A stretch of DNA of 64,000 nucleotides from Deltaproteobacteria bacterium. GTDB taxonomy: Bacteria > Desulfobacterota > Dissulfuribacteria > Dissulfuribacterales > QOAL01. The notes beneath the pieces are model-generated. The model was given only the letters and a program-made list of their open reading frames with translations. It was not told the origin of the DNA and did no database searches. This document shows, one piece after another, positions 1-64,000 of the stretch (its first letter is position 1; each line of letters begins with the position of its first letter). The stretch spans positions 13,520-77,519 of the forward strand of contig JALSNW010000044.1 in NCBI GenBank assembly GCA_026986785.1, given 5' to 3'. Made by a program: the position numbers and the translations under genes.

Positions 1-677
1 AGGTGGTCGAAGGGTGTGTCCCCAAAGCTGGCATAACCTGTGGCAAGATGCCTGTATTCGCCGTGATCGCTTGGAACCGTAACCTTGCCATTCTTGTAGC
101 GGCTCCTGACCTTATACCAACCATAGCTTCCCCCAGCAGATCCCGAGGGCTTGCGGGATGGCCCCTTGGTAATGATATTTATCACCCCTGCCATTGCATC
201 GCTGCCATAGAGGGCAGATCCCGGTCCTTTCACGATCTCGATACGCTTTATCATGTTCACAGGGATCTGGTTGAGACCTATGCCATATTCCCCCATACCA
301 CCGCTTTGGCCTGAGCCTGTCATCCTTTGGCCATCCACGAGGACGAGGCCATAGCCATCATTGAAGCTGAGTCCACGCATAGTGGCCCTCCATGTGTAAG
401 TGCCGAATATATCGTCATGAACAGAGGTAGCTATACCCGGCACCTGCCGTAGCACGTCAAGGACAGTCTGGGCATTGGTCCGCTCAATGTCTTTTTGTGT
501 TATGACTATTGTATCTACAGGCACCTCCTTTAGGGCATGGGGGGTCTTGGTAGCAGTCACTACCACCTCACCCAGCTCCAAGATATCGTCATGGGTGTCT
601 CCTGGCCCCTGGGCCAACACTATTCCGTGAAAAAAGACGCAGAATACCCCCAAGACAGCAAAAAGTGTCCTAAACAT
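1..677 (-). CDS. TonB-dependent outer-membrane receptor, N-terminal part (signal peptide + plug); continues beyond window edge
   Basis: Not in the ORF track; hand-translated from ATG at 677 after AGGAGG: MFRTLFAVLGVFCVFFHGIVLA...EVVVTATKT...VLRQVPGI...VLVDGQR...IKRIEIVKGPGSALYGSDAMAGVINIITK, which are canonical TonB-box and plug motifs. Confidence 0.92.
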   Translation of the reverse strand, partial: MFRTLFAVLGVFCVFFHGIVLAQGPGDTHDDILELGEVVVTATKTPHALKEVPVDTIVITQKDIERTNAQTVLDVLRQVPGIATSVHDDIFGTYTWRATMRGLSFNDGYGLVLVDGQRMTGSGQSGGMGEYGIGLNQIPVNMIKRIEIVKGPGSALYGSDAMAGVINIITKGPSRKPSGSAGGSYGWYKVRSRYKNGKVTVPSDHGEYRHLATGYASFGDTPFDH

Positions 678-787
678 GGAAAAACCTCCTCTCCTGGGCC
701 AAATCCAGATCCTATGACCATGACAACCTGGGCATGGCACCTGGATTCAGACCTCTTATTTGATGTTTTGTTTTTCCAGCGCTGGAT

Positions 788-814
788 GTAGCACGTAATT
801 TATTTACGTGCTAC
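788..814. promoter_or_regulatory. Perfect 11-bp inverted repeat, probable repressor operator (NikR-like geometry)
   Basis: GTAGCACGTAA-TTTAT-TTACGTGCTAC, immediately downstream of the -10 box of the TonB receptor promoter. Confidence 0.7.
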
Positions 815-815
815 G

Positions 816-844
816 ATTATTGACTAAAAAGAAAAAAATTGCAA
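816..844 (-). promoter_or_regulatory. sigma70-type promoter of the TonB receptor
   Basis: TTGCAA-17 nt-AATAAT on the minus strand. Confidence 0.5.
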
Positions 845-922
845 GAAGAAATCGCACCCATAAAGGGAATAGGGGGAAGAAGATATGACAGTCCAGGAGG
901 CAAATATCCCAGGGCAGACTAC

Positions 923-2479
923 TCAGCTCTCATCTGCCGCCATAGCCCATATTCTGGGCAGCCAATCGGCCACCTCCCCTGCCAGGTACCCAAAGGGACC
1001 TTGTACCTTGGCAATGAGATCTGCTGCCTTCCCGTGGACAAAAACCCCTATCCTTGCTGCATCCCATGGGGAATAACCCTGAGCAAGAAGTGCCCCAATT
1101 ATACCGGTGAGGCAATCGCCCATACCGCCTGCACCCATGCCAGAATTGCCACTGGCATTTATAGATACCTTCCCAGAGGGGTCAAAAATCACAGTGGAAT
1201 ATCCCTTTAGGACAACTGTAGTCCCTGTCTCTGTAGCCAACCTTTTTGCAGCGCCTATCCTGTCTGCCTGAACCTCTTTTACAGTGCAGTCCAGGAGCCT
1301 GGCCATCTCTCCTGGATGGGGTGTCAATATCCTTGGGTGGCTGCATTTTTTTACTACCTCGAGGGCACCTACCAAGGCATTCAGACCATCGGCATCGACC
1401 ACCAAGGGAAGGGGACAGCGGCTCATCACCTCTTGACAAAAGATGGTGGCCTCCCTGGATAGACCAATGCCAGGCCCTATACATACTGCCCTTTTTCTCT
1501 CGTATAGATCCACAAGACCATCTACCGCATGGAAACTCGGCTCCCCTATGGGCGTTTCCATCAGGCCTTCGGTCATGGCCTCGGTAAGTTTACCAGCGAT
1601 TATGAACTGGGAACTCCTCGGGGCTGCCACGGTGACAAGACCGGCCCCACTTCTGAGCGCACCCTGGGCGGCAAGACAGGCCGCACCTGTCTTGCCCCTG
1701 GAACCTCCTATGATCAGCAGGTGCCCAAAGGTCCCCTTGTGGCCATCAACAGGTCTGGGTTGAAAACAAGCCTTGAACTCGTCTTCCTGAAAGAATTCAG
1801 CATAATGTGCTGCCTTGGCTATGGAAGCTGCCGGGATACCTATATCAACTACGCATAGCCTGCCTGTATAAAGCCTGCCTGGCCAGTTGACATGCCCTAT
1901 CTTGGCTGCGGCCATGGTGACTGTACAATCTGCCCTTACTGCAACACCAAGGACAGTACCATCATCCGAGGACAGGCCAGAGGAAATATCAACGGCCAAG
2001 ATGCGGGCAGCACTATTGTTGATCATTGAGATGGCCTTTGCGAAATGGCCTGTAACCTGGCGGCTCAGGCCCGTACCGAATATGGCGTCGACGATTACAG
2101 GACAGGTTTCAAAAAGGGATTGACGTTCCAAGACACTGACCTCATCTGGACATTCGTAGATCTCAATCCCCATGTTCCTGCAAATATTTAGATTTGTCAG
2201 GGCGTCTGCCTTGAACTTCTCCATCTTAGAGAGACAAATCACCCTGACTAAGACACCTTTTTCCTTGAGGTATCTTGCAATCACAAAACCATCCCCACCG
2301 TTGTTTCCTGGACCTGCCACCACCAGACAGCCCCCGAGTAGATCATCTGAAAACTGGCTTGTCAATATATCACAACAGCCCCTGCCGGCGTTTTCCATCA
2401 ACACTATTCCCGGTATCCCGAGACCTTCAATGGTTTGTCTGTCCAGTTCCTGCATGGTTTTTGCGTCCACCAAGAGCAT
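923..2479 (-). CDS. nnr: Bifunctional NAD(P)H-hydrate epimerase/dehydratase (NnrE-NnrD)
   Basis: LMENAG, GPGNNGGDG, VDAIFGTGL, HKGTFGH, DADGLN, LTPHPGEM, GGMGD motifs; ATG 2479 preceded by GGAGG. Confidence 0.93.
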   Translation of the reverse strand: MLLVDAKTMQELDRQTIEGLGIPGIVLMENAGRGCCDILTSQFSDDLLGGCLVVAGPGNNGGDGFVIARYLKEKGVLVRVICLSKMEKFKADALTNLNICRNMGIEIYECPDEVSVLERQSLFETCPVIVDAIFGTGLSRQVTGHFAKAISMINNSAARILAVDISSGLSSDDGTVLGVAVRADCTVTMAAAKIGHVNWPGRLYTGRLCVVDIGIPAASIAKAAHYAEFFQEDEFKACFQPRPVDGHKGTFGHLLIIGGSRGKTGAACLAAQGALRSGAGLVTVAAPRSSQFIIAGKLTEAMTEGLMETPIGEPSFHAVDGLVDLYERKRAVCIGPGIGLSREATIFCQEVMSRCPLPLVVDADGLNALVGALEVVKKCSHPRILTPHPGEMARLLDCTVKEVQADRIGAAKRLATETGTTVVLKGYSTVIFDPSGKVSINASGNSGMGAGGMGDCLTGIIGALLAQGYSPWDAARIGVFVHGKAADLIAKVQGPFGYLAGEVADWLPRIWAMAADES

Positions 2480-2484
2480 GCTGT

Positions 2485-3294
2485 TTATTCCTCCACTGTG
2501 TATCCGTTTCTGACTGCCCACAGAAAGATGCCCAATATTATCAGGGCTAGACTAAGCAGTTGACCCATGGTGACCCAACCCAAGGCCACGAAACCGAGCT
2601 GGGGATCAGGCTCACGAAAAAATTCCAAGATGAATCTAATGATACCATATCCTATGAAAAAGAGAGCAGTTTTCCGGCCAGAGGGCCAAGGCTTTTGACG
2701 AAGGGGCCAAAGCAGGCAGAACAACACCACACCCTCCAGCACGGCCTCATAGAGCTGAGAGGGATGGCGTGGCACAAGCCCTCCATCGGGAAATATCATT
2801 GCCCAGGGAACATTGGTGGGCCTCCCATATAGCTCACCATTTATAAAATTCCCCAGCCTGCCCAATCCAAGGCCAATTGGTGCCGTTACGCAGAATCGAT
2901 CAGACCACTTGAAAAAATTGGTTCCATACCTCTTGCAATATAACCAGCCAGCGAGCAGGGCACCAGCAGCACCACCGTGAAAAGACATACCGCCATGCCA
3001 GGTGGCCAGGATCTCCAAAGGATGATGGATGAAGTATGGCAGGTTATAGAACAAGACATAGCCAAGACGACCACCAATGATCACCCCTGCAACCAGCCAA
3101 ACCAGCATACCTTCCAGCAGCTCTTGTTCCCTGGCAATCCTGTCGTGGTTACCAGGCCCCAATTCTTCACGTATCTGTTTCTTCACCAGAAAGAAGGCGG
3201 CAACAAAGCCAAAAAGATACATGAGCCCATACCAGCGCAAGGCCAACGGCCCTATATGCACGATGACAGGATCTATCCTTGGATATGGTATCAT
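2485..3294 (-). CDS. lgt: Prolipoprotein diacylglyceryl transferase
   Basis: RWYGLMY, GGRLGYVLFY, GMSFHGG, GRLGNFINGELYG, HPSQLYE. Confidence 0.97.
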   Translation of the reverse strand: MIPYPRIDPVIVHIGPLALRWYGLMYLFGFVAAFFLVKKQIREELGPGNHDRIAREQELLEGMLVWLVAGVIIGGRLGYVLFYNLPYFIHHPLEILATWHGGMSFHGGAAGALLAGWLYCKRYGTNFFKWSDRFCVTAPIGLGLGRLGNFINGELYGRPTNVPWAMIFPDGGLVPRHPSQLYEAVLEGVVLFCLLWPLRQKPWPSGRKTALFFIGYGIIRFILEFFREPDPQLGFVALGWVTMGQLLSLALIILGIFLWAVRNGYTVEE

Positions 3295-3301
3295 GGAGGA
3301 T

Positions 3302-3754
3302 TCAATGACCCGATCTCTTGTCCCTTAACTTCTTGAGGCTCAAAAGCCTGGAGCCACCGCCCCTGGGACCGCCATCGGGAGAATGATCGTCATCTGTTGG
3401 AGGGGACTGTTTGCCCCCTGAAAGGCCCTTGCCCAAAAGCTGGTTTATCAGAAGAAGATACTGGCTCCTCAAGGCAGGAGCAATATCATGTTCCAGCACG
3501 AAATATGCGACCCTCCTCCTTTGTACCCTAATGGAGGAGGTGGTCATTGCATTTACCACATGGGGCTGCAACATGACACCTCTTTGTTGATCAAAACTGA
3601 CTGAGCAGGGAAAATATAGATCAAAAAAAGCGGATTTTTCCAGGGCGAATAGCACTGTCTCCGTCTGTTTATTGTATCGGATCTCTCCAAGGAGCAACCC
3701 TACTCCTGATAGTTCCACCAGAACGAGCTCCCTTGCATTCTGCCTTAATTTCAT
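3302..3754 (-). CDS. Hypothetical protein (150 aa)
   Basis: Fills the pcnB-lgt gap, ATGA-type overlap with pcnB stop; no recognised motif. Confidence 0.6.
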   Translation of the reverse strand: MKLRQNARELVLVELSGVGLLLGEIRYNKQTETVLFALEKSAFFDLYFPCSVSFDQQRGVMLQPHVVNAMTTSSIRVQRRRVAYFVLEHDIAPALRSQYLLLINQLLGKGLSGGKQSPPTDDDHSPDGGPRGGGSRLLSLKKLRDKRSGH

Positions 3755-5082
3755 GAAGCCTTGTCCTCCGAATCACCTTTTTTGTGCCTTTTGGACATGT
3801 TCCTTTTTCTTCCCCTCCTGCGCCTGCCCCTTGGTTTCTTTTTGGATAGCTTTCGAATACTTTCAACACATATCTCTTCTCTTCCCAGGGCATCCTGAAG
3901 ACAATTGTATAGCTCAAGGGCCTCTGGAAATGTAGCCTTGTTATAGACCCTCTTCTGCCAGCTCTTTTTCCCTGCACAGAAGTCCAATGGCCAATGACTT
4001 GACAACAACTGGGCCATCAAATCCCTATCCGATCTCTTGAAGTCATAAGGTAGAAACAGGGTATCCAATATGGCCCGCACCTCATAGGTTGGCCAACGAA
4101 CCTTCTCTGGCTTCAATATCTGCCACTCTGGCATGAAGTGGAGAAAGGGACTGGCCAGGGCGGAAAGGAAAAAGGCATCACTAAACTGGCGTCCCTCTTT
4201 CACCATATGATCCACCCTTGCCAAGACCTTGAAAAGTATCCCCCTGATGGCCTTGCCATGTCTGCTGTCCAAAAGGCCTTTGAATGCAGGCAGAACCTGG
4301 TGAAACAAGCCGGAATCGATCATGTAGTGACTCCAGGGGGCACTGAATCCAGATTTTAGATCCTTCAACCACTCGTCCCTGACCCTGGGCACTGCACACA
4401 GCTTGATCTTTGAGATATGAAGGCAAAGGGCCTGCCATGTGCCTTGATCTATGGTAAAGCCTGTACGCGCTGCATGGCGGATTGTCCTCAGCATCCTCAC
4501 TGGATCTCTGATAAAACGCCGCTCTGGATCTCCGATGGTCCTGATTATGCCCTGTTTCAGGTCCTCCATTCCACCCACGAAATCAATTATGCCAAAATTT
4601 GCAATATTGTAAAACAGACCATTGATGGTAAGATCCCTCCTGAAGGCATCTTCTCTCGGGGTACCAAAGATATTCTCTGCCCCCAAACCCTCCCGGGCAG
4701 CCTCTCTGTCGTCCAATTCTATCTGTTTTCTGAACGTGGAGACCTCTATCACCTTGCCACCGCGAAAGTAGACATGAACCAGGCGAAATCTCTTGCCAAT
4801 GATACGACTATACCTAAAAAGCCTCCTGATTTCTTCAGGTGTTGCATCAGTGCCTATGTCAAAATCCTTAGGGACCTTGCCCAAGAGAAGGTCTCTCACG
4901 CTTCCACCCACGAGGTAGGCTAGGTATCCATGATCTTTCAACCTGTAGAGGACCTTCAAGGCCTCTCTATCTATGTTCTTACGACTGATACAATGATGGG
5001 GCCTGTCGATGAATCTGGGCTTTAGCTCCATGTCCTTGAAAAGGCAAAGCTGGCCGTCTTCTTGGCTCTTGGGCCTTTCCAT
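3751..5082 (-). CDS. pcnB: Poly(A) polymerase I
   Basis: VGGSVRD, KDFD, PAP signature IIGKRFRLVHV, RRDLTIN, DPVRMLR, basic C-terminal tail; start uncertain (ORF opens at 5175). Confidence 0.9.
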   Translation of the reverse strand: MERPKSQEDGQLCLFKDMELKPRFIDRPHHCISRKNIDREALKVLYRLKDHGYLAYLVGGSVRDLLLGKVPKDFDIGTDATPEEIRRLFRYSRIIGKRFRLVHVYFRGGKVIEVSTFRKQIELDDREAAREGLGAENIFGTPREDAFRRDLTINGLFYNIANFGIIDFVGGMEDLKQGIIRTIGDPERRFIRDPVRMLRTIRHAARTGFTIDQGTWQALCLHISKIKLCAVPRVRDEWLKDLKSGFSAPWSHYMIDSGLFHQVLPAFKGLLDSRHGKAIRGILFKVLARVDHMVKEGRQFSDAFFLSALASPFLHFMPEWQILKPEKVRWPTYEVRAILDTLFLPYDFKRSDRDLMAQLLSSHWPLDFCAGKKSWQKRVYNKATFPEALELYNCLQDALGREEICVESIRKLSKKKPRGRRRRGRKRNMSKRHKKGDSEDKAS

Positions 5083-5178
5083 GAAAAAGCAGTTCCGTTT
5101 CTTTTTCCGCCTGTGATTTTTCAGTAGACGACGACTATATTTTCTGGGTGGCGACATAACAATAAGAGGAGGCAAGCA

Positions 5179-6798
5179 TCAACGGGACTTTTTAAAGGCG
5201 TTCGTATCAATTCCGTATTTTTTGATCTTGTAATTGATGATCCTTAGGCTCGAATTTAGGAGCCTTGCTGCCTTTGTCTGGTTCCCTCCAGTCTCTGAAA
5301 GGGCCTCCATTATCAACTCCTTTTCAAAACCTGCCACAGCATCTGCAAAGGATTTTCTCCGACTGGACAACTCTCCATCTTCACCAGAAAGCTGAAGACT
5401 GGCAGGCAGATGGTGTATCCTCAAGACATTTTCATCACAGATTATAATGGCTCGCTCAATATAATTTTGAAGCTCCCTAACATTTCCAGGCCAGTTGTAC
5501 TGCATGAGACAATCCAGGGCAGCCTTGGAAAAACACTTGATCTGCTTGCCATGCTCCTTTGAAAATTTCTCCAGGAAGTGTTCTGCCAATAGGATTATAT
5601 CTGTCTTCCTCTCCCTCAGAGGCGGCAGATAAATCGGGAATACATTTAGACGATAATACAAATCCTCTCTGAATTCACCTCTTTCCATGGCCTCTTCGAG
5701 ATTCTTGTTCGTTGCTGCAATGATCCGGCAGTTGATCCTGATGGTCTTTGTATCACCAACCCTTTGAAATTCTTTGTCCTGGATAACGCCGAGGAGCTTC
5801 ACCTGGACACTGTGAGGTAGATCCCCTATTTCATCGAGAAAGATAGTCCCCTTGTTGGCGAGCTCGAATCGCCCCTTTTTTTGCTGAATAGCACCTGTGA
5901 ACGCCCCCTTGGCATGGCCAAATAGTTCACTTTCAATGAGGGTCTCTGGCAACGTGGAACAATTGACGTTTACAAAAGGGCCCTTGGCCTGGCGACTGTT
6001 GAAATGTATGGCCTTTGCCACCAGGGACTTACCAGTACCGCTTTCACCCCTCAAAAGGACAGTGGCATTGCTTTCTGCCACACGCTGAACCATCTCGTAG
6101 ACCTCTTGCATCTGGCTGGAATTGCCTATTAGGCTGCCGACCCGATATTTCTCAGCGAGGGCCATTCGCAATTTCCTATTTTCACTCAGCAATGACTGCC
6201 TTTCCACGTTGGCTTCGTGTAGACGAATCACCGATTGGGCAATCAGGCTGCTTATAATGGTAAGAAGCCTCAAATCGTCCTCGAGAGAGACATCAGGGGC
6301 TGCATACCGGTCGATACTAAGGGCACCAATGGTATAGGAGCCATGATTGATGGGCACACATATAAATGACACGGGCCTGTCCTGTCTTGAAACAGCCCTG
6401 GTCCTGGTGCGATTCAAAAATCTTGGATCCTTGGTGATATTTGGAATGACAATGGGATCACCCGTGGCGACAACGCGACCAGTTATACCTTCACCCAATT
6501 TATAATGGCCACGCCTCCTGGCCTCTGCAGTGAGTCCATGGGCCACTTCTATCTGGAGTTCTGAAGAACCTGGCTTGAGTAGAGTTATCGTGCCTCTGAC
6601 CATGCCCAGGTGATCTGCCATTATCTCCAATACCTTGTTGAGGGCTGCCTTGAGCTTCAGATTGCCGGAAAGGGCCCTGGTCACCTCATAGAGACATGAC
6701 AATTCGGTTATCTGACGTCTTTCAGACAGCTTTCCCCCATGAAAATAATCTATTTCCTGTGCTCGACGGCCCTTTTTCATAAGCAGACACTTGGTCAT
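5179..6798 (-). CDS. sigma54-dependent activator, GAF-AAA+-HTH (NifA-like)
   Basis: N-terminal GAF (GEGITGRV), GESGTGKS, ESELFGH-GAFTGA, FLDEIG, WPGNVRELQN, C-terminal HTH; start uncertain. Confidence 0.92.
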   Translation of the reverse strand: MTKCLLMKKGRRAQEIDYFHGGKLSERRQITELSCLYEVTRALSGNLKLKAALNKVLEIMADHLGMVRGTITLLKPGSSELQIEVAHGLTAEARRRGHYKLGEGITGRVVATGDPIVIPNITKDPRFLNRTRTRAVSRQDRPVSFICVPINHGSYTIGALSIDRYAAPDVSLEDDLRLLTIISSLIAQSVIRLHEANVERQSLLSENRKLRMALAEKYRVGSLIGNSSQMQEVYEMVQRVAESNATVLLRGESGTGKSLVAKAIHFNSRQAKGPFVNVNCSTLPETLIESELFGHAKGAFTGAIQQKKGRFELANKGTIFLDEIGDLPHSVQVKLLGVIQDKEFQRVGDTKTIRINCRIIAATNKNLEEAMERGEFREDLYYRLNVFPIYLPPLRERKTDIILLAEHFLEKFSKEHGKQIKCFSKAALDCLMQYNWPGNVRELQNYIERAIIICDENVLRIHHLPASLQLSGEDGELSSRRKSFADAVAGFEKELIMEALSETGGNQTKAARLLNSSLRIINYKIKKYGIDTNAFKKSR

Positions 6799-7225
6799 CT
6801 TTCCTCTATTATTGCGAGGCAACTTTACAAGTTTATTACAATTTTGCAATATTTTTAAGATCTGCTAACAAAAGACTGCCCCTGAGAAATTGAAGATCTT
6901 GTCCAAGAACAAGGTGCATGAGAAAAAAAATAGAGACATCCTATTGATATTTCGAGGGTTATTTTTTGAGTGCAATACAGTCATCGTGCAATAGGACAAC
7001 CTTTGGAAGTAGATAAAGGAAAATACAGGCCCATAAGATAGCTTGGCACTATGACCTACAAAAGAGTGAATCCCGGAAACCTTTGAAGCCTTCCAAAAGT
7101 TAATGTAAAATATTGGAACCTGGTATCAGAACTTCCATACAGGTTATCAGGATCAACACTCAACCCAGGGACTCCAGTTGGTTGCAGTCCAAGACCACAT
7201 ATCTTCTTAGAGAAAGGAGACAGCC

Positions 7226-8236
7226 ATGGAAAACACAGGAATTACTGTCACAGAACATCTCCTGCTCCATCAAAAGCAGAGCCCGATGGCCACAGGCCAG
7301 TTCACCAGGCTCCTTACAGAATTGATATTTTCTGCGAAAATCATATCCAGGGAAGTGAACAAGGCAGGTCTTGTGGATATCCTTGGCCTTACCGGAGAGA
7401 TAAACGTCCAGGGTGAACAGGTAAGAAAACTGGACGACTTTGCCAATCGTGTACTTATCTACCGGATGCAGCAAGCGGGGATACTTTGCGCCATGGCATC
7501 AGAAGAGAATGCAGACATTATCGAGGTACCTGAAGACCGTCCAAAAGGCGACTATTTGCTTGTCTTTGATCCCCTGGATGGCTCTTCGAATATTGATGTG
7601 AATGTCAACATTGGCACCATATTCTCTATCAGGAAAAAAACCAGTGACAGGAATTATGTAACCCTCGACGATTTCTTACAAAAAGGCTCTACACAGGTAG
7701 CAGCCGGCTATTTCATCTATGGCCCAAGCACCATATTGGTATATACCACAGGGAACGGGGTGGATGGATTTACCCTGGATCCATCTGTAGGTGAATTTCT
7801 ATTGTCTCATCCATCCATCAAAATCCCAGAACGGGGGAAGGTCTATTCTGTAAACGAGGCCTATACATGCTATTGGGACGAAAGGGTCAAGGCTACAGTC
7901 AACTATTTCAAGAGCCCGGAGAATGACCGGGGCAAGCCCTACACCTCCAGGTATATCGGCAGCCTGGTGGCTGATTTTCACCGGAACCTTTTCTATGGAG
8001 GGATCTTCATGTATCCTGCTGACAAAAAGGATCCCGCCAAACCCCATGGCAAACTGAGGCTCCTGTGCGAAGCCGCCCCTCTGGCATTCGTAGTGGAACA
8101 GGCAGGAGGAGCAGCCACAGACGGTACGCGCCGCATCCTAGATATCAAGCCAACAGCACTGCATCAGAGAGTACCCCTGTTCATAGGCAGCAAAAAGGAT
8201 GTGGAAAAGGCCACTGATATAATGTCAGGGATCTGA
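7226..8236 (+). CDS. fbp: Class 1 fructose-1,6-bisphosphatase
   Basis: [37 protein letters not shown]. Confidence 0.97.
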
Positions 8237-8390
8237 AAAGCAATGGCTCCTCCATGGCATGCGATAAGGCCTACCGGGCTTGTATTTTCTCAGTAAATGA
8301 TAATATTGCTGGAGGCAGATGATTGAATTTTAACAATACTTAAGGTAAGCAAAACACTAAACACTACAACAAGGAGATATCATTCGTATC

Positions 8391-9251
8391 ATGAACAATG
8401 TTCTTAAGACCTTTATATTACTTGCTGGCCTCACAGGCCTCTTCATGGTGGTTGGCAGGATGCTTGGCGGCCAACATGGAATGATGATCGCGTTTGTAAT
8501 AGCTGCTGCAATAAATCTTGTTACCTACTGGTTCAGTGACAAGTTTGCCCTTAAGATGAGTAGGGCAAGGCCTGTCAGCGAACAAGAGGCCCCCCAACTA
8601 CACGCCATAGTGGCCAGCCTGGCCCAAAGGGCAGGCCTGCCAAAGCCAAGGGTCTATATAATCCATAGCCAGACTCCCAATGCCTTTGCTACCGGCCGAA
8701 ATCCAAGCCATGCTGCCGTGGCAGTGACTGAAGGCCTCCTTCAACTCTTGAACAGAAAAGAACTGGAAGGGGTACTGGCCCACGAACTTTCCCATATCAA
8801 GAACAGGGATATCCTTATAAGCTCCATTGCTGCCGTAATAGCTGGGGCCATCAGCTATATTGCCTCCATGGCCCAGTGGGCCATGCTCTTCGGCGGCAGC
8901 CTTGGCGGTTCATCAGACGATGATGACGGCGGTGGCATAGGGGTATTACTAATGATGATAATTGCACCCTTTGCCGCAATGCTGATTCAAATGGCCATTT
9001 CAAGAAGCAGGGAATTTCTGGCCGATGCCACCGGGGCAAAGATCTGTAGCTGCCCAGAGTATCTGGCAGGTGCACTAAAAAAGCTGGAAGAGTGGAACCA
9101 TAAAATACCCATGGATGTCAATCCGGCAACAGCACAGATGTATATCGTAAACCCCTTGACAGCCTCTTCCATTGCAAAGATTTTCAGTACCCATCCACCT
9201 ATTGAGGAACGCGTTCAGAGGCTCATGGCCATGGCAACCCAGATGCACTGA
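8391..9251 (+). CDS. htpX: Zinc metalloprotease HtpX (M48)
   Basis: PNAFATGR, HELSH, SRSREFLAD, STHPP. Confidence 0.96.
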   Translation: MNNVLKTFILLAGLTGLFMVVGRMLGGQHGMMIAFVIAAAINLVTYWFSDKFALKMSRARPVSEQEAPQLHAIVASLAQRAGLPKPRVYIIHSQTPNAFATGRNPSHAAVAVTEGLLQLLNRKELEGVLAHELSHIKNRDILISSIAAVIAGAISYIASMAQWAMLFGGSLGGSSDDDDGGGIGVLLMMIIAPFAAMLIQMAISRSREFLADATGAKICSCPEYLAGALKKLEEWNHKIPMDVNPATAQMYIVNPLTASSIAKIFSTHPPIEERVQRLMAMATQMH

Positions 9252-9270
9252 TACATCTTCCAAAATCAAA

Positions 9271-11082
9271 GTGGATATTGCCCTGATCTCTCCCCCATGG
9301 CCTCTTTTCAATAGGCCTTCCATCCAGTTAGGTGCATTGAAGGCCTTTTTGAAAGAAAAAGAACCAGGGATGAAGGTGAGGGCGTATCACCCTTATCTCA
9401 GGCTTGCCACTACCATAGGCCTTGAGGACTATCTCAAGATCAGCCAGTCCAGTTGGGCTGCAGAGGCAGTTTTTGCAAAGCTACTCTTTCCTGGCCACGA
9501 GGGACCTGAGGAACTCTTCTACAAGGCCCTTGGCAGGAAATTTGGCAAGGGGAAAAATCCTGATTTTGAAAGGGTGGTTTCCCAGGCAGAGGCCATTGTG
9601 GACAGATATTTCTCCCCTGGACACTTTGCCTTTCCCAGGATGACAGGTATCAGCCTGTGTCTTAATCAGCTGACCGCTGGGCTCTATATTGCAAAGAAGA
9701 TAAAGGCACAGGCCCCAAACACCATTATTGTACTGGGTGGGGCGAGTTGTTCTGACGTGATAGGACAAAGCCTCCTAGAGATATTTCCCTTCGTGGATTA
9801 CACCATCACTGGGGAGGGAGAATTGCCACTTCTCGAGTTGTGGCGATATCTCATGGGAAAGAAGAAGACTATTTCAAGTAGTGCCATCTGCTCCAGGACC
9901 AAAGGGGATGACAAACCGAAGAAGGATCAGATCCCTGAGCTCGACCAGTTGCCGCTGCCTGACTTTGACGATTATTTCCTGGAGCTGTCCCAACTGGGCG
10001 GGACAGGGGCTGGCATTTCACCTCTGATACCCATTGAGGCCTCCAGGGGCTGCTGGTGGGCAAGATGCAACTTCTGTAATCTCAACCTCCAGTGGAAGGG
10101 ATATAGGGCCAAATCCAGCCAAAGGGTTGTTTCTGAGATAGATTACCTGAGCAAGAGATACATGGTTCTTGATTTTGCCTTCATGGACAACTGCCTCCCC
10201 AAGAGACAAGCCCCGAAAATCTTTCAGCTTTTGAGTAGGCAGAAAAAGGACTATTCCTTTTTTGCAGAGCTCAGGGTAGGACATAGCAGGCAAGAGCTTG
10301 GCCAAATGGCAGCCGGGGGGCTCAAGGATGCACAAGTTGGCATTGAGGCCCTCAGCACCCGACTCTTGCAACGACTCAACAAGGGGAGCTCTGCCATTGA
10401 CAATCTCGCAATCATGCGCCACTGCACTGAATGGGGGATCGAGCTTCAGGCCAACCTAATTCTCCATTTCCCAGGAAGTTCCGATGAAGAGGTAATGGAA
10501 ACCTTGGAAAATCTGGATTTTGCCTGGCCTTTTTCTCCACTGAAGACCGTCTCTTTCTGGCTTGGGGCAGATAGCCCGGTATACAGGGAGCCTGAGAACT
10601 TTGGCATCTATAACATCAGAAACCACGGCTTTTATACCCTCCTATTCCCCAGAGATACAGCCAACGGCTTGAGGCCTTTGATCCTCGAATACACAGGAGG
10701 CAGAACCAGACAAAAAAACATGTGGAGGGCTGTGGAAAAAAAGGTTGCCGAGATGAACAAGGCCAGATCCAGGATGAAAATCAAAGGAAAACTCCTCGGG
10801 TACAGAGATGGCGGGGAGTTCATCACGATAAGGCAGATTCTACCCGATGGCCGCATACTTAGACACAGGCTTTCCGGCCTGTCCCGCAAGCTCTATCTTG
10901 CCTGTCTGGAACCAACAGCCGTGGAACGCCTCGCAGAGCTGGCAGAGGGTACAGGGATGGAGAGGATCGACAGTTTTGTAAATGTGCTTTGTTCGAAAAG
11001 GCTCATGTTCAGAGAGGGCCACAAGGTCCTTTCCCTGGCTGTCAGGGAAAAGATACCTGTGCCAATGGACAGGATCCCATAA
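9271..11082 (+). CDS. B12-dependent radical SAM C-methyltransferase, RiPP-maturation type
   Basis: N-terminal PSIQLGALKA and cobalamin-binding region (VLGGA, GEGE), EASRGCWWARCNFC CxxxCxxC motif, QVGIEALS; start uncertain (GTG 9271; ORF opens at 9172). Confidence 0.8.
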   Translation: MDIALISPPWPLFNRPSIQLGALKAFLKEKEPGMKVRAYHPYLRLATTIGLEDYLKISQSSWAAEAVFAKLLFPGHEGPEELFYKALGRKFGKGKNPDFERVVSQAEAIVDRYFSPGHFAFPRMTGISLCLNQLTAGLYIAKKIKAQAPNTIIVLGGASCSDVIGQSLLEIFPFVDYTITGEGELPLLELWRYLMGKKKTISSSAICSRTKGDDKPKKDQIPELDQLPLPDFDDYFLELSQLGGTGAGISPLIPIEASRGCWWARCNFCNLNLQWKGYRAKSSQRVVSEIDYLSKRYMVLDFAFMDNCLPKRQAPKIFQLLSRQKKDYSFFAELRVGHSRQELGQMAAGGLKDAQVGIEALSTRLLQRLNKGSSAIDNLAIMRHCTEWGIELQANLILHFPGSSDEEVMETLENLDFAWPFSPLKTVSFWLGADSPVYREPENFGIYNIRNHGFYTLLFPRDTANGLRPLILEYTGGRTRQKNMWRAVEKKVAEMNKARSRMKIKGKLLGYRDGGEFITIRQILPDGRILRHRLSGLSRKLYLACLEPTAVERLAELAEGTGMERIDSFVNVLCSKRLMFREGHKVLSLAVREKIPVPMDRIP

Positions 11083-11945
11083 TGAGTACCTGTTGGCTAA
11101 TTGAAAGACGGGATCTCTTTCTAAAAAACATGGTCAAGGACTTTCTTGAATCCTGTTTCTTTTTTGCTGAACTGAAGGAACATACATCCAAATATGGCGT
11201 GAGGTATGAGGGCCTCGATTTCTGGGTCGGTACTGAACAGGCCAAAGGGCAGCTTTGGCGCCTAAAAGACCTATGCCACTTGCTGTGGGGTGACTGTGAT
11301 CCCGTTGCGGAAAAAGAGGGCTTCATGCTGGATTGGATGGTAGGGGCAATCTTCCATGAGGCAATGAAATTAAAGGAAAACGCCTACATGATGAAACGCT
11401 ACAGGGAGTCCTATCCCCTGGAGGATATGGCCCCACTCCAGGCCAATGGCAATGGAGAAGATCAGGGCATGGAATTTTTCGAAGAAACTGCCCATGAAAT
11501 CCACAGGGCTATCAGGAGAATAGACCTACTCGTGCGCCATGCCCAAGAATATCTCATTGCAGTGCTGAAAAGGGAAAGGGCCAATGCCCTCCTTGTGAGA
11601 TATCTTCTCGAGGCAAGAGTACGGTGCGAAGAGCAATGGTCTAAATCTGTAGGGCCTGAACGGTTACTCCAGGCACTTTTCCCAAATAGGTTGGATAGGG
11701 CGTATTGCCTTGCTGGAGAAAGCTATCTGGAAGGCAGTTGGTTCATCGAGGCCAGACATGCATTTGAACAGGCCCTCAAGATAAACCCTGATTGCCAAGA
11801 GGCAAAATCTGGGCTGAGACTCATTGAAAAGCGGCTAAGAGAGATAGCAGCACTACTGGAAAAGGAATACGAGCTCCAGACCAAGAACGGCAATTCAGCC
11901 AAGGTGGAGTTTGGACGAAGCCAAGCAAACAGCAAAAAAGATTAG
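11082..11945 (+). CDS. Hypothetical protein with C-terminal TPR
   Basis: TAATG coupling to the radical SAM gene; AYCLAGESYL..G...EARHAFEQALKINPD TPR pattern. Confidence 0.75.
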   Translation: MSTCWLIERRDLFLKNMVKDFLESCFFFAELKEHTSKYGVRYEGLDFWVGTEQAKGQLWRLKDLCHLLWGDCDPVAEKEGFMLDWMVGAIFHEAMKLKENAYMMKRYRESYPLEDMAPLQANGNGEDQGMEFFEETAHEIHRAIRRIDLLVRHAQEYLIAVLKRERANALLVRYLLEARVRCEEQWSKSVGPERLLQALFPNRLDRAYCLAGESYLEGSWFIEARHAFEQALKINPDCQEAKSGLRLIEKRLREIAALLEKEYELQTKNGNSAKVEFGRSQANSKKD

Positions 11946-12035
11946 TCCCATGGCTACCGACACGCACTTGAGAGCATTGGCAAACTTATAGAAAGTGTAT
12001 CAAAGGCCGATTTTTAGGGGGGATCGAAAGAAAAA

Positions 12036-12689
12036 TCACGTCAGAGTTGAATGAGAGGCGATGATGGCCCTGGCAAGTTCTTTGAGCTTGATACTCTGCC
12101 TTCTGCTCTCTTTTTGCATGAGTCTCATGGCAGCCTCTTCCTCAATACCAAGGTGTTTCATCAAGATCCCCTTGGCCTTTTCTATGAGTTTTCTTGCCTC
12201 CAACTCCTCGGAAAGGTTTTCCACCACGCCCTCCAGGGCATTTATGGTCTGGGCTATAGACTTGGCCATTTCGATTGCTGGGACCAGGTCGTCCAGATGC
12301 ACAGGCTTCACCAGATAACCCAGGATGCCTCTCCTCTTGGCCTTTTCAACCAGATGCCTCTCTGCATAGGCTGTTACGAGTATTATGGGGATAAATGAGC
12401 CAGGATGACCATTTATGGCCTTGGCAGCCTCAAGGCCGTCTAACAAGGGCATCTTGATATCCATGAGGATCATATTTGGATTCAATTCAGCCGTCTTCTC
12501 AACGGCCTCCAGGCCATTAGAGGCGATTCCCACTACCTTGTAACCAGCCTCCTCCAATATGGTCTTGAAACCTTCAGCTACAGCCTTGTCGTCATCGGCA
12601 AGAAGGATGCGGAGTGCCTTGCTGCTTCCCAGCAGTCTATTTGCTTCTCTTTTTGTATCAGACTCCCCAGCCGTCACACAGTCTCCCAA
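12036..12689 (-). CDS. Response regulator, REC + ANTAR RNA-binding domain
   Basis: LLADDD, LMDIKMP, VTAY, YLVKP; ARKLIEKAKGILM...EEAAMRLMQKESRRQ ANTAR pattern. Confidence 0.92.
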   Translation of the reverse strand: MGDCVTAGESDTKREANRLLGSSKALRILLADDDKAVAEGFKTILEEAGYKVVGIASNGLEAVEKTAELNPNMILMDIKMPLLDGLEAAKAINGHPGSFIPIILVTAYAERHLVEKAKRRGILGYLVKPVHLDDLVPAIEMAKSIAQTINALEGVVENLSEELEARKLIEKAKGILMKHLGIEEEAAMRLMQKESRRQSIKLKELARAIIASHSTLT

Positions 12690-12771
12690 AGATATTTTTT
12701 ATAGAAGGGATTACTCAGGAAAGAAACAAAACGATGACCAATACACCACCTACCCAAAAAATAAGAAGAAC

Positions 12772-12845
12772 TGGCTGGGGGACTAGGATTCGAACCTAGA
12801 CTAGCAGATCCAGAGTCTGCGGTCCTGCCGTTAGACGATCCCCCA
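12772..12845 (-). tRNA. tRNA-Gln (anticodon CTG)
   Basis: TGGGGGA/TCCCCCA acceptor stem, GCAGA-CTCTGGA-TCTGC anticodon arm, GGTTCGAATCC T-loop, encoded CCA. Confidence 0.97.
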
Positions 12846-12859
12846 GCAATCGAACATGA

Positions 12860-12888
12860 AATATAGAGGCGGGTTGATTTCTTGTCAA
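12860..12888 (-). promoter_or_regulatory. sigma70 promoter for tRNA-Gln
   Basis: TTGACA-17 nt-TATATT, 14 nt upstream of the tRNA. Confidence 0.75.
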
Positions 12889-12921
12889 GAAGCATACAGG
12901 TTAAATATATTTTTCACTCTT

Positions 12922-13728
12922 CTACCTTATAACCAGACCTGCATACCCCACCACTCTACTGTAGTCACCATTTATATCACCTGAGTTGGCATACTTGATG
13001 AGCTCCGCCTCTCTGGCACCCAGTTGATTGGCCGCCTCCATAGTAATGGTTGTGGGTATGTAACCACACATGGAGATACCGTTATCCTTTACCGTGTTAT
13101 AGAGGCCAGCCGGATCAAGGGCCAAGATCCTCTTTATTGCCAAGGTATCCAGCTCCTTGGCCGTTTCTGCCGGTATATAATGGCTCATGTCAGTGCTCGC
13201 CACCAAGAGAACAGGCTGACCAAACGCATCCACGGCCGAGGCCACAGCCGCACCTATCTCCAAACAGGAATTCAAGTCCAGAGGGCCCAGACAGATGGGA
13301 ACTATCTTCAGAGCAGGCTGGAGATATTGGAGAAAAGGGATCTGTACCTCCAAGGAATGCTCATAGAGATGTGCCTGATAGCCCTGCTGCAAAACGCTTG
13401 AGCGCCTCAAAATCTGCATGGCAAGCTCACTGTCCACCTCCACGTCCCCCAGGGGCATCTGCCAAATACCCTCTGTCATTATTTCGGCATACGATCCATA
13501 CCCGGTATGGTTTGGCCCCATGAGAACCACACATTCTGGTATCCTCACCCTGCTGAAGACGGCCCCAGCCACATGACCGGAATAGATGTAACCTGCATGG
13601 GGACTAATGGCTGCTATTGCCGGTTTGGCATGGACAGTGGTGGGAATAAGTTGAGAGAGCTCAGATCTGAGCCTCCGGGGATCACCATCGTAAAATTGAT
13701 TTGCTACTGCTGGCTTTCTCAAAAGCAT
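12922..13728 (-). CDS. MEMO1-family protein (AmmeMemoRadiSam system protein B)
   Basis: RKPAVANQFY, PHAGYIYSG, GPNHTG, EHSLEVQIPFLQ, STDMSHY, SMCG, VVGY. Confidence 0.93.
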   Translation of the reverse strand: MLLRKPAVANQFYDGDPRRLRSELSQLIPTTVHAKPAIAAISPHAGYIYSGHVAGAVFSRVRIPECVVLMGPNHTGYGSYAEIMTEGIWQMPLGDVEVDSELAMQILRRSSVLQQGYQAHLYEHSLEVQIPFLQYLQPALKIVPICLGPLDLNSCLEIGAAVASAVDAFGQPVLLVASTDMSHYIPAETAKELDTLAIKRILALDPAGLYNTVKDNGISMCGYIPTTITMEAANQLGAREAELIKYANSGDINGDYSRVVGYAGLVIR

Positions 13729-13924
13729 TTCTTTCTCCTGTTGTTAAAATACGGTTTCGGGGTCTGGACTGACAAGAGAAAAATACCCCAATGTATGTTA
13801 ATAAGAAAATAATCATGGTGTCACTGCTGTCCAGCCAGTCATCTCTTCAGGCCTCGAGAGTCAGAGACAACTGCTACCATTTTTTCAACCTGTCGACCCT
13901 CGAGACCCGTATATCTCATCACTT

Positions 13925-14792
13925 AATGGGGGATCTGCCTCTTTTGATCCACGAGCCAGACACTGCCCACAGGCTTTGGCGGCGTGCAAGGGATGTGTTC
14001 AGGCGAGTGATATTCCTCCAGCGATCCGAAAGGCTCATGGAGATTGCCAAAAGACAGATCCTTGTAAATGACGAGACAGGTTCATCCTTTCCCAATGGCC
14101 AGATATGGTGGGCCAAAAGCCTTACCAGGGCCAAGGGTAGGATGCAGAGGCATTGGTATGCAGACGAAGGGGGTATTTACCTCTGCATAGCAATCTATCC
14201 ATCCCTATTCCAGGAAGATGTGCATTTCTATAACATTGCAACAGGGCTTTCCATCTGCCAGATACTCAGAGAATGGGGGGTTGATGCCCACATACGATGG
14301 TTGAACGATGTACTCATAGAGGGAAAGAAGGTTGCAGGCGTCCTGGCAGAAACTATCGTAACTCCAAGACTCAATGAACACTACCTCCTGACAGGCATAG
14401 GAATAAATGTCAACCAAAACGCCTTTCCAACCGAGATTACACAACACTCCACTTCCCTGTTGATAGAGACAGGAAGGAAATGGCCCATCATGGAACTCGG
14501 CACCCATATCATTTCGAGGATTGCACTCAATTTTGCCCTGCTTCACGAATGGCAGGCCACATCCCTTTCAGAAAGTTACTCAACTCGGCCAAATCCCGTG
14601 ATAATGGCCTATAAAGGCCTGAGTAACCTTATAGGTAGACGGATTCGCTTTGGCACAGACCTGGAAAAAGAGAGGGGCACGGCTGCCACTGTATTGGACA
14701 TCTTGCCAGATGGCAGCCTGGAGTTACTCCTGGCAGATGGGACCGAGGCAATAATCAATACAGGGGAGATCCGTTACGATACGGGATCATGA
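13925..14792 (+). CDS. birA: Biotin-protein ligase-like (BirA, no DNA-binding HTH), divergent motifs
   Basis: KGRMQRHW, RWLNDVLIEGKKVAGVL, GIGINVN, C-terminal SH3-like domain; start uncertain (ORF opens at 13791). Confidence 0.75.
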
Positions 14793-15929
14793 GGAAGCTT
14801 GGAATCTGCATTCTGAGCAAGATATCCCTCTATGAACCTGTCTATATTGCCATCCATGACATCGTTGACATTTCCTGTCTCTATCCCTGTACGGTGATCC
14901 TTGACCATCTGATATGGATGCATGACATATGAACGGATCTGACTTCCCCAGCCGATATCCTTCTTCTGATCATGGAGGCGCTGTTTTTCCTGGTTTCTCT
15001 TTTCCCGTTCCAGTTCATACAGCCTGGCCTTCAAGATCTTCATGGCTATGGCCTTGTTCTTGTGCTGACTCCTTTCATTCTGACATTGGACTACTATGCC
15101 TGTGGGGATATGGGTGATCCTGACGGCTGAACTCGTCTTGTTGACATGCTGGCCGCCAGCACCACTTGCCCTATAAGTATCGATCCTGAGGTCTTTTTCA
15201 TCGATCTGCACATCTATGGATTCGTCCAGCTCTGGCACCACGAAAACCGAGGCAAAAGAGGTATGCCTCCGCCCAGAGGCATCGAATGGAGAGATCCTGA
15301 CAAGGCGATGTACACCAGCCTCTGATTTCAGATACCCATAGGCAAACTGCCCCTTGACGAGGAAGGTGGCACTCTTCACCCCTGCCTCTTCACCTGGCAT
15401 CAGGTCCAACATGCGCACCTCAAACCCCTGGCGTTCACACCACCTAAGGTACATGCGAAGAAGCATGTCTGCCCAATCCTGAGCCTCAGTGCCCCCGGCA
15501 CCTGAATGTATGGTTACTATGGCGTTGTTGATGTCGTGCGTACCAGACAATAGCCTTTGGAGCTCGACACGCCTGATCTTCTTTTCAAGTCTCGACAGCT
15601 CTGTACGAACCTCCTGGAAGGTCACCTCGTCATCCTCCTCCTGGGCCATCTCCAAGAGGAGTTGCAGCTCTTCTAACTTTTCCTCCAGCTCTGCCACGGC
15701 CTCCTTCTGCCTGGTGATCAGGGAGCGTTCTTTCAAGAGCTCCTTGGACCCCGGACTCTCCCAGAAACCCTGCTGCAGCATCTGCTTCTCTATTTCAACA
15801 AGACGCTGATCGAGTTTTTGACGATCAAAGATAACCTCTTAATATAGCTATTTTTTTTGCAACGTCCGCAAGCCTACTCTTCAAGTCCTGAATATCGATC
15901 GATACCTGTTTCTGTTGTCTATCTACCAT
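14774..15929 (-). CDS. prfB: Peptide chain release factor 2 with programmed +1 frameshift
   Basis: SPF and GGQ motifs; ATG at 15929, then AGAGGT-TAT-CTT-TGA (15839-15825); +1 frame joins the 14774..15781 ORF. Confidence 0.96.
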
Positions 15930-17475
15930 GGATGTCCCCCTTTGTTATATTTGAAGAAGTTATAAAATAATTTATTAGAACAAACAACAAATTCAGGGCA
16001 AGAAACCAGTGGGCACCATATCTGACAAAAGGGGTTATACCATAATCGATATCCACGAGACCTGTAATATAACAGGGTTTAAAAAGATCCGTAGATGCAG
16101 ATATCCGACCTTGAGGAGATATGATCCTGCTTACCCCTGTATTGGCTGCCCTGACGAGCCAGCGCCTGGTCTCTACTGCCCGAAAGATAGCCATGTCTGC
16201 ATGCTGATAGGGCGCCGCTGTCCTGCCAAACCATGCATCATTGGTTATGACTGTCAGGATATTGGCCCCAGCAAGGACCTCTTTTCGAGAAATGGCTGGG
16301 AATATACTTTCAAAACAGATCATTACTCCAATTTTAAAAGGCTTGCTCACCAGGGGCCTCGAGTTGGTTCCAGCAACGAAATCTCCAGCCGTTGGCAGAA
16401 AATCCCTTGCCCAGGCAGTAAGCCTGCCCCAAGGCATGTATTCTCCAAAGGGAACGAGATGCTGCTTATCGTATCTGCCCCTGAATGAACCGTCTGGCCC
16501 AACTATAAATGCACTGTTTCTGTATCGAAGGTGCCCACCAGGGTCATAGAAATAGGAGGGACCTCCAAAAAGGATAGAGATCTCGAGCTCCTTGGCAAAC
16601 CCCATGATCTCCTGCCTCAAATGGCCTTGCTCCTGGAAATAAAAAGGCATGGCCGTCTCTGGCCACACTACGAGTCCCAGGGCAGGAAAACGTGATTTGG
16701 CCTCCTGGGTCAGCCTCTTGTAGCGTTCTATAGTGGCATGCCGGTATTGGGGATTCCACTTGATACTCTGATCGAAAGAACCCTGAATGGCAGCCACCCT
16801 GATCCTGCCCTCTTTTGCAATAGAAAGCATGTGATCACCATAGATGAACACAAATGTCATCAGCACTCCCCAAAAGGCCAAAGAAAGGCTCACCATACCT
16901 ATCCTTTCCCTTGTGACATCTCCTTTCTGGAACAACAGAAATAGTCGCCAAAGTACTATATTTGAAAAAAAGACGATGAAGCCTATGCCATAATGGCCCC
17001 ATAGATCTGCTGTCTGGATCAACCAGGGACTATGGGACAGGCTATAGCCAAGGGCAGCCCATGGAAAGCCACTGAGAAAACTACCCCTGAGTGCCTCTAA
17101 CAATATCCACAAGGAGCTAATGGCCAACATGGCCGTTAGGGAACCCGGTTTAAAGGCAATAAAAGATCTTGTCAGCCAGGCCCACAGGCCAGGGAAAAGG
17201 GCAAGATAGCACACCAGAAGAGCAAATATGGCCCAAGCAGCAGGCATTGGGAGCCTGCCATAGTTTGCTATGGTTGGGGCAATCCACCATAGCACAGGGC
17301 CAAAAAAGAAGGCCCCCCAGAAAAAACCCAGACGGAAGCTGTCCCTTTTTTCTACCCTATAGGTTGCGTGTAAAAAGGGTATGAGGGCAACAAATGGCAC
17401 AGGCCATGCGTGCTGTCCCAGAAAGGCTGAGGCCAAAGCCAAGGCAGAGAATGCAGCCAAGAAGAGATTTGCCAC
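15919..17475 (-). CDS. lnt: Apolipoprotein N-acyltransferase
   Basis: GFPW, WPETA, KQHLVPFGEYMP, ICFESIF, TNDAWFG, RAANTGVS. Confidence 0.96.
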   Translation of the reverse strand: MANLFLAAFSALALASAFLGQHAWPVPFVALIPFLHATYRVEKRDSFRLGFFWGAFFFGPVLWWIAPTIANYGRLPMPAAWAIFALLVCYLALFPGLWAWLTRSFIAFKPGSLTAMLAISSLWILLEALRGSFLSGFPWAALGYSLSHSPWLIQTADLWGHYGIGFIVFFSNIVLWRLFLLFQKGDVTRERIGMVSLSLAFWGVLMTFVFIYGDHMLSIAKEGRIRVAAIQGSFDQSIKWNPQYRHATIERYKRLTQEAKSRFPALGLVVWPETAMPFYFQEQGHLRQEIMGFAKELEISILFGGPSYFYDPGGHLRYRNSAFIVGPDGSFRGRYDKQHLVPFGEYMPWGRLTAWARDFLPTAGDFVAGTNSRPLVSKPFKIGVMICFESIFPAISRKEVLAGANILTVITNDAWFGRTAAPYQHADMAIFRAVETRRWLVRAANTGVSRIISPQGRISASTDLFKPCYITGLVDIDYGITPFVRYGAHWFLALNLLFVLINYFITSSNITKGDIHGR

Positions 17476-17530
17476 TTTTCATCTGTTACTTACAGATTAT
17501 GACATCACCTGATGTCTTGAGCCTCGATCG

Positions 17531-18094
17531 TCATCCATGGGTATCGTAGGAATAGAGGATCTGCTTCTCCAAGGGGATGCGCTTCTCGGGTAGCCTTGGA
17601 GGGGGCCAGTCGGATGTCAATTTTATGAGTTCTGCCCTGGAAGGAATGGCATCCCAGCCGTAACCCACGGCCTTTTTTTTCTTGACGTCGATAAAGGAGG
17701 CATCAAAGAGATTTGCCTGAACAGCCCAAGGTATGATGTAATCCTTTTCAAGAAGCCTGGCAGCTGCTACGGTTCCAGACTCCCTTGTTATGACAGAACC
17801 AGGCCCTCCACGCAAGATCATCAACGACCTGCCGTGTATCCTAACAACCAAGTCCACATAGGAGATGACCTTTTCATTGTTGACTTCCAGTTTGATTTCC
17901 CGATCGAGCTGGAAGTCATCTATCCTATAACCCTTCTCATTGACGAGAAACTTTGCGAGCTTCTGCCTTATCCTTTCCCTGTCAGTATCCAGAACGAGCC
18001 TGCCCGTAAGGAAACAGGGTATCTTTACAAATAGGTCGTCCGGATTTACTCGAGTCTGCTCATGCATATCTTGTTCTCTATGTCCTTTTGGCAT
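17531..18094 (-). CDS. Stand-alone HsdR N-terminal-like (PD-(D/E)xK fold) protein
   Basis: ERIRQKLAKFLVNEKGY...YVDLVV pattern; no hsdM/hsdS nearby. Confidence 0.6.
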   Translation of the reverse strand: MPKGHREQDMHEQTRVNPDDLFVKIPCFLTGRLVLDTDRERIRQKLAKFLVNEKGYRIDDFQLDREIKLEVNNEKVISYVDLVVRIHGRSLMILRGGPGSVITRESGTVAAARLLEKDYIIPWAVQANLFDASFIDVKKKKAVGYGWDAIPSRAELIKLTSDWPPPRLPEKRIPLEKQILYSYDTHG

Positions 18095-18107
18095 TTTACT
18101 GTTATAT

Positions 18108-18668
18108 TCATTTACACAGCCTTATATTGTCAATAAAAATCGTGACGGGTCTGCTGGGTGAGGCAATAAAAAACATGAAGGCGCAGACATGTGCCGTATC
18201 CAGGTGTCTGCCTGTGCCAGAGGTGGTAAGCCTGGAAAAATCGAGCACAACATAATTCATGCCATTTTTCAACAATATTCGCTCGTTTATTCTGTCCTCA
18301 TAAGGTGGATTTATCACATCATCTATCCTGAAGGTCACAGGCAGAGGCCTTTTTGCTGGATTAAAGATATCCAATCTTATTGTCCTTGTCCCTTTCCAAG
18401 AGCCCTTCAAATCTGCCATGAAAAAACCTGGATAGGTCTCAGGGGGGTACATCTGGACCTCCAGGCTAAACCTTCCATGGGTGACATGCTGTCGGCTTCT
18501 TTGATACCAGGTGTGACATCTCCATCCAAGACCTTGAAGGTCCTTTTCATCCTCGAAATCATAAATGAGCCTACAGCAACTATTTCCTCCCTGAGCTGAA
18601 CAGGAAACAAGCAATAACATACCCTGAGACAGCAAGAATATTGCAAAAAGGAGAGTGATGGTCTTCAT
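18108..18668 (-). CDS. Putative lipoprotein, possible beta-sandwich carbohydrate-binding-like domain
   Basis: Signal peptide with LLVSC lipobox; YDFE...IFIDNIRL ends typical of galactose-binding-like folds (inference). Confidence 0.6.
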   Translation of the reverse strand: MKTITLLFAIFLLSQGMLLLVSCSAQGGNSCCRLIYDFEDEKDLQGLGWRCHTWYQRSRQHVTHGRFSLEVQMYPPETYPGFFMADLKGSWKGTRTIRLDIFNPAKRPLPVTFRIDDVINPPYEDRINERILLKNGMNYVVLDFSRLTTSGTGRHLDTAHVCAFMFFIASPSRPVTIFIDNIRLCK

Positions 18669-18676
18669 GGGCTATC

Positions 18677-20848
18677 TCAGACCAGACAAAGTGACGTATA
18701 ATCGAGCCTAAGGGTTTTCTCTCCTGCAAGGTCGAAAAGCACCTTCACCCTTACCCTATCCGGTACAGCCAAAACCGTGCCCTTTCCAAATATGGAATGG
18801 CGAACCCTGTCCCCAGGCTGAAAAAAACCATCAGGTCTGGCACTTGGCGCCGGGCCTTGGCGAGATCGAGCCTTCTTCTGGGGCATGGCCCTTACAGATC
18901 GCTCACTTGCCACCTGCTGTGTCTTCGTTCTCCTCTTTTGCCTTGCAAGCAACCTTTCCGGGATCTCGGTCAAGAACCTGCTTGGGCGCGCAGGCATGAG
19001 ACCAGCTCCCTGCACGTTGATAAAGGCAGGGTAACAAAAATAGAGATGATCCTTTGCCCTGGTGGAGGCTACGTAAAAAAGCCTCCTTTCCTCTTCTATC
19101 TCCTCTGGCCTGTTATCCGCCATTGGAGAGGGAAAGCGACCCTCTGCCAGGCCAATCACAAATACTACCTTCCATTCGAGCCCTTTTGCAGAATGCATGG
19201 TGGAGAGGACAACCCTGCCTGCATCTTTGTGAAGGGCGTCTTTCTCCGGGGGATCAAGGGCGAGATCTGCCAGAAATTCCACGGCATCAGGGTAATTTGC
19301 AGACATAGCCTTTAGTTGGGCCAGTTCCTGCATTCTCCTGGGATGATCATCGCTGTAGTTGTCTTCAAGATAGGGCCTGTACCAGGAGATAAGCTCATCC
19401 AGGAGCCCTGGTAACTGGCCGGAAAAATCTTTGAGGGAAACAAGGAGCTCTCCAAGATTTCTCACCTCACGGGCCCACATGGCCTTGCCTTTGAACTCCG
19501 TCAGGGCCTCCAAGGGGTCTTGGGCCTTCATCATCTGCCCAAAGACCTTATCAGCACTCTTTGGGCCCAATCTGTCCATCAGGAGAAGTACCCTATTCAG
19601 ACTCAACCTGTCCATAGGGTTTATGACCAACCTCAGGAGACAAACCAAGTCCTTTATGTGGGCAGCATCTACCAGACGCATACCACCCCGCTTTACAAAG
19701 GGGATTCCTGCATTGTTCAGCCGTGTCTCCAACTGATAAGAGTGAAAAGCAGCCCTAAAGAGCACTGCTATTTCAAAAGGCTCCACCCCTTGCTCCAGGT
19801 AATCTCGAATGGTCTGCGCCACGAATGCAGCCTGCTCATTTTCATCCATTGCGGTAAAGAGTAGGGGAGGGTGGCCACCTTGCCTGTGGGCAGTGAGCCT
19901 CTTCGTGAACTTCTGCCTGGCATTTGCAATTATGGCATTAGTGCAGTCCAAGTTTGGCTGGGTCGTCCTATAATTCTTCTCCAGTTTTATTATTCTGGTG
20001 CCGGAAAACATCCTGGGAAACTCGAGGATGTTTTTGAAATTCGCCCCCCTGAATGAATAGATGGACTGGGAATCGTCGCCCACAGCCATCACATTGGTAT
20101 GAAGAGAGGCCATAAGCCTGATGATCTCGGCCTGGGCCATATTAGTATCCTGGTACTCGTCTACCATGATGTAACGAAAGGCCTGCCCCATCTGTTCCCG
20201 TATGTGCCCGTGATTCCTCAAGACGAGTAACCACTTGAGTAAAAGATCATCATAGTCCATCAAACCATGAACGGCCTTATATTTAGTATATGCATCGAAG
20301 AGGGCGGCTATTGACTGCACATGTTCGCTCATGTGGGGATAATAGAGATCGATCACCTCGTCTATCATTGAGCCAGAGTTGGCAGCCTTGCTGAAGATGG
20401 CGCATAGGGCAGCCTTGGATGGGAATTTCTTACCCCTTCCTATCAACTCCATCTGTTTTGCCAGAAGATGGATGAGATCCTGGCTGTCCGACTGGTCCAT
20501 GATGGTGAAACCTGGAGGATAATCCACCAACTGGGCATAACGTCTCAACATCCTATGGCAGAAGCCATGAAAAGTGCCCCCTTGTACCCGTTGACATGCT
20601 CCACCTCCAAGCGATGAAGCCCTTTCCAACATGGTGGCCGCAGCCTTTCTGGTAAAGGTGAGCAGCAAGATGTTTTCAGGCCGAATCCCTTCTGTAACCA
20701 GTCTTGCTACCCTATAGACAAGGGTTCTCGTCTTTCCGCTGCCAGCCCCAGCAATGACCAGCAACGGGCCTTCATCGTGCATCACGGCCTGAAATTGACT
20801 GGGATTCAGATCCCTTTCAAAAGAAATTTCGCCTACTTCATTTTTCAT
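18677..20848 (-). CDS. SF1 ATP-dependent DNA helicase UvrD/PcrA
   Basis: AGAGSGKT, TFHGF, VDEYQD, VGDDSQSIYSFRGA, STMHSAKGLEW, EERRLFYVA, C-terminal Tudor-like GDRVRHSIFGKG. Confidence 0.95.
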   Translation of the reverse strand: MKNEVGEISFERDLNPSQFQAVMHDEGPLLVIAGAGSGKTRTLVYRVARLVTEGIRPENILLLTFTRKAAATMLERASSLGGGACQRVQGGTFHGFCHRMLRRYAQLVDYPPGFTIMDQSDSQDLIHLLAKQMELIGRGKKFPSKAALCAIFSKAANSGSMIDEVIDLYYPHMSEHVQSIAALFDAYTKYKAVHGLMDYDDLLLKWLLVLRNHGHIREQMGQAFRYIMVDEYQDTNMAQAEIIRLMASLHTNVMAVGDDSQSIYSFRGANFKNILEFPRMFSGTRIIKLEKNYRTTQPNLDCTNAIIANARQKFTKRLTAHRQGGHPPLLFTAMDENEQAAFVAQTIRDYLEQGVEPFEIAVLFRAAFHSYQLETRLNNAGIPFVKRGGMRLVDAAHIKDLVCLLRLVINPMDRLSLNRVLLLMDRLGPKSADKVFGQMMKAQDPLEALTEFKGKAMWAREVRNLGELLVSLKDFSGQLPGLLDELISWYRPYLEDNYSDDHPRRMQELAQLKAMSANYPDAVEFLADLALDPPEKDALHKDAGRVVLSTMHSAKGLEWKVVFVIGLAEGRFPSPMADNRPEEIEEERRLFYVASTRAKDHLYFCYPAFINVQGAGLMPARPSRFLTEIPERLLARQKRRTKTQQVASERSVRAMPQKKARSRQGPAPSARPDGFFQPGDRVRHSIFGKGTVLAVPDRVRVKVLFDLAGEKTLRLDYTSLCLV

Positions 20849-20989
20849 ATCAAAAAACTTTCGAGGGTGTTATTTTATCAAGCTCTCCATAGAAAAAAAC
20901 CGAGTAATTACCTCGACAGCAGCCTATTTTCTAATGGATAAAAAGTCAATGTGAGGCATTGACAACTATTGTTGAAAGGAACGCTATAG

Positions 20990-22144
20990 ATGTTGAACAT
21001 CTCAAAAGGTGCAGGAAAACTCCTTCTCCTGGCATTTATTTTTTATCTGAATTTTTTGTCGCGGATAATCGTCTCTCCTCTTCTGCCAGAGATGAAAGAA
21101 GAGCTTGGCATTAGTGCTGCTCAGGCCTCTGGTATGTTCATGGCCCTCAGCATCGGATACTTCACGGCACTTCTCGGTTCGGGATTCATATCTGCCAGGA
21201 TTGGCCACAAGAGATCTATCCTGCTGTCAATAGGCTGTGCCTCTTGCTGCCTCATGGTGATCGCCATCTCGAACAGTCTACTTGTCTTGTATTGTGGTTT
21301 TCTGGCCCTGGGACTCGCCACAGGGTTATATCTCCCATCTGGAATAGCCACCATCACCTCCCTTTTCCACAAGGACTTTTGGGGACGGGCATTTTCGGTC
21401 CACGAACTTGCTCCAAACCTTGCATTTATTACCGCGCCAATCATAGCCTCTTTTTTCCTGAACCGTTCCTCTTGGCACTATCTCATGGCCCTGTTGGCTG
21501 GGTTGTCTATCTTTACAGGGGGCGTCTTTCTATGGGTCAAGGCCGGTAATTTCAAGGGTACGGCACCAAACCTGATTTCCTGCTCCTTTTATCTGAAGAA
21601 GGAGGAGTTCTGGCTCATGACCATTCTCTTTGGGCTTGGCATCACCAGCACCCTTGGGGTTTACAATATGTTGCCTCTTTTCCTGGTAAGTGTTCACTCC
21701 ATGGCAAAAGCAGACGCCAATATGCTCGTGAGCATGTCCAGGGTGGCCACGCTATTCACTGCTGTTGCAGGAGGAATGTTGTCTGACAGATACGGCCCCA
21801 AAAACGTCATGGGCTGGATGTTACTCTTTACAGGCATAATCACCATCTCATTGGGTTTGACCGAAGGGCTGGCGCTAAAGATATCCGTATTCTTACAGCC
21901 CCTTCTTGCTGTGTGTTTCTTCCCAGCAGCCTTTGCCGCCATCTCGGAATTTTCAGGACCAGAGGATAGAAGCCTTTTGATTTCGATGGTGGTCCCTTTT
22001 GCATTCCTGGCTGGTGGTGGCCTCATGCCCTTACTGATAGGCGTGTTTGCAGATCATGGTCTCTTCTCCATAGGCTTCATGATCACTGGATTCTGCCTGG
22101 CATGCGGCTTTATCCTTGCCAGGCTGATCCCGGCCAGGAGGTAG
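20990..22144 (+). CDS. MFS transporter
   Basis: About 12 hydrophobic segments; GFISARIGHK and GMLSDRYGPK motif-A variants. Confidence 0.9.
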   Translation: MLNISKGAGKLLLLAFIFYLNFLSRIIVSPLLPEMKEELGISAAQASGMFMALSIGYFTALLGSGFISARIGHKRSILLSIGCASCCLMVIAISNSLLVLYCGFLALGLATGLYLPSGIATITSLFHKDFWGRAFSVHELAPNLAFITAPIIASFFLNRSSWHYLMALLAGLSIFTGGVFLWVKAGNFKGTAPNLISCSFYLKKEEFWLMTILFGLGITSTLGVYNMLPLFLVSVHSMAKADANMLVSMSRVATLFTAVAGGMLSDRYGPKNVMGWMLLFTGIITISLGLTEGLALKISVFLQPLLAVCFFPAAFAAISEFSGPEDRSLLISMVVPFAFLAGGGLMPLLIGVFADHGLFSIGFMITGFCLACGFILARLIPARR

Positions 22145-22150
22145 TGGGGG

Positions 22151-22750
22151 CTATTCTTCTCCATGACCATCTTTTCGCCAGTGCTTTGGGAAGAAACAGG
22201 GTACATCTTCCTTATAATCCCTGTAGGCCTGGCCAAATCTCTTCTCGAGTTCCTTCTCTTCCAATGGTATGAGCACCAATCTTGAAAGAAAAAAATCTAC
22301 CAAGGCCAGGAGGAACAAGATGGCAAAACCCGTGAAAAGGGCAGCTCCCCCAAAAATCAAAAGGTGGGCCAGGTATGTAGGATGCCGACATAGGCTGAAA
22401 GGGGCTTTCCGTTCAAGGGCAGAAGTGCTTTTCCCCAACTCTGGCAGGCCTGTTATGCGGATGCCCAAGACAATGGCTGTCCAGGCCTGGAGTACGAGGC
22501 CAGTACAAAACAGAGACCAGCCCACAAACAGAAAAGGGGCTGGCATCTGAAGCCAAAAGGATAGTAGTATTGGATGCCAATGCCAGATGATCCCTACAGC
22601 CAAGATCCATAACGCACCCTGAAGGAGATGAAGGCCCTTGCCAAGGGCCAGGCTCCAACCAGGGGCCAAGCGCAATGGTAGCCAATAGATGGGTATTATA
22701 GGCCAAGCCATCAATATAGCCATTGCTATGGATCTGTTTAATGCTTCCAA
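22151..22750 (-). CDS. ICMT/PEMT-family membrane methyltransferase
   Basis: PFSLCRHPTY, EEKELEKRFG.AY.DY..VP. Confidence 0.85.
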   Translation of the reverse strand: MEALNRSIAMAILMAWPIIPIYWLPLRLAPGWSLALGKGLHLLQGALWILAVGIIWHWHPILLSFWLQMPAPFLFVGWSLFCTGLVLQAWTAIVLGIRITGLPELGKSTSALERKAPFSLCRHPTYLAHLLIFGGAALFTGFAILFLLALVDFFLSRLVLIPLEEKELEKRFGQAYRDYKEDVPCFFPKHWRKDGHGEE

Positions 22751-22759
22751 GATGGAAGC

Positions 22760-25453
22760 TTAATGAAACACAGGCGGTTCTGACAGGTCAAGCCCCAGGG
22801 CAGCCTGTTCCAGAAGTTGTTGCCTCTTCCGGATAAAGCCTTTTGATTTTTCCAAGACTGCTGGCAGATCTAGGATAAGGGCAATGGAGCCGTCTCCCAG
22901 GATGGTCGCCCCTGCAAAGCCGGGCTGATCCATCAAGTAGTCCGATAGGGGTTTTATAACCACTTCCTGCTGGCCTATGAGGGCATCCACACCCAGACAG
23001 GCATCCAACTCACCAAGTCTTACCCTGACTGCAAAGAACTTCTCAGGTTCTGCAGGGGCCCCTGTCCCCCTGAAAATCCTTCCCAGCCGAATGAGGGGGA
23101 GTGTCTCCTGGCGTTTCGATATCATCTCATAGCCCTCGACACTGCTCACATCACGAGATGTGAGGCGAAAGGTCTCATAAACAGCTGAAATGGGCACCAC
23201 CATAGACTGCCTGCCCACCTTTACTGTAAGTCCCTTTATGATCGCAAGGGTAAGAGGGATCCTCAGCATGAACCTCGTGCCTTTGTCCTTTCGGGATTGA
23301 ACCACCACTGTCCCTCCTATCTTTTCTATATTTTTCTTGACCACATCCAGACCAACACCCCTTCCAGAGATGTCCGAGACAGAACCGGCAGTAGATATGC
23401 CTGGGATGAAGACCAGATTCCATATCTGCTCCTCGTTCATTTGTCTCAGGGCATCTGGGCTGATGACCCCAGAAGAAATGGCCTTCTTTACAATCAGATC
23501 CCTATCCAGCCCTCTTCCATCGTCTGATACGGAGATAATGACGAAGTTCCCTTCCTGGCTGGCAGAAATGGAAAGTTGTCCCTTGGAGGGCTTACCCTTC
23601 GTGTTCCTCTGATCTGGGGGTTCTATACCATGGTCTATGGCATTTCGGATTATGTGCTGGAGGGGATCTGCCAACTGCTCCATCACCTGCTTATCAAGGG
23701 CTGTATCCATACCTGTGAGCTTAAGCTCCACCTCTTTACCGAGTTTCTGGCACAGGTCCCTGACCATCCTGGGATATCTGTTGAACAGAGAACTTACCGG
23801 GAGCATACGCATGCGCATGACCCCATCCTGTAATTGATGTACCACCCTTTCCAACGCAGCCACGCTCTCAGTGAAATCAAGGAGCACGTTCTTCAGGGGC
23901 CTCAATTCCTGGACAGGCATCCGCCTCTTGTCCCTCCACCTGGAATACAACCCCTTCAACAAGATGGTGGATTGGGCCATGGATGATCTCAAAACTACGA
24001 GCTCTGCCACATCTTCCAAGAGATTTTCTACCTTTTCGAGATTCACCCTGACCAATTGACCCTGGTTACCTCTCGTATCCGAAGCTCCAGCAAAGCCCTT
24101 TAGGGGACTCAATTCTTTGCCGAATTCCTTGCCAAAATCATTCTCTTTATCAAGAGGTAGACCGTCTTGACCCATTCCCTCTATGGGAGCTGGCTGGGAA
24201 GCCTTGTCCTGGTGCCTCTGCTCGGCTACAGGCTCTCCATCTTCGAATATGGTATCTATAGCTGCATCGAAATCATCCAGCGACTCTATCCCAAAGGGCG
24301 AATCCGCTTCTTTCTGTCCAGATGCATCGATGTCCTGGAGACCATCCACGTGTTCCATCTCCGGGGTTTCAAACATCTCTTTCAGATGTGGCAGCCTGTC
24401 GCACAATCTCTCCCATAGGCCAATAAAAACCTCCCTGTCAAAATGGGATTCCCCGCTCAATTGTTCTGTTATGCACTCTTCCCATTCCTCGAGCAGATGC
24501 ACGACGTCCATATAGTCCATGTAGTTGGCAGAGGTCTTTAACTTGTCCACAGCCTCTTCACACTCTGAAATCCATTTCTCGTCCATATCCGCAGGAGGAT
24601 TGGCCAAAGGTGCCCCTACCTCTTTGAAAAAATCGAGAAAGATATGGTAGAGCTCTTTATCCTCCTCGGCCTCCACACCAGTGCCACCCAGATAATCGTC
24701 TGGCACCACATCATCCAGCTCTATCTCCTTGCTGAGGGCATCCCTGAGCTTAGAGCGCATCGCCCTTATGAATTCATCAGATCCATCTCCTTGGAAAGAT
24801 TCCCAAAGCCCTTGCCTGATATCACTTATGGCACTACGGAGCTTCTCCTTTCCTATGTAATTGGCCACACGCTCCATGTCCTGAAGCAGGATGTCCAGTG
24901 TACCTTGATCAGCATCTTGATCTTCGATGACCTTGACCAATTGTCCGTAAAGGCTTCTCATCTCCTGGGCAAAGATATTCAAAAGCTCCAGGTCTTCATC
25001 GGATTCTTCTGGCCCAGGATCTCCTTCTGGCCTTTGCTCGAAAACAGCACCGGCGGCCAAGGCTGTCTCTCCACCTACAGTGTTCTTCAACTGTTCAAGA
25101 AGGTCTTCGACATCCAGAGTCTCTTCGTGATTCTGTGCCACGTCCTCAAGTAGTTCCTTGAACCTGTCCACACACCTGAATATCGCATCAAATGCCTGCT
25201 GGTCCAGCCTGCGGCTGCCTTGACGGGCCTCGTCGAATAGGTTCTCGATAGCGTGGGCAAGAGCTGCTATTCTGCTCAAACCCATATAGTTGGCAGCCCC
25301 TTTTATACTGTGCATGTTCCTGAAACAATCATTTAAGATGGAGGAATCATCGGGCTGCTGTTCCAGCAGCAACAAGTTTGGCTCGAATTCCTGGAGGTTT
25401 TCTTCCACCTCCACAATAAAATCCTGCCACATTTCCTGATCAAAATCCTTCAT
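22760..25453 (-). CDS. cheA: Chemotaxis-type histidine kinase CheA with extra degenerate Hpt repeats
   Basis: FRNMHSIKG Hpt; RMLPV...YPRMVRD; HIIRNAIDHG, DDGRG, SGRGVGLDVV; C-terminal CheW-like domain. Confidence 0.95.
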   Translation of the reverse strand: MKDFDQEMWQDFIVEVEENLQEFEPNLLLLEQQPDDSSILNDCFRNMHSIKGAANYMGLSRIAALAHAIENLFDEARQGSRRLDQQAFDAIFRCVDRFKELLEDVAQNHEETLDVEDLLEQLKNTVGGETALAAGAVFEQRPEGDPGPEESDEDLELLNIFAQEMRSLYGQLVKVIEDQDADQGTLDILLQDMERVANYIGKEKLRSAISDIRQGLWESFQGDGSDEFIRAMRSKLRDALSKEIELDDVVPDDYLGGTGVEAEEDKELYHIFLDFFKEVGAPLANPPADMDEKWISECEEAVDKLKTSANYMDYMDVVHLLEEWEECITEQLSGESHFDREVFIGLWERLCDRLPHLKEMFETPEMEHVDGLQDIDASGQKEADSPFGIESLDDFDAAIDTIFEDGEPVAEQRHQDKASQPAPIEGMGQDGLPLDKENDFGKEFGKELSPLKGFAGASDTRGNQGQLVRVNLEKVENLLEDVAELVVLRSSMAQSTILLKGLYSRWRDKRRMPVQELRPLKNVLLDFTESVAALERVVHQLQDGVMRMRMLPVSSLFNRYPRMVRDLCQKLGKEVELKLTGMDTALDKQVMEQLADPLQHIIRNAIDHGIEPPDQRNTKGKPSKGQLSISASQEGNFVIISVSDDGRGLDRDLIVKKAISSGVISPDALRQMNEEQIWNLVFIPGISTAGSVSDISGRGVGLDVVKKNIEKIGGTVVVQSRKDKGTRFMLRIPLTLAIIKGLTVKVGRQSMVVPISAVYETFRLTSRDVSSVEGYEMISKRQETLPLIRLGRIFRGTGAPAEPEKFFAVRVRLGELDACLGVDALIGQQEVVIKPLSDYLMDQPGFAGATILGDGSIALILDLPAVLEKSKGFIRKRQQLLEQAALGLDLSEPPVFH

Positions 25454-25468
25454 GACACATACCTCTTG

Positions 25469-25828
25469 TTAGCGCTTGCCAAGCCCATCCATGATGTGGC
25501 TCAATCTTTCAGAATCGTCCTTTCCAAGGAAATCAATGGCCCCCAACTCGTTGGCCATAGAAATAACCTCTGGATCAGTAATCAGGCTCATGAAGAGAAT
25601 CCGCGCCTCTGGATCGACCTCCCGGATCATACCAGCAGCCTGGATACCATCCACACCTCTCATGGTAACATCCATAATCACCAGATCTGGGCGAAGCTTC
25701 TTGTAAAGGTCAAAACCTTCTGCACCATCCCTTGCAGTGCCTATCACATCGTGCCCAGCTTGTCTGACTATGTTGCCAATCCTCTTTCTCATGAAGCTGG
25801 AATCATCAATAATTAAGACAGTAGCCAT
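25469..25828 (-). CDS. cheY: Single-domain response regulator CheY
   Basis: IIDD, IMDVTM, FMS, GK; lies directly upstream of cheA. Confidence 0.85.
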   Translation of the reverse strand: MATVLIIDDSSFMRKRIGNIVRQAGHDVIGTARDGAEGFDLYKKLRPDLVIMDVTMRGVDGIQAAGMIREVDPEARILFMSLITDPEVISMANELGAIDFLGKDDSERLSHIMDGLGKR

Positions 25829-25846
25829 TTTATACCTTGCTATTTA

Positions 25847-27268
25847 TTATTTCTTGCCAAGAAGAGGGACTATCTCTTCTGATGGTGCAATCTGCACATC
25901 TAACCCAAGGGCCTTAATCATCTTCAATGGCTCGGGATAGAGACATGTGTCCGGGTCCTGGAGTATTATGGCCCCTGCCTTGGATGCCACGCTCTCGAGA
26001 CCCTGCACCATAGCCAGATCTATCCCGGACAGGAGAACCACGGTGAGATCCTTTTCAAAGATGGAGGCTAGTCCATGAAGAAAAAGATCAGGCTCCAAGC
26101 TGTCCAGCGACATGTCTCTATAAATACCTGCTCCGGTTTCATCGGCCTCTACCTTCCATCCCTTGTCGAGCCCAGATATCCAGGCCTGGTTACTGAGAAG
26201 TGGCGCACCTGTCTCCAAGGCCTTTACGGAAAAGGAACAGTAGCTGTCCATATAATTGGCCAGAGAAGCGGAAAAATATTGGCACATCTGCTGAAACACG
26301 ATAAGGCTTGTGGACTCCCCAAGTTGGAGCTCTGGCAAGATCTTCTGGATCTCGAGCAGACCTCCAAACCCCCCCATGATTACGATCAACCTATCGGCCG
26401 GCATACCTGGCAGAGCCTTTTCCCCTGCCATCTTGGGATTTCTGGCCCGCCTGATGTTTCTTATCTGGAATTCTGTGGCGGTCTTGATAGCATTCCCAAG
26501 CCGCTTTTCAAAAAGGTCCCAGGAATCACCTGCACCTGGTTTTGATACAAAATCCACTGCACCAAGACGTAGATATTCCATGATCTTTGCCGTGTGCTTC
26601 TCATTGAAATTACTCACCAGAAGCACTGGTGCTGGAGATCGGATCATGATGTGCTTGAGGGCTATATCCCCGGCCATGACTGGCATATTTATATCCAGGG
26701 TAATAATATCTGGCCTAGTATCGTCCAAAAACTCCAGGGCCTCCTTACCGTTTCGCGCCTCTGCTATAACCTTGGCAGAGAGGTTCTCCGTCAATACATC
26801 ACGCAGCCTGGAGATAAAAAATCTGGAGTCGTCTACAACCAGTACACCGGGCACCTGTTCGACATCGGTGTCCGAGGCGGAACCCATCTCATCCTTTCTC
26901 CTAAGAGACTCTATCAAAAGAAAATTCCACGGCACTTCAATGGTATGTTCTGGGGGTGATTCGGGAAAGAAGCGAAAGGTGCCTTGATGGAGGCACATGA
27001 TCTCATAAAAGGCCTCCTCTCCTTTCTTGTCCATTATCTGTGCGTGGACCACCTCGCCGGAAGAAAAGAATATCTCTCCCCTTGCCCCTCTGGTCTGTAC
27101 CAACAGTTTCCGATCCCTGTTCTCAAGACAGGCAAGCTGTACCAAATCGGATAGGTTTATATCCACCATGAAACCACTGAAACCCGTCTCAGTACCAGTG
27201 TTTGTATCCGAAACGTTTGTTTGTATCAGTTCCTGTGAATCAAGGTCGAGAACAGTCATACCTTCCAC
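25847..27268 (-). CDS. DUF4388(PATAN-like)-REC-pseudo-CheB fusion
   Basis: GFSG..LSDLVQL..GEIFF..GEVVHA..GEEAFYEI DUF4388 pattern; intact REC (VVDD, LDINMP, KP); CheB-like C-terminus without catalytic triad. Confidence 0.8.
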   Translation of the reverse strand: MEGMTVLDLDSQELIQTNVSDTNTGTETGFSGFMVDINLSDLVQLACLENRDRKLLVQTRGARGEIFFSSGEVVHAQIMDKKGEEAFYEIMCLHQGTFRFFPESPPEHTIEVPWNFLLIESLRRKDEMGSASDTDVEQVPGVLVVDDSRFFISRLRDVLTENLSAKVIAEARNGKEALEFLDDTRPDIITLDINMPVMAGDIALKHIMIRSPAPVLLVSNFNEKHTAKIMEYLRLGAVDFVSKPGAGDSWDLFEKRLGNAIKTATEFQIRNIRRARNPKMAGEKALPGMPADRLIVIMGGFGGLLEIQKILPELQLGESTSLIVFQQMCQYFSASLANYMDSYCSFSVKALETGAPLLSNQAWISGLDKGWKVEADETGAGIYRDMSLDSLEPDLFLHGLASIFEKDLTVVLLSGIDLAMVQGLESVASKAGAIILQDPDTCLYPEPLKMIKALGLDVQIAPSEEIVPLLGKK

Positions 27269-28341
27269 TTGCTAAGCCTGCCAGCAATCTCGGCAGAGCC
27301 ACTACTTTCTGCATTAAACTTGTCCATGATATGAAGGGGCAAAAATGGGGCAAGGCAACTGGACGGGTTCTGAACGAGGAGTGTGCCTCCTCCTCTGAGC
27401 ACCTCTTTTGCTCCGGTCATGCCATGGCTGTTGTCACCAGAGACAAAAACAGCGAGACAATCCCTTCCAAATGCCTCACTGGCAGAAAGGAGGATGAGAT
27501 CGATTGCCCCTTCATTGTCTGCCTTTATCGGCCTTTGTCTTACCAGCATGTCCCACTCGGCCCCATCCTTTTCAAAGGTGCCGGTCTGGTCACTGGCAAG
27601 AAAATATACACTTCCTGGCATGAGGCGCACCTGCTTCTCTGGCACAACCAAGGGGACGGCGGCAAAGGGACGCAGATAATCTACAAAGGCATTGAGATTT
27701 TCCTTGGAGGTACCCAGAGACACGACCACGGGGATATCCATGGCCCCTGAAAGATGGGGAACTATGGAGAGAATAGACGAATACCCGCCAGTAGAGCCAT
27801 GAATTACGGCAAGTGCCTTAACGTTCTCGCCGGATCTCTCCTTGTTTTCGGTCTGCATCGATCTTCTAACCGGCCTGATGCGTAGGTAACGGGCGGCCTC
27901 CACCTGGACCCTGGAGGCCCGCTTCAGCCTGGAACATAAAAGCTCGGCCTGGCTCTTTAGCTCCTCGTCTCCGTTTCTCGTTGGCTTTTTGAAAAAATCC
28001 ACGGCCCCGAATCTGAGGGCCTCAAAGGTCACCCTGGAACCGTCTCCTGTAAATGCACTTACCATGAGAGTGGGAATAGGATACCTGACCATGATATTCT
28101 TCAACACAGTCAGGCCATTCATCCCTGGCATGTGCACGTCCAGGGTACAGACATCAAAGCCACCTGCCGAAAGCTTGTTTAAGGCCTCTTGGCCATTCAA
28201 GGCCCTTGATTGAACCTGAATCTGATCGTCTTCTCCTAATATCTGTTCCAGGGCCTTACACATCATTGGGGAATCGTCAACGATAAGGACCTTGATCTTT
28301 CCGTCAATACCCTTGCTTGCTGTCAACATCTCTTGCGCCAT
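27256..28341 (-). CDS. CheB-like protein (REC + degenerate methylesterase)
   Basis: IVDD, LDVHMP, FFKKP; GSTGG kept but His and Asp motifs lost; start uncertain (ORF opens at 28389). Confidence 0.8.
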   Translation of the reverse strand: MAQEMLTASKGIDGKIKVLIVDDSPMMCKALEQILGEDDQIQVQSRALNGQEALNKLSAGGFDVCTLDVHMPGMNGLTVLKNIMVRYPIPTLMVSAFTGDGSRVTFEALRFGAVDFFKKPTRNGDEELKSQAELLCSRLKRASRVQVEAARYLRIRPVRRSMQTENKERSGENVKALAVIHGSTGGYSSILSIVPHLSGAMDIPVVVSLGTSKENLNAFVDYLRPFAAVPLVVPEKQVRLMPGSVYFLASDQTGTFEKDGAEWDMLVRQRPIKADNEGAIDLILLSASEAFGRDCLAVFVSGDNSHGMTGAKEVLRGGGTLLVQNPSSCLAPFLPLHIMDKFNAESSGSAEIAGRLSKWKV

Positions 28342-28405
28342 ATCTGACCATCCACTGTTTTTCTCATCTTGCAAACAAAGCAAAACCATCTATCATAGCC
28401 ATCCT

Positions 28406-29476
28406 TCAGGCCTTGAACCCTTTTCTGAGGGCCAATTGTCTTGAAAAGGCCTTTAGACTATTCCAAAGGGCCTGTTCCGTATCGAAAGGCCTTGCCAGCT
28501 CCAGTTCTATAGCCTTCTTTGCGAGCCCGCCTGATGCACACTTGTCTGGAGCCAAGGCATAGACCCTGCCGCCCCTGTCAACTACTGATGCAAGACCGTA
28601 AAATTCATCCCCGGGCTGACCCCCCAATATGCAGATATTCAGGTCTTCTCCAAAGATCTCGGCAGTTTTATGCAGGAAGGTCTCCAGGCCCATAACACCC
28701 TCACCACACTCAAGATAGACCTCCCCGGCCTCATCCATCCTCATCTCAGGCAATCCATACTTTCCAACCAAGCTGCAACACCCACTATAGAGACGCTGTG
28801 CCGTTACGAAGGCCTCTGCACAACCAGTTATGGCATCGAGCTCTCTGGCATAGGCACGTAAAACAGCCCTTGACATGTCCTGGATACAAATACAGGCGGT
28901 ATGTTTCAAAGGAAAGAGCGCAGAGGCGAGACGAATGAAACTGCTTACAGCCCCTTGAAGGGCAACCACCACGAGTAGCCCCGAGGGCGCATGTTTGTCT
29001 CGATCCTTGATATGAACAGGGCGTGGATTTGTCTTGACCGCCCTCTTGATGGCCCTGGGATTTATGCCTGCTGCCACCTTCAATGTCCTTACCAGGTCTG
29101 CGCCACTGTCATGGATGTCATCCGAGACGGTTCCAGAAGGCTTTGGGAAAAAATCCACGGCTCCGAGACTGAGGGCCTCAAAGGTGATCTTGCCCTGATC
29201 AGCCAGGCCGCTCACCATGACCACAGGCAAAGGATCTCTTATCATGATATGTTTTATGGTGGTTAGCCCATCCATTATGGGCATGTCCACATCGAGGGTT
29301 ATCACATCGGGACGCAATGTCTTTATGGCATCCAAGGCCTCTTTCCCATGCTTGGCCACTCCCACTACCTCTATATCGCCCGAGTCCGACAAGATCTCTA
29401 CCAGGGCCTTTCTCATGAAGGCAGCGTCGTCTACTACCATGGCCTTTATGCTTCTACCGATGTTTTCTGCCTGCAT
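28406..29476 (-). CDS. CheB-like protein (REC + highly degenerate methylesterase)
   Basis: VVDD, PDVITLDVDMP, GAVDFFPKP; ALQGA and QDM replace ASTGG and QHM. Confidence 0.8.
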   Translation of the reverse strand: MQAENIGRSIKAMVVDDAAFMRKALVEILSDSGDIEVVGVAKHGKEALDAIKTLRPDVITLDVDMPIMDGLTTIKHIMIRDPLPVVMVSGLADQGKITFEALSLGAVDFFPKPSGTVSDDIHDSGADLVRTLKVAAGINPRAIKRAVKTNPRPVHIKDRDKHAPSGLLVVVALQGAVSSFIRLASALFPLKHTACICIQDMSRAVLRAYARELDAITGCAEAFVTAQRLYSGCCSLVGKYGLPEMRMDEAGEVYLECGEGVMGLETFLHKTAEIFGEDLNICILGGQPGDEFYGLASVVDRGGRVYALAPDKCASGGLAKKAIELELARPFDTEQALWNSLKAFSRQLALRKGFKA

Positions 29477-29477
29477 A

Positions 29478-30329
29478 TCAGCCTCCCAGGGCCTTTGACC
29501 AGCCCTCCTCGAGGTGTTTTTTCTTGTCCCGTATCTTCTTTGCTATTGCCTGCACTTGTGGGCCTTTTAGACCCAAGGCCTTTGGGAGTTTTATCTTGTC
29601 CGCAAGCCAATTGGAGCTCCAACCAATCCCCAACTTGTGACAAAGTTGATCGGCAAGAAATACCACGGCGCAAGCCTTCTCTTCAGGGCCAGCACTCCTT
29701 GGTCGATGGTGATAGCGTACAGCACTAATCATCCTCTCATTCAGATTCCATTTTGTGGCTATGTAGGCCCCTGCCTCTGTGTGACTGAATCCATATTCTT
29801 CTTCCGCCATGTAGAGGGGTATCTGCCTTTCCTCTTGGAGCTTCAATATCCTTTTGAGGTCCTCAGGGAAAAAGGAACACATCAAGAATCTTCCAATATC
29901 GTGGATTAGCCCCATGGTGAAACACTCCTCTGGCTCCATGTCACCCAAGAGGGTGGCTATCTCCATGGATACTGTTGCCACGCCTATACAGTGCAACCAC
30001 ATTTCCCTGGCAGGGAATTCTTTAAGGTCTGCGTTCTGGCCAAATGCCTGGGTCAGGGAGATCCCTATCACCAGATTGCGTACCTCTTCGAACCCCAGTA
30101 CCACTACAGCATGGGAGATGGTCTGAACCTGTCCACTCATGCCATAGGCTGGAGAATTTGCAACCTTCAATATCTTGGTAGCAAGTACCGGATCCTGCCT
30201 TACAATCACCTCGAGGCGCTTTGCCGAGGATGCAATACTGTCCATTTCCTCCAATACCTTTTGTAAGGTATTGGGCATTGGAGGTAAATCCTTTATCTTG
30301 TCCAGACGTTGTGCTATGGATGGAGGCAT
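29478..30329 (-). CDS. HDOD domain protein
   Basis: LPPMP, DPVLATKILKVANS, WLHC, GLIHDIG, HTEAG, W.L...VRYHH. Confidence 0.93.
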   Translation of the reverse strand: MPPSIAQRLDKIKDLPPMPNTLQKVLEEMDSIASSAKRLEVIVRQDPVLATKILKVANSPAYGMSGQVQTISHAVVVLGFEEVRNLVIGISLTQAFGQNADLKEFPAREMWLHCIGVATVSMEIATLLGDMEPEECFTMGLIHDIGRFLMCSFFPEDLKRILKLQEERQIPLYMAEEEYGFSHTEAGAYIATKWNLNERMISAVRYHHRPRSAGPEEKACAVVFLADQLCHKLGIGWSSNWLADKIKLPKALGLKGPQVQAIAKKIRDKKKHLEEGWSKALGG

Positions 30330-30390
30330 CTATTTTTTCCCTTTTCGGCTCTTACAGGGCATGATTCCAGCCCCTTTTCTTCTTATTTAT

Positions 30391-30417
30391 TTATCGACAA
30401 TCAAGACCAGCCCTTAA
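30391..30417 (-). promoter_or_regulatory. sigma28 (FliA)-type promoter for the HDOD-cheB-cheY-cheA operon
   Basis: TTAA-15 nt-GTCGATAA on the minus strand vs consensus TAAA-N15-GCCGATAA. Confidence 0.65.
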
Positions 30418-30446
30418 ATTGTCCGACCTCATAAGCCATCGATCCT

Positions 30447-30473
30447 TCAATTTTTTCCACGACTGTCCGATAA
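30447..30473 (+). promoter_or_regulatory. sigma28 (FliA)-type promoter for the mglBA operon
   Basis: TCAA-15 nt-TCCGATAA. Confidence 0.65.
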
Positions 30474-30540
30474 GGCCTTTAGAGCCTTCCGGTAGGATTC
30501 AGAACCTTGCTCGGTTAAAAAGTTTTGAGGTCAGAAAATC

Positions 30541-30942
30541 ATGGCAGACATTATCTTGACTGGTCCTGCGCTCGAACAAGCGAGAACTCAGATTGATGAG
30601 GCCCTCGTACAGGCAGGAGTCCATACGGTCTTATTGATAGATCACGCAGGAAACGTAGTTGCCAGTTGTGGTCAAAACAGAAAGGACCTGGACATGACAT
30701 CCCTTGCCGCCTTGGCCGCTGCAAATTTTGGTGCTACATCGCAAATGGCCAAGCTTATTGGCGAAGACGACTTTTCTCTGCTGTTTCACAAGGGGAAGAG
30801 AGACAGCATCCACTTTGCAAAAGTGGGGCAGGAGATGATTCTCATAACCATTTTTGGCGATGAGGTCTCCCTCGGACTCGTAAGATTAAGGGTGGCAGAA
30901 TTGACGAACAACATAGAAAAGATATTTGGACTGGGTAAATAA
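30541..30942 (+). CDS. mglB: Roadblock/LC7 protein MglB (GAP)
   Basis: LLIDHAG, SLAALAAANFGAT..MAKLIGE..F..LFH.G, SLGLVRLR; adjacent to mglA. Confidence 0.92.
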   Translation: MADIILTGPALEQARTQIDEALVQAGVHTVLLIDHAGNVVASCGQNRKDLDMTSLAALAAANFGATSQMAKLIGEDDFSLLFHKGKRDSIHFAKVGQEMILITIFGDEVSLGLVRLRVAELTNNIEKIFGLGK

Positions 30943-31560
30943 ATGGCACTGATAGACCTCAGCAAAAGGGAGGTGCACTGCAAGATCGTCTATTATGGAC
31001 CAGGGCGGTGCGGCAAGACAACCAATCTCCTCTACATATATAATTCTATGAACAGTAATGCCAAGGGCAAGATGCTCACCATCGAGACCAAGGGAGATAG
31101 AACCCTCTTCTTTGACCTCCTTCCCCTGAACCTTGGAAAGATAAAAGGCTTTGACATCAGGATCCAGCTATATACCGTGCCTGGACAGGCAATCTATGAG
31201 GCTACCAGGAAGCTCGTCCTCAAAGGGGTCGATGGTCTTGTTTTCGTAGCGGATTCTCTGCGCGTGAGAAGATCCAAGAACATAGAGAGCCTGGAAGACC
31301 TGAAGAAAAACCTCCGGGATTACAATTTAGATATTAATAACATCCCTCTCGTTCTCCAATACAACAAAAGAGACCTTGCCAATTCCCCCATACCCACCTT
31401 GAGCGTGGAAGAGCTGGAAACAGACCTGAATAGGGAACTTGGTGTGGAAGCGTTCCAGGCAGCCGCTACCAAAGGACTGGGGGTTTTCGAAACCCTTAAG
31501 GATATCAGTAAGAAAACCGTGCGCTATGTAGCCACGAAACACCTTGTAAAACCAAAATAG
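30943..31560 (+). CDS. mglA: Small Ras-like GTPase MglA
   Basis: CKIVYYGPGRCGKTTNL, DRTLFFD, LYTVPGQ, GVDGLVFVADS, QYNKRDL. Confidence 0.96.
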   Translation: MALIDLSKREVHCKIVYYGPGRCGKTTNLLYIYNSMNSNAKGKMLTIETKGDRTLFFDLLPLNLGKIKGFDIRIQLYTVPGQAIYEATRKLVLKGVDGLVFVADSLRVRRSKNIESLEDLKKNLRDYNLDINNIPLVLQYNKRDLANSPIPTLSVEELETDLNRELGVEAFQAAATKGLGVFETLKDISKKTVRYVATKHLVKPK

Positions 31561-31580
31561 TTTATTAGGGAGATGATCCA

Positions 31581-33197
31581 GTGAAAGAAAACAACTCCAT
31601 CCCTGAACCAGAAATCTTTACCTCGGAAATAGAAGATACCATAGACGACCTCTTCAAACCCTCCAAAAAAATAGAGATCGATCCTCTGACCCAGGAGATT
31701 AAAGAGGTTGCAAAAGAGGCAGACGATTCTCCTGTGGAATTTGAACTTGCCCAAGAAGGAGATGAAATAAAACCAGAAGAGCCAACAGCCCTCTTGCTTG
31801 AAGATCAAGAACCCCAGGACAACCAAGAGGAAGAGGAGGCCTTGCTCGAACTGGAACTCGAGGTGGAAGAGGAGGCAGAAGAGATAGCTGTAGAGATGGA
31901 GCCGACACCTGAAGACACTGACCAGGGAAATAGGGTAGGGGAGATACTTCAGGAGCTGAAACAGCAGATCTTTACCATCGAATGGGAGGTGACAGAGCCC
32001 CAGATAGACCAGACCCTTGCCTTGGTAGCAGGACTCCTTGGCGCCCCAGAAATCAGGAATCAGGCCCCGGCACGTTCCCTGGTAGAACTCATGCAAAAGG
32101 TCCTCCAACACATCCAATACAGACCTGAAAAGGTCTCTGCCACTGCTCCATCGGTACTCAAAAAAGCCGTAGCCTTTCTTTTGGATTGCCATTCAGGCAA
32201 AAGTGTATCCGATGACAGGGCAGAGGGCATAGCCCAGGAACTAAAGGCCCTGTTTGACAAGGCCCAGCAAAAGGAGGAGGCCACTGTCCTGGAGAACTTT
32301 CTCCTCTTGGGCGAGAAAACAGGAGAAGACCAGGGGGCTGAAAAGGCAGAAACCACCTCCGAGATGCAGGGAGATGGTGCACCAGCCCTGGGTCCTGCTT
32401 CAACCGAAACAGAGACAACCACGGAGACAACGGGCAGTCATACCAGCAAAGAGGATCTACTCCCGGGAGAAGCCAAAAGGATCCTGCAGGCCCATCTTGT
32501 AGAGATAAAAAGATGTATAAACCGCATCGAACCCTTGGAAAAGCTCCTGGCCAAGACCCCTGGAATGGAAAAACTCCACAGTTTTCAGCATGACATACGC
32601 CAGAGACTGGAAAGGCAGCTTGAGGAACTTTCCAACCACTTCTTCGAGGCTATGGAGTTGGAACTACCTGAACCACCTCGCACCAAAACCGATTCTGAGG
32701 AATATGCCAGGGACATGAACCTTACTCCATGCCCGTGGGCCGAGCTTTTCACCATCACTTTGGATGGCATGGAGATAGGTTTTCCTGCAGACGAAATAGC
32801 CTATGTCTCAAGCCCTCCTTGGCATTCAAAGTCAGCAATCAAGAAGGCCCATAGCCTGGAGTTAAATAAACTAAAGAGCTGGCCATGGTCAAAACTCAAG
32901 GGAATGTTCAGGGGCAAACTTGCCGACTTTGACGAATCCAGCCTTTCTTCCATGAGCTTTCCTATAATCCGTCATATTGGAGGCCAGGAGCTACCTGTTC
33001 CCTCCAATTTCACAATAATACTCTTATTCAATGGACAGACAGGTGTAGCCCTTTTGACAGGTGAAAAACCAATAAGGATAAAGATCCCCAAGGATGCAAA
33101 ATGGACGAAGGAACAAGCAGATGGCCTTGAAGCTGAAATAACCACCCATGGCAATGTCATCAAAGTGGCCTCGGCCAACTCATTGAAGCAGGAGTAG
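31581..33197 (+). CDS. Acidic hypothetical protein with possible degenerate CheW-like C-terminal domain
   Basis: Glu-rich low-complexity linkers, helical blocks; C-terminal LFTITLDGMEIGFPADEIAYV...FPII reminiscent of CheW strands (inference). Confidence 0.7.
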   Translation: MKENNSIPEPEIFTSEIEDTIDDLFKPSKKIEIDPLTQEIKEVAKEADDSPVEFELAQEGDEIKPEEPTALLLEDQEPQDNQEEEEALLELELEVEEEAEEIAVEMEPTPEDTDQGNRVGEILQELKQQIFTIEWEVTEPQIDQTLALVAGLLGAPEIRNQAPARSLVELMQKVLQHIQYRPEKVSATAPSVLKKAVAFLLDCHSGKSVSDDRAEGIAQELKALFDKAQQKEEATVLENFLLLGEKTGEDQGAEKAETTSEMQGDGAPALGPASTETETTTETTGSHTSKEDLLPGEAKRILQAHLVEIKRCINRIEPLEKLLAKTPGMEKLHSFQHDIRQRLERQLEELSNHFFEAMELELPEPPRTKTDSEEYARDMNLTPCPWAELFTITLDGMEIGFPADEIAYVSSPPWHSKSAIKKAHSLELNKLKSWPWSKLKGMFRGKLADFDESSLSSMSFPIIRHIGGQELPVPSNFTIILLFNGQTGVALLTGEKPIRIKIPKDAKWTKEQADGLEAEITTHGNVIKVASANSLKQE

Positions 33198-33201
33198 AGA
33201 T

Positions 33202-35583
33202 ATGGCTGGCTTCCAGATACAGACTGAAGATTTGGCAGGCACCGATCCTGTGAGCCATGCAGAGCTGGTTGAGAGAAAGATTCAGGAAGCAGATCTATAC
33301 CTAAATCATGGCCTCATAGAAGAGGCCAGGGCGATATTGGAAGAGATACTGGCAGTACTTCCAGATGACACCGACGAGAAACTCAAAATTCTTCTGGAAG
33401 ACAAGCTGAAAGAGCTCTCAAAGAGGGATGCCCTGGCTGTAGAAAACAAAAAAGAGGGCCAAAAGGGCGAATTCTCCGAGCATGAAGAATTCCTGGAACA
33501 CTATAACAATTGCCTGGGCCTTATAGAGGCGGGTTTTTTCTCAGAGGCAGTAGAGGAGTTGAAACTGCTCGAGGAAAAGAATTTCCGCGCCGGCGAGATC
33601 AGGATAAAGATCGGCCAGCTTTATCTCAAGCTGGATATGCCATTCGATGCCATAGAATACCTGGAAAAAGGTCTCAAGGACCAGGAACTGCCCGATGATA
33701 TCAGATATGAGGCCCTCTATCAATTGGCCCTCACCCAGGAAAAGACAGGATCCGTAACAAAGGCAGCCTCGACCCTGGAACAGCTCGTCAAGCTGAACAA
33801 AGACTTCCGCAATGCAAAAGAAAAACTGGAGAGCCTAAGCCAGTCGGCCCAAAAATACGGTAGATTCTATTATCTCATCAGGACTGGCATCCTGGAGGAA
33901 GAACAGCTGGAGAGGGCGAAAGAACTGGCCAAACAATCGAAAAAGTCCATTGAGTCCGTATTGATCAATCAATTCGGTATAGAAAAGGATGAAATAGGGA
34001 ACTCTCTCAGCGAGTATTATAGGTGTCCTTTCATAGAATTCAACGAACTCGAGGTTGGCACCACACCCAAATGTATCTCTGGTATAAAGGAACACTTTTT
34101 CAGGACCACTGCTTGTGCCCCAATCAAGGAAGAAGCTGGCATGCTCCTCATAGCCTTGGATAACCCCCATGATCTCAGCAAGATCGACAATATCCAGAGG
34201 GTACTGAAGGCCAAAAGCTTTGAATACGCAGTGGCCCTCAGAGAAGATATAGATAAATTCATAGACTATTTTTATGGCAAATACAGCGTTGGTGGTGATG
34301 CTGAAGACGTATTCGAACAACTGGAGCTGATAGAAGAGGAAGAAGAGGAAATCGAAGAAGACGACAGCCTGGCATCTGATGCGGATAGCGTCGTCGTCCA
34401 GATGGCAAACCGGATAATTGAAGATGCATATACCAGGGGCGCCTCCGATATCCATATAGAAAGTCTCACGGGCAAGAGAGGGGCCTTGGTGAGATACCGC
34501 ATCGATGGCGACTGCTTGAGATATCAGAATATTCCATTGAATTATAAAAAGGCCTTGGTCTCCAGGATCAAGATCATGGCCAGCCTGGATATCGCGGAAA
34601 AAAGGCTACCCCAGGATGGAAAGATCAAATTCAGGACCAGGACAGGCCGTGTCATTGAACTGCGTGTGGCCACTCTCCCCACCACGGAAAACAACGAGGA
34701 TGTCGTCTTGAGGATACTGGCATCGTCTGAGGCCATGCCCATCGACCGCATCGGCCTCTTGGAAGACAACCTCAAAAACCTGAAAAAACTGATAGAGATG
34801 CCCTACGGATTGATACTGGTTGTCGGGCCAACGGGCTCTGGTAAGACTACGACCCTACATGCTGCCCTTGGCCATATCAACAGGCCGGAAAAGAAGATTT
34901 GGACAGCTGAAGACCCTGTTGAAATCGTACAGGATGGCCTGAGACAGGTACAGATAAAATCGAGCATTGGCCTGACCTTTGCAAGGGTACTTAGGGCCTT
35001 TTTGAGGGCAGATCCTGATGTAATAATGGTTGGAGAAACAAGGGATGAAGAAACGGCGAACACCGTGATAGAGGCCTCACTCACCGGTCATCTGGTCTTC
35101 TCTACCCTTCATACCAATTCGGCCCCCGAGACAGTAACCAGGCTCCTTGGCATGGGAATGGATCCGTTCAATTTTGCAGATGCACTCCTTGGCGTCCTGG
35201 CCCAGCGTCTGGTCAAGAGATTGTGTCCCAAGTGCAAAGAGGCCTATGAACCAAACCAAGAAGAAAAGGAACGCATATTATACGAATACGGGGAGCATCC
35301 AAACAAGCCCATCTCCCTGGAAGACCTGGATGGCATCACCCTTTACAGACCAAGAGGCTGTGGTTTCTGCAACAAAACGGGCTATAAGGGCAGGATGGCA
35401 ATTCACGAACTTCTGGTATCGGATGATGGCCTGAGAAAGCTCATCCAGAGCAAAAGCCCGGTGATGGAGATAAGAGACCACGGCCTTAAAAATGGAATGC
35501 GTACCCTCAAACAGGATGGAATACACAAGGTGCTCATGGGTGATACAGACATGAAGCAGATCCTTGCAGCCTGCATCAGATAG
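33202..35583 (+). CDS. PilB/GspE-family secretion ATPase with N-terminal TPR repeats
   Basis: TPR region aa ~25-215; ASDIHIE, EKRLPQDG, GPTGSGKTT, EDPVE, MVGETRD, TGHLVFSTLH, CPKC/CGFC zinc site. Confidence 0.93.
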   Translation: MAGFQIQTEDLAGTDPVSHAELVERKIQEADLYLNHGLIEEARAILEEILAVLPDDTDEKLKILLEDKLKELSKRDALAVENKKEGQKGEFSEHEEFLEHYNNCLGLIEAGFFSEAVEELKLLEEKNFRAGEIRIKIGQLYLKLDMPFDAIEYLEKGLKDQELPDDIRYEALYQLALTQEKTGSVTKAASTLEQLVKLNKDFRNAKEKLESLSQSAQKYGRFYYLIRTGILEEEQLERAKELAKQSKKSIESVLINQFGIEKDEIGNSLSEYYRCPFIEFNELEVGTTPKCISGIKEHFFRTTACAPIKEEAGMLLIALDNPHDLSKIDNIQRVLKAKSFEYAVALREDIDKFIDYFYGKYSVGGDAEDVFEQLELIEEEEEEIEEDDSLASDADSVVVQMANRIIEDAYTRGASDIHIESLTGKRGALVRYRIDGDCLRYQNIPLNYKKALVSRIKIMASLDIAEKRLPQDGKIKFRTRTGRVIELRVATLPTTENNEDVVLRILASSEAMPIDRIGLLEDNLKNLKKLIEMPYGLILVVGPTGSGKTTTLHAALGHINRPEKKIWTAEDPVEIVQDGLRQVQIKSSIGLTFARVLRAFLRADPDVIMVGETRDEETANTVIEASLTGHLVFSTLHTNSAPETVTRLLGMGMDPFNFADALLGVLAQRLVKRLCPKCKEAYEPNQEEKERILYEYGEHPNKPISLEDLDGITLYRPRGCGFCNKTGYKGRMAIHELLVSDDGLRKLIQSKSPVMEIRDHGLKNGMRTLKQDGIHKVLMGDTDMKQILAACIR

Positions 35584-35615
35584 AGGGTAGATACCAACAA
35601 GCCCCTTCCGCCAAA

Positions 35616-35644
35616 ACCAGGCTGGGGGCTATCCCCCCTGGTTC
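35616..35644. terminator. GC-rich hairpin after the PilB-like gene
   Basis: AACCAGG..GGGGG-CTAT-CCCCC.TGGTT imperfect stem; no clear U-tract. Confidence 0.35.
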
Positions 35645-35655
35645 CACGTGAAACA
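35640..35655. other. parS chromosome-partition site
   Basis: GGTTCCACGTGAAACA, intergenic, matching the parS consensus TGTTNCACGTGAAACA at all but the first base. Confidence 0.8.
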
Positions 35656-35843
35656 AACAGAAAGACATCTCTCCTAAAGATGACCCCCTGATGGGATACC
35701 AGTCACATCTGAATTTTCCCAGCATGATTGACTAAATTCTGCTACTTACTATCATCATTTCCCAAGGGGACCACGGTATAACCAGAAAAAATGCTGCAAT
35801 GCCCCTTTCCGTCCATTCAAGGTCAAAGAAGAGAGAATCGTTC

Positions 35844-36842
35844 ATGGCTGCAAGATTAATAGAAGTCATAGTACCCAAGGGCAAACGGGAACTTCTTGAG
35901 ACGATCTTCAAGAAGAAAGCTGTCATCCAACACTGGATAGAAGAAGACAAACCAAGGAACAATCTTGTCGTAAAGCTTCTGACCAGAGCCGAGGATGCCG
36001 GTGCAATCACTGATACTTTGACGAAACTATTTGGTATCGGCACAGATTTCAGGATCATCATACAGACCGTGGAGGCGACCATACCGGCCATAGAGGCCCC
36101 TGAAGAACCACCAGCAAAGATAGGAAGACTTTCTGTCAGCAGGGAGGAACTGTACAACGATGTTGTGGAGGCAGCCAAACTGAACTACATATTCGCTGCA
36201 TTGATGGTCATATCAACCCTGATTGCTGCATATGGTTTCTTAAAGGACTCAACTGCAATCATAATTGGCTCCATGGTCATTGCCCCCTTGCTTGCACCCA
36301 ATGTAGCCATATCCCTTGGTTCTGTCCTGGCAGACTTCAAGCTTGTACGCCTTGGACTCACGACTCAGATTGCTGGCATATTTCTGGTTCTTTTTCTATC
36401 CACGATATTTGGCACCTTGACCAACATAAACCCCAATCTCACCAATATTCATCAGCGCATCTATGCAGACTATACGGATATCATTGTAGCATTCTTGTCT
36501 GGTACTGCTGGAATTCTGAGTTTCACAACAGGAAGCTCCACTGCCCTCATTGGTGTCATGGTGTCCATCTCCCTTCTTCCACCCCTCGTGGCCACTGGAT
36601 TACTGACAGGCTCTGGTTACCACATCCTGGCAACAGGCAGCTTTCTTCTATTTCTGGCCAATCTTGCAAGCCTCAATCTTGCCGGTATCCTGACCTTTCT
36701 CTTCCAAGGTGTCAGGCCAATGACATGGTGGAAGGCCAAAAAGGCAAGGCAATATTCTAAGAGGGCCTTGGCACTCTGGATTGTATTGATCTTGATGCTC
36801 CTTGCAGCTATGTGGATGAGAAACCGGTTCCTGATATCCTAA
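35844..36842 (+). CDS. TIGR00341/DUF389 membrane protein
   Basis: SREELY, IIGSMVIAPLL.P, LIGVMVSISLLPP, LFLANL. Confidence 0.88.
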   Translation: MAARLIEVIVPKGKRELLETIFKKKAVIQHWIEEDKPRNNLVVKLLTRAEDAGAITDTLTKLFGIGTDFRIIIQTVEATIPAIEAPEEPPAKIGRLSVSREELYNDVVEAAKLNYIFAALMVISTLIAAYGFLKDSTAIIIGSMVIAPLLAPNVAISLGSVLADFKLVRLGLTTQIAGIFLVLFLSTIFGTLTNINPNLTNIHQRIYADYTDIIVAFLSGTAGILSFTTGSSTALIGVMVSISLLPPLVATGLLTGSGYHILATGSFLLFLANLASLNLAGILTFLFQGVRPMTWWKAKKARQYSKRALALWIVLILMLLAAMWMRNRFLIS

Positions 36843-37301
36843 GCTACTGCCATCGCCTGAACCAATGAAAGGAGATGGTGATATTTGTTGCAAAGAACCC
36901 CAGCAAAACCTATAATCCTGCCTTATTTATCTTAGACATGCAGCGCTCAAGTTTTCAAAAGATGCAAGACATCAAGGAGACGGGCGGGCTTAGGTGTGCC
37001 AACACCCGGATAACACAGAAGATTCAGTGCAGTTAAAATCCCTTTTTGGCTTCACCGCTGAACATCTCTGGCAGCTTGTAAAGGCACCTCTTGATGGCAT
37101 CTGGGAGAAGTGGTTATAGGCATATAACCCCTTGTAATTATTGTATAAGTTTTTATCTATCAGTTACAGTACACGATCTGGGTTTATGTGAAAGGGAAAC
37201 AAAAGGTATTGTAATTGCTTATCTGAAAGAAAAAAACACGCGCAATAGGCCAATAAACAGGCCGGTAAAAACAAAAGAAACGTTTTCAGGAGACACACTT
37301 A

Positions 37302-38648
37302 GTGCGAATAATGATAGTTGGGGCTGGGCAGGTTGGCCAGTACCTGTGTGAAAAATTTTCATCGGAAGGACAGGAAGTAGTCCTGGTCGACAAAAACGAA
37401 AAAAAACTACAAAGACTGGAAAGGGAACTCAACATACTGACCGTGACAGGAAGCGGGGCATCTGCCCGGGTATTGGCAGAGGCTGGCATCTCCAAGACAG
37501 ACCTTTTCATAGCTGTCACGGATAGCGATGAGGTAAATCTCGTCGCATGCTTCGTATCCCGGCATTATAGCGTGAAGACCAGAATAGCCAGGGTCAGGAG
37601 CGAGGAACTCCTGATGCCAGATTCTCTTCTAAACGAAGAGGTCCTTGGAATAGACCTCATCATCAGTCCCGACTGGGCAATGGCAGAGGAGATCATCAAG
37701 CTCATACAAGCCTCGGAGGCCTTTGACACGGCAGAATTTTCAGATGGGCAGGTCTTGCTCCTGGGATATATAGTCCATGAGAATCACCCCTTTATTGGTA
37801 AATCCCTATATGAAATAGGCACCATCTCCCAGGACATAAAATATGTCATGGCAGCGATAATCCGACAGGGAGAGACCATCATACCGAGAGGGGAAGATGT
37901 CATCCAGGCAGGGGACAAGATCTATCTCATGATGCTCAAGAGCGATATGGCCAAGGTGGAAAGACTCTTCAACTTTTCGAGTAGACTACCAAACAGCATC
38001 TTCATAATAGGGGGAGGGGATATAGGCTACATGGTGGCACGCCAACTGGAAGAGACCTCCATAGAGATAAAAATAGTAGAGATGGACCCCAAAAGGTGTG
38101 AATTCCTCTCTGAAAACCTGGCTCATTCCATAGTCTTGAACATGGACGGCCTGGATGCCCAGGCCCTGTTAGAAGAAGGCATAGACAGGGCAGATCTTGT
38201 GATAGCAGTCACCCGTTCTGCCACAACAAATATACTCGGCTCCCTTTTGGCCAAACACCACGGCACCAAACGATGCATTGCAAAGATCACTCGTCATGAC
38301 TTCATCCCCATGCTAGACAAGCTTGGCATAGACGTGGCATTGAGCCCAAGGCAGGTAGCAGCAGACATGATCATCCGCTATGTGCGCCGTGCAGATATAA
38401 TTTCTGTGGCCACCATACTGGATACAGACGCAGAGGTCATAGAGGTCACAGTTCCTGAATCAAAACGTTTCGACAACGTGGCATTAAAAGACCTGAAGGT
38501 GCCTGCTGGTGCCCTTGTCGGGGCCGTTGTAAGGCAAGGGAGGGCATTTATTCCCTCTGGAGATAGCGTGATCGAACCAGGGGACAATCTCGTTATCTTT
38601 TTCACCAGAGAGGCTGCCAGAAAGGTCGAGGAATTCTTTCAGGCCTGA
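37302..38648 (+). CDS. trkA: Trk potassium uptake regulatory subunit TrkA
   Basis: Two RCK units, IVGAGQVG and IIGGGDIG; AVTDSDEVN. Confidence 0.95.
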   Translation: MRIMIVGAGQVGQYLCEKFSSEGQEVVLVDKNEKKLQRLERELNILTVTGSGASARVLAEAGISKTDLFIAVTDSDEVNLVACFVSRHYSVKTRIARVRSEELLMPDSLLNEEVLGIDLIISPDWAMAEEIIKLIQASEAFDTAEFSDGQVLLLGYIVHENHPFIGKSLYEIGTISQDIKYVMAAIIRQGETIIPRGEDVIQAGDKIYLMMLKSDMAKVERLFNFSSRLPNSIFIIGGGDIGYMVARQLEETSIEIKIVEMDPKRCEFLSENLAHSIVLNMDGLDAQALLEEGIDRADLVIAVTRSATTNILGSLLAKHHGTKRCIAKITRHDFIPMLDKLGIDVALSPRQVAADMIIRYVRRADIISVATILDTDAEVIEVTVPESKRFDNVALKDLKVPAGALVGAVVRQGRAFIPSGDSVIEPGDNLVIFFTREAARKVEEFFQA

Positions 38649-38783
38649 TGCACACATACAGCGAGCTCTTGGCCAAGCCATGAACTGTGAATATCCTGAG
38701 CATATACCTTCTCTTTTATTCAATGCCATTATGACCTTGACAGGGGGAAAAATATTTATCCAAATGAGGATCAAGGGGGTGCC

Positions 38784-40280
38784 ATGCGTCTCGGCGGTGT
38801 ATTGAACCTACTTGGAAGGCTCCTGATCGTGCTTTCGTTGATGCTTCTCACACCTGTCCCCTTTTCCTTTTATTTCCAGGACGGGATGATATCGGCTTTT
38901 CTCATCTGTTCTGGACTCGGACTTGCCATAGGGGCAGGACTTGTCCTGTTGTTTCTCCCAGAAAAAGAGCTCCACTTCAAAGATGGTTTTGCCATAGTAG
39001 CATTCAGCTGGCTGTTCCTGGCCCTCCTTGGGGCCCTGCCCTATTATATCTCCGGATGGATACCCTCCTTCATAGATGCCTTTTTCGAATCTATGTCAGG
39101 GTTTACCACCACTGGCTCCACTATCCTATCGAACATAGAGATACTCCCCAAAAGCCTCCTCTTCTGGAGGACCATGACCCACTGGCTCGGAGGCATGGGG
39201 ATAATTGTCTTGACCCTTGCCATCCTTCCCCTTCTCGGAATTGGAGGGATGCAGCTCTTCCAGGCAGAGGTCCCTGGCCCCACCAAGGAGAGACTCACCC
39301 CGAGAATCCAGGATACTGCCCGCATACTCTGGTCCGTGTATTTGCTCATGACAGCTGTTGAAACAGGTCTTCTCATGCTTGGCGGTGTCGACTTCTTTCA
39401 CGCTGTCACCCATTCCTTTGCCACCTTGGCCACAGGAGGATTCTCCAATTACAATACCTCTATTGCCCATTATCAGTCCACCTATGTCCAGATGGTTGTC
39501 ATCCTGTTCATGTTCCTGGCGGGTGCAAACTTTTCACTTCACTACCTGGCCCTCAAAGGAGATCTGCGGGCATATTGGAAAAACGAGGAGTTCAGGTTTT
39601 ATTTCTATATACTTGCCTGGGCCGTGTTTTTCATCTTTGTTGCAAATCATCTGACCCATACCTATACGGATTTAATACAGAATTTCAAAGATACCCTGTT
39701 CCAGACCGTCTCCATTATGACCACTACCGGATTTGGAACAGCCGATTTCGACAAATGGCCCCCCTTTGCCAGGCTGCTCCTGGTGACCTTGATGTTCATA
39801 GGAGGGTGTGCCGGTTCCACGGGTGGGGGGATCAAGGTGGTCAGATGCCTCCTGTTTTTCAAGTATGCCCGATCCCAACTTCATAGGCTTGTACATCCAA
39901 GGCAGGTGGAGACCATAAAACTTGGGAAGATGAGGGTGCCCCAGGACGTTATGATTGCCATACTGAGCTTTTTTGCAATCTATATTGCTGTATTCATCTC
40001 AGCCAGCCTGCTGGTGACCGCCCTTGGGGTTGACATTGTTACAGGGCCTTCTGCAGTCATTGCAACACTGAACAACATAGGCCCTGGTCTTCATTTGGTT
40101 GGCCCAACCCAGAACTACGGCCATTTACCCCCCCTTGCAAAGCTGGTGCTTATATTTTGCATGTTGGCAGGACGGCTCGAGCTCTATACAGTGGCCATCT
40201 TCCTGGTTCCAGGCTTCTGGAAGATGACAAGGGCCCCTCGACTTCGCTGGAGCCTTGCTGCCAGGAAAAAACAGGCATGA
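38784..40280 (+). CDS. trkH: Trk potassium uptake membrane subunit TrkH
   Basis: FESMSGFTTTG, WLGGMG, ATGGFS, TTTGF, GSTGGGIK, NNIGPG, GRLE. Confidence 0.95.
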   Translation: MRLGGVLNLLGRLLIVLSLMLLTPVPFSFYFQDGMISAFLICSGLGLAIGAGLVLLFLPEKELHFKDGFAIVAFSWLFLALLGALPYYISGWIPSFIDAFFESMSGFTTTGSTILSNIEILPKSLLFWRTMTHWLGGMGIIVLTLAILPLLGIGGMQLFQAEVPGPTKERLTPRIQDTARILWSVYLLMTAVETGLLMLGGVDFFHAVTHSFATLATGGFSNYNTSIAHYQSTYVQMVVILFMFLAGANFSLHYLALKGDLRAYWKNEEFRFYFYILAWAVFFIFVANHLTHTYTDLIQNFKDTLFQTVSIMTTTGFGTADFDKWPPFARLLLVTLMFIGGCAGSTGGGIKVVRCLLFFKYARSQLHRLVHPRQVETIKLGKMRVPQDVMIAILSFFAIYIAVFISASLLVTALGVDIVTGPSAVIATLNNIGPGLHLVGPTQNYGHLPPLAKLVLIFCMLAGRLELYTVAIFLVPGFWKMTRAPRLRWSLAARKKQA

Positions 40281-40354
40281 AACGAAAAAGACCTTGCTGA
40301 TGGAGAGGACTTTTTACCAAAAGAGCAACCTTGGTCTCCCAACTTTTTTGAGAT

Positions 40355-41887
40355 CTATATCCCAAAAAGCAACTCGGCCTTTTTTTGCAGATATCCCAAA
40401 AAGCACTGGCAATCTGGAGGACTACCTGTAATCTCCTCGACAAGCTGTCTTGACCTGTAGCGCTGGCCCTGGGCATAGATCTTTTCCCTGAGCCAGGAAA
40501 GCAGGCGACCAAATTCACCTTTTTTGAAATCTTCCCTCAGGCCAGGCATGTCCTTCAGTGCTGCATCGAATATCATGGCTGAATAGATATTACCCAGGGT
40601 ATAGGTGGGGAAATAGCCAAAGGCGGCCCCGGACCAATGTACATCTTGGAGACATCCCCTGCTGTCATCAGGCACCTTCATGTCAAAGATATCCTCGAAA
40701 AGCTCATTCCACCTGGCAGGGATATCATGGACCTCGATCTGGCCATTGATGATCTCTTTCTCAAGTTGAAACCTGAGAAAGATGTGAAGATTGTATGTAA
40801 CTTCATCGGCCTCTACCCTTATGAAAGAAGGCTGCACGCGATTTATTGCCTGGACAAAACCCACAAGATCCATATCCTTGAGGGCCACTGGGAATATCCC
40901 CTTTGCTACGGGCAGGAAATATTCCCAGAATTCCATGCTCCTGCCCAGTATGTTCTCATAAAGCCTGGACTGAGATTCATGTATGCCCAGGGAGACCGAA
41001 TCTCCCAAAGGGGTCCCATAGGCCTCTGCAGGCAAATTCTGACTGTAAAGACCATGGCCTGCTTCGTGCAACACCCCGAAGATGGCCTCGGTAAAGTCTT
41101 TTTCATTCCATCTCGTTGTGATTCTCACGTCTCCTGGGCCGATCCTGGTGGAAAAGGGATGGACCACGGTGTCAAGGCGACCTGCAGAGAAATCGTAGCC
41201 TATCCTCGTAGCCATGAGCTTGGCCAGGACTTTCTGGGAATCTATAGGAAAATTCCCTGCAATCTTGGATCCTCCGGATCCCTTGGAGAGTATAGAAGAT
41301 AGTATTTCCTTCAGCCCTGGCACGAGTCGGGCAAAAAGTGCCTCTATATTCGCGCTCCTTTCATCTGGCTCATAGATATCCAGGAGGGCATCGTACATAT
41401 TTTCTTCAAAGCCGAGATAGATAGCCTTTTTCCTTGAAAGTTCCACCAACCTTACAAGATGGGGTTCAAACAAAGAAAAGTCAGAAGCCGTCCGGGCCTT
41501 CACCCAGGCACCGTGGGCAAGAACCTTTTCATAGGACAACTCCTTGACGAGCCCTTCTGGGAGTCTTACTGCCTGATCATGGCTCCGTTTCCATTCCCTC
41601 AGGTTTACAGACAGGTCGCTGTATGGGGCCATATCTCCTGCCTGCTCATACAGCCGAGCTATCATTTGTCCTATCTCCTCGTCCACGAGCATGGAATGAG
41701 CTATTGCAGTAACAGTGGATATCTGATCTGCTCTATGCTTTTGACCGGAATCGGGCATGTTGGTTTCCTGATCCCAGGCAAGAAGGCTTGCCGTACTCTT
41801 CAAAAAGGCTATCTTCCTGAATATTTTACAAAGTTTCCGGTATTCTCTGTTTTTTTCCATGGTATTTTCTTTCCTTTTTGTTTCCAT
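40355..41887 (-). CDS. Carboxypeptidase Taq (M32)
   Basis: WDQET, HPF, DVRITT, HEAGH, HESQ, IRVEADE, GCLQDVHW, GYFPTY; start 41887 or 41860. Confidence 0.95.
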   Translation of the reverse strand: METKRKENTMEKNREYRKLCKIFRKIAFLKSTASLLAWDQETNMPDSGQKHRADQISTVTAIAHSMLVDEEIGQMIARLYEQAGDMAPYSDLSVNLREWKRSHDQAVRLPEGLVKELSYEKVLAHGAWVKARTASDFSLFEPHLVRLVELSRKKAIYLGFEENMYDALLDIYEPDERSANIEALFARLVPGLKEILSSILSKGSGGSKIAGNFPIDSQKVLAKLMATRIGYDFSAGRLDTVVHPFSTRIGPGDVRITTRWNEKDFTEAIFGVLHEAGHGLYSQNLPAEAYGTPLGDSVSLGIHESQSRLYENILGRSMEFWEYFLPVAKGIFPVALKDMDLVGFVQAINRVQPSFIRVEADEVTYNLHIFLRFQLEKEIINGQIEVHDIPARWNELFEDIFDMKVPDDSRGCLQDVHWSGAAFGYFPTYTLGNIYSAMIFDAALKDMPGLREDFKKGEFGRLLSWLREKIYAQGQRYRSRQLVEEITGSPPDCQCFLGYLQKKAELLFGI

Positions 41888-41972
41888 GCCGCCACGTACA
41901 ATGCTATCCTCATAGCAGGATGAAAATGGCGGATTCACTACTAATAATATACCATTGGAGGGAAAACAGGCC

Positions 41973-42638
41973 ATGGAAAGAAAAAAATTCAGGGCTGCCA
42001 TCTTTGACCTGGATGGTACACTTCTCGACACACTTGAAGATATTGCCAGGTCCATGAATAGGACCTTGGCAAAATACGGCCTGCCTACACATCCCATTGA
42101 CAAATACCGCTTTTTTGTAGGAGATGGGGCCAGGATCCTGGTGCAAAGGACCCTACCCGAATCCCACGCTCAAGACCAGGGTTTCGTGTCCAAGTGCCTT
42201 GAGGATTTTCTGACAGATTATGGGGCCAACTGGGATAAAAATGCCAAACTGTATCCGGGCATTGCTACAATGCTCGATGGCCTGACAATAGCTGGCATCA
42301 AGATGGGGGTACTTTCAAACAAGCCCCACGCTTTCACCAAACTCTGCGTGGAGAGATTCATGGGCAGGTGGCATTTTCAGGCTGTCTTTGGTGAACGCCC
42401 TGGAACAAAGAGAAAACCCTCTCCTGAAGGTGCCCTGGAAATAGCCGACATCATGGCGATAGGGCCTGAAAATTTTGTCTACTTAGGAGATACATCCATT
42501 GATATGAAAACAGCTATTGGCGCTGGAATGTTCCCTGTGGGGGTATTGTGGGGTTTTAGAGATGAGAGGGAACTCAGAGAGGCAGGGGCCAAACTTTTGA
42601 TACGCAAGCCCATTGAGTTGTTGAATTTTTTGGAATAG
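41973..42638 (+). CDS. HAD phosphatase (phosphoglycolate phosphatase-like)
   Basis: FDLDGTLLD, LSNK, KP.P, LGDT..D. Confidence 0.9.
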   Translation: MERKKFRAAIFDLDGTLLDTLEDIARSMNRTLAKYGLPTHPIDKYRFFVGDGARILVQRTLPESHAQDQGFVSKCLEDFLTDYGANWDKNAKLYPGIATMLDGLTIAGIKMGVLSNKPHAFTKLCVERFMGRWHFQAVFGERPGTKRKPSPEGALEIADIMAIGPENFVYLGDTSIDMKTAIGAGMFPVGVLWGFRDERELREAGAKLLIRKPIELLNFLE

Positions 42639-42915
42639 GCCTCTGATTAAGCCTCATGTTCCGTGCCTCGACACCATTTTCCCCCTTTTTTAATCCCTCG
42701 ACGCAATCCCAACGAATCCGTTTTCACAGACTGGATGCCTCGTGGAGATTGGCCAACACCTCTGATTCAAGTTCTAATTTTTACAATCGTAATGACCTCT
42801 TGACAAGGGCTATATAGCGCTCTAACTATGCTTTTGTTCCAAGGTTTGGGCGTAAAAACAGGAACTTATTTTCACATGCTCCACGGACTGTAAAGGAAGT
42901 TATTTTATCATCTAA

Positions 42916-43950
42916 ATGGAAAAGGATATCATCAACCAAAGGAAGGCAGTTTTTCGACCAATAGAACTCGCCATCAAAAATCGTCGTTTGGCTGGTAAGC
43001 GTCACGATTTTTTCAAGGAGACATTCCCTGCACGCAAGGCATATTCAGAGGAGCTCAAACGCGATCTGGACGAAATCATGCATGCCATAATAGAGGAAGA
43101 CTCCATGAAAAATGTACTTTCTCTTTTGGGCACGAAATATGCTATAGAGCGCACCTTGCTGGCTGAAGAACGAAACATCATGGCAGAGGAACGGAATCTG
43201 CTCGGAGAAAAACGCTCCCACAGATCCCAGGTCAGGACAGAGCTTGCAGAAAAGAGAAGTGGCCTTTCCCGCATCCGCACGCTTCTTGCCAGACAGAGGA
43301 CCTTCTTGGCGGAAAAGCGCACCACCATGTCCCAGCAACGAACGTCTCTGGCAAAGGCCCGTACCGAATTAGCCTTTATCAGAACAGGGGTTGCCATGAT
43401 TGCCCTTGGCAGTGCCCTGGCCAGGTATTTTGGTATCGGCTGGTGGTCCATAATGGATGGCAGCATAATGCTGCTCGGTATAGTCATGGTGGGACTTGGT
43501 ATCTATTTCTATCTGCCAACGAGGAAGGAAGAAGAGCGCCTAATCGATATCATGAGGCAGAAAGAGGAAGAGCTCATGCGTCGCAAGCCCCACATATTGA
43601 TAATCGACGATGATCTGGCATCCTGTAACATGCTAAAGATATATCTGAAAAAATCTGGATATGACGTGGATGCATTCACAAGTCCACATGTAGCCAAGCA
43701 AAAACTCGAGGCCAGCCAATATGATGTGGTCATCACAGACATGATGATGGAAGGGATGACCGGGACAGAGATATTACGACTTGTCAAAAGAATCTCACCC
43801 CAGACTCAAGTGATAATGATCACCCAGATGGGAGAGCAGTTTATAGAGGATGTCAAAGACGAACTCTTTGCTTATTTTTCAAAACCTGTCGATGTCAAGA
43901 AGTTAGAGACCACTGTCAAAAAGGCCATAGAAGAACGAATTTTGGTTTAG
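42916..43950 (+). CDS. DUF202-type heptad-repeat membrane protein fused to a C-terminal receiver domain
   Basis: Twelve xR(T/S/N) heptads ending ..ARTELAFIRTG, two TM helices, REC (IIDDD, ITDMMM, IT, SKP). Confidence 0.8.
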   Translation: MEKDIINQRKAVFRPIELAIKNRRLAGKRHDFFKETFPARKAYSEELKRDLDEIMHAIIEEDSMKNVLSLLGTKYAIERTLLAEERNIMAEERNLLGEKRSHRSQVRTELAEKRSGLSRIRTLLARQRTFLAEKRTTMSQQRTSLAKARTELAFIRTGVAMIALGSALARYFGIGWWSIMDGSIMLLGIVMVGLGIYFYLPTRKEEERLIDIMRQKEEELMRRKPHILIIDDDLASCNMLKIYLKKSGYDVDAFTSPHVAKQKLEASQYDVVITDMMMEGMTGTEILRLVKRISPQTQVIMITQMGEQFIEDVKDELFAYFSKPVDVKKLETTVKKAIEERILV

Positions 43951-43962
43951 GGGAATCATACA

Positions 43963-46530
43963 ATGATCAGATTATGGAAATCATTACATAATTGGAAAAA
44001 GGTGAAAGAAACTGGTGCTGAGCAGATCATTCGTCAAAAATATGAGGCATTTCTAACCATATTGGCAGAAAATGCACATGCCCTGGAACTGATGACAGAG
44101 CTGGAGAAGAAGCTTGTGGAAAAACAGCTCATCAGCATACCCTATTTGAAAAACATGGTCAAAAATCTCTCTCTTAGCATCTTCAATGTGGTGGACAACC
44201 TCGAAAAGCTGTCTGGAGGCCGATACACAAAATTGAACGATGTGTATGACCATATCGAAAGAGAGATAAGGACCATATTGTCTGGGACCACAATCCCCAT
44301 CTATACCCCCCAAATCATTCCCATGCATGATATCCACAAATGGCACATAGACAAGGTCGGCAGCAAGATGGCCAATCTCGGCGAATTGCGCAATCACTGC
44401 AACATACCCGTACCAGATGGATTTGGAATAACTGCCTGTGCATACACCCATTTCGCCGAATACAACAACCTGGAAAAGAAAATCAACCGCATCCTGACCC
44501 ATCTCGATATTGCGAACGGCCAGCAACTTCTTAGGGCTGAAAAAGAGGTCAAGAGAATCATCCTCCAGGCAGTCATACCCCCTGAAATCGAAGATGCTGT
44601 CAAAAAGGCCAGCAAAGAATTGGAACAGAGGCATGGAAGGCCTATCTTTTGGGCCGTTCGAAGCAGTGCAATAGGTGAAGATCGGGAAAATTCATTTGCA
44701 GGCCAGTTTTCGAGCATTCTAAATGTGTCCACGGAAGAGATATTGGACAAATACAAAGAGGTGGTTGCCAGCAAATACAATGCACGAAACATCTTGTACC
44801 AACGCATGAAGGAGATAAGGATCGAGGATGTCAATATGAGCGTGGCCGTCATGGAAATGATCCAACCGGTGTGCTCCGGGGTCATGTATACCGTAGAGCC
44901 CATGCATCCAGATTCTGAAGAGATGATTATTACCGGAATATGGGGATTGGGTGAGTTGCTCGTAGATGGCGTCTTGTCCGGTGACATGTTTATCGTAAAG
45001 AAAGATGCAGACTTTACCGTGCTGAAAGAAGAAATCGCACAAAAGGAAATGCGTCTCCGGTCCGTGGAACAGGGAGGGGTGGAATACGAGATGCTCTCTG
45101 ATGAGGATTCACAAAAACCATGTCTTACCAAGGAACAGCTGAAACTTCTGGCAGAGACAGGAGTCAAGATCGAAAAACACTTCAAGGCCCCCCAGGACAT
45201 AGAATGGTGTTTCGATCAGAAAGGTCATCTCGTCATACTCCAGACAAGACCTCTCCACATACTGGAGCATGGGGAACGGCGCAAGCTGACATCACCCATC
45301 AAGGCACCTATAATTGCAAAAGGTGGCCGTGCAGTCGTTGGCGGTGTGGGCTCTGGAATAGTAGTAAAGGTATCAGATATCCATGAAGTCTTTGGGTTTC
45401 CAGAAGGGGCTATCATGGTCATCAGGAATTCTTCTCCAGGTTTTATAGGGGCACTGAGAAAGGCAGCCGCAGTAATAGTAGAAAAAGGAAATCGTACCGA
45501 TCACATGTCTTCTGTGGCAAGGGAATTAAACGTACCCTGCGTAGTGAAGGTCCCCTCTATTTTTTCCATTCTGGAAGACGGTCAACGGGTCACAGTGGAC
45601 GCCACGGAAGGGATCATCTATAAAGGAGAGGTCCCAGAGTTGATAAATGCAGATGCTGTGGTCATCAAAAACCCTACCACTGAAGTGACCAAAACAGAAT
45701 CATACCGACTGCTGGCAAAGATTGCAGATTATATCTTCCCCCTGCACCTGACAGATCCAAGGATGAGTAATTTCCGTGAAAGTGCTTGCCAAACCTTCCA
45801 CGACATATTGCGCTTCTGTCACGAAACAGCCCTGAACGAAATGTTTATGCTGAGGGAAAAGGGCCCAGTAAAGACGATAAGAAATGTATACAGGATCGCC
45901 ACCGACCTTCCATTCAAATTGTTTGTATTCGATATGTTTGGCAACACGGTAAAGGGCCCCCAAGGTAAAGAGATAAGGCCGGAGGATATCTATTCTCTCC
46001 CCTTCCAGGAGTTGTGGAAAGGGATGGCCGCATCGGATGTCACATGGAACGGACCGGAACAGCACATGGGTACCACCAAGGACATGCTTTCGGCAATGAT
46101 GCGTACGAGTGCCATAGAAACCCAACCAGAAAGGGCGAAGAGTTTTGCCGTCGTCACGCCGGAATACATGAACTTGAGCCTGAGCATGGGATATCACTAC
46201 GTTACATTGGACTGTTATATCTCGGACGATCCTTACAACAACTATATCTCCATGTCCTTCAAGGGAGGGGCGGCAGAGACCAAAAGAAGACAGTTGAGAA
46301 TCATGCTGATCTCAGAGATCCTGAAACCCCTGGGTTTTGACGTCAGGGTTAAAAACGATTTCCTAAAGGCCAGGATCAAGGCAGAGAGCAAGAAGGAATT
46401 ATCGGAAAAAATCCGTGTAATAGGGCGAATGCTTGCTGTCACCAGGCTATTGGACATGGCCCTTAAAGACGAACGTATGGTAAAGGAATGTGTTGACAGA
46501 TTCCATGCCCACCAACCCCTGATATGCTGA
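43963..46530 (+). CDS. PEP-synthase/PPDK-like dikinase with non-canonical C-terminal domain
   Basis: VGSKMANLGEL, VPDGF, AVRSSA..ED..SFAGQF, QDIEW, LQTRP ATP-grasp motifs; swivel His domain TDHMSSVARE; no PEP/pyruvate TIM-barrel motifs recognised. Confidence 0.85.
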   Translation: MIRLWKSLHNWKKVKETGAEQIIRQKYEAFLTILAENAHALELMTELEKKLVEKQLISIPYLKNMVKNLSLSIFNVVDNLEKLSGGRYTKLNDVYDHIEREIRTILSGTTIPIYTPQIIPMHDIHKWHIDKVGSKMANLGELRNHCNIPVPDGFGITACAYTHFAEYNNLEKKINRILTHLDIANGQQLLRAEKEVKRIILQAVIPPEIEDAVKKASKELEQRHGRPIFWAVRSSAIGEDRENSFAGQFSSILNVSTEEILDKYKEVVASKYNARNILYQRMKEIRIEDVNMSVAVMEMIQPVCSGVMYTVEPMHPDSEEMIITGIWGLGELLVDGVLSGDMFIVKKDADFTVLKEEIAQKEMRLRSVEQGGVEYEMLSDEDSQKPCLTKEQLKLLAETGVKIEKHFKAPQDIEWCFDQKGHLVILQTRPLHILEHGERRKLTSPIKAPIIAKGGRAVVGGVGSGIVVKVSDIHEVFGFPEGAIMVIRNSSPGFIGALRKAAAVIVEKGNRTDHMSSVARELNVPCVVKVPSIFSILEDGQRVTVDATEGIIYKGEVPELINADAVVIKNPTTEVTKTESYRLLAKIADYIFPLHLTDPRMSNFRESACQTFHDILRFCHETALNEMFMLREKGPVKTIRNVYRIATDLPFKLFVFDMFGNTVKGPQGKEIRPEDIYSLPFQELWKGMAASDVTWNGPEQHMGTTKDMLSAMMRTSAIETQPERAKSFAVVTPEYMNLSLSMGYHYVTLDCYISDDPYNNYISMSFKGGAAETKRRQLRIMLISEILKPLGFDVRVKNDFLKARIKAESKKELSEKIRVIGRMLAVTRLLDMALKDERMVKECVDRFHAHQPLIC

Positions 46531-46632
46531 GTTGATTTCCCTTTGAGGGGCAGAAAAAAACCAAGACGTGTCTGCCCCTCTCTTTTCTACATTTTGTAGA
46601 GTCTTTTTCCTGTGCCAGGAAACCTTGACAGA

Positions 46633-47193
46633 CTATTTTCTCACCCAACTTCCAGATGGCCTTTGTATAAAGGTTCCCCTTGGGGCAGTCTTTTGCCATT
46701 CTGTGGCAAATATCTTCTGCACCCTCACAATCTGGGATGAAGGGATATTCAGGCTCTGGGCCACAGCCCTGTAAAGGGCCATACGATCACTGTTTTCTGC
46801 ATTCACCAATCGTTTGAGCTCAGCCTTTTTCTTGAGTCCGAGCCCTTTGTCACTTCTTATAACCAACAATCCATTTGCCCCTTCCCCTACAAAACCGCCC
46901 TTTAGATAGGGCGCCAAAGAGGGGTACCTGGCCTTCATCCTCACCTTGAGTTGCCGTATAGTGGCATTTGACACAGTAAGCTCTCCGGCAGCATAGGCCT
47001 GGCTTTCAAAGAAGAGCCACGATGTTGGCCCCTTTTCAAGATCTTGGTCTTGCTGACTGCCCCTGACATCTTTTGCAATATCCTCGGCCGCCTGCTTCAC
47101 CTCTGCTGCTGGAAAATATATGTTGACTGTCACACAAGCCGTTATCAAAAAGGCCAACAGCCCTACCATATACTTGGTATTTACAGATCTCAT
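46633..47193 (-). CDS. Lipoprotein, YdbL/DUF1318 family with YnbE-like N-terminus
   Basis: LITAC lipobox, CVTVNIYFP, VGEGANGLL...AENSDR.ALY, G.FIQ.PSG.W..K. Confidence 0.8.
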   Translation of the reverse strand: MRSVNTKYMVGLLAFLITACVTVNIYFPAAEVKQAAEDIAKDVRGSQQDQDLEKGPTSWLFFESQAYAAGELTVSNATIRQLKVRMKARYPSLAPYLKGGFVGEGANGLLVIRSDKGLGLKKKAELKRLVNAENSDRMALYRAVAQSLNIPSSQIVRVQKIFATEWQKTAPRGTFIQRPSGSWVRK

Positions 47194-49695
47194 CTATCGA
47201 ACCTCCATTTTTGATTTCTCCGACTCAGTGATCCTTTGGAGTCTTTCTACCATATCCTTGAAGCGTATCCTACCCCCAGGATTCATGTTAATCACATTCA
47301 CGCCTCCCAGGAAGCCTCTTTCCACCAGGTATTCCTTCCCCCCTTTTTTTATCAGTCCATGTAGCACAAAGACATCGTTTTGGAGGCTGCAAGAGATCCC
47401 TATTCGTTTGTAGGAAAATTTTTTGAAGAAATAGCCGAGAAAAGACACAGAGCCCTGGCCACCACCCAAGATGGACAGATTTTCCACCGCCTTGATACTA
47501 ATCTTTTGGGGCACATGAGCCGAGTCGTCATTCTCGATGACAAGGCGAAATCTCTCAGGCTGGATGCCGCTCATTACAAGGCCCTTTATCCATCCCTTGA
47601 CCACCCCAGAGACCACGCCAAAGGCCGTTGGGGCCGTGATCATCTCGAGATCAAGATGATCAAAACTGATGTCTGCACCATAACGGACGATCGGGGCGAA
47701 TGGCTCGAGCCAGATATGCGTGGCAGTAATGGTGCCCCCGGCCAACTTTGCCTTTATCTGTCCAGAAAAAACCAGTTTACCCTGCCTGAACTCTGCAGAA
47801 ATGCCCTTGGCTTCAACCTTCATCTCATAGGGGAAGTCCCTGAAAAGACGCTTGATGTCGAGATCTTTTATACAGACACCCTCCAATGCCCCCTTTTTGC
47901 TCCTCAGTTCCATCCGTATCCGATGTACACATACCTGTCCATGTTGTAGATCTAGCTCCAAGGGGCCGGCAGAGATGAGGTCCTGACAGATCTCCATTGG
48001 TACGAGGCTATTTTTGATCTCGACCTTGACACCTTCTCTCAACAGAGAAGAAGGCAAGAGGTTGTTCAAATAAAATGCCTGCCAGGAGATAGTGCCACTT
48101 TCACAGCTCTTGGTCTTGAAGGGATAGGGAAGCCGGATATGCAACCCCTTGAGTAGAGTGGCATTGGAAAAGTTTACATCACAAAGACAGTCCAAGCGCA
48201 ATACCTTGCCCATGGTACTTACACTGATGGAACCAGCAGGCTCAAATCTTGAAAGAGCCGGATGGGAATCGGAAAAAGGCTCCTTCAATAATAGATCATA
48301 CAGCTTTTCCAGGTCTCCAGAGGCCTCTAAGCTGGAGATGGAGATACGTTTCAAGATATTGCCCATCGAATGCATTGCCCCAGGGGGCAAAAGGATCTCT
48401 TTCCCTTTCAACATGAAAGGACCTTGGAGCTTTATATTCGAGACAAAGATCCCATGTCTTGAAAATCTGCCCCCTGCTGCCAAGGCCCCTTTCAAGGCCG
48501 AAAGGTCAAAAAACCAGGGATAGATCAAGACCTGCCCCCGATCCCAACTTACCTCTGCCCTCCAGGCAACCTTCTCTTTTCTGGAGATATCTCCAGCCAA
48601 GGCCAAATGGATTTTTAGATCCAGCCCCTCGAATGCATGATCCGAGTCCCTGGAGCCGGAAAGATCCCTTAGCTGCAGATCGGAAACAAGTTTCCACCTC
48701 TTGTTCCGAGGCTCATATCCAAACTCGACCCTGGTATTGGAATGATCCCCTCCTTCTGGCAAGAAGGTGATATCCATCCTCGAAAGATCTGGTGAACTGT
48801 TGAATGTATATGCAAGTGCCTTATCCAGCTCCAGTTTCACAGGAAGGTTTCTTTGAATTATACCGAAAGGCAAACAGAGCCTGCCCCTTGCTTCAATGCC
48901 CTTTTCAAGAGAGAAAAGGGCCTTGCCATCAATGGAAATCGAGCCCTTTAAACGAAACCCTTGGATCTCAGAAATGGCCTCTATATTGGGAATATTCAGG
49001 GAAAAGCCCCCTCTCAATCGTGCTAAACTGTCTGGAAAGGGAAGGTGTAGTCTCAAGTTCATGGGAACGGGCCTATCAAGCCCCTCTGCCTGGACAAGAC
49101 CTTCTATCTCCACGTTGGCATCAGCGCTGACAAAATCCAAGGATGCCGAAAGGTTTCCTTGCAGGTGCGAGTCCTCCACATTGGCCTGAAATGATGCCGA
49201 AAGGAGAGAGGAATCGTATTTTCCATTCCGGACAGAGGGTAATAGGGTTAAGCCTTGTAGATCGAGCCTTGCCTTTTGGGAAACATAGTGAATCTCTGAG
49301 TTGGTTATCTTCACATACCTCAAGAGCCCATATTGAGCATGGGAAAAATGACCAGGTTTCTCATCCCTTCTGTCTCCTGGCAAGACCCATGTCTCCATGT
49401 CATTGATCTCGATAGCCTGAAGGAAAGGAGGATGAATGCCCATACTGATCCTAAGCCTGGGAATGACCAATTTCAGGCTGTCGTTCTGAAACCTGATCCG
49501 CTCCACGAGCAGGTCCCCCCTTTTCAGGACCAAAAACCTGGAAAATTCCAGATCCCCGTCCTGCCAGTGGAGGTGCACCGGGGTCGTAATCCCCCCACAG
49601 AGAAAAAGGAACAAGCCAAGACCCAACCCAGCCAGTAGAGAGAGGCTGACACATATGACCAAAAGGTATCTTTTCAGGGGCTTTTTTCCTTCCAT
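47194..49695 (-). CDS. YdbH/AsmA-like envelope-spanning protein
   Basis: N-terminal TM anchor, long beta-rich body, C-terminal LAGG.I...DLEMIT...G.V.G...VNVI..N pattern; abuts the ydbL-like gene. Confidence 0.65.
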   Translation of the reverse strand: MEGKKPLKRYLLVICVSLSLLAGLGLGLFLFLCGGITTPVHLHWQDGDLEFSRFLVLKRGDLLVERIRFQNDSLKLVIPRLRISMGIHPPFLQAIEINDMETWVLPGDRRDEKPGHFSHAQYGLLRYVKITNSEIHYVSQKARLDLQGLTLLPSVRNGKYDSSLLSASFQANVEDSHLQGNLSASLDFVSADANVEIEGLVQAEGLDRPVPMNLRLHLPFPDSLARLRGGFSLNIPNIEAISEIQGFRLKGSISIDGKALFSLEKGIEARGRLCLPFGIIQRNLPVKLELDKALAYTFNSSPDLSRMDITFLPEGGDHSNTRVEFGYEPRNKRWKLVSDLQLRDLSGSRDSDHAFEGLDLKIHLALAGDISRKEKVAWRAEVSWDRGQVLIYPWFFDLSALKGALAAGGRFSRHGIFVSNIKLQGPFMLKGKEILLPPGAMHSMGNILKRISISSLEASGDLEKLYDLLLKEPFSDSHPALSRFEPAGSISVSTMGKVLRLDCLCDVNFSNATLLKGLHIRLPYPFKTKSCESGTISWQAFYLNNLLPSSLLREGVKVEIKNSLVPMEICQDLISAGPLELDLQHGQVCVHRIRMELRSKKGALEGVCIKDLDIKRLFRDFPYEMKVEAKGISAEFRQGKLVFSGQIKAKLAGGTITATHIWLEPFAPIVRYGADISFDHLDLEMITAPTAFGVVSGVVKGWIKGLVMSGIQPERFRLVIENDDSAHVPQKISIKAVENLSILGGGQGSVSFLGYFFKKFSYKRIGISCSLQNDVFVLHGLIKKGGKEYLVERGFLGGVNVINMNPGGRIRFKDMVERLQRITESEKSKMEVR

Positions 49696-50993
49696 CTTTC
49701 TGGAAAGACGAGGGTAACCGTGGTTCCCATACCCGGCCTACTTTTTATCTCTATCTCTCCTTGATGCTCTTTCATAATATGATGGACCATAATGAGACCT
49801 ACGCCTGTCCCAGATGGTTTGGTGGTCACCAACTCCTTAAATAGTTTTTCTTGGATCTGTGAAGGTATGCCAGGGCCCTGATCCCTTATGACAATCACGG
49901 GCCTGCCGTCTCTGCGCTTGAGCTCTATCTCAATGGTGGAAGCATGTGGCGCAGCATCGAGGGCATTTTTGAGCACATGGAGGACAGCCACCCTCAATAT
50001 CCTGGGATCAGCATGTATCTTCAAGGGTGTCTCAGAAATGTGGGTTATCAACCTGAGATCCTTTTGCTCGAGATGAGGTTGCCAGGCATCGAGGATCTCA
50101 CCGACCAGGTCTCTCAAGTCCAATTCTACAAAGAATCTTTCCTGCTCCCTGGCAAGACCTTCGAAATCCTTGACTATGGCTTCAAGCTTTCGGGCTTCTT
50201 CGAATATGGCCTCGAGCTTTGAGCGTTCAGGAAAGTCTTTGGGGATCTTCTTCAATACAATCCTCGCAAGGCCCCCTATCACCGTTGCAGGATTTCTTAT
50301 CTTGTCTGCTATTCTCAAGGCAAGCTCCACCACAGTCCTCTCATGGACCAGGGATTCCATGTCCTGGCTCAAATCGAGCAGCTCAGCGTTTACCTTGTCT
50401 AGCTCCATGTTCTTTTTGGAAAGGGTACGAAGCAACTTCAAGACCTCTTCATGCTTGGCCCTCAGATTCTCAAGAAAGGATTCTTCAAGATCGGCAAAGA
50501 GTTGTTTCTTGATGTCCTCATATTTTTTTTGGAGTTTGTCGCAGCTTTCCTCCCCCCCCCACATGACAGCACTCACAGTGAAGGGTTTGCCTGGAGAGCA
50601 TAGCTCGAAATCAAGATGGTCCATAACCATATCAAGTGCTTTGAGAAGCCTGGAAGAGGAATCTCTGGCAGCCTCGGTGGCCTTGGTGTTGTCAGGGGAT
50701 ATACAACTTCTTTTCCCCATGAAATCCAACTCCATACCAGACACAGAGGGGCCATGATCAGCAACCTCCTTCTTACACACAATATAGAAGTGTGCCTTGC
50801 CTCCCCGGGTATTATGTAGGAGAAAACGGGCCAATTCAGAGGCGGCAAGGGCTATCCGAACCCTTTTCATCTGGGAAAAACCACAGAGCTCTGCAAGGAT
50901 CTTTGCCTTGGATCGAACGAGGGGGATGTCCTTCTCCCTCTTTATCACCAAGGTGACTATATGGATGTGTAGATCTATTCTTGCCATTTCCAC
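49674..50993 (-). CDS. RsbT-like N-terminal domain + histidine-kinase-like protein lacking the phospho-His
   Basis: IALAASELAR RsbT-like start; H-box reads IADKIRNP; N, G1, G2 boxes present (LKNALDA, DQGPGI, TTKPSGTGVGL). Confidence 0.85.
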   Translation of the reverse strand: MEMARIDLHIHIVTLVIKREKDIPLVRSKAKILAELCGFSQMKRVRIALAASELARFLLHNTRGGKAHFYIVCKKEVADHGPSVSGMELDFMGKRSCISPDNTKATEAARDSSSRLLKALDMVMDHLDFELCSPGKPFTVSAVMWGGEESCDKLQKKYEDIKKQLFADLEESFLENLRAKHEEVLKLLRTLSKKNMELDKVNAELLDLSQDMESLVHERTVVELALRIADKIRNPATVIGGLARIVLKKIPKDFPERSKLEAIFEEARKLEAIVKDFEGLAREQERFFVELDLRDLVGEILDAWQPHLEQKDLRLITHISETPLKIHADPRILRVAVLHVLKNALDAAPHASTIEIELKRRDGRPVIVIRDQGPGIPSQIQEKLFKELVTTKPSGTGVGLIMVHHIMKEHQGEIEIKSRPGMGTTVTLVFPERWKEKSP

Positions 50994-52063
50994 ACTAGCA
51001 GCGTTGCATCGTCTGTAGAGATCTCACCCCGGCTGCAACAAGAGAAGAGATATTGCACCCAAAGAAGAGCGGATATGGAGGTCTCTGACTGCTGGAATTT
51101 CAGCTTTGGGACCTCACCAAGGCCATCTGTAAAAATAAGCCCCAGGACTGAGTTTATCCCGTGAAACGTCTCTTTGGATATGGACGATCTCGATATGACA
51201 GGGCCCAACACCCCAGGATGGCCACTTATCTTCCGGGCCCTGCCATCTATGTAAAGATATTGGCTGACATTACCCACTGCAGCAACTTCAATGAAACGGT
51301 TTGCGATATCCACCCTGACGGCCTGGGCCGATATACCCCGGGAGCGAGACAGCCCCCTGCCGGCCTCGAGCAGCATGTCCACGGGGTTGGTATTCACAGG
51401 CATCATTTCCAGGCATTCCACGGCCCTGGACACGGCATCTGCTGCTTCTCTTCCATGACCAAGGGCATCGATCACCACCATGGCCAGCACTTCAGGCTCT
51501 GAATTGAAGAAGACCCCATCCCCACAATATGACTCTCCCTTAGCCGGCCTGATGAGATAAGAAAAATCCACCGGGGCCTGGAATTCTAACCTCTTGCCCT
51601 GAAAGAATTCTGCACTGACAAGAGTAACCGATTCCGCCTCAAGGCCCAAAAGATCCGGACATGGAAACTCCCCAAGCTTTCCCGAACAGATGGCAAATCT
51701 GTCGGCAATCCTCCTTATGCAACCCAGACCACTTCCCAGACCGTTTGCGCTCGTGATCCCATCTTTCAGGGCCATTTTGATATGAGGGATCCCAGGACCC
51801 ATGTCCAGACTGGAGACACTCATGATACTCCCCATGGACGATCTCTGGCCAAAAAAACGGATCCTGCCAGATATGGTATGATGTTTAACATGATTCTGGG
51901 CCATCTCGCTTACAGAAAGTACGATGTCCCCCTGTTTTCCTTGGGAAAAACCCAGGTGCCGAGATATCTCAGCGGCCTTTGCCCTGGCCAAAGAAACATG
52001 GGCCTGATTTCTTATATCCATCTCATGCCAAAGGGGCTGGAGTGAGATCAGGTCCATTTCCAC
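50975..52063 (-). CDS. rsbX: RsbX-type PP2C phosphatase with N-terminal RsbT-like ATPase domain
   Basis: VSEMAQN, DMGPGI, GLGSGLG; CGDG, IDALGHG, FTDGL, DDAT. Confidence 0.8.
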   Translation of the reverse strand: MEMDLISLQPLWHEMDIRNQAHVSLARAKAAEISRHLGFSQGKQGDIVLSVSEMAQNHVKHHTISGRIRFFGQRSSMGSIMSVSSLDMGPGIPHIKMALKDGITSANGLGSGLGCIRRIADRFAICSGKLGEFPCPDLLGLEAESVTLVSAEFFQGKRLEFQAPVDFSYLIRPAKGESYCGDGVFFNSEPEVLAMVVIDALGHGREAADAVSRAVECLEMMPVNTNPVDMLLEAGRGLSRSRGISAQAVRVDIANRFIEVAAVGNVSQYLYIDGRARKISGHPGVLGPVISRSSISKETFHGINSVLGLIFTDGLGEVPKLKFQQSETSISALLWVQYLFSCCSRGEISTDDATLLVWKWQE

Positions 52064-52479
52064 ACCTCTATGAATGCCCCCCCAGAGAGGAGGCTACCCA
52101 CCCTGAGATCGTCTGAAAGGGCCTTGAGAAGATTGAGGCCCATGCCAAGGCCCTTGTCTTCGGAGTAGCCTGGGGTAAAGGCGAGATCCAGGTCAGCGAT
52201 CCCATGGCCCTTGTCTTCTGCCGTAATCCTGAATCCAGTATGCTGTGATGCCTGGACCACGGCCACACACAATCGCCCACTGCCTCCATGCCGCAGTATA
52301 TTCTTTCCAAGCTCATCAATGATGGTGAGGAGTTGAGCCTCAAGTATCTCATCCCTTGTCCCTGTCTTTTCCAGCAAGAGTCTCAGGATCGAGCGTGCCT
52401 GATGTATACCGTCTTCCCCGGTTATGGTCAGACATCTTTTTTCGTATAGGCCCAACAACCCTGATCTCCTTGTATTCAC
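52048..52479 (-). CDS. rsbT: Stressosome Ser/Thr kinase RsbT
   Basis: ELGKNILRHG, DKGHGIADL.LA..PGYS..KGLGMGL. Confidence 0.88.
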   Translation of the reverse strand: MNTRRSGLLGLYEKRCLTITGEDGIHQARSILRLLLEKTGTRDEILEAQLLTIIDELGKNILRHGGSGRLCVAVVQASQHTGFRITAEDKGHGIADLDLAFTPGYSEDKGLGMGLNLLKALSDDLRVGSLLSGGAFIEVWKWT

Positions 52480-52856
52480 AGCCTGGCCAGCCCTTGCCGT
52501 ATCTTCTCGAGGGCCTGCTGTGAATCCAATGCAAACGACAAATCTTTACCAAAGGAGATATCGAAACTCTTCAATGCCACGATTGCAGAGGCACCAAGGC
52601 CAGAAATCACGGTTAGGGTGTTGAGGAGCTCGAGTATAGAGGCAATCTTGCAGATATGTCCCGCGAGGAATGTGTCGATAACCTCCAAGTTGTTCAGATC
52701 AATAATGACACCCCTTATCCCCCCTGTCTTTACCCGGTCCGACAGGGCCTGGGACAAGGCGATGACACTGGAATCATCTATTTCTTCCTGAAGGGATACA
52801 AGAAGTATTTCGCCGAGGGAAAATATGGAGAAAGGCACCATAGATAAAAGATTCAA
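52476..52856 (-). CDS. rsbS: Stressosome STAS protein RsbS
   Basis: LLVSLQ.EIDD, GVIIDL..LEVIDTF; Thr at the RsbS phospho-site. Confidence 0.88.
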   Translation of the reverse strand: MNLLSMVPFSIFSLGEILLVSLQEEIDDSSVIALSQALSDRVKTGGIRGVIIDLNNLEVIDTFLAGHICKIASILELLNTLTVISGLGASAIVALKSFDISFGKDLSFALDSQQALEKIRQGLARL

Positions 52857-53734
52857 TCTCCTTGCTCATCGTTTAGAAAACGGCTGGCCGCCAAGCGCTG
52901 TCTGCGCATCTCCATCAATTTTTGAATTGCATAGTGGAGACCATCTGCCATTCGGCTCTTTACATTGATAGTGCCGAGATTTACCCCGAGATGTGCCATG
53001 GTCAGGGCCGTGCGGGTCGATATACCGGTTAGGATGGCCTCGCTCCCCATGAGACGCACGGCATCTACCGTCTGGAGAAGATGATTGGCCACGGCGGTAT
53101 CTACATTGGGCACCCCTGTGATATCTATGATGACAAAAGGAGAGCGGGTCCGTTCGATGGTCACGAGAAGCCTTTCCATGGCCGACTGGGCCCGATGGCT
53201 GTCAACTGTTCCAACGAGGGGCAGGGCAAGCACCCCTTCCCATACTTCTATGACAGGGGTCGATAGCTCCAGGATCTCTTCCTGTAGATGCCTTATATCT
53301 TCGTCGCGCTTTTTTAGCATCTCTTCCTGTTGTTTGAGGATGGCCCTTTCCTGTTCCAGCCTCTCAGAGATGTCGATAAAGTGCTCAACACAGCCGATGA
53401 CCTCGCCCTTGTGATTACGTACCGGGCGGCTGGCGAATTCTATCGGGATCTCCCGGTTGTCCACCTTGAGCGTGGTCTGCCCTTGATTGACTGCATTCGT
53501 GTCCATTGCGACCCTGCATGTACATTGATCGGTCTGACACATGGGTGTATTGAACAACTCGTAACATTTCCTGTCGAAACAATCCCCTGGGCTTCTACCA
53601 ACCAGTTCTGCACCAGCCTTGTTGATGATCAGTATATTATTCTCGAGATCAGTCACGAAAATCCCTGATGGCACTGCATTTATGATTTCAAAAAGAAACC
53701 CCTCATCCCCCCGGTAATCTCTCAGTTCTTTCAT
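52853..53734 (-). CDS. rsbR: Stressosome sensor RsbR with N-terminal PAS domain
   Basis: PAS, then ILELSTPVI.VW..VL.LPLVGTVDS.RA, IIDITGVP.VDT.VA.HL. Confidence 0.92.
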   Translation of the reverse strand: MKELRDYRGDEGFLFEIINAVPSGIFVTDLENNILIINKAGAELVGRSPGDCFDRKCYELFNTPMCQTDQCTCRVAMDTNAVNQGQTTLKVDNREIPIEFASRPVRNHKGEVIGCVEHFIDISERLEQERAILKQQEEMLKKRDEDIRHLQEEILELSTPVIEVWEGVLALPLVGTVDSHRAQSAMERLLVTIERTRSPFVIIDITGVPNVDTAVANHLLQTVDAVRLMGSEAILTGISTRTALTMAHLGVNLGTINVKSRMADGLHYAIQKLMEMRRQRLAASRFLNDEQGD

Positions 53735-53791
53735 GGCTCATCTCCTGTTATGGTCGTATGGAAAAATTTTAACAAGAAGGATGTCCCAAGT

Positions 53792-55603
53792 CTAATGTTT
53801 TAAGGGCACTTGCCTTTCCGAATTGTCCTTTGGGCCGACCATGCAAAAGAGGTTGAGGTTTGAAAAGACCCGTTCCTTGACCACGTTTTCATGATAGGCA
53901 TTCAAAAAATCACTCTTTTTCAGGATTCCAACCACCTTGAGAGGATCACTGACTGAGACTACGGGCAGGAATGAAAAACCCTTTGCGGCAAAGATATGAA
54001 AGGCCTTTTCAAGGCTGTCTTCCTCAGAAATAACGATTACATCCTTATTCATCACATCCTTGGCCTGGAGATCTTGGGGACACTCGTCCCTGTGGATTAG
54101 ATACCTGCGAATATCCCGGATCGTAAGCACACCAGCCAACCTTCCATCCGGCCTGAATACGACGAAATGGGGAAAGGCGCTCTTATCCATGAGCTCCACC
54201 ACATCCCAGAAGGGGGTATTGGTATAAACGACCCTTTCCACAGGAGACATGTATGCAGAAACCTTCATATCTCTCAACCTGTTGATTTCATGCCCCCTTA
54301 CGATGTCAACACCCTCTGAAACGAGCTTGGTCTCATAAACAGAATATCCATGAAAGAGACGTACTATGAGAAGACTGGGGATACATGCCACCATGAGAGG
54401 TAGAATCACCTGATAGGTGTAAGTAAGTTCGAAAATCGTCAGTACGGCCGTCATGGGGGCCAAGGTGGTCCCACTCACCACGGCCCCCATACCAACAAGG
54501 GCATAATAGGCAGGATTTACCCCCTGTATGGGACAACAATGCAAGGCCGATATACCTACAGCAGAGCCTAACATCGCCCCTATGAAAAGGGAGGGTGCGA
54601 AGATACCCCCGCTCATACCCGAGCTGATACAGATACTTGTGGCCGCAATCTTTGCAACACATAGGACAATTGCCGTAACAAATAACACCTTTCCATCAAG
54701 GGCCTTTAGGATCTGTCCATATCCAACCCCGAGAACCTGGGGCAAATAGATACCCAAAAGGCCCAGCATGAGCCCGCCCATTGCAGGCTTGAGCCATTCT
54801 GGCCCAGGAACCCTCCTCCACAGGCGTGGCAGACCAAACAGACTCCAGATGAGAAAGAGACTGACAACACCGGCAGCAAGGCCGAGACAGAGGTAAAAAA
54901 CAAGCTCCCAGTGACTTACCAAGGCAAAATTTGCTGGATGGATAGTAGCCCTTTGGCCAAGCATCTGTCTGGCCACGACAGTTCCCGTTACAGCGGAAAT
55001 CACGATATTACTCATGGAGGAGACCTCGAGATCGAAAAGGAGTATCTCTACGGCGAACATGGTCCCTGCAATGGGGGCCTGGAAGGTGGCTGCCATGCCA
55101 GCTGCTGCTCCACAGGCAACCGCCAGGCGCCGCTTGTCCGAATCCATGGAAAAGATCTGGGATATGGAGGAACCGATGGAGGCCCCTATCTGGACAATAG
55201 GGCCCTCCCTTCCCACAGAGGCCCCTGCAGAGATTAATGTGGATGTCACAAGGGCCTTCAAGAGGGTTACCCTGTGCCTGATCCTTCCACCTTCAAGGGC
55301 CAATGCCTTCATCACCTGAGGCACCCCTGGCCCACGAATCTCAGGGGCCCATTTGGAGACGACAAGCCCACAAAAGGCACCGGCAGCGACAGGAATGAGA
55401 AGCCTCAGCCAAATAGGCACTTCTGCAAGCTCCTCGGGGGTAGTCCAAAGGATATTGCTTCCCCAGCGCAGTAGATAATGAAAAAACACACCCCCAAAAC
55501 CCGCAGCCACACCGATAATCAACGACACCAACAAAGGGACTGCGATCTGCCTTGCCACATAGGCTGCCCTATCCTTTCTGACAGAGCGAGCCTCTTTCAT
55601 CAA
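53792..55603 (-). CDS. CLC-family anion channel/transporter with tandem CBS domains
   Basis: GPGVP, GREGP, GGIFAP, SVY; CBS pair at the C-terminus. Confidence 0.94.
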   Translation of the reverse strand: MMKEARSVRKDRAAYVARQIAVPLLVSLIIGVAAGFGGVFFHYLLRWGSNILWTTPEELAEVPIWLRLLIPVAAGAFCGLVVSKWAPEIRGPGVPQVMKALALEGGRIRHRVTLLKALVTSTLISAGASVGREGPIVQIGASIGSSISQIFSMDSDKRRLAVACGAAAGMAATFQAPIAGTMFAVEILLFDLEVSSMSNIVISAVTGTVVARQMLGQRATIHPANFALVSHWELVFYLCLGLAAGVVSLFLIWSLFGLPRLWRRVPGPEWLKPAMGGLMLGLLGIYLPQVLGVGYGQILKALDGKVLFVTAIVLCVAKIAATSICISSGMSGGIFAPSLFIGAMLGSAVGISALHCCPIQGVNPAYYALVGMGAVVSGTTLAPMTAVLTIFELTYTYQVILPLMVACIPSLLIVRLFHGYSVYETKLVSEGVDIVRGHEINRLRDMKVSAYMSPVERVVYTNTPFWDVVELMDKSAFPHFVVFRPDGRLAGVLTIRDIRRYLIHRDECPQDLQAKDVMNKDVIVISEEDSLEKAFHIFAAKGFSFLPVVSVSDPLKVVGILKKSDFLNAYHENVVKERVFSNLNLFCMVGPKDNSERQVPLKH

Positions 55604-55670
55604 GAAAGCACCTTCATGGCAATGGGTCTCGTATATGATTTTGGATTGACAAACAGGTTTATTCCTGCAC

Positions 55671-55943
55671 TCAAGCAGAAAAAAGTGTCCACAGGCCTAT
55701 CCCTATAAATCCTATCCCTGCAATATAGTGGAGTTGTCTTGCCCCCAAGTACTCAGAGACAAAACCTCCAACCAAGACCCCGATGCCCGAGGCAGCTACG
55801 AGTGCCAGAGATGCCCCAGCAAAAACCACAAGCCTGTTGACATCCTTGTCCGAAGCGAAAAGAAGGGTTGCAAGCTGGGTCTTGTCACCGAGCTCGGCAA
55901 TAAACACTGCCACAAAGACTGTTGAAAAAAGGCTCAAGTCCAT
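55671..55943 (-). CDS. TMEM165/GDT1 (UPF0016) single-domain Ca2+/Mn2+ transporter
   Basis: AELGDKTQ motif, 3 TM helices, 90 aa. Confidence 0.9.
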   Translation of the reverse strand: MDLSLFSTVFVAVFIAELGDKTQLATLLFASDKDVNRLVVFAGASLALVAASGIGVLVGGFVSEYLGARQLHYIAGIGFIGIGLWTLFSA

Positions 55944-56334
55944 CTAACCAAATCACCCCTATCAAAGCCGACATCCCGTAAGGCCCTCATTAGGTTATAT
56001 TATACTCCCCGTTCCCTTTTCTCTTATTCATTATAGTATTATAACATTTGAAAAAATTTTCCCCAAATGACAATAAATCCCTACATCTTCGACAAACTTG
56101 TGAGCTGCACGATCCGATTTCATGTGTATGTTTTTTAGTACAAAAATCACCCATCCACATAAGGCTTGATTTGAGCCCCAGAGAGCCTATACACTTTCAT
56201 CTAAGCATCAAACGTAGTCTAACGTGCCCTCTGCCTCACACCCTTGGCAAGCTTGTGAGCTACATGATCCGGGATTATAACTTCTATACAGGGGCTGTTT
56301 CATAAATCTCTCTTACATCTGTCTATTGAGTAAT

Positions 56335-57066
56335 ATGTCTTATAAAAAACTGGAAGAACACCGCAGGATATGGAAAAAGAAACGGCTTCTTCGTAGTCTC
56401 TACCATGGGTGGTACAAGGAGATAGGCCGCTACATCGAGGAACGACGGCCTGTCTTGGAGATCGGGGCCGGTGGTGGGAACATGACGGAATTCTTCCCGG
56501 ATATGATCTCTTCGGACTACATCTTCTGCCCCTGGCTCGATCTCAACCTGGATGCCCATGAACTACCCATAAAAACAGATAGTTTAGGGGCTATTGTAGC
56601 CATAGATGTCCTCCATCACCTGGCAGAGCCCATATTGTTTCTGCAAGAGGCCAGAAGGAGCCTTGTCAAACAGGGCCGGCTGATCATGTTGGAGCCCTTT
56701 ATTTCACCTTGGTCGTTTCCCATCTATAGGTTTTTGCATCCAGAAGACGTGGATCTTTCCTGGGATCCCTTTTTGCCAAGAAGAGGACAAAGAGAAAAAA
56801 AACCCTTTGAAGGCAACATGGCAATAGCATCTATCCTCTTCTGGAGAAACAAGAAGAAACTAAAGAGATATCTACCTGATTTACAAGTGATTAAAATACA
56901 CTTTTCCGACTTTTTTCTCTATCCATTGAGCGGTGGCTTTGATCACCCATCCTTGTGTCCAGATATGCTGGCCTCAAGTGTCCGTCATTTGGAACGTCTT
57001 GCAAGACCTGCAGCTCGTTTTTTGGCATACCGCATGCTAATTGTAATGGAAAGACGCAGCCGGTGA
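56335..57066 (+). CDS. Class I SAM-dependent methyltransferase
   Basis: VLEIGAGGG, DVLHHL, GRLIMLEP. Confidence 0.85.
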   Translation: MSYKKLEEHRRIWKKKRLLRSLYHGWYKEIGRYIEERRPVLEIGAGGGNMTEFFPDMISSDYIFCPWLDLNLDAHELPIKTDSLGAIVAIDVLHHLAEPILFLQEARRSLVKQGRLIMLEPFISPWSFPIYRFLHPEDVDLSWDPFLPRRGQREKKPFEGNMAIASILFWRNKKKLKRYLPDLQVIKIHFSDFFLYPLSGGFDHPSLCPDMLASSVRHLERLARPAARFLAYRMLIVMERRSR

Positions 57067-57146
57067 ATGAAGGGCCTCTTTATCCACATGGAGAAACATG
57101 GCCGAAAGCCCCTGAGAAATGATTCAAGGTGAGTTAATTAAATTTG

Positions 57147-57198
57147 TTGACAAAGCAGGGGCTCTCAGCTATTAAAACAAAGGTGAATTATTATTCAC
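57147..57198 (+). promoter_or_regulatory. sigma70-like promoter of cytochrome c3 with a palindrome at the start site
   Basis: TTGACA-17 nt-TATTAA followed by GTGAATTATTATTCAC (57183-57198). Confidence 0.5.
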
Positions 57199-57223
57199 AA
57201 ATAGAGAAAGGAGGAGTTTTTAG

Positions 57224-57589
57224 ATGAGCAAGACAAGATTTTTTTCATTGGTAATCGCCTTGATCTTCGGGTTTGCAGTAGGAGGCATTGCCATAGCAGG
57301 GGAAGGACCGGCAACCATCGTTCTCAAGGCAAAAAAGGGGAATGTAACGTTTCCTCATCATAAACATCAGGCAAAATTCAAGTGTGGCGAGTGCCATCAC
57401 GGCCCAGGTCATTCTGCCTACAAGGAAGGCATGAAGATAGAAAAGTGCGAAAAGTGCCACAACAAGGAATTCAAGAACAAGAAGCTCAACAGCGTAATGA
57501 AGGTTATGCACAAAAAATGTAAGGGCTGCCACAAGGCTCACAAGGCAGAAAATGCACCAACAAAGTGTAATGGTTGCCACAAGAAATAA
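57224..57589 (+). CDS. Tetraheme cytochrome c3-family protein
   Basis: Signal peptide, VTFPHHKH, four CxxCH motifs (CGECH, CEKCH, CKGCH, CNGCH), Lys-rich; strong AGGAGG RBS. Confidence 0.95.
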   Translation: MSKTRFFSLVIALIFGFAVGGIAIAGEGPATIVLKAKKGNVTFPHHKHQAKFKCGECHHGPGHSAYKEGMKIEKCEKCHNKEFKNKKLNSVMKVMHKKCKGCHKAHKAENAPTKCNGCHKK

Positions 57590-57614
57590 CCATTTCGTGA
57601 CATCTAATTGAAGG

Positions 57615-57649
57615 AAAAAGGCCTGCTCCAAACAGCAGGCCTTTCTTTT
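57615..57649. terminator. Rho-independent terminator, likely bidirectional
   Basis: AAAGGCCTGCT-CCAAAC-AGCAGGCCTTT with A and T tracts, between convergent genes. Confidence 0.85.
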
Positions 57650-57675
57650 CGGTTAGATGCCTGTCTTTGGCCAAG

Positions 57676-59058
57676 CTATGAAACTGCGTTCCTGATAAGC
57701 CTCAACAGGTCTTGTCCCAGGGATCTCATATCTGGGATATTGGTCTTTATCTCGAGCTTTTTCAATAGTTCATCCCTTATCTCAGCAAGGATCGACTCGC
57801 TGTCCATGTCCTGTACAATCAAGCTCAATACCCTTCTTGGGCTGTTTCCAGCCCATCCGCAATCGTGTTCAAAATAATATCTTGCCGCTTCTCCCACCAG
57901 GTATGAACCATATGCAGCAGCCATGCCTTGAGGCAAGGCAGTCAGTACAGTACCAGCCCCCACGGTAACGCCCTTTACGATATGAGATGCCACATGGGTT
58001 GCCCATTCAGCAACTGCCACCCACCCAGCACTTTTTGCAATCTCTACGGCAAGGCCTCCTGCACTGGATAGACTTATCTCTTCTCCATAAATATGGCCCA
58101 GGGCAGCCACCATGGCTGCATCGCTTCCAAAACCTCCTAATACGTCGGCAACAGGCACGGGATTCATGGCCACAGCCGCACCCTTTATGACACAGAAGTG
58201 AAGGATCAAGCGCCGGGCCTGTTCATTTCTCATCTTGATCTTGACAGACCTGAGCCGACCAATGGTTTCTTCTGCAAAGAGGGCGCTATTCAATGCTATC
58301 AAGGCCTTTCCCTCCCTCTTCAAAATATCCAATATCTTGACCCTGAGTTCCTCTACCTTGGGAGGCGACTTCCTCATCTCCTCGCTCACAGAACCATCTT
58401 CATGTTCTATGATGTATCTTCTTGGCATTGGATCAGCACTTGTGATAACGATATTGGACTCGGGTATCAAACCCTGTACCCTCTTGGCCAGGACCTTCTT
58501 TAAATCAGATAGCTGCTCTTTGGAGAATAGATCCATCTTGTTGAGTACCAGGACCACGGGTTTATGGACATCTATGAGTTGTCGAAATACAGAAAGCTCC
58601 AGATCATTCAGATCGGAATCGGTTACGAAAAGTACCAGGTCGGCCATTCGGGCCTGTATGCAGGCAAGCTCTGCCATCTTTGCCCCATCCACCTCGTTTA
58701 TCCCTGGTGTGTCTATCAACTCGGCATAAGAATCGCCCAGACCTGGAATACGGTATGTCTTTGTAACCCAAGGAACCCTTTGGGTATCTCTGGTAACACC
58801 TCCCTGAACCCCAACTTTTGCCAGTTTCCTACCTGCAAGTGCATTTATCAGTGCTGATTTTCCCGTGGATATCTCCCCCAGGAAAACGATGTCGATCCGA
58901 CCTGTCTCCAATTTCTCTATCAGGGCCTGAAGTTGGTTCATCTCCCAGGCAAGGGGTTCTTTCTCCTCCTGGGTAGCATTGTCAAAATCCTTCATTGTCT
59001 TGTGCACAGACTCCAGGGCCTTCTGATAAAGCCCCTTGCCGGCATCATCTTTGCTCAT
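57676..59058 (-). CDS. Era-like GTPase with C-terminal DUF697/YcjF domain
   Basis: GEISTGKS, GVT, DTPG, NKMD; NPVPVAD...YLVGEAARYYF. Confidence 0.85.
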   Translation of the reverse strand: MSKDDAGKGLYQKALESVHKTMKDFDNATQEEKEPLAWEMNQLQALIEKLETGRIDIVFLGEISTGKSALINALAGRKLAKVGVQGGVTRDTQRVPWVTKTYRIPGLGDSYAELIDTPGINEVDGAKMAELACIQARMADLVLFVTDSDLNDLELSVFRQLIDVHKPVVLVLNKMDLFSKEQLSDLKKVLAKRVQGLIPESNIVITSADPMPRRYIIEHEDGSVSEEMRKSPPKVEELRVKILDILKREGKALIALNSALFAEETIGRLRSVKIKMRNEQARRLILHFCVIKGAAVAMNPVPVADVLGGFGSDAAMVAALGHIYGEEISLSSAGGLAVEIAKSAGWVAVAEWATHVASHIVKGVTVGAGTVLTALPQGMAAAYGSYLVGEAARYYFEHDCGWAGNSPRRVLSLIVQDMDSESILAEIRDELLKKLEIKTNIPDMRSLGQDLLRLIRNAVS

Positions 59059-59073
59059 ACACACGGACCCCTT

Positions 59074-60621
59074 TCAGCTACCTTTCTTAAACCTCTTGGC
59101 CCCTTCTACAGCAAGGCGGGCAAGTTGGCTTGGAGAGGTCAACCTTTCCCATTTTTTCATTGCATCACCCTTAAGGACATTTTCTGCCGTCTCTTTTTCA
59201 GACTGAAAATATTCGATCATCACCAGCCCTATCCAGCGTGTCATGACCGCTTGCACCACGCCCTGGAGCGCTCCTCCGCTCAGAGTACCAGCACCGGGCA
59301 CACCCTTTAGACCAGATGCCACCACCTGGGCAACGCCAGGGGCCAATGCAGAGGCACCAAGAGACGCACACAGGTTCTTCAAAAGTTTGTCCAAAAGCTC
59401 CTCGGCATCTGCCAAACCTATCTTCCTTTCGAAGATGGCAGCGATCTCCAGGACCATCTTGAGACTAAAGCCCAGCCCTACTGCCAGATCGATGACAGGG
59501 GTTGGGCTTGCCCCAGCAGCGATGGCTGCCTTCCAGGTATAAGACTCTACAACCTTGTGGGCACGTCCTATAAGCACTTGTCGCAACCTCCTGGAAACAT
59601 CTGTTTTCAACGCCCTGGACTGAAGAAGTAGGTTGCACAAAAGAAGTTTCCTGCGTTGATCCTTGATCACTGTATACATCCTGTTTGAAAGCTGGGAGAC
59701 ATCTGGGGGAATCTCTTCGATCTCCTCCCGCTCTTCACCCTGGGGGCTGACCCTTACAATGGTACGTTTAACAATTGCTGCCTGTACCACAACTATATCT
59801 TCTGGTTCCACCAGGTCCTTTAGCTGTATCTTGAGCCTATCGATTAGGAGTCGTTGATCTTTTGGAGAGAACCAGTCCTGTTTGTTGAGACAGACGATGA
59901 CCCTTTTCTCCATATGGCAAAGAGCTGCTATGGCATCATACTCAAAGACCTTGAGAGGGCCATCGATCACGAATAGGATGAGGTCTGCATTCTCGGCAGC
60001 ACTTATTGCCAGATCGGTCCTCTGGCCACCATCGGCCTCTGCAAGCCCTGGAGTATCCACCAGTACAACCCTGTCTCCCCCTGGGAACTCCACTTGCCTG
60101 ACCACCTTAGTAGTGCCACCAGAAACAGCCGTATCGAAAACCTGTTTTCCTGCAAGGACGTTGAGCAAACTCGACTTACCGCTCGACACGGTCCCAAAGG
60201 CAGCGATTTCAAGTATCTCCTTTTCAAGCTTTAGCTCTATCCGCTTTGAGGCCTCTTCAAGGACCTTTTGGAAATCCGGTGTGTTGGTATCCTTTGCAAA
60301 TCTTTTCGCCTCCTGGATGTTTTCCGATATCTGCCTGAGCTTTTCCCTGTCAGGGATCTGTGACAAGGGTTTCGAGGAAAACTTTTGCCTGTTTTTTTCC
60401 TTTTGGGTGTTTTTGTAAAGGACCAAGAATATCCAGATAGATGCGCCAACCATGAGCAAGAGGCCCAAACAGATGCCCCCCAGGTATATATAACCCCATA
60501 CCTGGCCATGGGCCTTGGCAATATCGTATTGTTGGATCAACCGTGCTGGCATTGTGAAGAGCATGTAGCCCAGAAAGACGATCCCTATCAAGATGGCAGT
60601 CTTGTACAGACCTTTTTTCAT
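59074..60621 (-). CDS. Era-like GTPase with DUF697 domain and two N-terminal TM helices (paralog of the neighbour)
   Basis: GTVSSGKS, GTT, DTPG, NKQD; SPTPVID...WIG.VMIEYF. Confidence 0.85.
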   Translation of the reverse strand: MKKGLYKTAILIGIVFLGYMLFTMPARLIQQYDIAKAHGQVWGYIYLGGICLGLLLMVGASIWIFLVLYKNTQKEKNRQKFSSKPLSQIPDREKLRQISENIQEAKRFAKDTNTPDFQKVLEEASKRIELKLEKEILEIAAFGTVSSGKSSLLNVLAGKQVFDTAVSGGTTKVVRQVEFPGGDRVVLVDTPGLAEADGGQRTDLAISAAENADLILFVIDGPLKVFEYDAIAALCHMEKRVIVCLNKQDWFSPKDQRLLIDRLKIQLKDLVEPEDIVVVQAAIVKRTIVRVSPQGEEREEIEEIPPDVSQLSNRMYTVIKDQRRKLLLCNLLLQSRALKTDVSRRLRQVLIGRAHKVVESYTWKAAIAAGASPTPVIDLAVGLGFSLKMVLEIAAIFERKIGLADAEELLDKLLKNLCASLGASALAPGVAQVVASGLKGVPGAGTLSGGALQGVVQAVMTRWIGLVMIEYFQSEKETAENVLKGDAMKKWERLTSPSQLARLAVEGAKRFKKGS

Positions 60622-60672
60622 ATAATAGATCCAGAAAAAACCTCTTTTAAAGATGAAAACCCCTTCATATTA

Positions 60673-63108
60673 CTAAGAAAAGCGGGGAACAGCCTCCCAA
60701 AAAATAAAGGCATCCTTATTGAAGATGTCATTTCTTCTTGGCTTTATGAAAAAGCTTTCCACAGGATAATCCTCTGGCGCGTATTTTTGGGATAGCTTTT
60801 CCGTCTCCTGATCCAACTCTTGGGCCAGTGTTGAGATAGCCTCTTCTATTCTGTGTATATTTTCCCTGGCCCTATCCACATCCTGCTTTTCCCTGAGCAT
60901 TCTTCCTGCACTCCTGATCCCCCTTCCCGCCCTTGAAGCACTGGTGACAGAGACGGTCTTCCTGCCAAAAAGGGCACCCAAAATGGCAACCCCGAAAGAT
61001 ACAGCGGTGTCCACCCCCCTGGCAGTGACATCCCCCTGCTCTTTTTCAAGCCGGCTCTTTGCCCTTGCCAACCTGTCGTCCAGAAGTCTGAATCTCTTTT
61101 CGTATTTTTTTTCAAGCCGATCCAAGGCCTCTGCCTTCTTTGAACTTACAACTTCAGCCACCCGGCTCCTGAAATCCTCCAAGGATTCCCCTGGCCTGGA
61201 TTCAAGCCTCAAGGCCTTCACCCTGTATAGCTCGATACGACAGGTGCGATAGAGATAATCGCTCCACGACCTGATAAAGGGCGAAAGAGAACTTACAGAC
61301 ATTATGGCTGGTGGGAGGGGAAGATAGGAACATTTCGATGGGGGAGTTGAGGAAAGATCGTGAATATCAAACCCCAAGGGCTCGGCGTTGGCCCAGTCGG
61401 GATCTTTAAAATCCTCATTGAGAAAAACCCTTGCTGTATATTCTTGGATCTCGTCTATTCCCCTACGGTTGTCCACAAACCTGACAGTGGCAGAGAGCCC
61501 AAGATGTGGCCTGAGGATAAAACTGTCCACAGAGACAGGAGGGATCAGATAATACTGACTGAAACGACTTGACAATATCGGCCTGGAACCTTGGGCCTTT
61601 CTTTTGTCAACTTCAGAGAATACAGCCGTCTGAACAGAGACTGAATCATACGTTGGGCCTTTGTCAACAGATGCTACGGCCTCTTCGGTCTTTTCTACCT
61701 CTTGAGCAGACAATCTTCTGATATTTTCCAGGGTGAGAGGCCCCCTGAGATATGACATGACCCACCTGGTCTGAAAAATAACAGGTCTTTCCAAGTGGAC
61801 TGAACGAAGAAGAAACGTCCGTCCAGGCAAGGAAGACAAAATACTTCTGAGCTTCGGGGCATCGATATCGGTGCTGGAAGCTGTCTTAAGACCATCCATA
61901 ACCCTGTCTTGATCCTGCCTCGTCTGGAGTCGCCCTATGAACCAGGTCCCTATGTTAGAAAGCCCCCTGTAGTCGAGATCCACTGGATTCTGGGTAGCCA
62001 GGACCAATCCTGCCCCATATGCCCTGGCCTGCTTCAACAACAAGAGCATTGGCCTTTTGCTTGGTGGTTCGGCCACCGGGGGAAAATATCCTGAAATCTC
62101 ATCCATATAGAGGAGAGACCTCAGGGATGAGGTTCCCGGCTGTATCCTTAGCCAATTTAGAAACCTATTAAGTAGGATGGTAACAAAAAACATGCGCTCG
62201 GACTCACTCAGATGTGCTATGGAAAAAATGGATATCCTGGGCCTTCCCTCTCTGGTGTATAGAATACTGCCAATATCCAAGGGTTCCCCTTGAAGCCATG
62301 ACGAAAAGCCAGGGCTGGCAAGTATGGTATTGAAGGCCATTGCCAACTTCATCCTCTCTTGAGAGGGATAAATGGTATCAAGGGGGAGGACCCCTAACTT
62401 TTGAAATGGTGGATTTATTATGTTTCCTATTATTGTCTCCAAGTTCAGAGATTGATTTCTCCTCCAGAAGTATAGAAAGATATTGGAAAGAAGGAGATGT
62501 TCCTTGTTCTTAAGGGGCTCGGACTCTATCCCTGTCAGGGCCAATAGTCCCGTGACAGTAGAATTTATAAGGCTGTTCAAGATCACTGCATCGTCAAGAA
62601 TGTCTTGGTTGGGGGCATCAAAGCTGGCGAGAAGTGAAATAGGTTGACCTGCATTGCTCCCTGGAGTGAATATACATCTTTGTGCCCTTTGAACATATTT
62701 TTTTATCCTGTCTGGCCCTTGCCACCATTGGCTTAAGCCATTTCTCCAGGTCTGTGCAACATGCCGTGCCATCTCTTCCCGACTCATGCCCTTTCTTGCT
62801 GCCTCCTCGTCATCTATCCAGGGTAAGAACTGCTCCGGGGACAGGCTTGGAAATGCAAGCATGAGGTTCCCCATGTCCCCTTTTGGATCGATAACAATCA
62901 CAGGGATACTGTCCATTGCAGCCTCTTCAATAATGCTTATGCCAAGACCGGTCTTTCCACTGCCAGTCATGCCTATAATCGCTGCATGGGTGGTAAAATT
63001 CTTATTCTTGAAGAGAAAAGGTTCTGGAACAGGAGAGGCTGTATCTGGATCGAGCCTTCGTCCAAGGAAAAAGGTGTTTAGCCTTTCGAAATCAAAAACC
63101 ATTTTCAC
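60673..63108 (-). CDS. HerA/FtsK-superfamily (DUF87-like) ATPase with C-terminal coiled-coil hairpin
   Basis: THAAIIGMTGSGKT, IDPKGD, LYMDE, KQARAYG, LATQNP; GTG at 63108 spaced from AGGAGG. Confidence 0.85.
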   Translation of the reverse strand: MKMVFDFERLNTFFLGRRLDPDTASPVPEPFLFKNKNFTTHAAIIGMTGSGKTGLGISIIEEAAMDSIPVIVIDPKGDMGNLMLAFPSLSPEQFLPWIDDEEAARKGMSREEMARHVAQTWRNGLSQWWQGPDRIKKYVQRAQRCIFTPGSNAGQPISLLASFDAPNQDILDDAVILNSLINSTVTGLLALTGIESEPLKNKEHLLLSNIFLYFWRRNQSLNLETIIGNIINPPFQKLGVLPLDTIYPSQERMKLAMAFNTILASPGFSSWLQGEPLDIGSILYTREGRPRISIFSIAHLSESERMFFVTILLNRFLNWLRIQPGTSSLRSLLYMDEISGYFPPVAEPPSKRPMLLLLKQARAYGAGLVLATQNPVDLDYRGLSNIGTWFIGRLQTRQDQDRVMDGLKTASSTDIDAPKLRSILSSLPGRTFLLRSVHLERPVIFQTRWVMSYLRGPLTLENIRRLSAQEVEKTEEAVASVDKGPTYDSVSVQTAVFSEVDKRKAQGSRPILSSRFSQYYLIPPVSVDSFILRPHLGLSATVRFVDNRRGIDEIQEYTARVFLNEDFKDPDWANAEPLGFDIHDLSSTPPSKCSYLPLPPAIMSVSSLSPFIRSWSDYLYRTCRIELYRVKALRLESRPGESLEDFRSRVAEVVSSKKAEALDRLEKKYEKRFRLLDDRLARAKSRLEKEQGDVTARGVDTAVSFGVAILGALFGRKTVSVTSASRAGRGIRSAGRMLREKQDVDRARENIHRIEEAISTLAQELDQETEKLSQKYAPEDYPVESFFIKPRRNDIFNKDAFIFWEAVPRFS

Positions 63109-63589
63109 TTTACCCACCTCCTAAGTACTTACTTACCTATTTGATAACCCTATCAAATATGCTAAAAATAGCCTTATCCTGGCTCATTTGGCAATAATTT
63201 CCATGATTATGCCACAAGAACCCCCAAAGAAACATTTTTTCATGTCACCGACAGTATGTCACTGATATAAAAAATTACTTTTTATAGACCTCTCTCCCAC
63301 AAAAAAACATGTGGCTCAGTTTACCCGTCTCGTTGGGATAGACCAGATCAGACCTGATTCAAGCTTGGCATTAGCAAATTTTTTAAATTTTTTAGTGAAC
63401 CGCCATTCATTTTGTGCTAATATCCGTTAGTGAAAATATTACCGTGAAGGAGACCTGTTCCTTTCACCGGGTAGAAGAGAATACTTTCTTAGCGAATTAT
63501 TCGCTACTTAGGGAACAAGATGTTGCTATTTGGGAGGTTTTGCGTTTAAAATCACATTATCAAGATTATCCCTTAGGAGGACAATAAAA

Positions 63590-64000
63590 GTGAAAGAAAA
63601 ACGGTCCACCAAACCAGATTATGTCACAGATGAAGAGAGAAGGGAATTTTTAAAACTGGGGCTCAAAATTACAGGGGTAATGGCTGGGGGGACAGTCCTA
63701 TCCCTGATGCCCTTGTCAGACCAGGAAGCTGGGGCTGTCGTAAAGCTTGAAGGTTACGAAAACACACAATATAAGCCTCACTACTGCATGGTTATTCGCC
63801 AAAACGACTGCGTGGATTGCCAAAAATGTATGGAGGCCTGTGTCAAGACCAATCATGTTCCTGAATATGGATTCAGGACCACCATCCTGGAAAAAACCGC
63901 CGAAGACGACAGCGGAAATACCTTCCCTGTCTTTATGCCTGTACTGTGTAATCATTGCATGAATCCCCCATGTGTCAGGGTATGCCCCACCAAGGCCACT
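63590..64000 (+). CDS. Tat-exported 4Fe-4S dicluster subunit (TtrB/NrfC/PsrB type), truncated by window end
   Basis: Not in the ORF track; hand-translated from GTG after AGGAGG: ..ERREFLK Tat motif, CVDCQKCMEAC, PVLCNHCMNPPCVRVCPTKA. Confidence 0.9.
   Translation, partial: MKEKRSTKPDYVTDEERREFLKLGLKITGVMAGGTVLSLMPLSDQEAGAVVKLEGYENTQYKPHYCMVIRQNDCVDCQKCMEACVKTNHVPEYGFRTTILEKTAEDDSGNTFPVFMPVLCNHCMNPPCVRVCPTKAT

Follow-up and report, generated by a model that had tools for sequence, protein, structure and literature searches.

How might a chemosensory pathway act on a polarity GTPase and a pilus motor? In Myxococcus the relay from the chemosensory kinase to MglA was left open, as far as the accessible text of PMC4546325 goes. 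A locus from a bacterium of the Dissulfuribacterales (Desulfobacterota) raises the question in compact form, with a small, clustered set of soluble parts and a single protein that combines chemosensory folds with a predicted MglA-docking helix. The window, by which we mean the whole stretch of DNA that was analysed, comprises 64,000 nucleotides (GCA_026986785.1, contig JALSNW010000044.1, positions 13,520 to 77,519). The features of the locus are as follows.

22760..25453, minus strand: CheA, 897 aa (Pfam: Hpt, dimerisation, HATPase, one CheW/P5 domain; no REC)
25469..25828, minus strand: CheY-like single receiver, phospho-Asp intact (Pfam and alignment of relatives)
25847..27268, minus strand: PATAN(DUF4388)-REC-pseudo-CheB (Pfam: DUF4388 at residues 32–127, REC, CheB)
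27256..28389, minus strand: REC-pseudo-CheB that retains Ser but lacks His and Asp (Pfam and triad reading)
28406..29476, minus strand: REC-pseudo-CheB with the most degenerate esterase domain (Pfam and triad reading)
29478..30329, minus strand: stand-alone HDOD protein (Pfam)
30330..30540, no strand: divergent spacer, 211 bp between the arms
30541..30942, plus strand: MglB roadblock GAP, 133 aa (Pfam and comparison with M. xanthus MglB)
30943..31560, plus strand: MglA small GTPase (R53, T54, Q82, NKRD; pocket residues L64, I67, K186, K190)
31581..33197, plus strand: adaptor, 538 aa, modelled as kinase-less and CheA-like (predicted structure and fold searches)
31617..31655, plus strand: acidic helix, adaptor residues 13–25, in register with the MglB C-terminal helix
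31914..32279, plus strand: P1-like helical bundle, adaptor residues 112–233, invariant Trp135, no phospho-His (Z 14.0, rmsd 3.9, 117 residues aligned to 1i5n)
32733..33188, plus strand: CheW/P5-like domain, adaptor residues 385–536, carrying an insertion that is basic and rich in Trp (Foldseek E 5.6e-05 to CheW; Z 10.0, rmsd 2.6, 121 residues aligned to 1b3q)
33202..35583, plus strand: TPR-MshEN-T2SSE ATPase of the PilB/GspE family (Pfam; Walker A/B, His box, zinc cysteines)

Two conserved arms

The ORF check returned all ten reading frames between 22760 and 35583, and the gene content, the tight spacing and the 211-bp divergent spacer given in the preliminary description were found at these positions. 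The left arm consists of cheA, cheY, the three REC-CheB genes and HDOD, the right arm of mglB, mglA, the adaptor gene and the ATPase gene; within each arm the genes lie 0–20 bp apart or overlap by 13 bp. Around the CheA orthologue we fetched 37 loci, 30 of which had enough room to judge the adjacency of the arms. Indeed, both arms adjoin in 29 of these 30 informative relatives, across nine families, so that the co-conservation within the order predicted by that description was borne out. The spacer measures 142–785 bp in 27 of 29 cases, the other two values being start-call artefacts, and HDOD is the first left-arm gene in 28 of the 29 loci that have both arms. The cheY gene is missing from two loci (L025 and L029). 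All cross-genome counts in this work treat kin as independent, which the relatives in every count are not. The ten-gene layout is real, conserved and beyond chance. One genome (G036) has the two arms on separate contigs; adjacency is therefore not required.

As a module the right arm is older and occurs throughout the phylum, often on its own and widely without the left arm (L088–L094; family f2). For this reason signalling from the Che proteins to MglA is something that we infer. Could the divergent promoter common to both arms be simply a matter of inheritance, with the Che proteins controlling another target such as flagella or gene expression? A flagellin is encoded in the genome, so CheY could act on flagella; the arms are apart in one of the 30 informative genomes, and 14 of 18 genomes with distant Che clusters have no mglA within the stretch fetched. 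Another Che operon of the genome, however, is conventional, its CheB and CheR being intact, and not only does the adjacency span nine families, but in three relatives the receptor pair described below borders the outer end of the Mgl arm. We regard inheritance alone as quite improbable. Several separate lineages (L053, L052/L100, L054, L055 and L184, plus this order) have a Che cluster next to mglA, the orientations differing among them.

A search of mainly openly accessible literature returned no published account of the block or of the adaptor; table S2 of PMC4316618 (gene neighbourhoods) and table S3 of PMC6785124 may list such loci.

Kinase, receptor and methylation

CheA has the parts of a chemosensory kinase: the P1 His (His48), dimerisation, ATP-binding boxes and P5, with the H, N and G boxes retained in the alignment of relatives. 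Two additional His-less Hpt-like bundles (approximately residues 150–250 and 262–362) align weakly to P1 (hhalign probability 47 and 22) and with a probability of 89 to each other; from the single-sequence fold, which is poor (pLDDT 43), helix counts alone were taken. The Asp is kept in all four receivers, that of CheY and those of the three CheB proteins, and by sequence they are phosphorylatable. That the CheB domains are dead, as was claimed before, agrees with their triads, which read L/D/D, S/G/H and, in the PATAN protein, G/Q/A, compared with S/H/D in the ordinary CheB of the genome. The S/H/D triad is kept in none of the 108 CheB domains of the order and in 2 of 32 from the distant clusters. 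The DUF4388/PATAN domain of the 25847..27268 protein had been absent from the preliminary description.

On the locus contig we found no match to an MCP, CheR or stand-alone CheW. This part of the earlier claim stands, but the term "receptor-less" does not: a dCache chemoreceptor with its own cheW, often accompanied by a periplasmic binding protein, lies on another contig (G000:C26:13826-17722) and tracks CheA across 61 genomes (both in 45, MCP only in 1, CheA only in 0, neither in 15). That the block is self-contained, as had been proposed, is not supported either; dedicated partners encoded elsewhere were the outcome named in advance as speaking against this, and the cheW-mcp pair even adjoins TPR-PilB in three relatives from three families (L010, L015 and L021). 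The receptor has dCache and HAMP domains and is of the transmembrane type. Its arm measures 227 residues, 77 more than the 150 of four other MCPs in the genome, which gives about 60 heptads provided that those four are 38H, the class that we assume for this calibration.

This MCP is the best match of all 15 receptors inside distant clusters (169–329 bits, versus 112 or less with the other six MCPs), and in a quick tree it groups with the MCPs found in or beside such loci (SH-aLRT 99). Assigning its CheW by BLAST failed; the in-cluster CheWs match the CheW of contig C7 better because the C26 copy has diverged. The assignment rests on position: in 24 of 30 loci cheW is the gene immediately before the receptor gene. 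From co-occurrence, synteny and the tree, the C26 pair is likely the cognate receptor and CheW of this CheA.

The HDOD gene is absent from the distant Che clusters, is lost in one close relative (L004) and stays beside the Mgl arm where the Che genes are gone (L088, L092 and L093). We therefore reject HDOD as the main input, a role suggested earlier; judged by its neighbourhoods, it is an accessory that travels with the Mgl arm. The model of a receptor-less switch fed through HDOD or the dead CheB domains fits the lack of MCP, CheR and CheW at the locus and the leading position of HDOD in nearly all two-arm loci. It is at odds with the co-occurrence of receptor, CheW and CheA, with the receptors inside distant clusters and beside the locus in three relatives, and with the distribution of HDOD itself, and we consider it highly improbable.

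Is the receptor methylated? The consensus for methylation sites, in the form that we presume for it, is missing in 42 of 49 long-MCP rows, C26 included; of the genome's 6 other MCPs, 5 have it. The sole CheR of the genome sits in the other Che operon and none in this cluster; among the distant genomes, 5 of 18, all of one family, have CheR inside the cluster. A 255–265-aa ORF beside CheA in distant clusters was considered as CheR and rejected, as it is ParA-like. The dead CheB triads and the lack of consensus sites in the C26 receptor make the system probably methylation-independent, as was thought before.

The adaptor and its predicted contact with MglA

MglA and MglB are close to their M. 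xanthus counterparts (E 7e-66 and 2e-23, respectively), the columns of R53, T54, Q82 and the G4 motif of MglA are invariant, and the genome has only one MglA. The key residues and the coupled roadblock gene are those of an M. xanthus-type module, yet the D/E-rich C-terminal helix of MglB is lacking. The locus MglB ends before this exchange helix, and its motif occurs in 0 of 89 MglB tails. Both pocket lysines are kept in 73 of 83 MglAs with an adaptor versus 24 of 42 with neither MglB nor adaptor; that the latter 24 still keep them counts against the reading that we prefer.

The 538-aa protein had been called CheW-like. This holds for residues 385–536 but not for the remainder, which comprises a P1-like bundle, a helical hairpin and an N-terminal, predicted MglA-docking motif, joined by acidic linkers. 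The protein has no match in Pfam or NCBIfam, and its profile retrieved weak helical matches only from the PDB (best E 0.03). The bundle is also close to designed proteins (Z 13.9), is weak by profile (probability 37) and shows no conserved His across the members aligned; the fold searches also matched the P1 structure 3kyj of Rhodobacter sphaeroides CheA3. Pfam CheW matches were obtained for 4 of 4 scanned distant members, 3 of them above the cut-off, and some members (L106) have no CheW domain. With P1 and P5 folds, no P4 and no phosphorylatable P1 His, the adaptor models as a kinase-less CheA-like protein. The CheA3 of R. sphaeroides has P1 plus P5 and no kinase domain. The adaptor shares the P1-fold bundle and the CheW-fold domain without a catalytic domain, but differs in the missing phosphorylatable His, in its predicted docking motif and in being encoded in the mgl operon. 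Two further assignments were given up: the hairpin as a P3 domain had no profile support (probability 1), and a Trp-Glu motif was dropped as RomR-like, the model showing a P1-type bundle and the genome no RomR-type motif in the pattern that we assumed for it. Members of this unannotated family occur in 85 of the 401 genomes sampled across the phylum, with the gene following mglA immediately in 32 of the 73 MglA loci that had enough room, which amounts to 32 of the 34 with mglB.

The first helix of the adaptor aligns with the C-terminal helix of Myxococcus MglB, E18/I21/D22/L24/F25 corresponding to D150/I153/D154/L156/F157. A pattern drawn up after both sequences had been seen was found within the first 75 residues in 71 of 83 adaptor members, compared with 6 of 1201 genome ORFs. 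As a profile against the PDB the motif did not retrieve MglB and gave one unrelated match (E 0.72). The model of the adaptor-MglA complex scored 0.85 versus 0.01 for the best of three controls, against a mark reached by 116 of 157 solved pairs and 2 of 215 mismatched pairs, counts that hold roughly here (own alignments, ligands present). At least 93% of contacts recur between runs, and the partner pLDDT is at least 78. The modelled complex is like a solved one, MglA-MglB (6IZW), and this likeness may be what lets it pass. In the modelled interface we find MglA L64, I67, K186 and K190, including the pair K186-F25, whose MglA-MglB counterpart is K181-F157 in the accessible part of PMC6785124; a strand Ile-Glu-Ile-Asp-Pro after the helix lies against alpha1 of MglA. 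The first helix is thus predicted by the model to dock in the alpha5/beta2-beta3 control pocket of MglA.

The MglB C-terminal helix and the Glu-rich helix of RomR, as far as PMC6785124 could be consulted, share with the adaptor the acidic D/E-x-x-I-D-x-L-F helix, the predicted pocket and the Lys-Phe contact. In the adaptor, however, the helix is N-terminal, sits on a chemosensory-fold protein and is followed by the strand. The survey of the helix in the same part of PMC6785124 took in MglB tails only.

Motor and proposed signalling route

The ATPase, whose gene lies next to neither pilC nor pilT, scores below the PilB cut-off TIGR02538 (508 of 676 bits), which none of the 61 genomes and 14 controls passes, and below the GspE cut-off (494 of 630). 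It might be that the wiring is as we propose and that, instead of powering retractile type IVa pili, the ATPase serves a filament for secretion or adhesion or acts as a marker of a cell site. The c-di-GMP motif of MshEN is also low (21.3, cut-off 38), and a second orphan ATPase with equal scores to PilB and GspE could serve the pili. Its best PDB matches are nevertheless PilF/PilB (379–391 bits, versus 350–354 for GspE), the type II secretion operon already has its own GspE, and pilM-Q, pilC and pilT/U, all present, have no neighbouring pilB. A non-pilus role appears improbable to us. The TPR repeats (Pfam) match generic TPR clusters only in the Atlas; in two other lineages (L053 and L102) a TPR-Ser/Thr kinase takes the place of the ATPase, which also speaks for a non-pilus role and is as expected of a swappable effector. 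The MglA-to-ATPase route of the preliminary description is supported as likely.

The PATAN protein may offer a second way to the motor. Cyanobacterial PatA-type regulators likewise join PATAN/DUF4388 to REC, within a chemosensory cluster and close to a PilB-type ATPase, and in Synechocystis PATAN domains bind the PilB1 N-terminus (10.1101/2021.06.11.447907, accessible part). Here PATAN-REC is fused to a dead CheB domain, and ATPase binding is putative; by analogy, the protein is likely an output onto the ATPase. This leads to a reading of parallel inputs to one motor, in which the Che system acts on the ATPase through the phosphorylated PATAN-REC-CheB, MglB-MglA-adaptor forms a separate polarity module, and the CheW and P1 parts of the adaptor are a signal-free anchor at the pole. 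It would explain why the right arm persists without CheA or receptor and why many loci without Che genes have REC-PATAN or PATAN genes beside mglB. It sits badly with the adaptor keeping its CheW-like and P1-like domains across the phylum and with the repeated Che-mglA neighbourhoods in different orientations, and we think it unlikely.

We lean instead, with reserve, towards a single methylation-free pathway with input from the long receptor on the other contig, adaptor docking that sets the nucleotide state of MglA, and MglA-GTP switching on the ATPase through its TPR. The C26 receptor and CheW, often with the periplasmic binding protein, would form an array with this CheA, a step with strong genomic support. 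By sequence, CheA can autophosphorylate, all four receivers can accept phosphate, and no CheB domain is able to demethylate; the pseudo-CheB proteins may be phospho-gated binding proteins, the PATAN one binding the ATPase N-terminus. The adaptor is predicted to supply in trans the helix that Myxococcus MglB has in cis, and to promote GDP release from the MglA pocket. The CheW-like domain would link the adaptor to the array, and a receiver would be bound by the His-less P1 bundle, so that kinase activity would decide where and when the helix is available. The TPR may be a fused counterpart of SgmX, the output being polar type IV pilus extension. The block likely relays outside signals to sites of pilus building.

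More tentatively, and short of favouring it, we suggest that the adaptor family is an array-coupled MglA exchange factor, with the MglB helix in trans, the CheW domain in the array and the His-less P1 sensing receivers; it would be a direct physical link from a methylation-free array to a GTPase and a TPR-fused pilus motor. If true, GAP and exchange functions, held by one protein in Myxococcus, would be split between two in much of Desulfobacterota, with the exchange half under array control. An unannotated family would gain a function, and a methylation-free system based on a receptor of one of the longest classes would be defined.

The closest known system is the M. xanthus Frz-MglA/MglB/RomR-SgmX-PilB pathway (accessible parts of PMC4546325, PMC6785124 and PMC7668184), which is like the block in having chemosensory signalling, an MglA of the group-1 type together with its coupled MglB, a TPR domain and a pilus-type ATPase, and whose MglA allosteric pocket residues are kept here. 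Different are the clustered genes, the transmembrane receptor of about 60 heptads, the lack of a working CheB, the MglB without its C-terminal helix next to a separate CheA-like protein with a look-alike helix, the TPR fused to the ATPase, and a genome in which no RomR-type motif was found. Frz itself has a hybrid CheA-REC kinase, a cytoplasmic receptor and the methyltransferase FrzF, whereas here CheA is non-hybrid, without REC, the receptor is dCache plus HAMP, and the cluster has no CheR. The alpha and beta che clusters of Geobacter are also deltaproteobacterial and contain no mcp gene; mglA and PATAN have 0 occurrences in PMC2577667, and, according to its accessible part, those clusters carry cheW and cheR, unlike the present one.

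Layout and conservation of the locus

The locus combines known kinds anew: a chemosensory system that is probably free of methylation, and whose long receptor is displaced, is joined to an MglAB module, and the kinase-less CheA-like partner of this module is an unnamed protein. The source genome (2.59 Mb, 99% complete) carries the window on its contig C44; the relatives are placed in Thermodesulfobacteriota/Desulfobacterota by Atlas taxa and record titles. The left arm (minus strand) encodes CheA, CheY, three REC-CheB-like proteins and an HDOD protein, the right arm (plus strand) MglB, MglA, a 538-aa protein that we call the adaptor (31581..33197) and a TPR-ATPase (33202..35583). All ten ORFs with their domains, and the divergent spacer of 211 bp, were confirmed as given in the preliminary description. 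It had overlooked two domains seen with Pfam: the ATPase contains an MshEN domain, and the CheB-like protein at 25847-27268 carries a PATAN (DUF4388) domain. Its pseudo-CheB claim was also borne out: the Ser-His-Asp triad is kept in none of the three esterase domains here and in 0 of 108 in 36 relatives. His48, the N box and the G box of CheA are kept in relatives by alignment, and its two additional Hpt-like bundles both lack the histidine. The phospho-Asp is intact in all four receivers of the locus and among the relatives' rows listed.

A CheA orthologue was found in 45 of the 61 genomes of the order (search judged by score and coverage), two of them with CheA split across contigs. From these, 37 loci selected for contig room were fetched, of which 7 end too early and 30 are informative. 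The proposed co-conservation of the arms holds, with a back-to-back arrangement in 29 of these 30. One locus is without HDOD (L004) and two are without CheY (L025, L029); in the genome of L025 the two arms lie on different contigs.

A receptor encoded elsewhere

The locus had been read as a receptor-less, self-contained, methylation-independent switch. The underlying observation stands, and the interpretation is only partly supported: "receptor-less" fails, since a dedicated receptor on contig C26 tracks CheA in the 61 genomes and adjoins the locus in three families. The source genome holds seven MCPs, two stand-alone CheW and one CheR in total. A second Che operon on contig C7 (G000:C7:1574-10736) comprises mcp, cheW, a cheA whose product has a receiver besides two CheW domains, cheR, an intact cheB and cheY, and is probably the flagellar system. 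The C26 unit (G000:C26:13826-17722) has three genes, headed by the second cheW and followed by those of a 797-aa dCache-HAMP receptor and a phosphonate-type periplasmic binding protein.

A receptor orthologue is present in 46 of the 61 genomes, 45 with CheA and one without (90% complete, 210 contigs), and 15 genomes have neither gene; CheA without the receptor occurs in 0 of 61, kin among them not being independent. The cheW-mcp pair directly follows the TPR-ATPase in L010, L015 and L021, which belong to three families. Of 30 loci, 9 have the binding-protein gene 3' of the receptor, and two distant clusters also contain this gene. Across the phylum, PATAN-REC-CheB matches at E 1e-30 occur in 63 of 401 genomes, many of them ordinary CheBs; our distant sample comprises the 18 genomes with long or PATAN-covering matches. 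Their clusters contain cheW, mcp and cheY together with genes for PATAN-REC-CheB and for a CheA that shares the additional bundles seen here; three reach the contig end before any mcp. All 15 in-cluster distant receptors have the C26 receptor as best match (169-329 bits vs at most 112 for the six other MCPs of the genome). The CheA tree and the receptor tree, the latter a quick version, give the same family clades for shared rows; family f23 has no CheA row. We are confident that the C26 receptor is the cognate receptor of the window's CheA.

From HAMP to tip, the C26 receptor arm measures 227 residues, vs 150 in four of the genome's remaining MCPs. This gives about 11 more heptads per arm, and about 60 in total if those four are of the 38H class. 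The consensus methylation site is absent from the C26 receptor and from 42 of 49 long-receptor rows (three repeats), and present in 5 of the 6 other receptors of the genome. In the distant clusters, the Ser-His-Asp triad is kept in 2 of 32 CheB domains and CheR is found in 5 of 18 genomes, all of one family. The dead CheB triads together with the missing consensus sites make methylation independence of the CheA-receptor system, as proposed earlier, probable. The CheR of C7 could still cross-methylate the C26 receptor at non-consensus sites.

Several distant Che clusters of the same type (L044:660-1439 and 4963-5694, L038:5737-7324, L054) also encode a ParA-like ATPase, along with a small membrane protein that has a HAMP domain. 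The CheA of family f69 (L038:10440-14012, L040, L046) has two degenerate Hpt between two full-scoring Hpt domains. Assembly error or decay may account for one in-frame stop in a long receptor (L066:385-2775), a PATAN-CheB gene split in frame (L036:2124-3533) and one TGA within a PATAN-CheB frame (G038:C163:360-1682).

The adaptor and its predicted contact with MglA

A model of the adaptor from 28 sequences (pLDDT 75) shows the following parts:

N-terminus: N-terminal helix and strand pair
Residues 112-243: five-helix bundle
Residues 296-354: hairpin
Residues 385-536: beta domain

The five-helix bundle resembles CheA P1 (Z 14.0, rmsd 3.9, 117 aligned), with a designed repeat protein nearly equal (Z 13.9). 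The beta domain resembles CheW/P5 (Foldseek E 5.6e-05; Z 10.0), and Pfam CheW matches were obtained for all four distant adaptors scanned, three above cut-off. The adaptor has neither a kinase domain nor a conserved His. Its closest Atlas clusters come from the same phylum and contain either hypothetical proteins or CheW-Hpt proteins, and its profile matches in 85 of 401 phylum genomes. Among 20 adaptor loci picked by score and contig room, mglA is present in 18 and directly upstream in 16. In a sample of 80 loci chosen on MglA alone, 73 have downstream room; mglB is present in 34, with the adaptor next in 32 of these, and the adaptor is never next in the 39 without mglB, mostly TPR-mglA-PATAN. 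We found no description of the block or the adaptor in a literature search that covered mainly open-access papers; the supplements of PMC4316618 and PMC6785124 may list such loci.

About 40 Desulfobacterales-titled loci (L138, L142-L186, e.g. L143, L158) share a conserved TPR gene, mglA and a PATAN gene, with mglB and adaptor absent. The P1-like bundle is doubled in L107:9458-12040, the right arm is without mglB in L088:6679-12324, and in L091 and L094 a CheW-like paralogue adjoins mglA and PATAN genes are inserted ahead of the adaptor.

The C-terminal helix of M. xanthus MglB binds an MglA pocket (K181, K185, L64, I67), accelerates GDP release and is required for polarity (PMC6785124). The window's MglB aligns to residues 19-129 of M. 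xanthus MglB and then ends, so that this helix is missing here; adaptor residues 13-25 align in register with it. The motif [DE]xx[ILV][DE]x[LF][FL], defined after the sequences were seen, was surveyed in 133 mglA loci (three duplicates dropped). Of 83 adaptors, 71 carry it within residues 1-75, vs a background of 6 in 1201 genome ORFs, and most of the remaining 12 have a near variant; after shuffling the motif is retained in 0.5 of 45 vs 39 of 45 observed. It occurs in 0 of 89 MglB tails, and a motif profile run against the PDB did not retrieve MglB. The two pocket lysine positions are occupied by basic residues in 73 of 83 MglAs linked to an adaptor, and also in 24 of 42 MglAs with neither partner.

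A complex model of MglA-GTP-Mg with adaptor residues 1-46 gave a score of 0.85, vs 0.01 for the best of three controls. This is past a mark that 116 of 157 solved pairs and 2 of 215 mismatched pairs attain; both counts apply only roughly here. Contacts agree to at least 93% between runs, with a partner pLDDT of at least 78. The modelled interface comprises L64, I67, K186 and K190 of MglA, with K186-F25 as the counterpart of K181-F157 in the crystal structure. The strand after the adaptor helix packs on MglA helix 1 in the model, a contact that the part of PMC6785124 available does not report for MglB. Because an MglA-MglB complex is already solved, the pass may come from likeness. The complex model lends predicted support to adaptor-MglA binding, and we consider it likely that the adaptor helix binds MglA.

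Relation of the arms and output

The right arm predates the left and is able to stand alone. Adaptor and TPR-ATPase occur without Che genes in 7 of 20 sampled loci, and family f2 keeps the right arm with the left lost or cut down to a His-less Hpt remnant. A 266-270-aa CheA N-terminal remnant, divergent from mglB, remains where the Che arm is lost (L188:11790-12602, L189:7013-7813, also L113, L118); in L188 and L189 its phospho-His is replaced by Gln. A Che cluster of the same type adjoins mglA in other lineages (L053, L052/L100, L054, L055, L184). The right arm is often alone, yet the Che-mglA neighbourhood recurs in other lineages, and we therefore infer a likely link, leaning towards Che-to-MglA signalling. 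The main rival is a parallel route via PATAN in place of this link. PATAN domains are known near mglA genes (PMC4316618) and bind PilB1 in Synechocystis (10.1101/2021.06.11.447907).

The motor motifs of the ATPase are intact and its best solved relatives are PilF/PilB, but its own score is below both the PilB and GspE cut-offs. No pilB adjoins the pilM-Q, pilC and pilT/U genes of the source genome, which also has a separate type II secretion operon and flagellin. In M. xanthus, MglA-GTP activates pili via the TPR protein SgmX (PMC7668184). In L053:10135-12003, L102:11183-13192 and L103:10899-12671 the adaptor gene is followed not by a TPR-ATPase but by a TPR-Ser/Thr kinase or by a kinase that has a cNMP-binding domain. 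Finding a Ser/Thr kinase after the TPR in other lineages fits a swappable output and a TPR domain that reads MglA. Pilus output via the TPR is slightly favoured.

A second, orphan PilB/GspE-family ATPase lies at G000:C31:93860-95203 and C13:50034-50591, its gene seemingly interrupted where the contigs break; a relative in L198 has equal scores for PilB and GspE. Elsewhere in the window, an RsbR/S/T-like partner-switching set was recognized by eye at 49674-53734 (minus strand; PAS protein, STAS protein, anti-sigma-type kinases). The release factor 2 ORF (14774-15781) seems to start inside the protein, presumably as expected from the prfB programmed frameshift.

Follow-up and report, generated by a model that had tools for sequence, protein, structure and literature searches.

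Three triad-less, receiver-intact CheB paralogs as possible adaptors of a non-flagellar chemosensory pathway in a deltaproteobacterium

In textbook chemotaxis, feedback is the task of the enzyme CheB. The stretch of deltaproteobacterial DNA analysed here (the window; 64,000 nucleotides) holds three CheB-like genes in tandem, and an initial annotation had read each of them as an intact receiver joined to a dead methylesterase. What, then, might three such proteins do? The paralogs are as follows:

28406..29476, minus strand: pseudo-CheB A, 356 aa; receiver and CheB fold; triad columns L/D/D
27256..28341, minus strand: pseudo-CheB B, 361 aa; receiver and CheB fold; Ser183 kept, His and Asp gone (G/H)
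25847..27268, minus strand: pseudo-CheB C; DUF4388/PATAN, receiver and CheB fold; triad columns G/Q/A

All three reading frames are free of internal stops at the coordinates given by the initial annotation, and every motif that it quoted is present; C probably starts at the ATG at 27259, overlapping the stop of B, and the database protein has 470 aa. Pfam places both Response_reg and CheB_methylest above cut-off in A, B and C. This agrees with the receiver/CheB architecture described previously, which nevertheless missed a PATAN (DUF4388) domain at residues 32-127 of C (68.9 bits, Pfam), N-terminal to the receiver and the sole DUF4388 match in the genome. The CheB_methylest scores are 25.2 bits for A, 76.2 for B and 68.8 for C, against 230.6 bits for the genome's normal CheB, and the NCBIfam CheB model NF001965 gives 163.8, 196.2 and 165.1 bits, all below its cut-off of 293. 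The AlphaFold model of B superimposes on CheB 1A2O with a Z of 38.2 (rmsd 2.8 over 332 residues), and that of C matches the same structure at E 1e-24; the fold of A is known by profile only (match to CheB, E 4e-66). A, B and C share only 26-27% pairwise identity, so a recent tandem duplication did not produce them. Proteins of all three types are labelled CheB in the databases, a label that hides the loss of the triad.

Aligned to the genome's intact CheB, the Ser/His/Asp columns are occupied by L173/D200/D290 in A, S183/G210/H306 in B and G300/Q327/A419 in C; the third-column Asp retained by A falls in a loop of low conservation. When B is aligned directly to Salmonella CheB (1A2O), as proposed with the initial annotation, ‘vslgt’ lies on QHM and ‘sgdnshg’ on TGMGNDG, so that the His and Asp motifs are replaced as originally described. 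The B and C models have the full CheB fold. Ser and His occur together in none of 106 copies from the source order, which upholds the reading of a dead methylesterase, with the qualification that A retains its third-column Asp. The control for these comparisons comprised 18 intact canonical CheBs (17 of the 20 fetched loci plus G000) and is partly circular, its members having been chosen by motif. The receivers are a different matter: the phosphorylation residues are kept in A (D16-D17/D62/S89/K112), B (D22-D23/D68/S95/K119) and C (D146-D147/D192/S219/K243), again as first reported, and the phospho-Asp is present in 106/106 order-level and 75/75 distant copies.

Selection and distribution both indicate that these genes are maintained, as the initial annotation had proposed. 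Pooled dN/dS for the dead domains is 0.21, 0.17 and 0.14 (A, B and C) and for the receivers 0.06, 0.04 and 0.09, values that draw only on pairs with pS < 0.6 (4-6 of 9 pairs per domain), many within-genus pairs being saturated at synonymous sites; the highest single value is 0.48, for the A domain in a near-saturated pair. Of 40 relatives, 36 have kept the trio with its gene order unchanged, and A-, B- and C-type lineages persist across the phylum. In a tree, 11/11 intact CheBs separate from 34/34 proteins of the class (SH-aLRT 99), and B-type proteins form a grade, not one supported clade; both of our trees are quick searches with SH-aLRT only. A full trio is present in a named isolate genome, that of Desulfatitalea alkaliphila, while the range beyond the phylum rests on a single Pseudomonadota-labelled MAG. 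An A-clade profile at E 1e-70 was discarded as a marker of the class: it also catches ordinary CheBs (103/401 genomes). That the trio are decaying cheB duplicates might be argued from the dead domains, which often change in amino acids 2-5 times faster than the active esterase domain over the same genome pairs, and from a search for ortholog breakdown, which turned up one C copy (in G006) split by an internal stop among 37 order-level loci with a C match. Against this stand purifying selection, the constant gene order and the deep clades: the paralogs are old lineages common to the phylum, and decay, already refuted by these data, has next to no probability.

The genes around the trio point to a kinase and to a pilus:

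25469..25828, minus strand: CheY-like receiver without further domains, missing from 3 order-level and 2 distant cassettes
22760..25453, minus strand: CheA, with an Hpt domain that has its His, an Hpt-like helical region, dimerisation, ATPase and CheW domains
29478..30329, minus strand: HDOD-domain protein, whose gene heads the likely operon
30541..30942, plus strand: MglB (Roadblock/LC7), divergent from the che genes
30943..31560, plus strand: MglA-type small GTPase (Ras/Arf matches; place after mglB)
31581..33197, plus strand: 538-aa protein with no Pfam match; its language-model look-alikes have CheW and, in some cases, Hpt domains
33202..35583, plus strand: PilB/GspE-type assembly ATPase with N-terminal TPRs and an MshEN domain

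The CheA is likely the phosphodonor of the trio. Its His motif is found in 29/30 orthologs; a domain search gave no match to a P2 domain, and the kinase has no receiver of its own. The product of 30943..31560 we take to be MglA from its matches and position. A scan of the divergent gap (30200-30700) found no promoter or terminator. mglB-mglA adjoin the trio in 29 of the 30 order-level loci in which that side is visible, and the synteny extends to the TPR-PilB gene in the same proportion (29/30). Beyond the source order only a part of the loci (L103, L104, L118, L119 and L295) have mglA beside the cluster, and ParA-like, ABC and TauE genes adjoin it just as often. A complex prediction for the C PATAN region (26-132) with the N-terminal region of PilB (15-365) gave a score of 0.01 and a mark of 0.32, and counts neither way.

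The cassette contains neither a receptor nor a cheW. A cheW-MCP pair lies on contig C26 of G000, distant from the trio locus: its receptor is membrane-bound, has ~59 heptads with ~80 extra residues per arm, and is encoded with a binding protein. All 20 receptors that lie within such clusters elsewhere have this receptor as their best match in G000, and it occurs in 37/40 relatives, the three exceptions (G025, G027 and G035) also lacking the trio. By orthology to the in-cluster receptors and by this co-loss, the long C26 chemoreceptor is likely that of the trio. The C26 CheW is assigned by its place beside the receptor, and most distant in-cluster CheWs resemble the other G000 CheW more. No consensus methylation site was found in any of 28 order-level copies of the long receptor; receptors from clusters that do bear CheR likewise have no methylation motif, so its absence is no proof that a receptor is unmethylated. 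A search for cheR found none in 39 order-level or 25 distant loci. CheR is present in 4 loci of one family, each of which also has a fourth, intact CheB and still keeps two pseudo-CheBs. The source genome has a normal cheB-cheR cluster elsewhere, overlooked by the initial annotation.

The output appears not to be flagellar. PilT turned up in all 26 carrier genomes, MglA in 25 of them and genes of the flagellin family in 11, although the PilT count covers carriers only and these fall into about six related groups, so that this co-occurrence is not independent. No flagellin-family match was found in the other 15, and in six of these the only CheA detected is that of this pathway. MglA is present in 39/39 long-receptor genomes, out of 401 phylum genomes with a baseline of 229/401. 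Trio-less relatives keep mglA, pilB and PilT, so that the pilus module can do without the trio, a point against the pilus-steering reading below. Cable bacteria also carry the pathway: in three of their genomes it is one of only two CheA systems found, the second being PilJ/ChpA-like. Polar arrays of ~36 nm have been published for cable bacteria, beside pili, and the length of the long receptor fits that height.

We hypothesize, with a little more confidence than doubt and from sequence data, that the triad-less, receiver-intact paralogs serve a non-flagellar pathway as adaptors gated by phosphorylation, and that this pathway is predicted to act via MglA/MglB on the steering of type IV pili. 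The sequences show that the triad is gone and that selection has kept receiver and fold. Input would come from the C26 receptor with its CheW and binding protein to the adjacent CheA, as orthology and co-loss suggest; CheA, judging from the conserved residues, would phosphorylate the three receivers and CheY. By analogy with CheB, phosphorylation would open the interface between receiver and esterase fold, exposing the old receptor-binding face for protein binding. Gene context and the PATAN literature suggest that C links the signal to the pilus motor or polarity module: in Synechocystis, PATAN binds PilB1 and PilC (10.1101/2021.06.11.447907), and PATAN genes are found near mglA/mglB (PMC4316618). 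A and B may tune or oppose the signal of C, and none of the three would remove methyl groups. (Myxococcus SopA was dropped as a DUF4388 protein, since PMC11580455 gives it no known domain.)

The initial annotation had offered scaffolds or phosphate sinks; the former fares better. Were the paralogs pure sinks, the receivers alone would matter and the C-terminal domain would be a folded lid, which fits the observations that constraint on the receivers exceeds that on the dead domains 1.5-5 times and that the domain of A is the least conserved. But dN/dS in those domains is far below 1, paralog-specific surface motifs are kept (TGGYxS and EGxxD in B, GGxGGLLE in C) in lineages that persist across the phylum, and five cassettes have lost cheY and kept the pseudo-CheBs, leaving no local CheY to drain. 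The cheY-less cassettes and the PATAN output domain of C lead us to favour adaptors, and a pure sink is improbable. The idea that B has remained a hydrolase, its active site rebuilt around the retained Ser and its substrate possibly a different one, is more improbable still. It draws on the Ser kept in 26/36 B copies, on the conservation of Glu277, Asp281 and Asp303, and on a full S-H-D triad in 4/75 distant copies, all four B-type; yet Ser is T, G or A in 10/36 B copies, His is present in 0/36, no general base is conserved, and of two close relatives, L092 and L091, one has the S-H-D copy and the other a Tyr at the His position.

CheB’s natural partner is the receptor, and the trio might instead provide adaptation without methylation: phosphorylated dead CheBs would bind either the long receptor, at its extended coiled coil, or CheA, and would damp the kinase directly, as feedback rather than output. 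The co-inheritance and co-loss of trio and long receptor speak for this, as do the receptor's lengthened arms and missing methylation site. However, where CheR exists an intact CheB adapts and two pseudo-CheBs are still kept, the pseudo-CheBs are the sole receivers in the five cheY-less cassettes, and C bears an output-type domain. We consider this reading unlikely, if one to be taken seriously; it could hold for A and B, with C as the output. Rather unlikely, too, is that the paralogs are adaptors with another output: gene expression, a second messenger, transport or placement of cell division. An HDOD gene heads the operon in the source order, ParA-like, HAMP, TauE and ABC/NMT1 genes recur in distant clusters, cable bacteria included, and the PilJ/ChpA-like system of cable bacteria could run their pili. 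Set against this are the conserved mglBA/TPR-PilB synteny, the PATAN domain and the presence of MglA in every long-receptor carrier.

Taking the favoured adaptor reading further, we tentatively propose, as a possibility that we would not yet bet on, an undescribed class: an adaptation enzyme triplicated, inactivated and made into an output layer, with a ~59-heptad unmethylated receptor, that, across the sulfur-cycling deltaproteobacteria, directs motility by type IV pili polarised through MglA, builds the polar arrays of cable bacteria and is a prime candidate for their taxis system. Our search found no literature on triad-less CheB paralogs or on this pathway; an earlier class name may exist, and the pathway may be one of the rare Wuichet-Zhulin classes F11-F17. 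Three copies of CheB seem to have arisen and to have been retained, catalysis lost, throughout a phylum, and this would be a clear case of a bacterial signalling pseudo-enzyme; the pathway gives a short gene list and an array-height prediction for the navigation of cable-bacterium filaments, and D. alkaliphila could make the trio experimentally testable.

Among known systems, Myxococcus Frz works with a soluble receptor, a hybrid of CheA and CheY and a functional CheR/CheB pair; our CheA, in contrast, lacks a receiver, the receptor is a very long membrane protein, and the CheBs are dead. Common to both is CheA signalling that likely reaches an MglA/MglB switch and type IV pili (PMC4316618, PMC11580455), although Frz is not encoded beside mglA (PMC4316618). 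With CheB itself (Salmonella 1A2O, P. atrosepticum 6YMZ; PF01339, NF001965) the trio share receiver and esterase fold, two-domain packing in the models, phosphorylation residues and a cheA neighbour. They differ in having no Ser-His-Asp triad (S165-H191-D287 in 6YMZ; PMC7698151), in scoring 164-196 bits against the 293 of NF001965, in being three divergent copies with no cheR in the cassette, and in the PATAN fused to one of them. The PatA-type (PATAN-REC) proteins of cyanobacterial Tax systems likewise combine PATAN with a receiver and belong to a CheA pathway that lacks CheR, with PATAN as output to PilB1/PilC (10.1101/2021.06.11.447907); those systems are without any CheB, whereas C has a dead CheB fused to its PATAN-REC part and comes with two further dead CheBs and the ~59-heptad receptor. 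The alpha-group che cluster of Geobacter is likewise deltaproteobacterial, with an HD-family gene and no receptor gene, but it has been reported only from Geobacteraceae and has the cheW and cheR that our cassette lacks (PMC2577667). Finally, Pseudomonas Pil-Chp (Tfp class) also places several receivers under one kinase and acts on pilus polarity (PMC12632253); PilJ has methylation motifs, unlike the long receptor, and our kinase lacks a C-terminal receiver. ChpB works as a methylesterase and is believed to go unphosphorylated (PMC12632253): the reverse of the trio.

Three CheB paralogs on the - strand of the window, pseudo-CheBs A, B and C (the trio), lie in a likely operon, HDOD-A-B-C-cheY-cheA, from which mglB-mglA-(538 aa)-TPR/MshEN-PilB diverges:

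28406-29476, - strand: pseudo-CheB A; receiver and weak CheB_methylest match
27256-28341, - strand: pseudo-CheB B; receiver and weak CheB_methylest match
25847-27268, - strand: pseudo-CheB C; N-terminal DUF4388/PATAN, receiver and weak CheB_methylest match
31581-33197: 538-aa protein without Pfam match, between mglA and pilB throughout the order
33202-35583: ATPase of PilB type, N-terminally fused to TPRs, adjoining mglA
G000:C26:13826-17722 (L191; another contig of the same genome, G000): operon of cheW, a 797-aa receptor and a periplasmic binding protein

The initial annotation had described full-length reading frames, intact receivers and lost catalytic triads, and all of this holds: the three ORFs are intact, and alignment to the genome's intact CheB retains every receiver residue and gives Ser/His/Asp columns of L/D/D (A), S/G/H (B) and G/Q/A (C). 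Triad positions came from a solved CheB (excerpts of PMC7698151) and from 1A2O, to which extent the proposed alignment to Salmonella CheB was made; the triad loss stands with it. For B (pLDDT 88.9) and C (pLDDT 89.4), AlphaFold models have full-length CheB as their best match, and A was matched to CheB by profile. The trio shares the CheB fold but lacks its defining triad and does not reach the NCBIfam CheB cut-off; A, B and C are very probably not conventional CheB esterases. The PATAN domain of C is the only one found in G000, whose single further CheB (contig C7; GVSTGG/VQHMP/GMGHDG) sits within a complete cheY-cheB-cheR-cheA-cheW-MCP cluster. A DnaJ-like gene (G000:C7:4009-5025) lies between cheW and the receptor of that canonical cluster. 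Homologs carry the names Dissulfurimicrobium, Electrothrix and Electronema (sulfur-cycling Thermodesulfobacteriota), and the order is probably Dissulfuribacterales.

These genes had also been claimed to be maintained and not decaying, and the dead domains are indeed under constraint, with orthologs widespread in the order and a separate set of conserved motifs in each paralog. C has an ortholog in 36 of 40 order relatives (E <= 2e-66), and gene order is the same wherever a contig shows it. Among 106 order sequences (A from 34 of 38 loci, B from 35 of 37 and C from 34 of 37 after short or truncated rows were dropped, plus the window's copies), the phospho-Asp is always kept and Ser and His never occur together; the Ser column varies among A copies and reads S in 26/36 B and G in 35/35 C, and a single sequence, an A without Ser, has H in the His column. 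Pooled Nei-Gojobori dN/dS is 0.21 (A), 0.17 (B) and 0.14 (C) for the dead domains, over the 4, 6 and 4 unsaturated pairs of 9, and 0.06, 0.04 and 0.09 for the receivers. Because the active esterase domain is slower in the same genome pairs (dN 0-0.08 versus 0.01-0.32), we regard constraint on the dead domains as relaxed but real. In quick trees, the order's copies of each paralog group with relatives belonging to other families within the phylum, and 11 intact CheBs separate from 34 class proteins (SH-aLRT 99). All 75 copies from outside the order (canonical CheBs and rows duplicating other loci left out) keep the phospho-Asp; four, all B-type, have S-H-D. One genome (G040; L065, L066) holds the whole trio twice.

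Of the 30 order loci in which that side of the trio is visible, 29 have mglBA next to it; in the 39 order-level loci we found no cheR, and a receptor adjoins the cassette in three. One locus (L045, G026) has an additional 212-aa CheA-like fragment between cheY and cheA. The 538-aa gene is retained where che genes are lost, and look-alikes of its product bear CheW and Hpt domains; it is possibly a degenerate CheA/CheW connecting the array with MglA. The TPR-PilB could unite the roles of an SgmX-like MglA effector and PilB, further PilB/GspE-like ATPases being present in G000. Distant clusters hold cheA, cheW, usually cheY, a long dCache-HAMP receptor and two or three CheBs that lack the triad and often bear DUF4388. 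They often have a ~240-aa HAMP protein between cheY and cheA, and genes for a zinc-ribbon ParA-like ATPase, a HAMP protein, TauE and an NMT1-type ABC transporter (L113:4648-9970, L118:11643-16762) recur in or beside them. Outside the phylum, a MAG titled Thiohalomonadaceae carries B, long receptor, cheW, cheY, cheA, A and ParA-like (L124:1027-13460), which may reflect transfer or mis-binning.

All 20 in-cluster receptors tested have the 797-aa receptor (G000:C26:14773-17166) as best G000 match, and its operon is the likely sensing input of the cassette. It spans 257 residues from membrane to tip (~59 heptads by our count), versus 175-185 in the other six G000 receptors. The long receptor occurs in 37 of 40 order relatives; at the trio's locus, the three genomes without it (G025, G027, G035) have neither the trio nor cheA but keep mglA and pilB, and in G024, which has the receptor, a contig break falls there. 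In the phylum sample, all 39 receptor-bearing genomes of 401 fall among the 118 with a C match, by hand comparison of the lists and at a cut-off (E <= 1e-25) that also catches ordinary CheBs. One receptor gene (L199, G007) is interrupted by a stop in the assembly, with the trio intact.

The receptor methylation consensus (excerpts of PMC12632253) is present in none of 28 order-level and none of three cable-bacterium long receptors; 9 of 22 long receptors from distant loci have it, with its position scattered. As controls, 5/6 other G000 and 7/7 other G431 receptors carry the consensus. Nor was cheR found in 25 distant loci with receptor and cheA both in view (stretches of at most about 21 kb). 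In family f23, by contrast, four loci carry cheR alongside two pseudo-CheBs and a further CheB (GASTGG/QHM/GMGxDG) adjoining cheA; since a real esterase is present wherever methylation enzymes are, the pseudo-CheBs appear to be kept for another job. As the motif is missing from the f23 receptors too, its absence is no proof of an unmethylated receptor.

Three cable-bacterium genomes, in which flagellin was not found, have two receptors and two CheAs each. One closed chromosome (G428, under the title Ca. Electronema halotolerans) reads B-receptor-cheW-cheY-HAMP-cheA-A-ParA-like-ABC-HAMP-TauE-C, where the triad columns are A/Y/D, S/E/D and G/N/D. The second system (L283, L286; multi-Hpt CheA with receiver, degenerate CheW, two-HAMP receptor) we take, from its domain layout, to be PilJ/ChpA-like. 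A second HAMP adds ~4 nm, and with this value its array is predicted to be about 29-31 nm deep. Arrays of 40-heptad receptors are 24-25 nm deep and of 34-heptad receptors about 22 nm (PMC7184735, in excerpt); extending these values, we predict an array about 33-35 nm deep with the long receptor. According to excerpts of 10.1101/2023.05.24.541955, the polar arrays of Ca. Electronema aureum GS measure 35.8 +/- 1.5 nm in depth by cryo-ET, and pilus-like filaments of marine cable bacteria leave the cell near such arrays; this depth, in a species outside the three genomes analysed, favours the present pathway without proving it.

PilT is above cut-off in all 26 carrier genomes taken from outside the order (16 chosen from the C-match search of the phylum sample, 10 from a second search). 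MglA was found in 25 of these genomes and flagellin-family genes were found in 11; the cassette-type CheA is the sole CheA found in seven, six of them without a flagellin match. MglA occurs in 39/39 receptor-bearing genomes versus 229/401 overall, kin not being independent. G000 carries flagellin, PilT and PilU, so the C7 CheA system plausibly serves flagella and the window's serves pili. According to excerpts of the cited work, PilB1 and PilC of Synechocystis are binding partners of PATAN domains, which reverse phototaxis there (10.1101/2021.06.11.447907); genes with PATAN occur close to mglA/mglB, and Frz acts on MglA (PMC4316618). In Myxococcus, MglA is connected with PilB through a TPR protein (PMC11580455). 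We infer a pili/MglA output; the pathway is probably non-flagellar.

On balance, we favour a relay in which the long receptor would control CheA, CheA would phosphorylate the receivers of A, B and C, phosphorylation would uncover the old substrate face as a binding surface, and C would couple the signal to the pilus/polarity module via PATAN. Methylation-free feedback of the pseudo-CheBs on the receptor is a minority reading, and an output other than pili is a little less likely again. That the pseudo-CheBs are pure sinks seems improbable; five cassettes (G030, G034, G039, two of family f52) that have no cheY and keep their pseudo-CheBs argue against a role as CheY sinks alone. Residual catalysis in B, to which its frequent Ser and the four S-H-D copies point, is slightly more improbable still. 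Decay, for which one C copy with an internal stop (G006) would speak, is scarcely credible against the dead-domain dN/dS and the breadth of C orthologs.

The literature searched, mostly titles and abstracts, yielded no account of a triad-less CheB trio; it included excerpts on Geobacter and Desulfuromonas che clusters (PMC2577667, PMC8235581). The trio is a set of real, conserved pseudo-enzymes marking a distinct chemosensory pathway. This pathway may itself be one of the rare Wuichet-Zhulin classes, as described in parts of PMC10782961 and 10.1101/2022.05.07.491037, a question on which supplementary class tables may bear. In its working the pathway resembles a cross between cyanobacterial PatA-type systems and Myxococcus Frz-MglA, but its make-up equals neither.

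Follow-up and report, generated by a model that had tools for sequence, protein, structure and literature searches.

The window analysed here (the whole 64,000-nucleotide stretch of contig JALSNW010000044.1) carries a gene that encodes TPR repeats and a motor of the PilB/GspE family in one polypeptide, close to genes for MglA, a small GTPase, and for the MglB that partners it. The locus raises the question of whether the effector of a Ras-like GTPase and a pilus motor have here become one protein. The answer we lean towards is that an SgmX-derived head joined to a PilB/GspE-family ATPase forms a likely extension motor, predicted to be recruited or switched directly by MglA-GTP.

The gene, its domains and its operon

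The gene (33202..35583, plus strand) is a single ORF of 793 codons. Both Pfam and the motifs confirm the original prediction that TPR repeats, a degenerate MshEN segment and an intact ATPase share one chain. That prediction also had about 200 aa of continuous TPR repeats, which the structure model (mean pLDDT 75) breaks up: a first TPR-like hairpin (aa 16-52; 33247..33357, plus strand) is followed by a helix and a low-confidence linker, then by a TPR triad (aa ~93-214 in the model, delimited here as aa 94-215; 33481..33846, plus strand), the MshEN region and the ATPase. Pfam TPR matches fall at aa 28-57 and 135-201. The hairpin may be the counterpart of SgmX TPR11; several SgmX-like proteins have a similar repeat ahead of their C-terminal triad.

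Further along the same strand, the MshEN region comprises a degenerate N-terminal bundle (aa 221-273; 33862..34020), in which both (R/K/L)LG starts are gone, and a C-terminal subdomain (PF05157, aa 273-359; 34018..34278). The T2SSE core (aa 394-788; 34381..35565; Pfam E 3e-120) contains Walker A (542-549), the Asp box EDPVE (570-574), Walker B (606-615), the His box (629-637) and four Zn cysteines (675-723), and these motifs and cysteines are invariant or nearly so across 53 relatives. The core is 42-44% identical to canonical PilB (Geobacter 5TSH, 5ZFR), with a like fold and like catalytic motifs. A Foldseek search with the full model returned solely ATPase structures among the matches listed. 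By sequence criteria the protein is a T2SSE traffic ATPase, for which ATP hydrolysis and hexamer formation are predicted.

Upstream on the same strand lie mglB (30541..30942; a Roadblock-domain GAP-like protein, NF052242 66.5 bits, under the cut-off of 200), mglA (30943..31560; a Ras-like GTPase) and an unannotated gene for 538 aa (31581..33197), so that the order mglB-mglA-538-aa gene-ATPase has intergenic gaps of 0, 20 and 4 bases. Co-transcription is read from this spacing, since a promoter and terminator scan gave results at chance level. The ATPase gene had been placed directly downstream of mglA; in fact a 1,641-bp gap separates it from the end of mglA (31560), and the 538-aa ORF occupies that gap. 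The coupling of a Roadblock gene with a small GTPase gene that has both the catalytic Gln and the intrinsic Arg identifies an MglA/MglB module. R53, which by its numbering we take to be the intrinsic Arg of MglA, and Q82 are invariant in 29 aligned copies. The catalytic Gln of M. xanthus MglA is likewise described as Q82.

For the 538-aa protein no Pfam or NCBIfam match was found, while 302 relatives were retrieved at E <=0.001. Its model consists of an Hpt/P1-like bundle (110-229), a helical hairpin (295-358) and a CheW/P5-like domain (382-536). It superimposes on CheA P1 (Z 14.1, rmsd 4.0, 118 aligned) and on CheA P5/CheW (Z 10.0, rmsd 2.6, 121 aligned); helical bundles easily reach such Z values, and the CheA reading therefore draws on the order of the parts. 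In the Atlas, the C-terminus gave leads to CheW with scores under 0.9. The Pfam scan found no HATPase (P4 kinase) domain, and the P1-like bundle has no conserved His (no position between aa 138 and 157 shows His in more than 9 of 33 rows). The protein is predicted from its model to be a CheA-like scaffold without a kinase domain, rather than a CheA kinase.

A divergent block on the minus strand (22760..30329) encodes an HDOD protein, three CheB-like proteins (one with DUF4388), CheY and CheA, without receptor, CheR or CheW. Its CheA retains the His, and each CheB-like protein, aligned with the genome's intact CheB, lacks the full Ser-His-Asp set. Signals may pass from this block to MglA.

Origin of the TPR head and its linkage to mglA

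Sixteen SgmX-like candidates were fetched from the matches to the head and were chosen partly for closeness to pilM. SgmX (NF052243) was the top family in all 11 that were scanned whole (99-353 bits, cut-off 1800). In 15 TPR proteins, a profile of the head scores the C-terminal triad at 41-84 bits and the other repeats at 27 or less. An alignment of 14 C-terminal triads from SgmX-like proteins (profile A4), all of which match NF052243, the first of them at model positions 830-1009, aligned with the head in hhalign at 99.6% (E 4e-24) over 124 ungapped columns, compared with 97.1% (E 7e-11) for N-terminal SgmX repeats as a control; this match is favoured by the SgmX-like set having been hand-picked from matches to the head. 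Reciprocally, A4 ranked the head best of the 10,725 ORFs in the source genome (71.6 bits vs 33.4 for the next), and the head was absent from the top 12 of the N-terminal control profile in the same genome. All 53 family members reach at least 31.5 bits with A4, with a median of 59.8 against 9.0 for the control.

Direct matches of the heads to NF052243 (E <=0.01) are few: 3 of 29 full heads, that of the 793-aa ATPase not among them. They lie at positions 893-1006, 899-1011 and 763-796, the last being a weak match (E 0.007) of one close relative, and generic TPR families often outscore NF052243 on the heads. With about four repeats, the head is far from a whole SgmX (14 TPRs, cut-off 1800). Searched by sequence against the PDB, the head matched consensus TPR proteins but no structure of SgmX, and its Atlas neighbours are unnamed TPR clusters. 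In 20 genomes with a TPR-headed ATPase outside the class, A4 found the head best in 8 and another protein best in 7; in 5 the head was not among the matches listed.

The weak direct matches and the consensus-TPR neighbours are what one would expect if the head were a generic TPR array, its likeness to SgmX merely general TPR likeness, and the MglA-linked ATPase of independent origin. This reading appears very unlikely to us, given a reciprocal score more than twice that of the next TPR protein in the same genome, the head's place outside the top 12 of the control profile, the long alignment without gaps, and an operon slot that is common to free SgmX-like genes. For example, two loci (L188 and L195), both in genomes with canonical PilB, run from a pilM operon through two-component genes, mglB and mglA to a gene weakly homologous to the 538-aa one and finally a free SgmX-like gene; the fused ATPase gene occupies the slot of the latter. 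At a further locus (L203) this slot is filled by a kinase that carries the head seen on the ATPase. Through the intermediate profile, the head can be traced as a likely homologue of the three most C-terminal TPRs in SgmX, and derivation from SgmX is in our view highly probable.

M. xanthus SgmX has 1,060 aa, a frameshift after G802 removes TPR12-14, and TPR12-14 alone binds MglA-GTP, not MglA-GDP, in vitro (PMC7668184). We consider it somewhat probable that MglA-GTP directly binds the triad of the 793-aa ATPase. A complex prediction of MglA, GTP and Mg against aa 15-272 scored 0.01, compared with a mark of 0.32, with controls not folded, and bears on binding in neither direction.

Used as a query, aa 1-365 gave a listing of 141 proteins, with a match in 65 of the 69 class genomes and in 50 of the 51 that are of good quality. 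The names of the relatives point to the order Dissulfuribacterales. Forty class loci were selected manually, with an eye to covering the families and to the length of the contigs. In 39 of them a homologue of the 538-aa gene is the immediate upstream gene; mglB was found in 34, and the full Che block is linked in 25. Outside the class, 401 genomes of the phylum were sampled for full-length matches and 20 loci were fetched. One of these (L107/L203) turned out to be a TPR-kinase and was removed from the ATPase counts, leaving 19.

The possibility raised with the original prediction, that the architecture occurs mostly without mglBA, is not borne out, because the head travels with mglA. The mglA gene precedes the ATPase gene on its strand in 37 of the 40 class loci (1.3-2.9 kb upstream) and in 17 of the 19 outside loci (within 9.4 kb upstream), although related genomes are not independent, so that locus and genome counts here and below overstate the number of events. 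Of the three class exceptions, two are contigs that end first; at the third (L042) the ATPase gene stands apart from mglA, which that genome does carry elsewhere. It could be argued that the linkage reflects a gene order passed on by descent, with no functional coupling behind it: the class is a single lineage, and L042, L106 and the mglA-less genome G137 break the linkage. We find this hardly credible, because outside the class the linkage recurs in at least eight families, at loci of differing construction, while the flanking genes change freely.

Among the 20 outside-class genomes with a TPR-headed ATPase, 18 have mglA; it is absent from G137 and G193. G137 (100% complete) has a full-length head yet no mglA. 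In the ATPase-core tree, one family (f37) nests among the TPR proteins. Four of its genes, from 12 genomes, were read: they encode 671-695 aa with little or no match to the head. The mglA gene was not found in any of the 12 f37 genomes, several of which are closed, and no scaffold gene was found beside the ATPase at the four loci read. Head erosion thus coincides with loss of mglA in this family.

The same comparisons bear on a further reading, in which the protein is a pilus extension motor whose SgmX-derived head has come to bind a polar anchor, be it the 538-aa scaffold or another, with MglA acting only by way of that partner. The nearly constant position of the scaffold gene directly upstream, 4 bp from the ATPase start here, is consistent with it, as are the divergence of the head from SgmX and the retention of the head in G137. 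We judge it unlikely: what was retained is the MglA-GTP-binding part of SgmX, at two loci (L109 and L110) mglA abuts the ATPase gene with no scaffold between, and in f37 the erosion of the head goes with the loss of mglA, though there the scaffold is missing from beside the four genes as well. Direct binding of MglA-GTP to the triad is the reading we retain.

The ATPase clade and the pilus it would serve

The 793-aa ATPase falls under the cut-offs of the named families (PilB 508/676, GspE 494/630, TfpB 410/850 bits; canonical PilB is defined by TIGR02538 with a curated cut-off of 675.65, and TfpB by NF053534). In a quick LG+G4 tree of 52 chosen ATPase cores, from which PilT was left out for its long branches, TPR-, GAF- and double-MshEN-headed ATPases form one group (SH-aLRT 100). 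This clade is apart from canonical PilB of pilB-pilT-pilC clusters (each branch SH-aLRT 100), from operon GspE and from TfpB-like proteins. The TPR proteins fall into two subgroups in an open fork, and their monophyly is not supported in this tree. The closest relatives without TPRs have about 770 aa and a head that by eye is of GAF type. By sequence, the ATPase is not a PilB orthologue and belongs to the GAF/TPR-headed clade. The PilB/GspE identity first assigned to it is accordingly right at the level of the family and too narrow below it. The proposed Rosetta-stone fusion of effector and motor is strongly, though indirectly, supported by the SgmX-like head, the SgmX slot and the linkage to mglA; the motor that was fused is not a PilB orthologue.

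The degenerate MshEN segment had also been recognised in the original prediction (the stretch at aa 221-236), and the c-di-GMP motif model NF053729 gives 21.3 bits for this protein against a cut-off of 38. Binding of c-di-GMP by MshEN needs two (R/K/L)LGxxhhxxG motifs (PMC11731258). The start pattern [RK][LIV]G is intact in 12 of 12 canonical PilB, in 0 of 40 TPR-type and in 0 of 25 GAF-type proteins, so that the 793-aa ATPase is predicted not to bind c-di-GMP. Because the GAF-headed members share this degeneracy, many of them in genomes without mglA, the motif was probably inherited in its present state and not lost when the TPR head arrived. The dead site is likely older than the head, which runs against the suggestion that GTPase input replaced c-di-GMP input.

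As originally noted, no pilC/gspF or prepilin genes are adjacent; none was found on the whole ATPase contig, and genome-wide searches place them on three other contigs (C31, C25 and C15). The source genome has pilC, pilM-Q, major and minor pilins, PilY1 and two pilT-type genes. Between this pilC and aroE, five genes away, there is neither pilB nor pilT, while aroE flanks pilB in 11 of 12 canonical pilB loci; the 793-aa ATPase gene is not in an aroE-pilB-pilT-pilC cluster. The genome's own GspE is another gene, inside the gsp operon on C25. That C25 ATPase was considered as a canonical PilB and ruled out by its place in the T2SS operon and its best score, which is for GspE.

Canonical PilB above the cut-off was found in none of 36 class genomes, compared with 245 of 401 genomes of the phylum, and pilM is present in 14 of 16 class genomes. 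Among 315 pilM-positive genomes, with seven sub-cut-off matches included in the PilB tally, PilB alone occurs in 202, PilB together with a clade member in 36, a clade member alone in 59 and neither of them in 18. A clade member is thus present in 59 of 77 pilM-positive genomes without PilB and in 36 of 238 with it. Among the 59, 45 lie outside the class, in 21 families whose genomes, as kin, are not independent. In three closed genomes (G102, G409 and G094), which have an orphan pilC, no extension-type ATPase other than the clade member is without a GspF/PilC neighbour of its own.

Free SgmX was found in none of the 36 class genomes searched (best 21 bits). Of 40 PilB genomes selected by hand, 23 have a copy of at least 88 bits with A4, four of them being sources of A4; such a copy was found in 1 of the 20 genomes with a TPR-headed ATPase, in none of 4 f37 genomes and in none of 15 other clade-only genomes. 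Because neither canonical PilB nor a separate SgmX was found in the class, the 793-aa ATPase is probably the type IVa pilus extension motor, standing in for PilB.

The protein could instead be an accessory or second motor like TfpB of Acinetobacter baylyi, with a TfpB-like orphan as the main one, or the fusion could work for a different type IV filament system, the T2SS for instance. Many class genomes, including the source genome and the closed G044, hold an orphan TfpB-like ATPase (618-630 bits against the cut-off of 850); in the source genome this gene is split over two contig ends and is distinct from the 793-aa ATPase gene. A T2SS is also present in the source genome and many of the class, and 36 genomes keep a clade member beside canonical PilB. 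Elsewhere, one pilus can be served by two motors (PMC11656802), and Geobacter sulfurreducens, with four PilB homologues, still made PilA filaments without pilB (PMC8557921). Such a role nevertheless seems improbable, with the T2SS operon containing its own GspE, the three closed genomes lacking any other orphan extension ATPase, and the gene present in nearly the whole class. We continue with the 793-aa ATPase as the probable extension motor.

Proposed mechanism and comparison with known systems

The favoured model starts from an ancestral mglB-mglA-scaffold-sgmX operon, in which the 3′ end of sgmX would have fused to a GAF-clade ATPase gene and replaced its GAF domain. Canonical pilB would then have been lost, along with the remainder of sgmX and, within it, the pilus-activating N-terminal TPRs. 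In the cell, MglB would confine MglA-GTP to one pole, and MglA-GTP would bind the triad and bring the hexamer to an orphan PilC/PilM platform, while signals to the MglA switch would come from the CheA-like scaffold and from the receptor-less Che block that is encoded divergently. Against this model, the repeats by which SgmX activates Myxococcus pili (PMC9811614) are missing from the head, and some pilM-positive genomes carry neither PilB nor a clade member (18) or carry both (36).

A broader generalisation seems to us evenly balanced between true and false: that the class and several other lineages swapped PilB and SgmX for one chimeric motor, with a Ras-like GTPase switching a pilus motor directly; that the GAF/TPR/extra-MshEN clade is an unrecognised second family of type IVa extension motors, replacing PilB in dozens of lineages; and that the head is a portable MglA-input module, found on a Ser/Thr kinase in one relative. 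Such a family would account for how pili could still be built in genomes that possess the full type IVa set yet no recognisable PilB. The order Dissulfuribacterales includes Seep-SRB2 partners of methane-oxidising archaea, in which PilY1 is conserved and expressed (PMC10553843).

We found no report of a TPR-ATPase fusion among literature listings and abstract openings. In the portion covered of a 2014 review of small GTPases in prokaryotes (PMC4316618), PilB comes up once, for SofG, and TPR never. No study of GAF-headed PilB/GspE-family ATPases was found in the literature either. These proteins, from the same phylum (loci L111-L128 except L117, and L174-L184), are in the same clade, with 48-55% identity over MshEN and ATPase and the same degenerate motif; they differ in their head and in having no mglA in the short flanks of 17 of 17 loci. 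Canonical PilB differs from the 793-aa ATPase by its separate branch, its aroE-pilB-pilT-pilC cluster and its intact MshEN motif. TfpB of A. baylyi resembles it as an orphan non-PilB ATPase able to extend type IVa pili (PMC11656802) and belongs to another clade.

The nearest known system is that of M. xanthus (PMC7668184, PMC7519303, PMC9811614, PMC11580455), which shares with the present locus the MglA/MglB pair, a triad likely homologous to the MglA-GTP-binding TPR12-14 of SgmX, a PilB-family extension ATPase as the predicted output and, in the genome, a complete type IVa pilus gene set. Unlike in M. xanthus, triad and motor are here in one chain, SgmX TPR1-10 are missing and free SgmX was not found; the motor is no PilB orthologue and is without the c-di-GMP motif, and the operon includes an unannotated CheA-like scaffold. 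For M. xanthus, the accounts covered describe as unknown the way in which SgmX conveys PilB to the pilus machine, and they report that no direct SgmX-PilB contact was detected (PMC11580455, PMC9811614). That a natural chain has the MglA-binding end without the activating repeats suggests that it can suffice to tether the motor to MglA-GTP, and the fusion offers a two-protein system for an in vitro test of tethering. One chain most likely would do here the work that MglA, SgmX and PilB do in M. xanthus, the triad-bound motor being delivered to polar PilC/PilM.

Clade members at pilus loci and in genomes lacking canonical PilB

The PilB/GspE-family ATPases with GAF, TPR or extra MshEN heads form a clade separate from canonical PilB. 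In one genome (G341), a clade member with an additional MshEN motif that looks intact (L177:15283-18715) lies directly upstream of pilM, with the canonical pilB 13 kb away, and this adjacency to pilM ties the clade to a pilus locus. Across the phylum sample of 401 genomes, a clade member is also present in many pilM-positive genomes without canonical PilB, and it is GAF-headed wherever its sequence was read. For those PilB-less genomes mglA is mostly absent (for example, it is present in 1 of 7 in family f63, 0 of 3 in f72 and 0 of 4 in f52). The GAF-headed clade members found there may be sensor-gated extension motors.

The genome of the window also encodes a TfpB-like ATPase, whose gene appears to be divided between two contig ends (C31, 93860-95200, and C13, 50034-50604). 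Its unsplit orthologues score 618-630 bits on the TfpB model NF053534 (cut-off 850 bits).

The TPR head on a Ser/Thr kinase

The N-terminal TPR head of the window ATPase is also carried by a Ser/Thr kinase in another genome (L203:8355-10508, G200). The gene is preceded by mglB, mglA and a homologue of the CheA-like scaffold, and the protein matches the SgmX model (NF052243) at positions 899-1016. Separately, short SgmX-like genes were seen immediately 5′ of long MglA-containing ORFs, 441-483 aa (L200:779-3371 and L201:3741-6256).

Che block and other genes of the window

Three consecutive CheB-like genes (25847-29476) belong to a Che block that includes neither a receptor gene nor cheR or cheW, and each of the three proteins lacks the full catalytic Ser-His-Asp set. 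A second che cluster of the same genome, on contig C7, has an intact CheB.

By eye, a membrane protein (42916-43950) combines a receiver domain with repeated ERT/ART-like segments, and repeats of similar appearance follow an MshEN-like region in L130:5180-8022. At 57676-63117, an adjacent pair of P-loop GTPase-like genes is followed by a gene for a putative 814-aa P-loop ATPase. Finally, the putative kinase, kinase/phosphatase-like and PAS-STAS-like genes at 49674-53734 resemble a partner-switching set.
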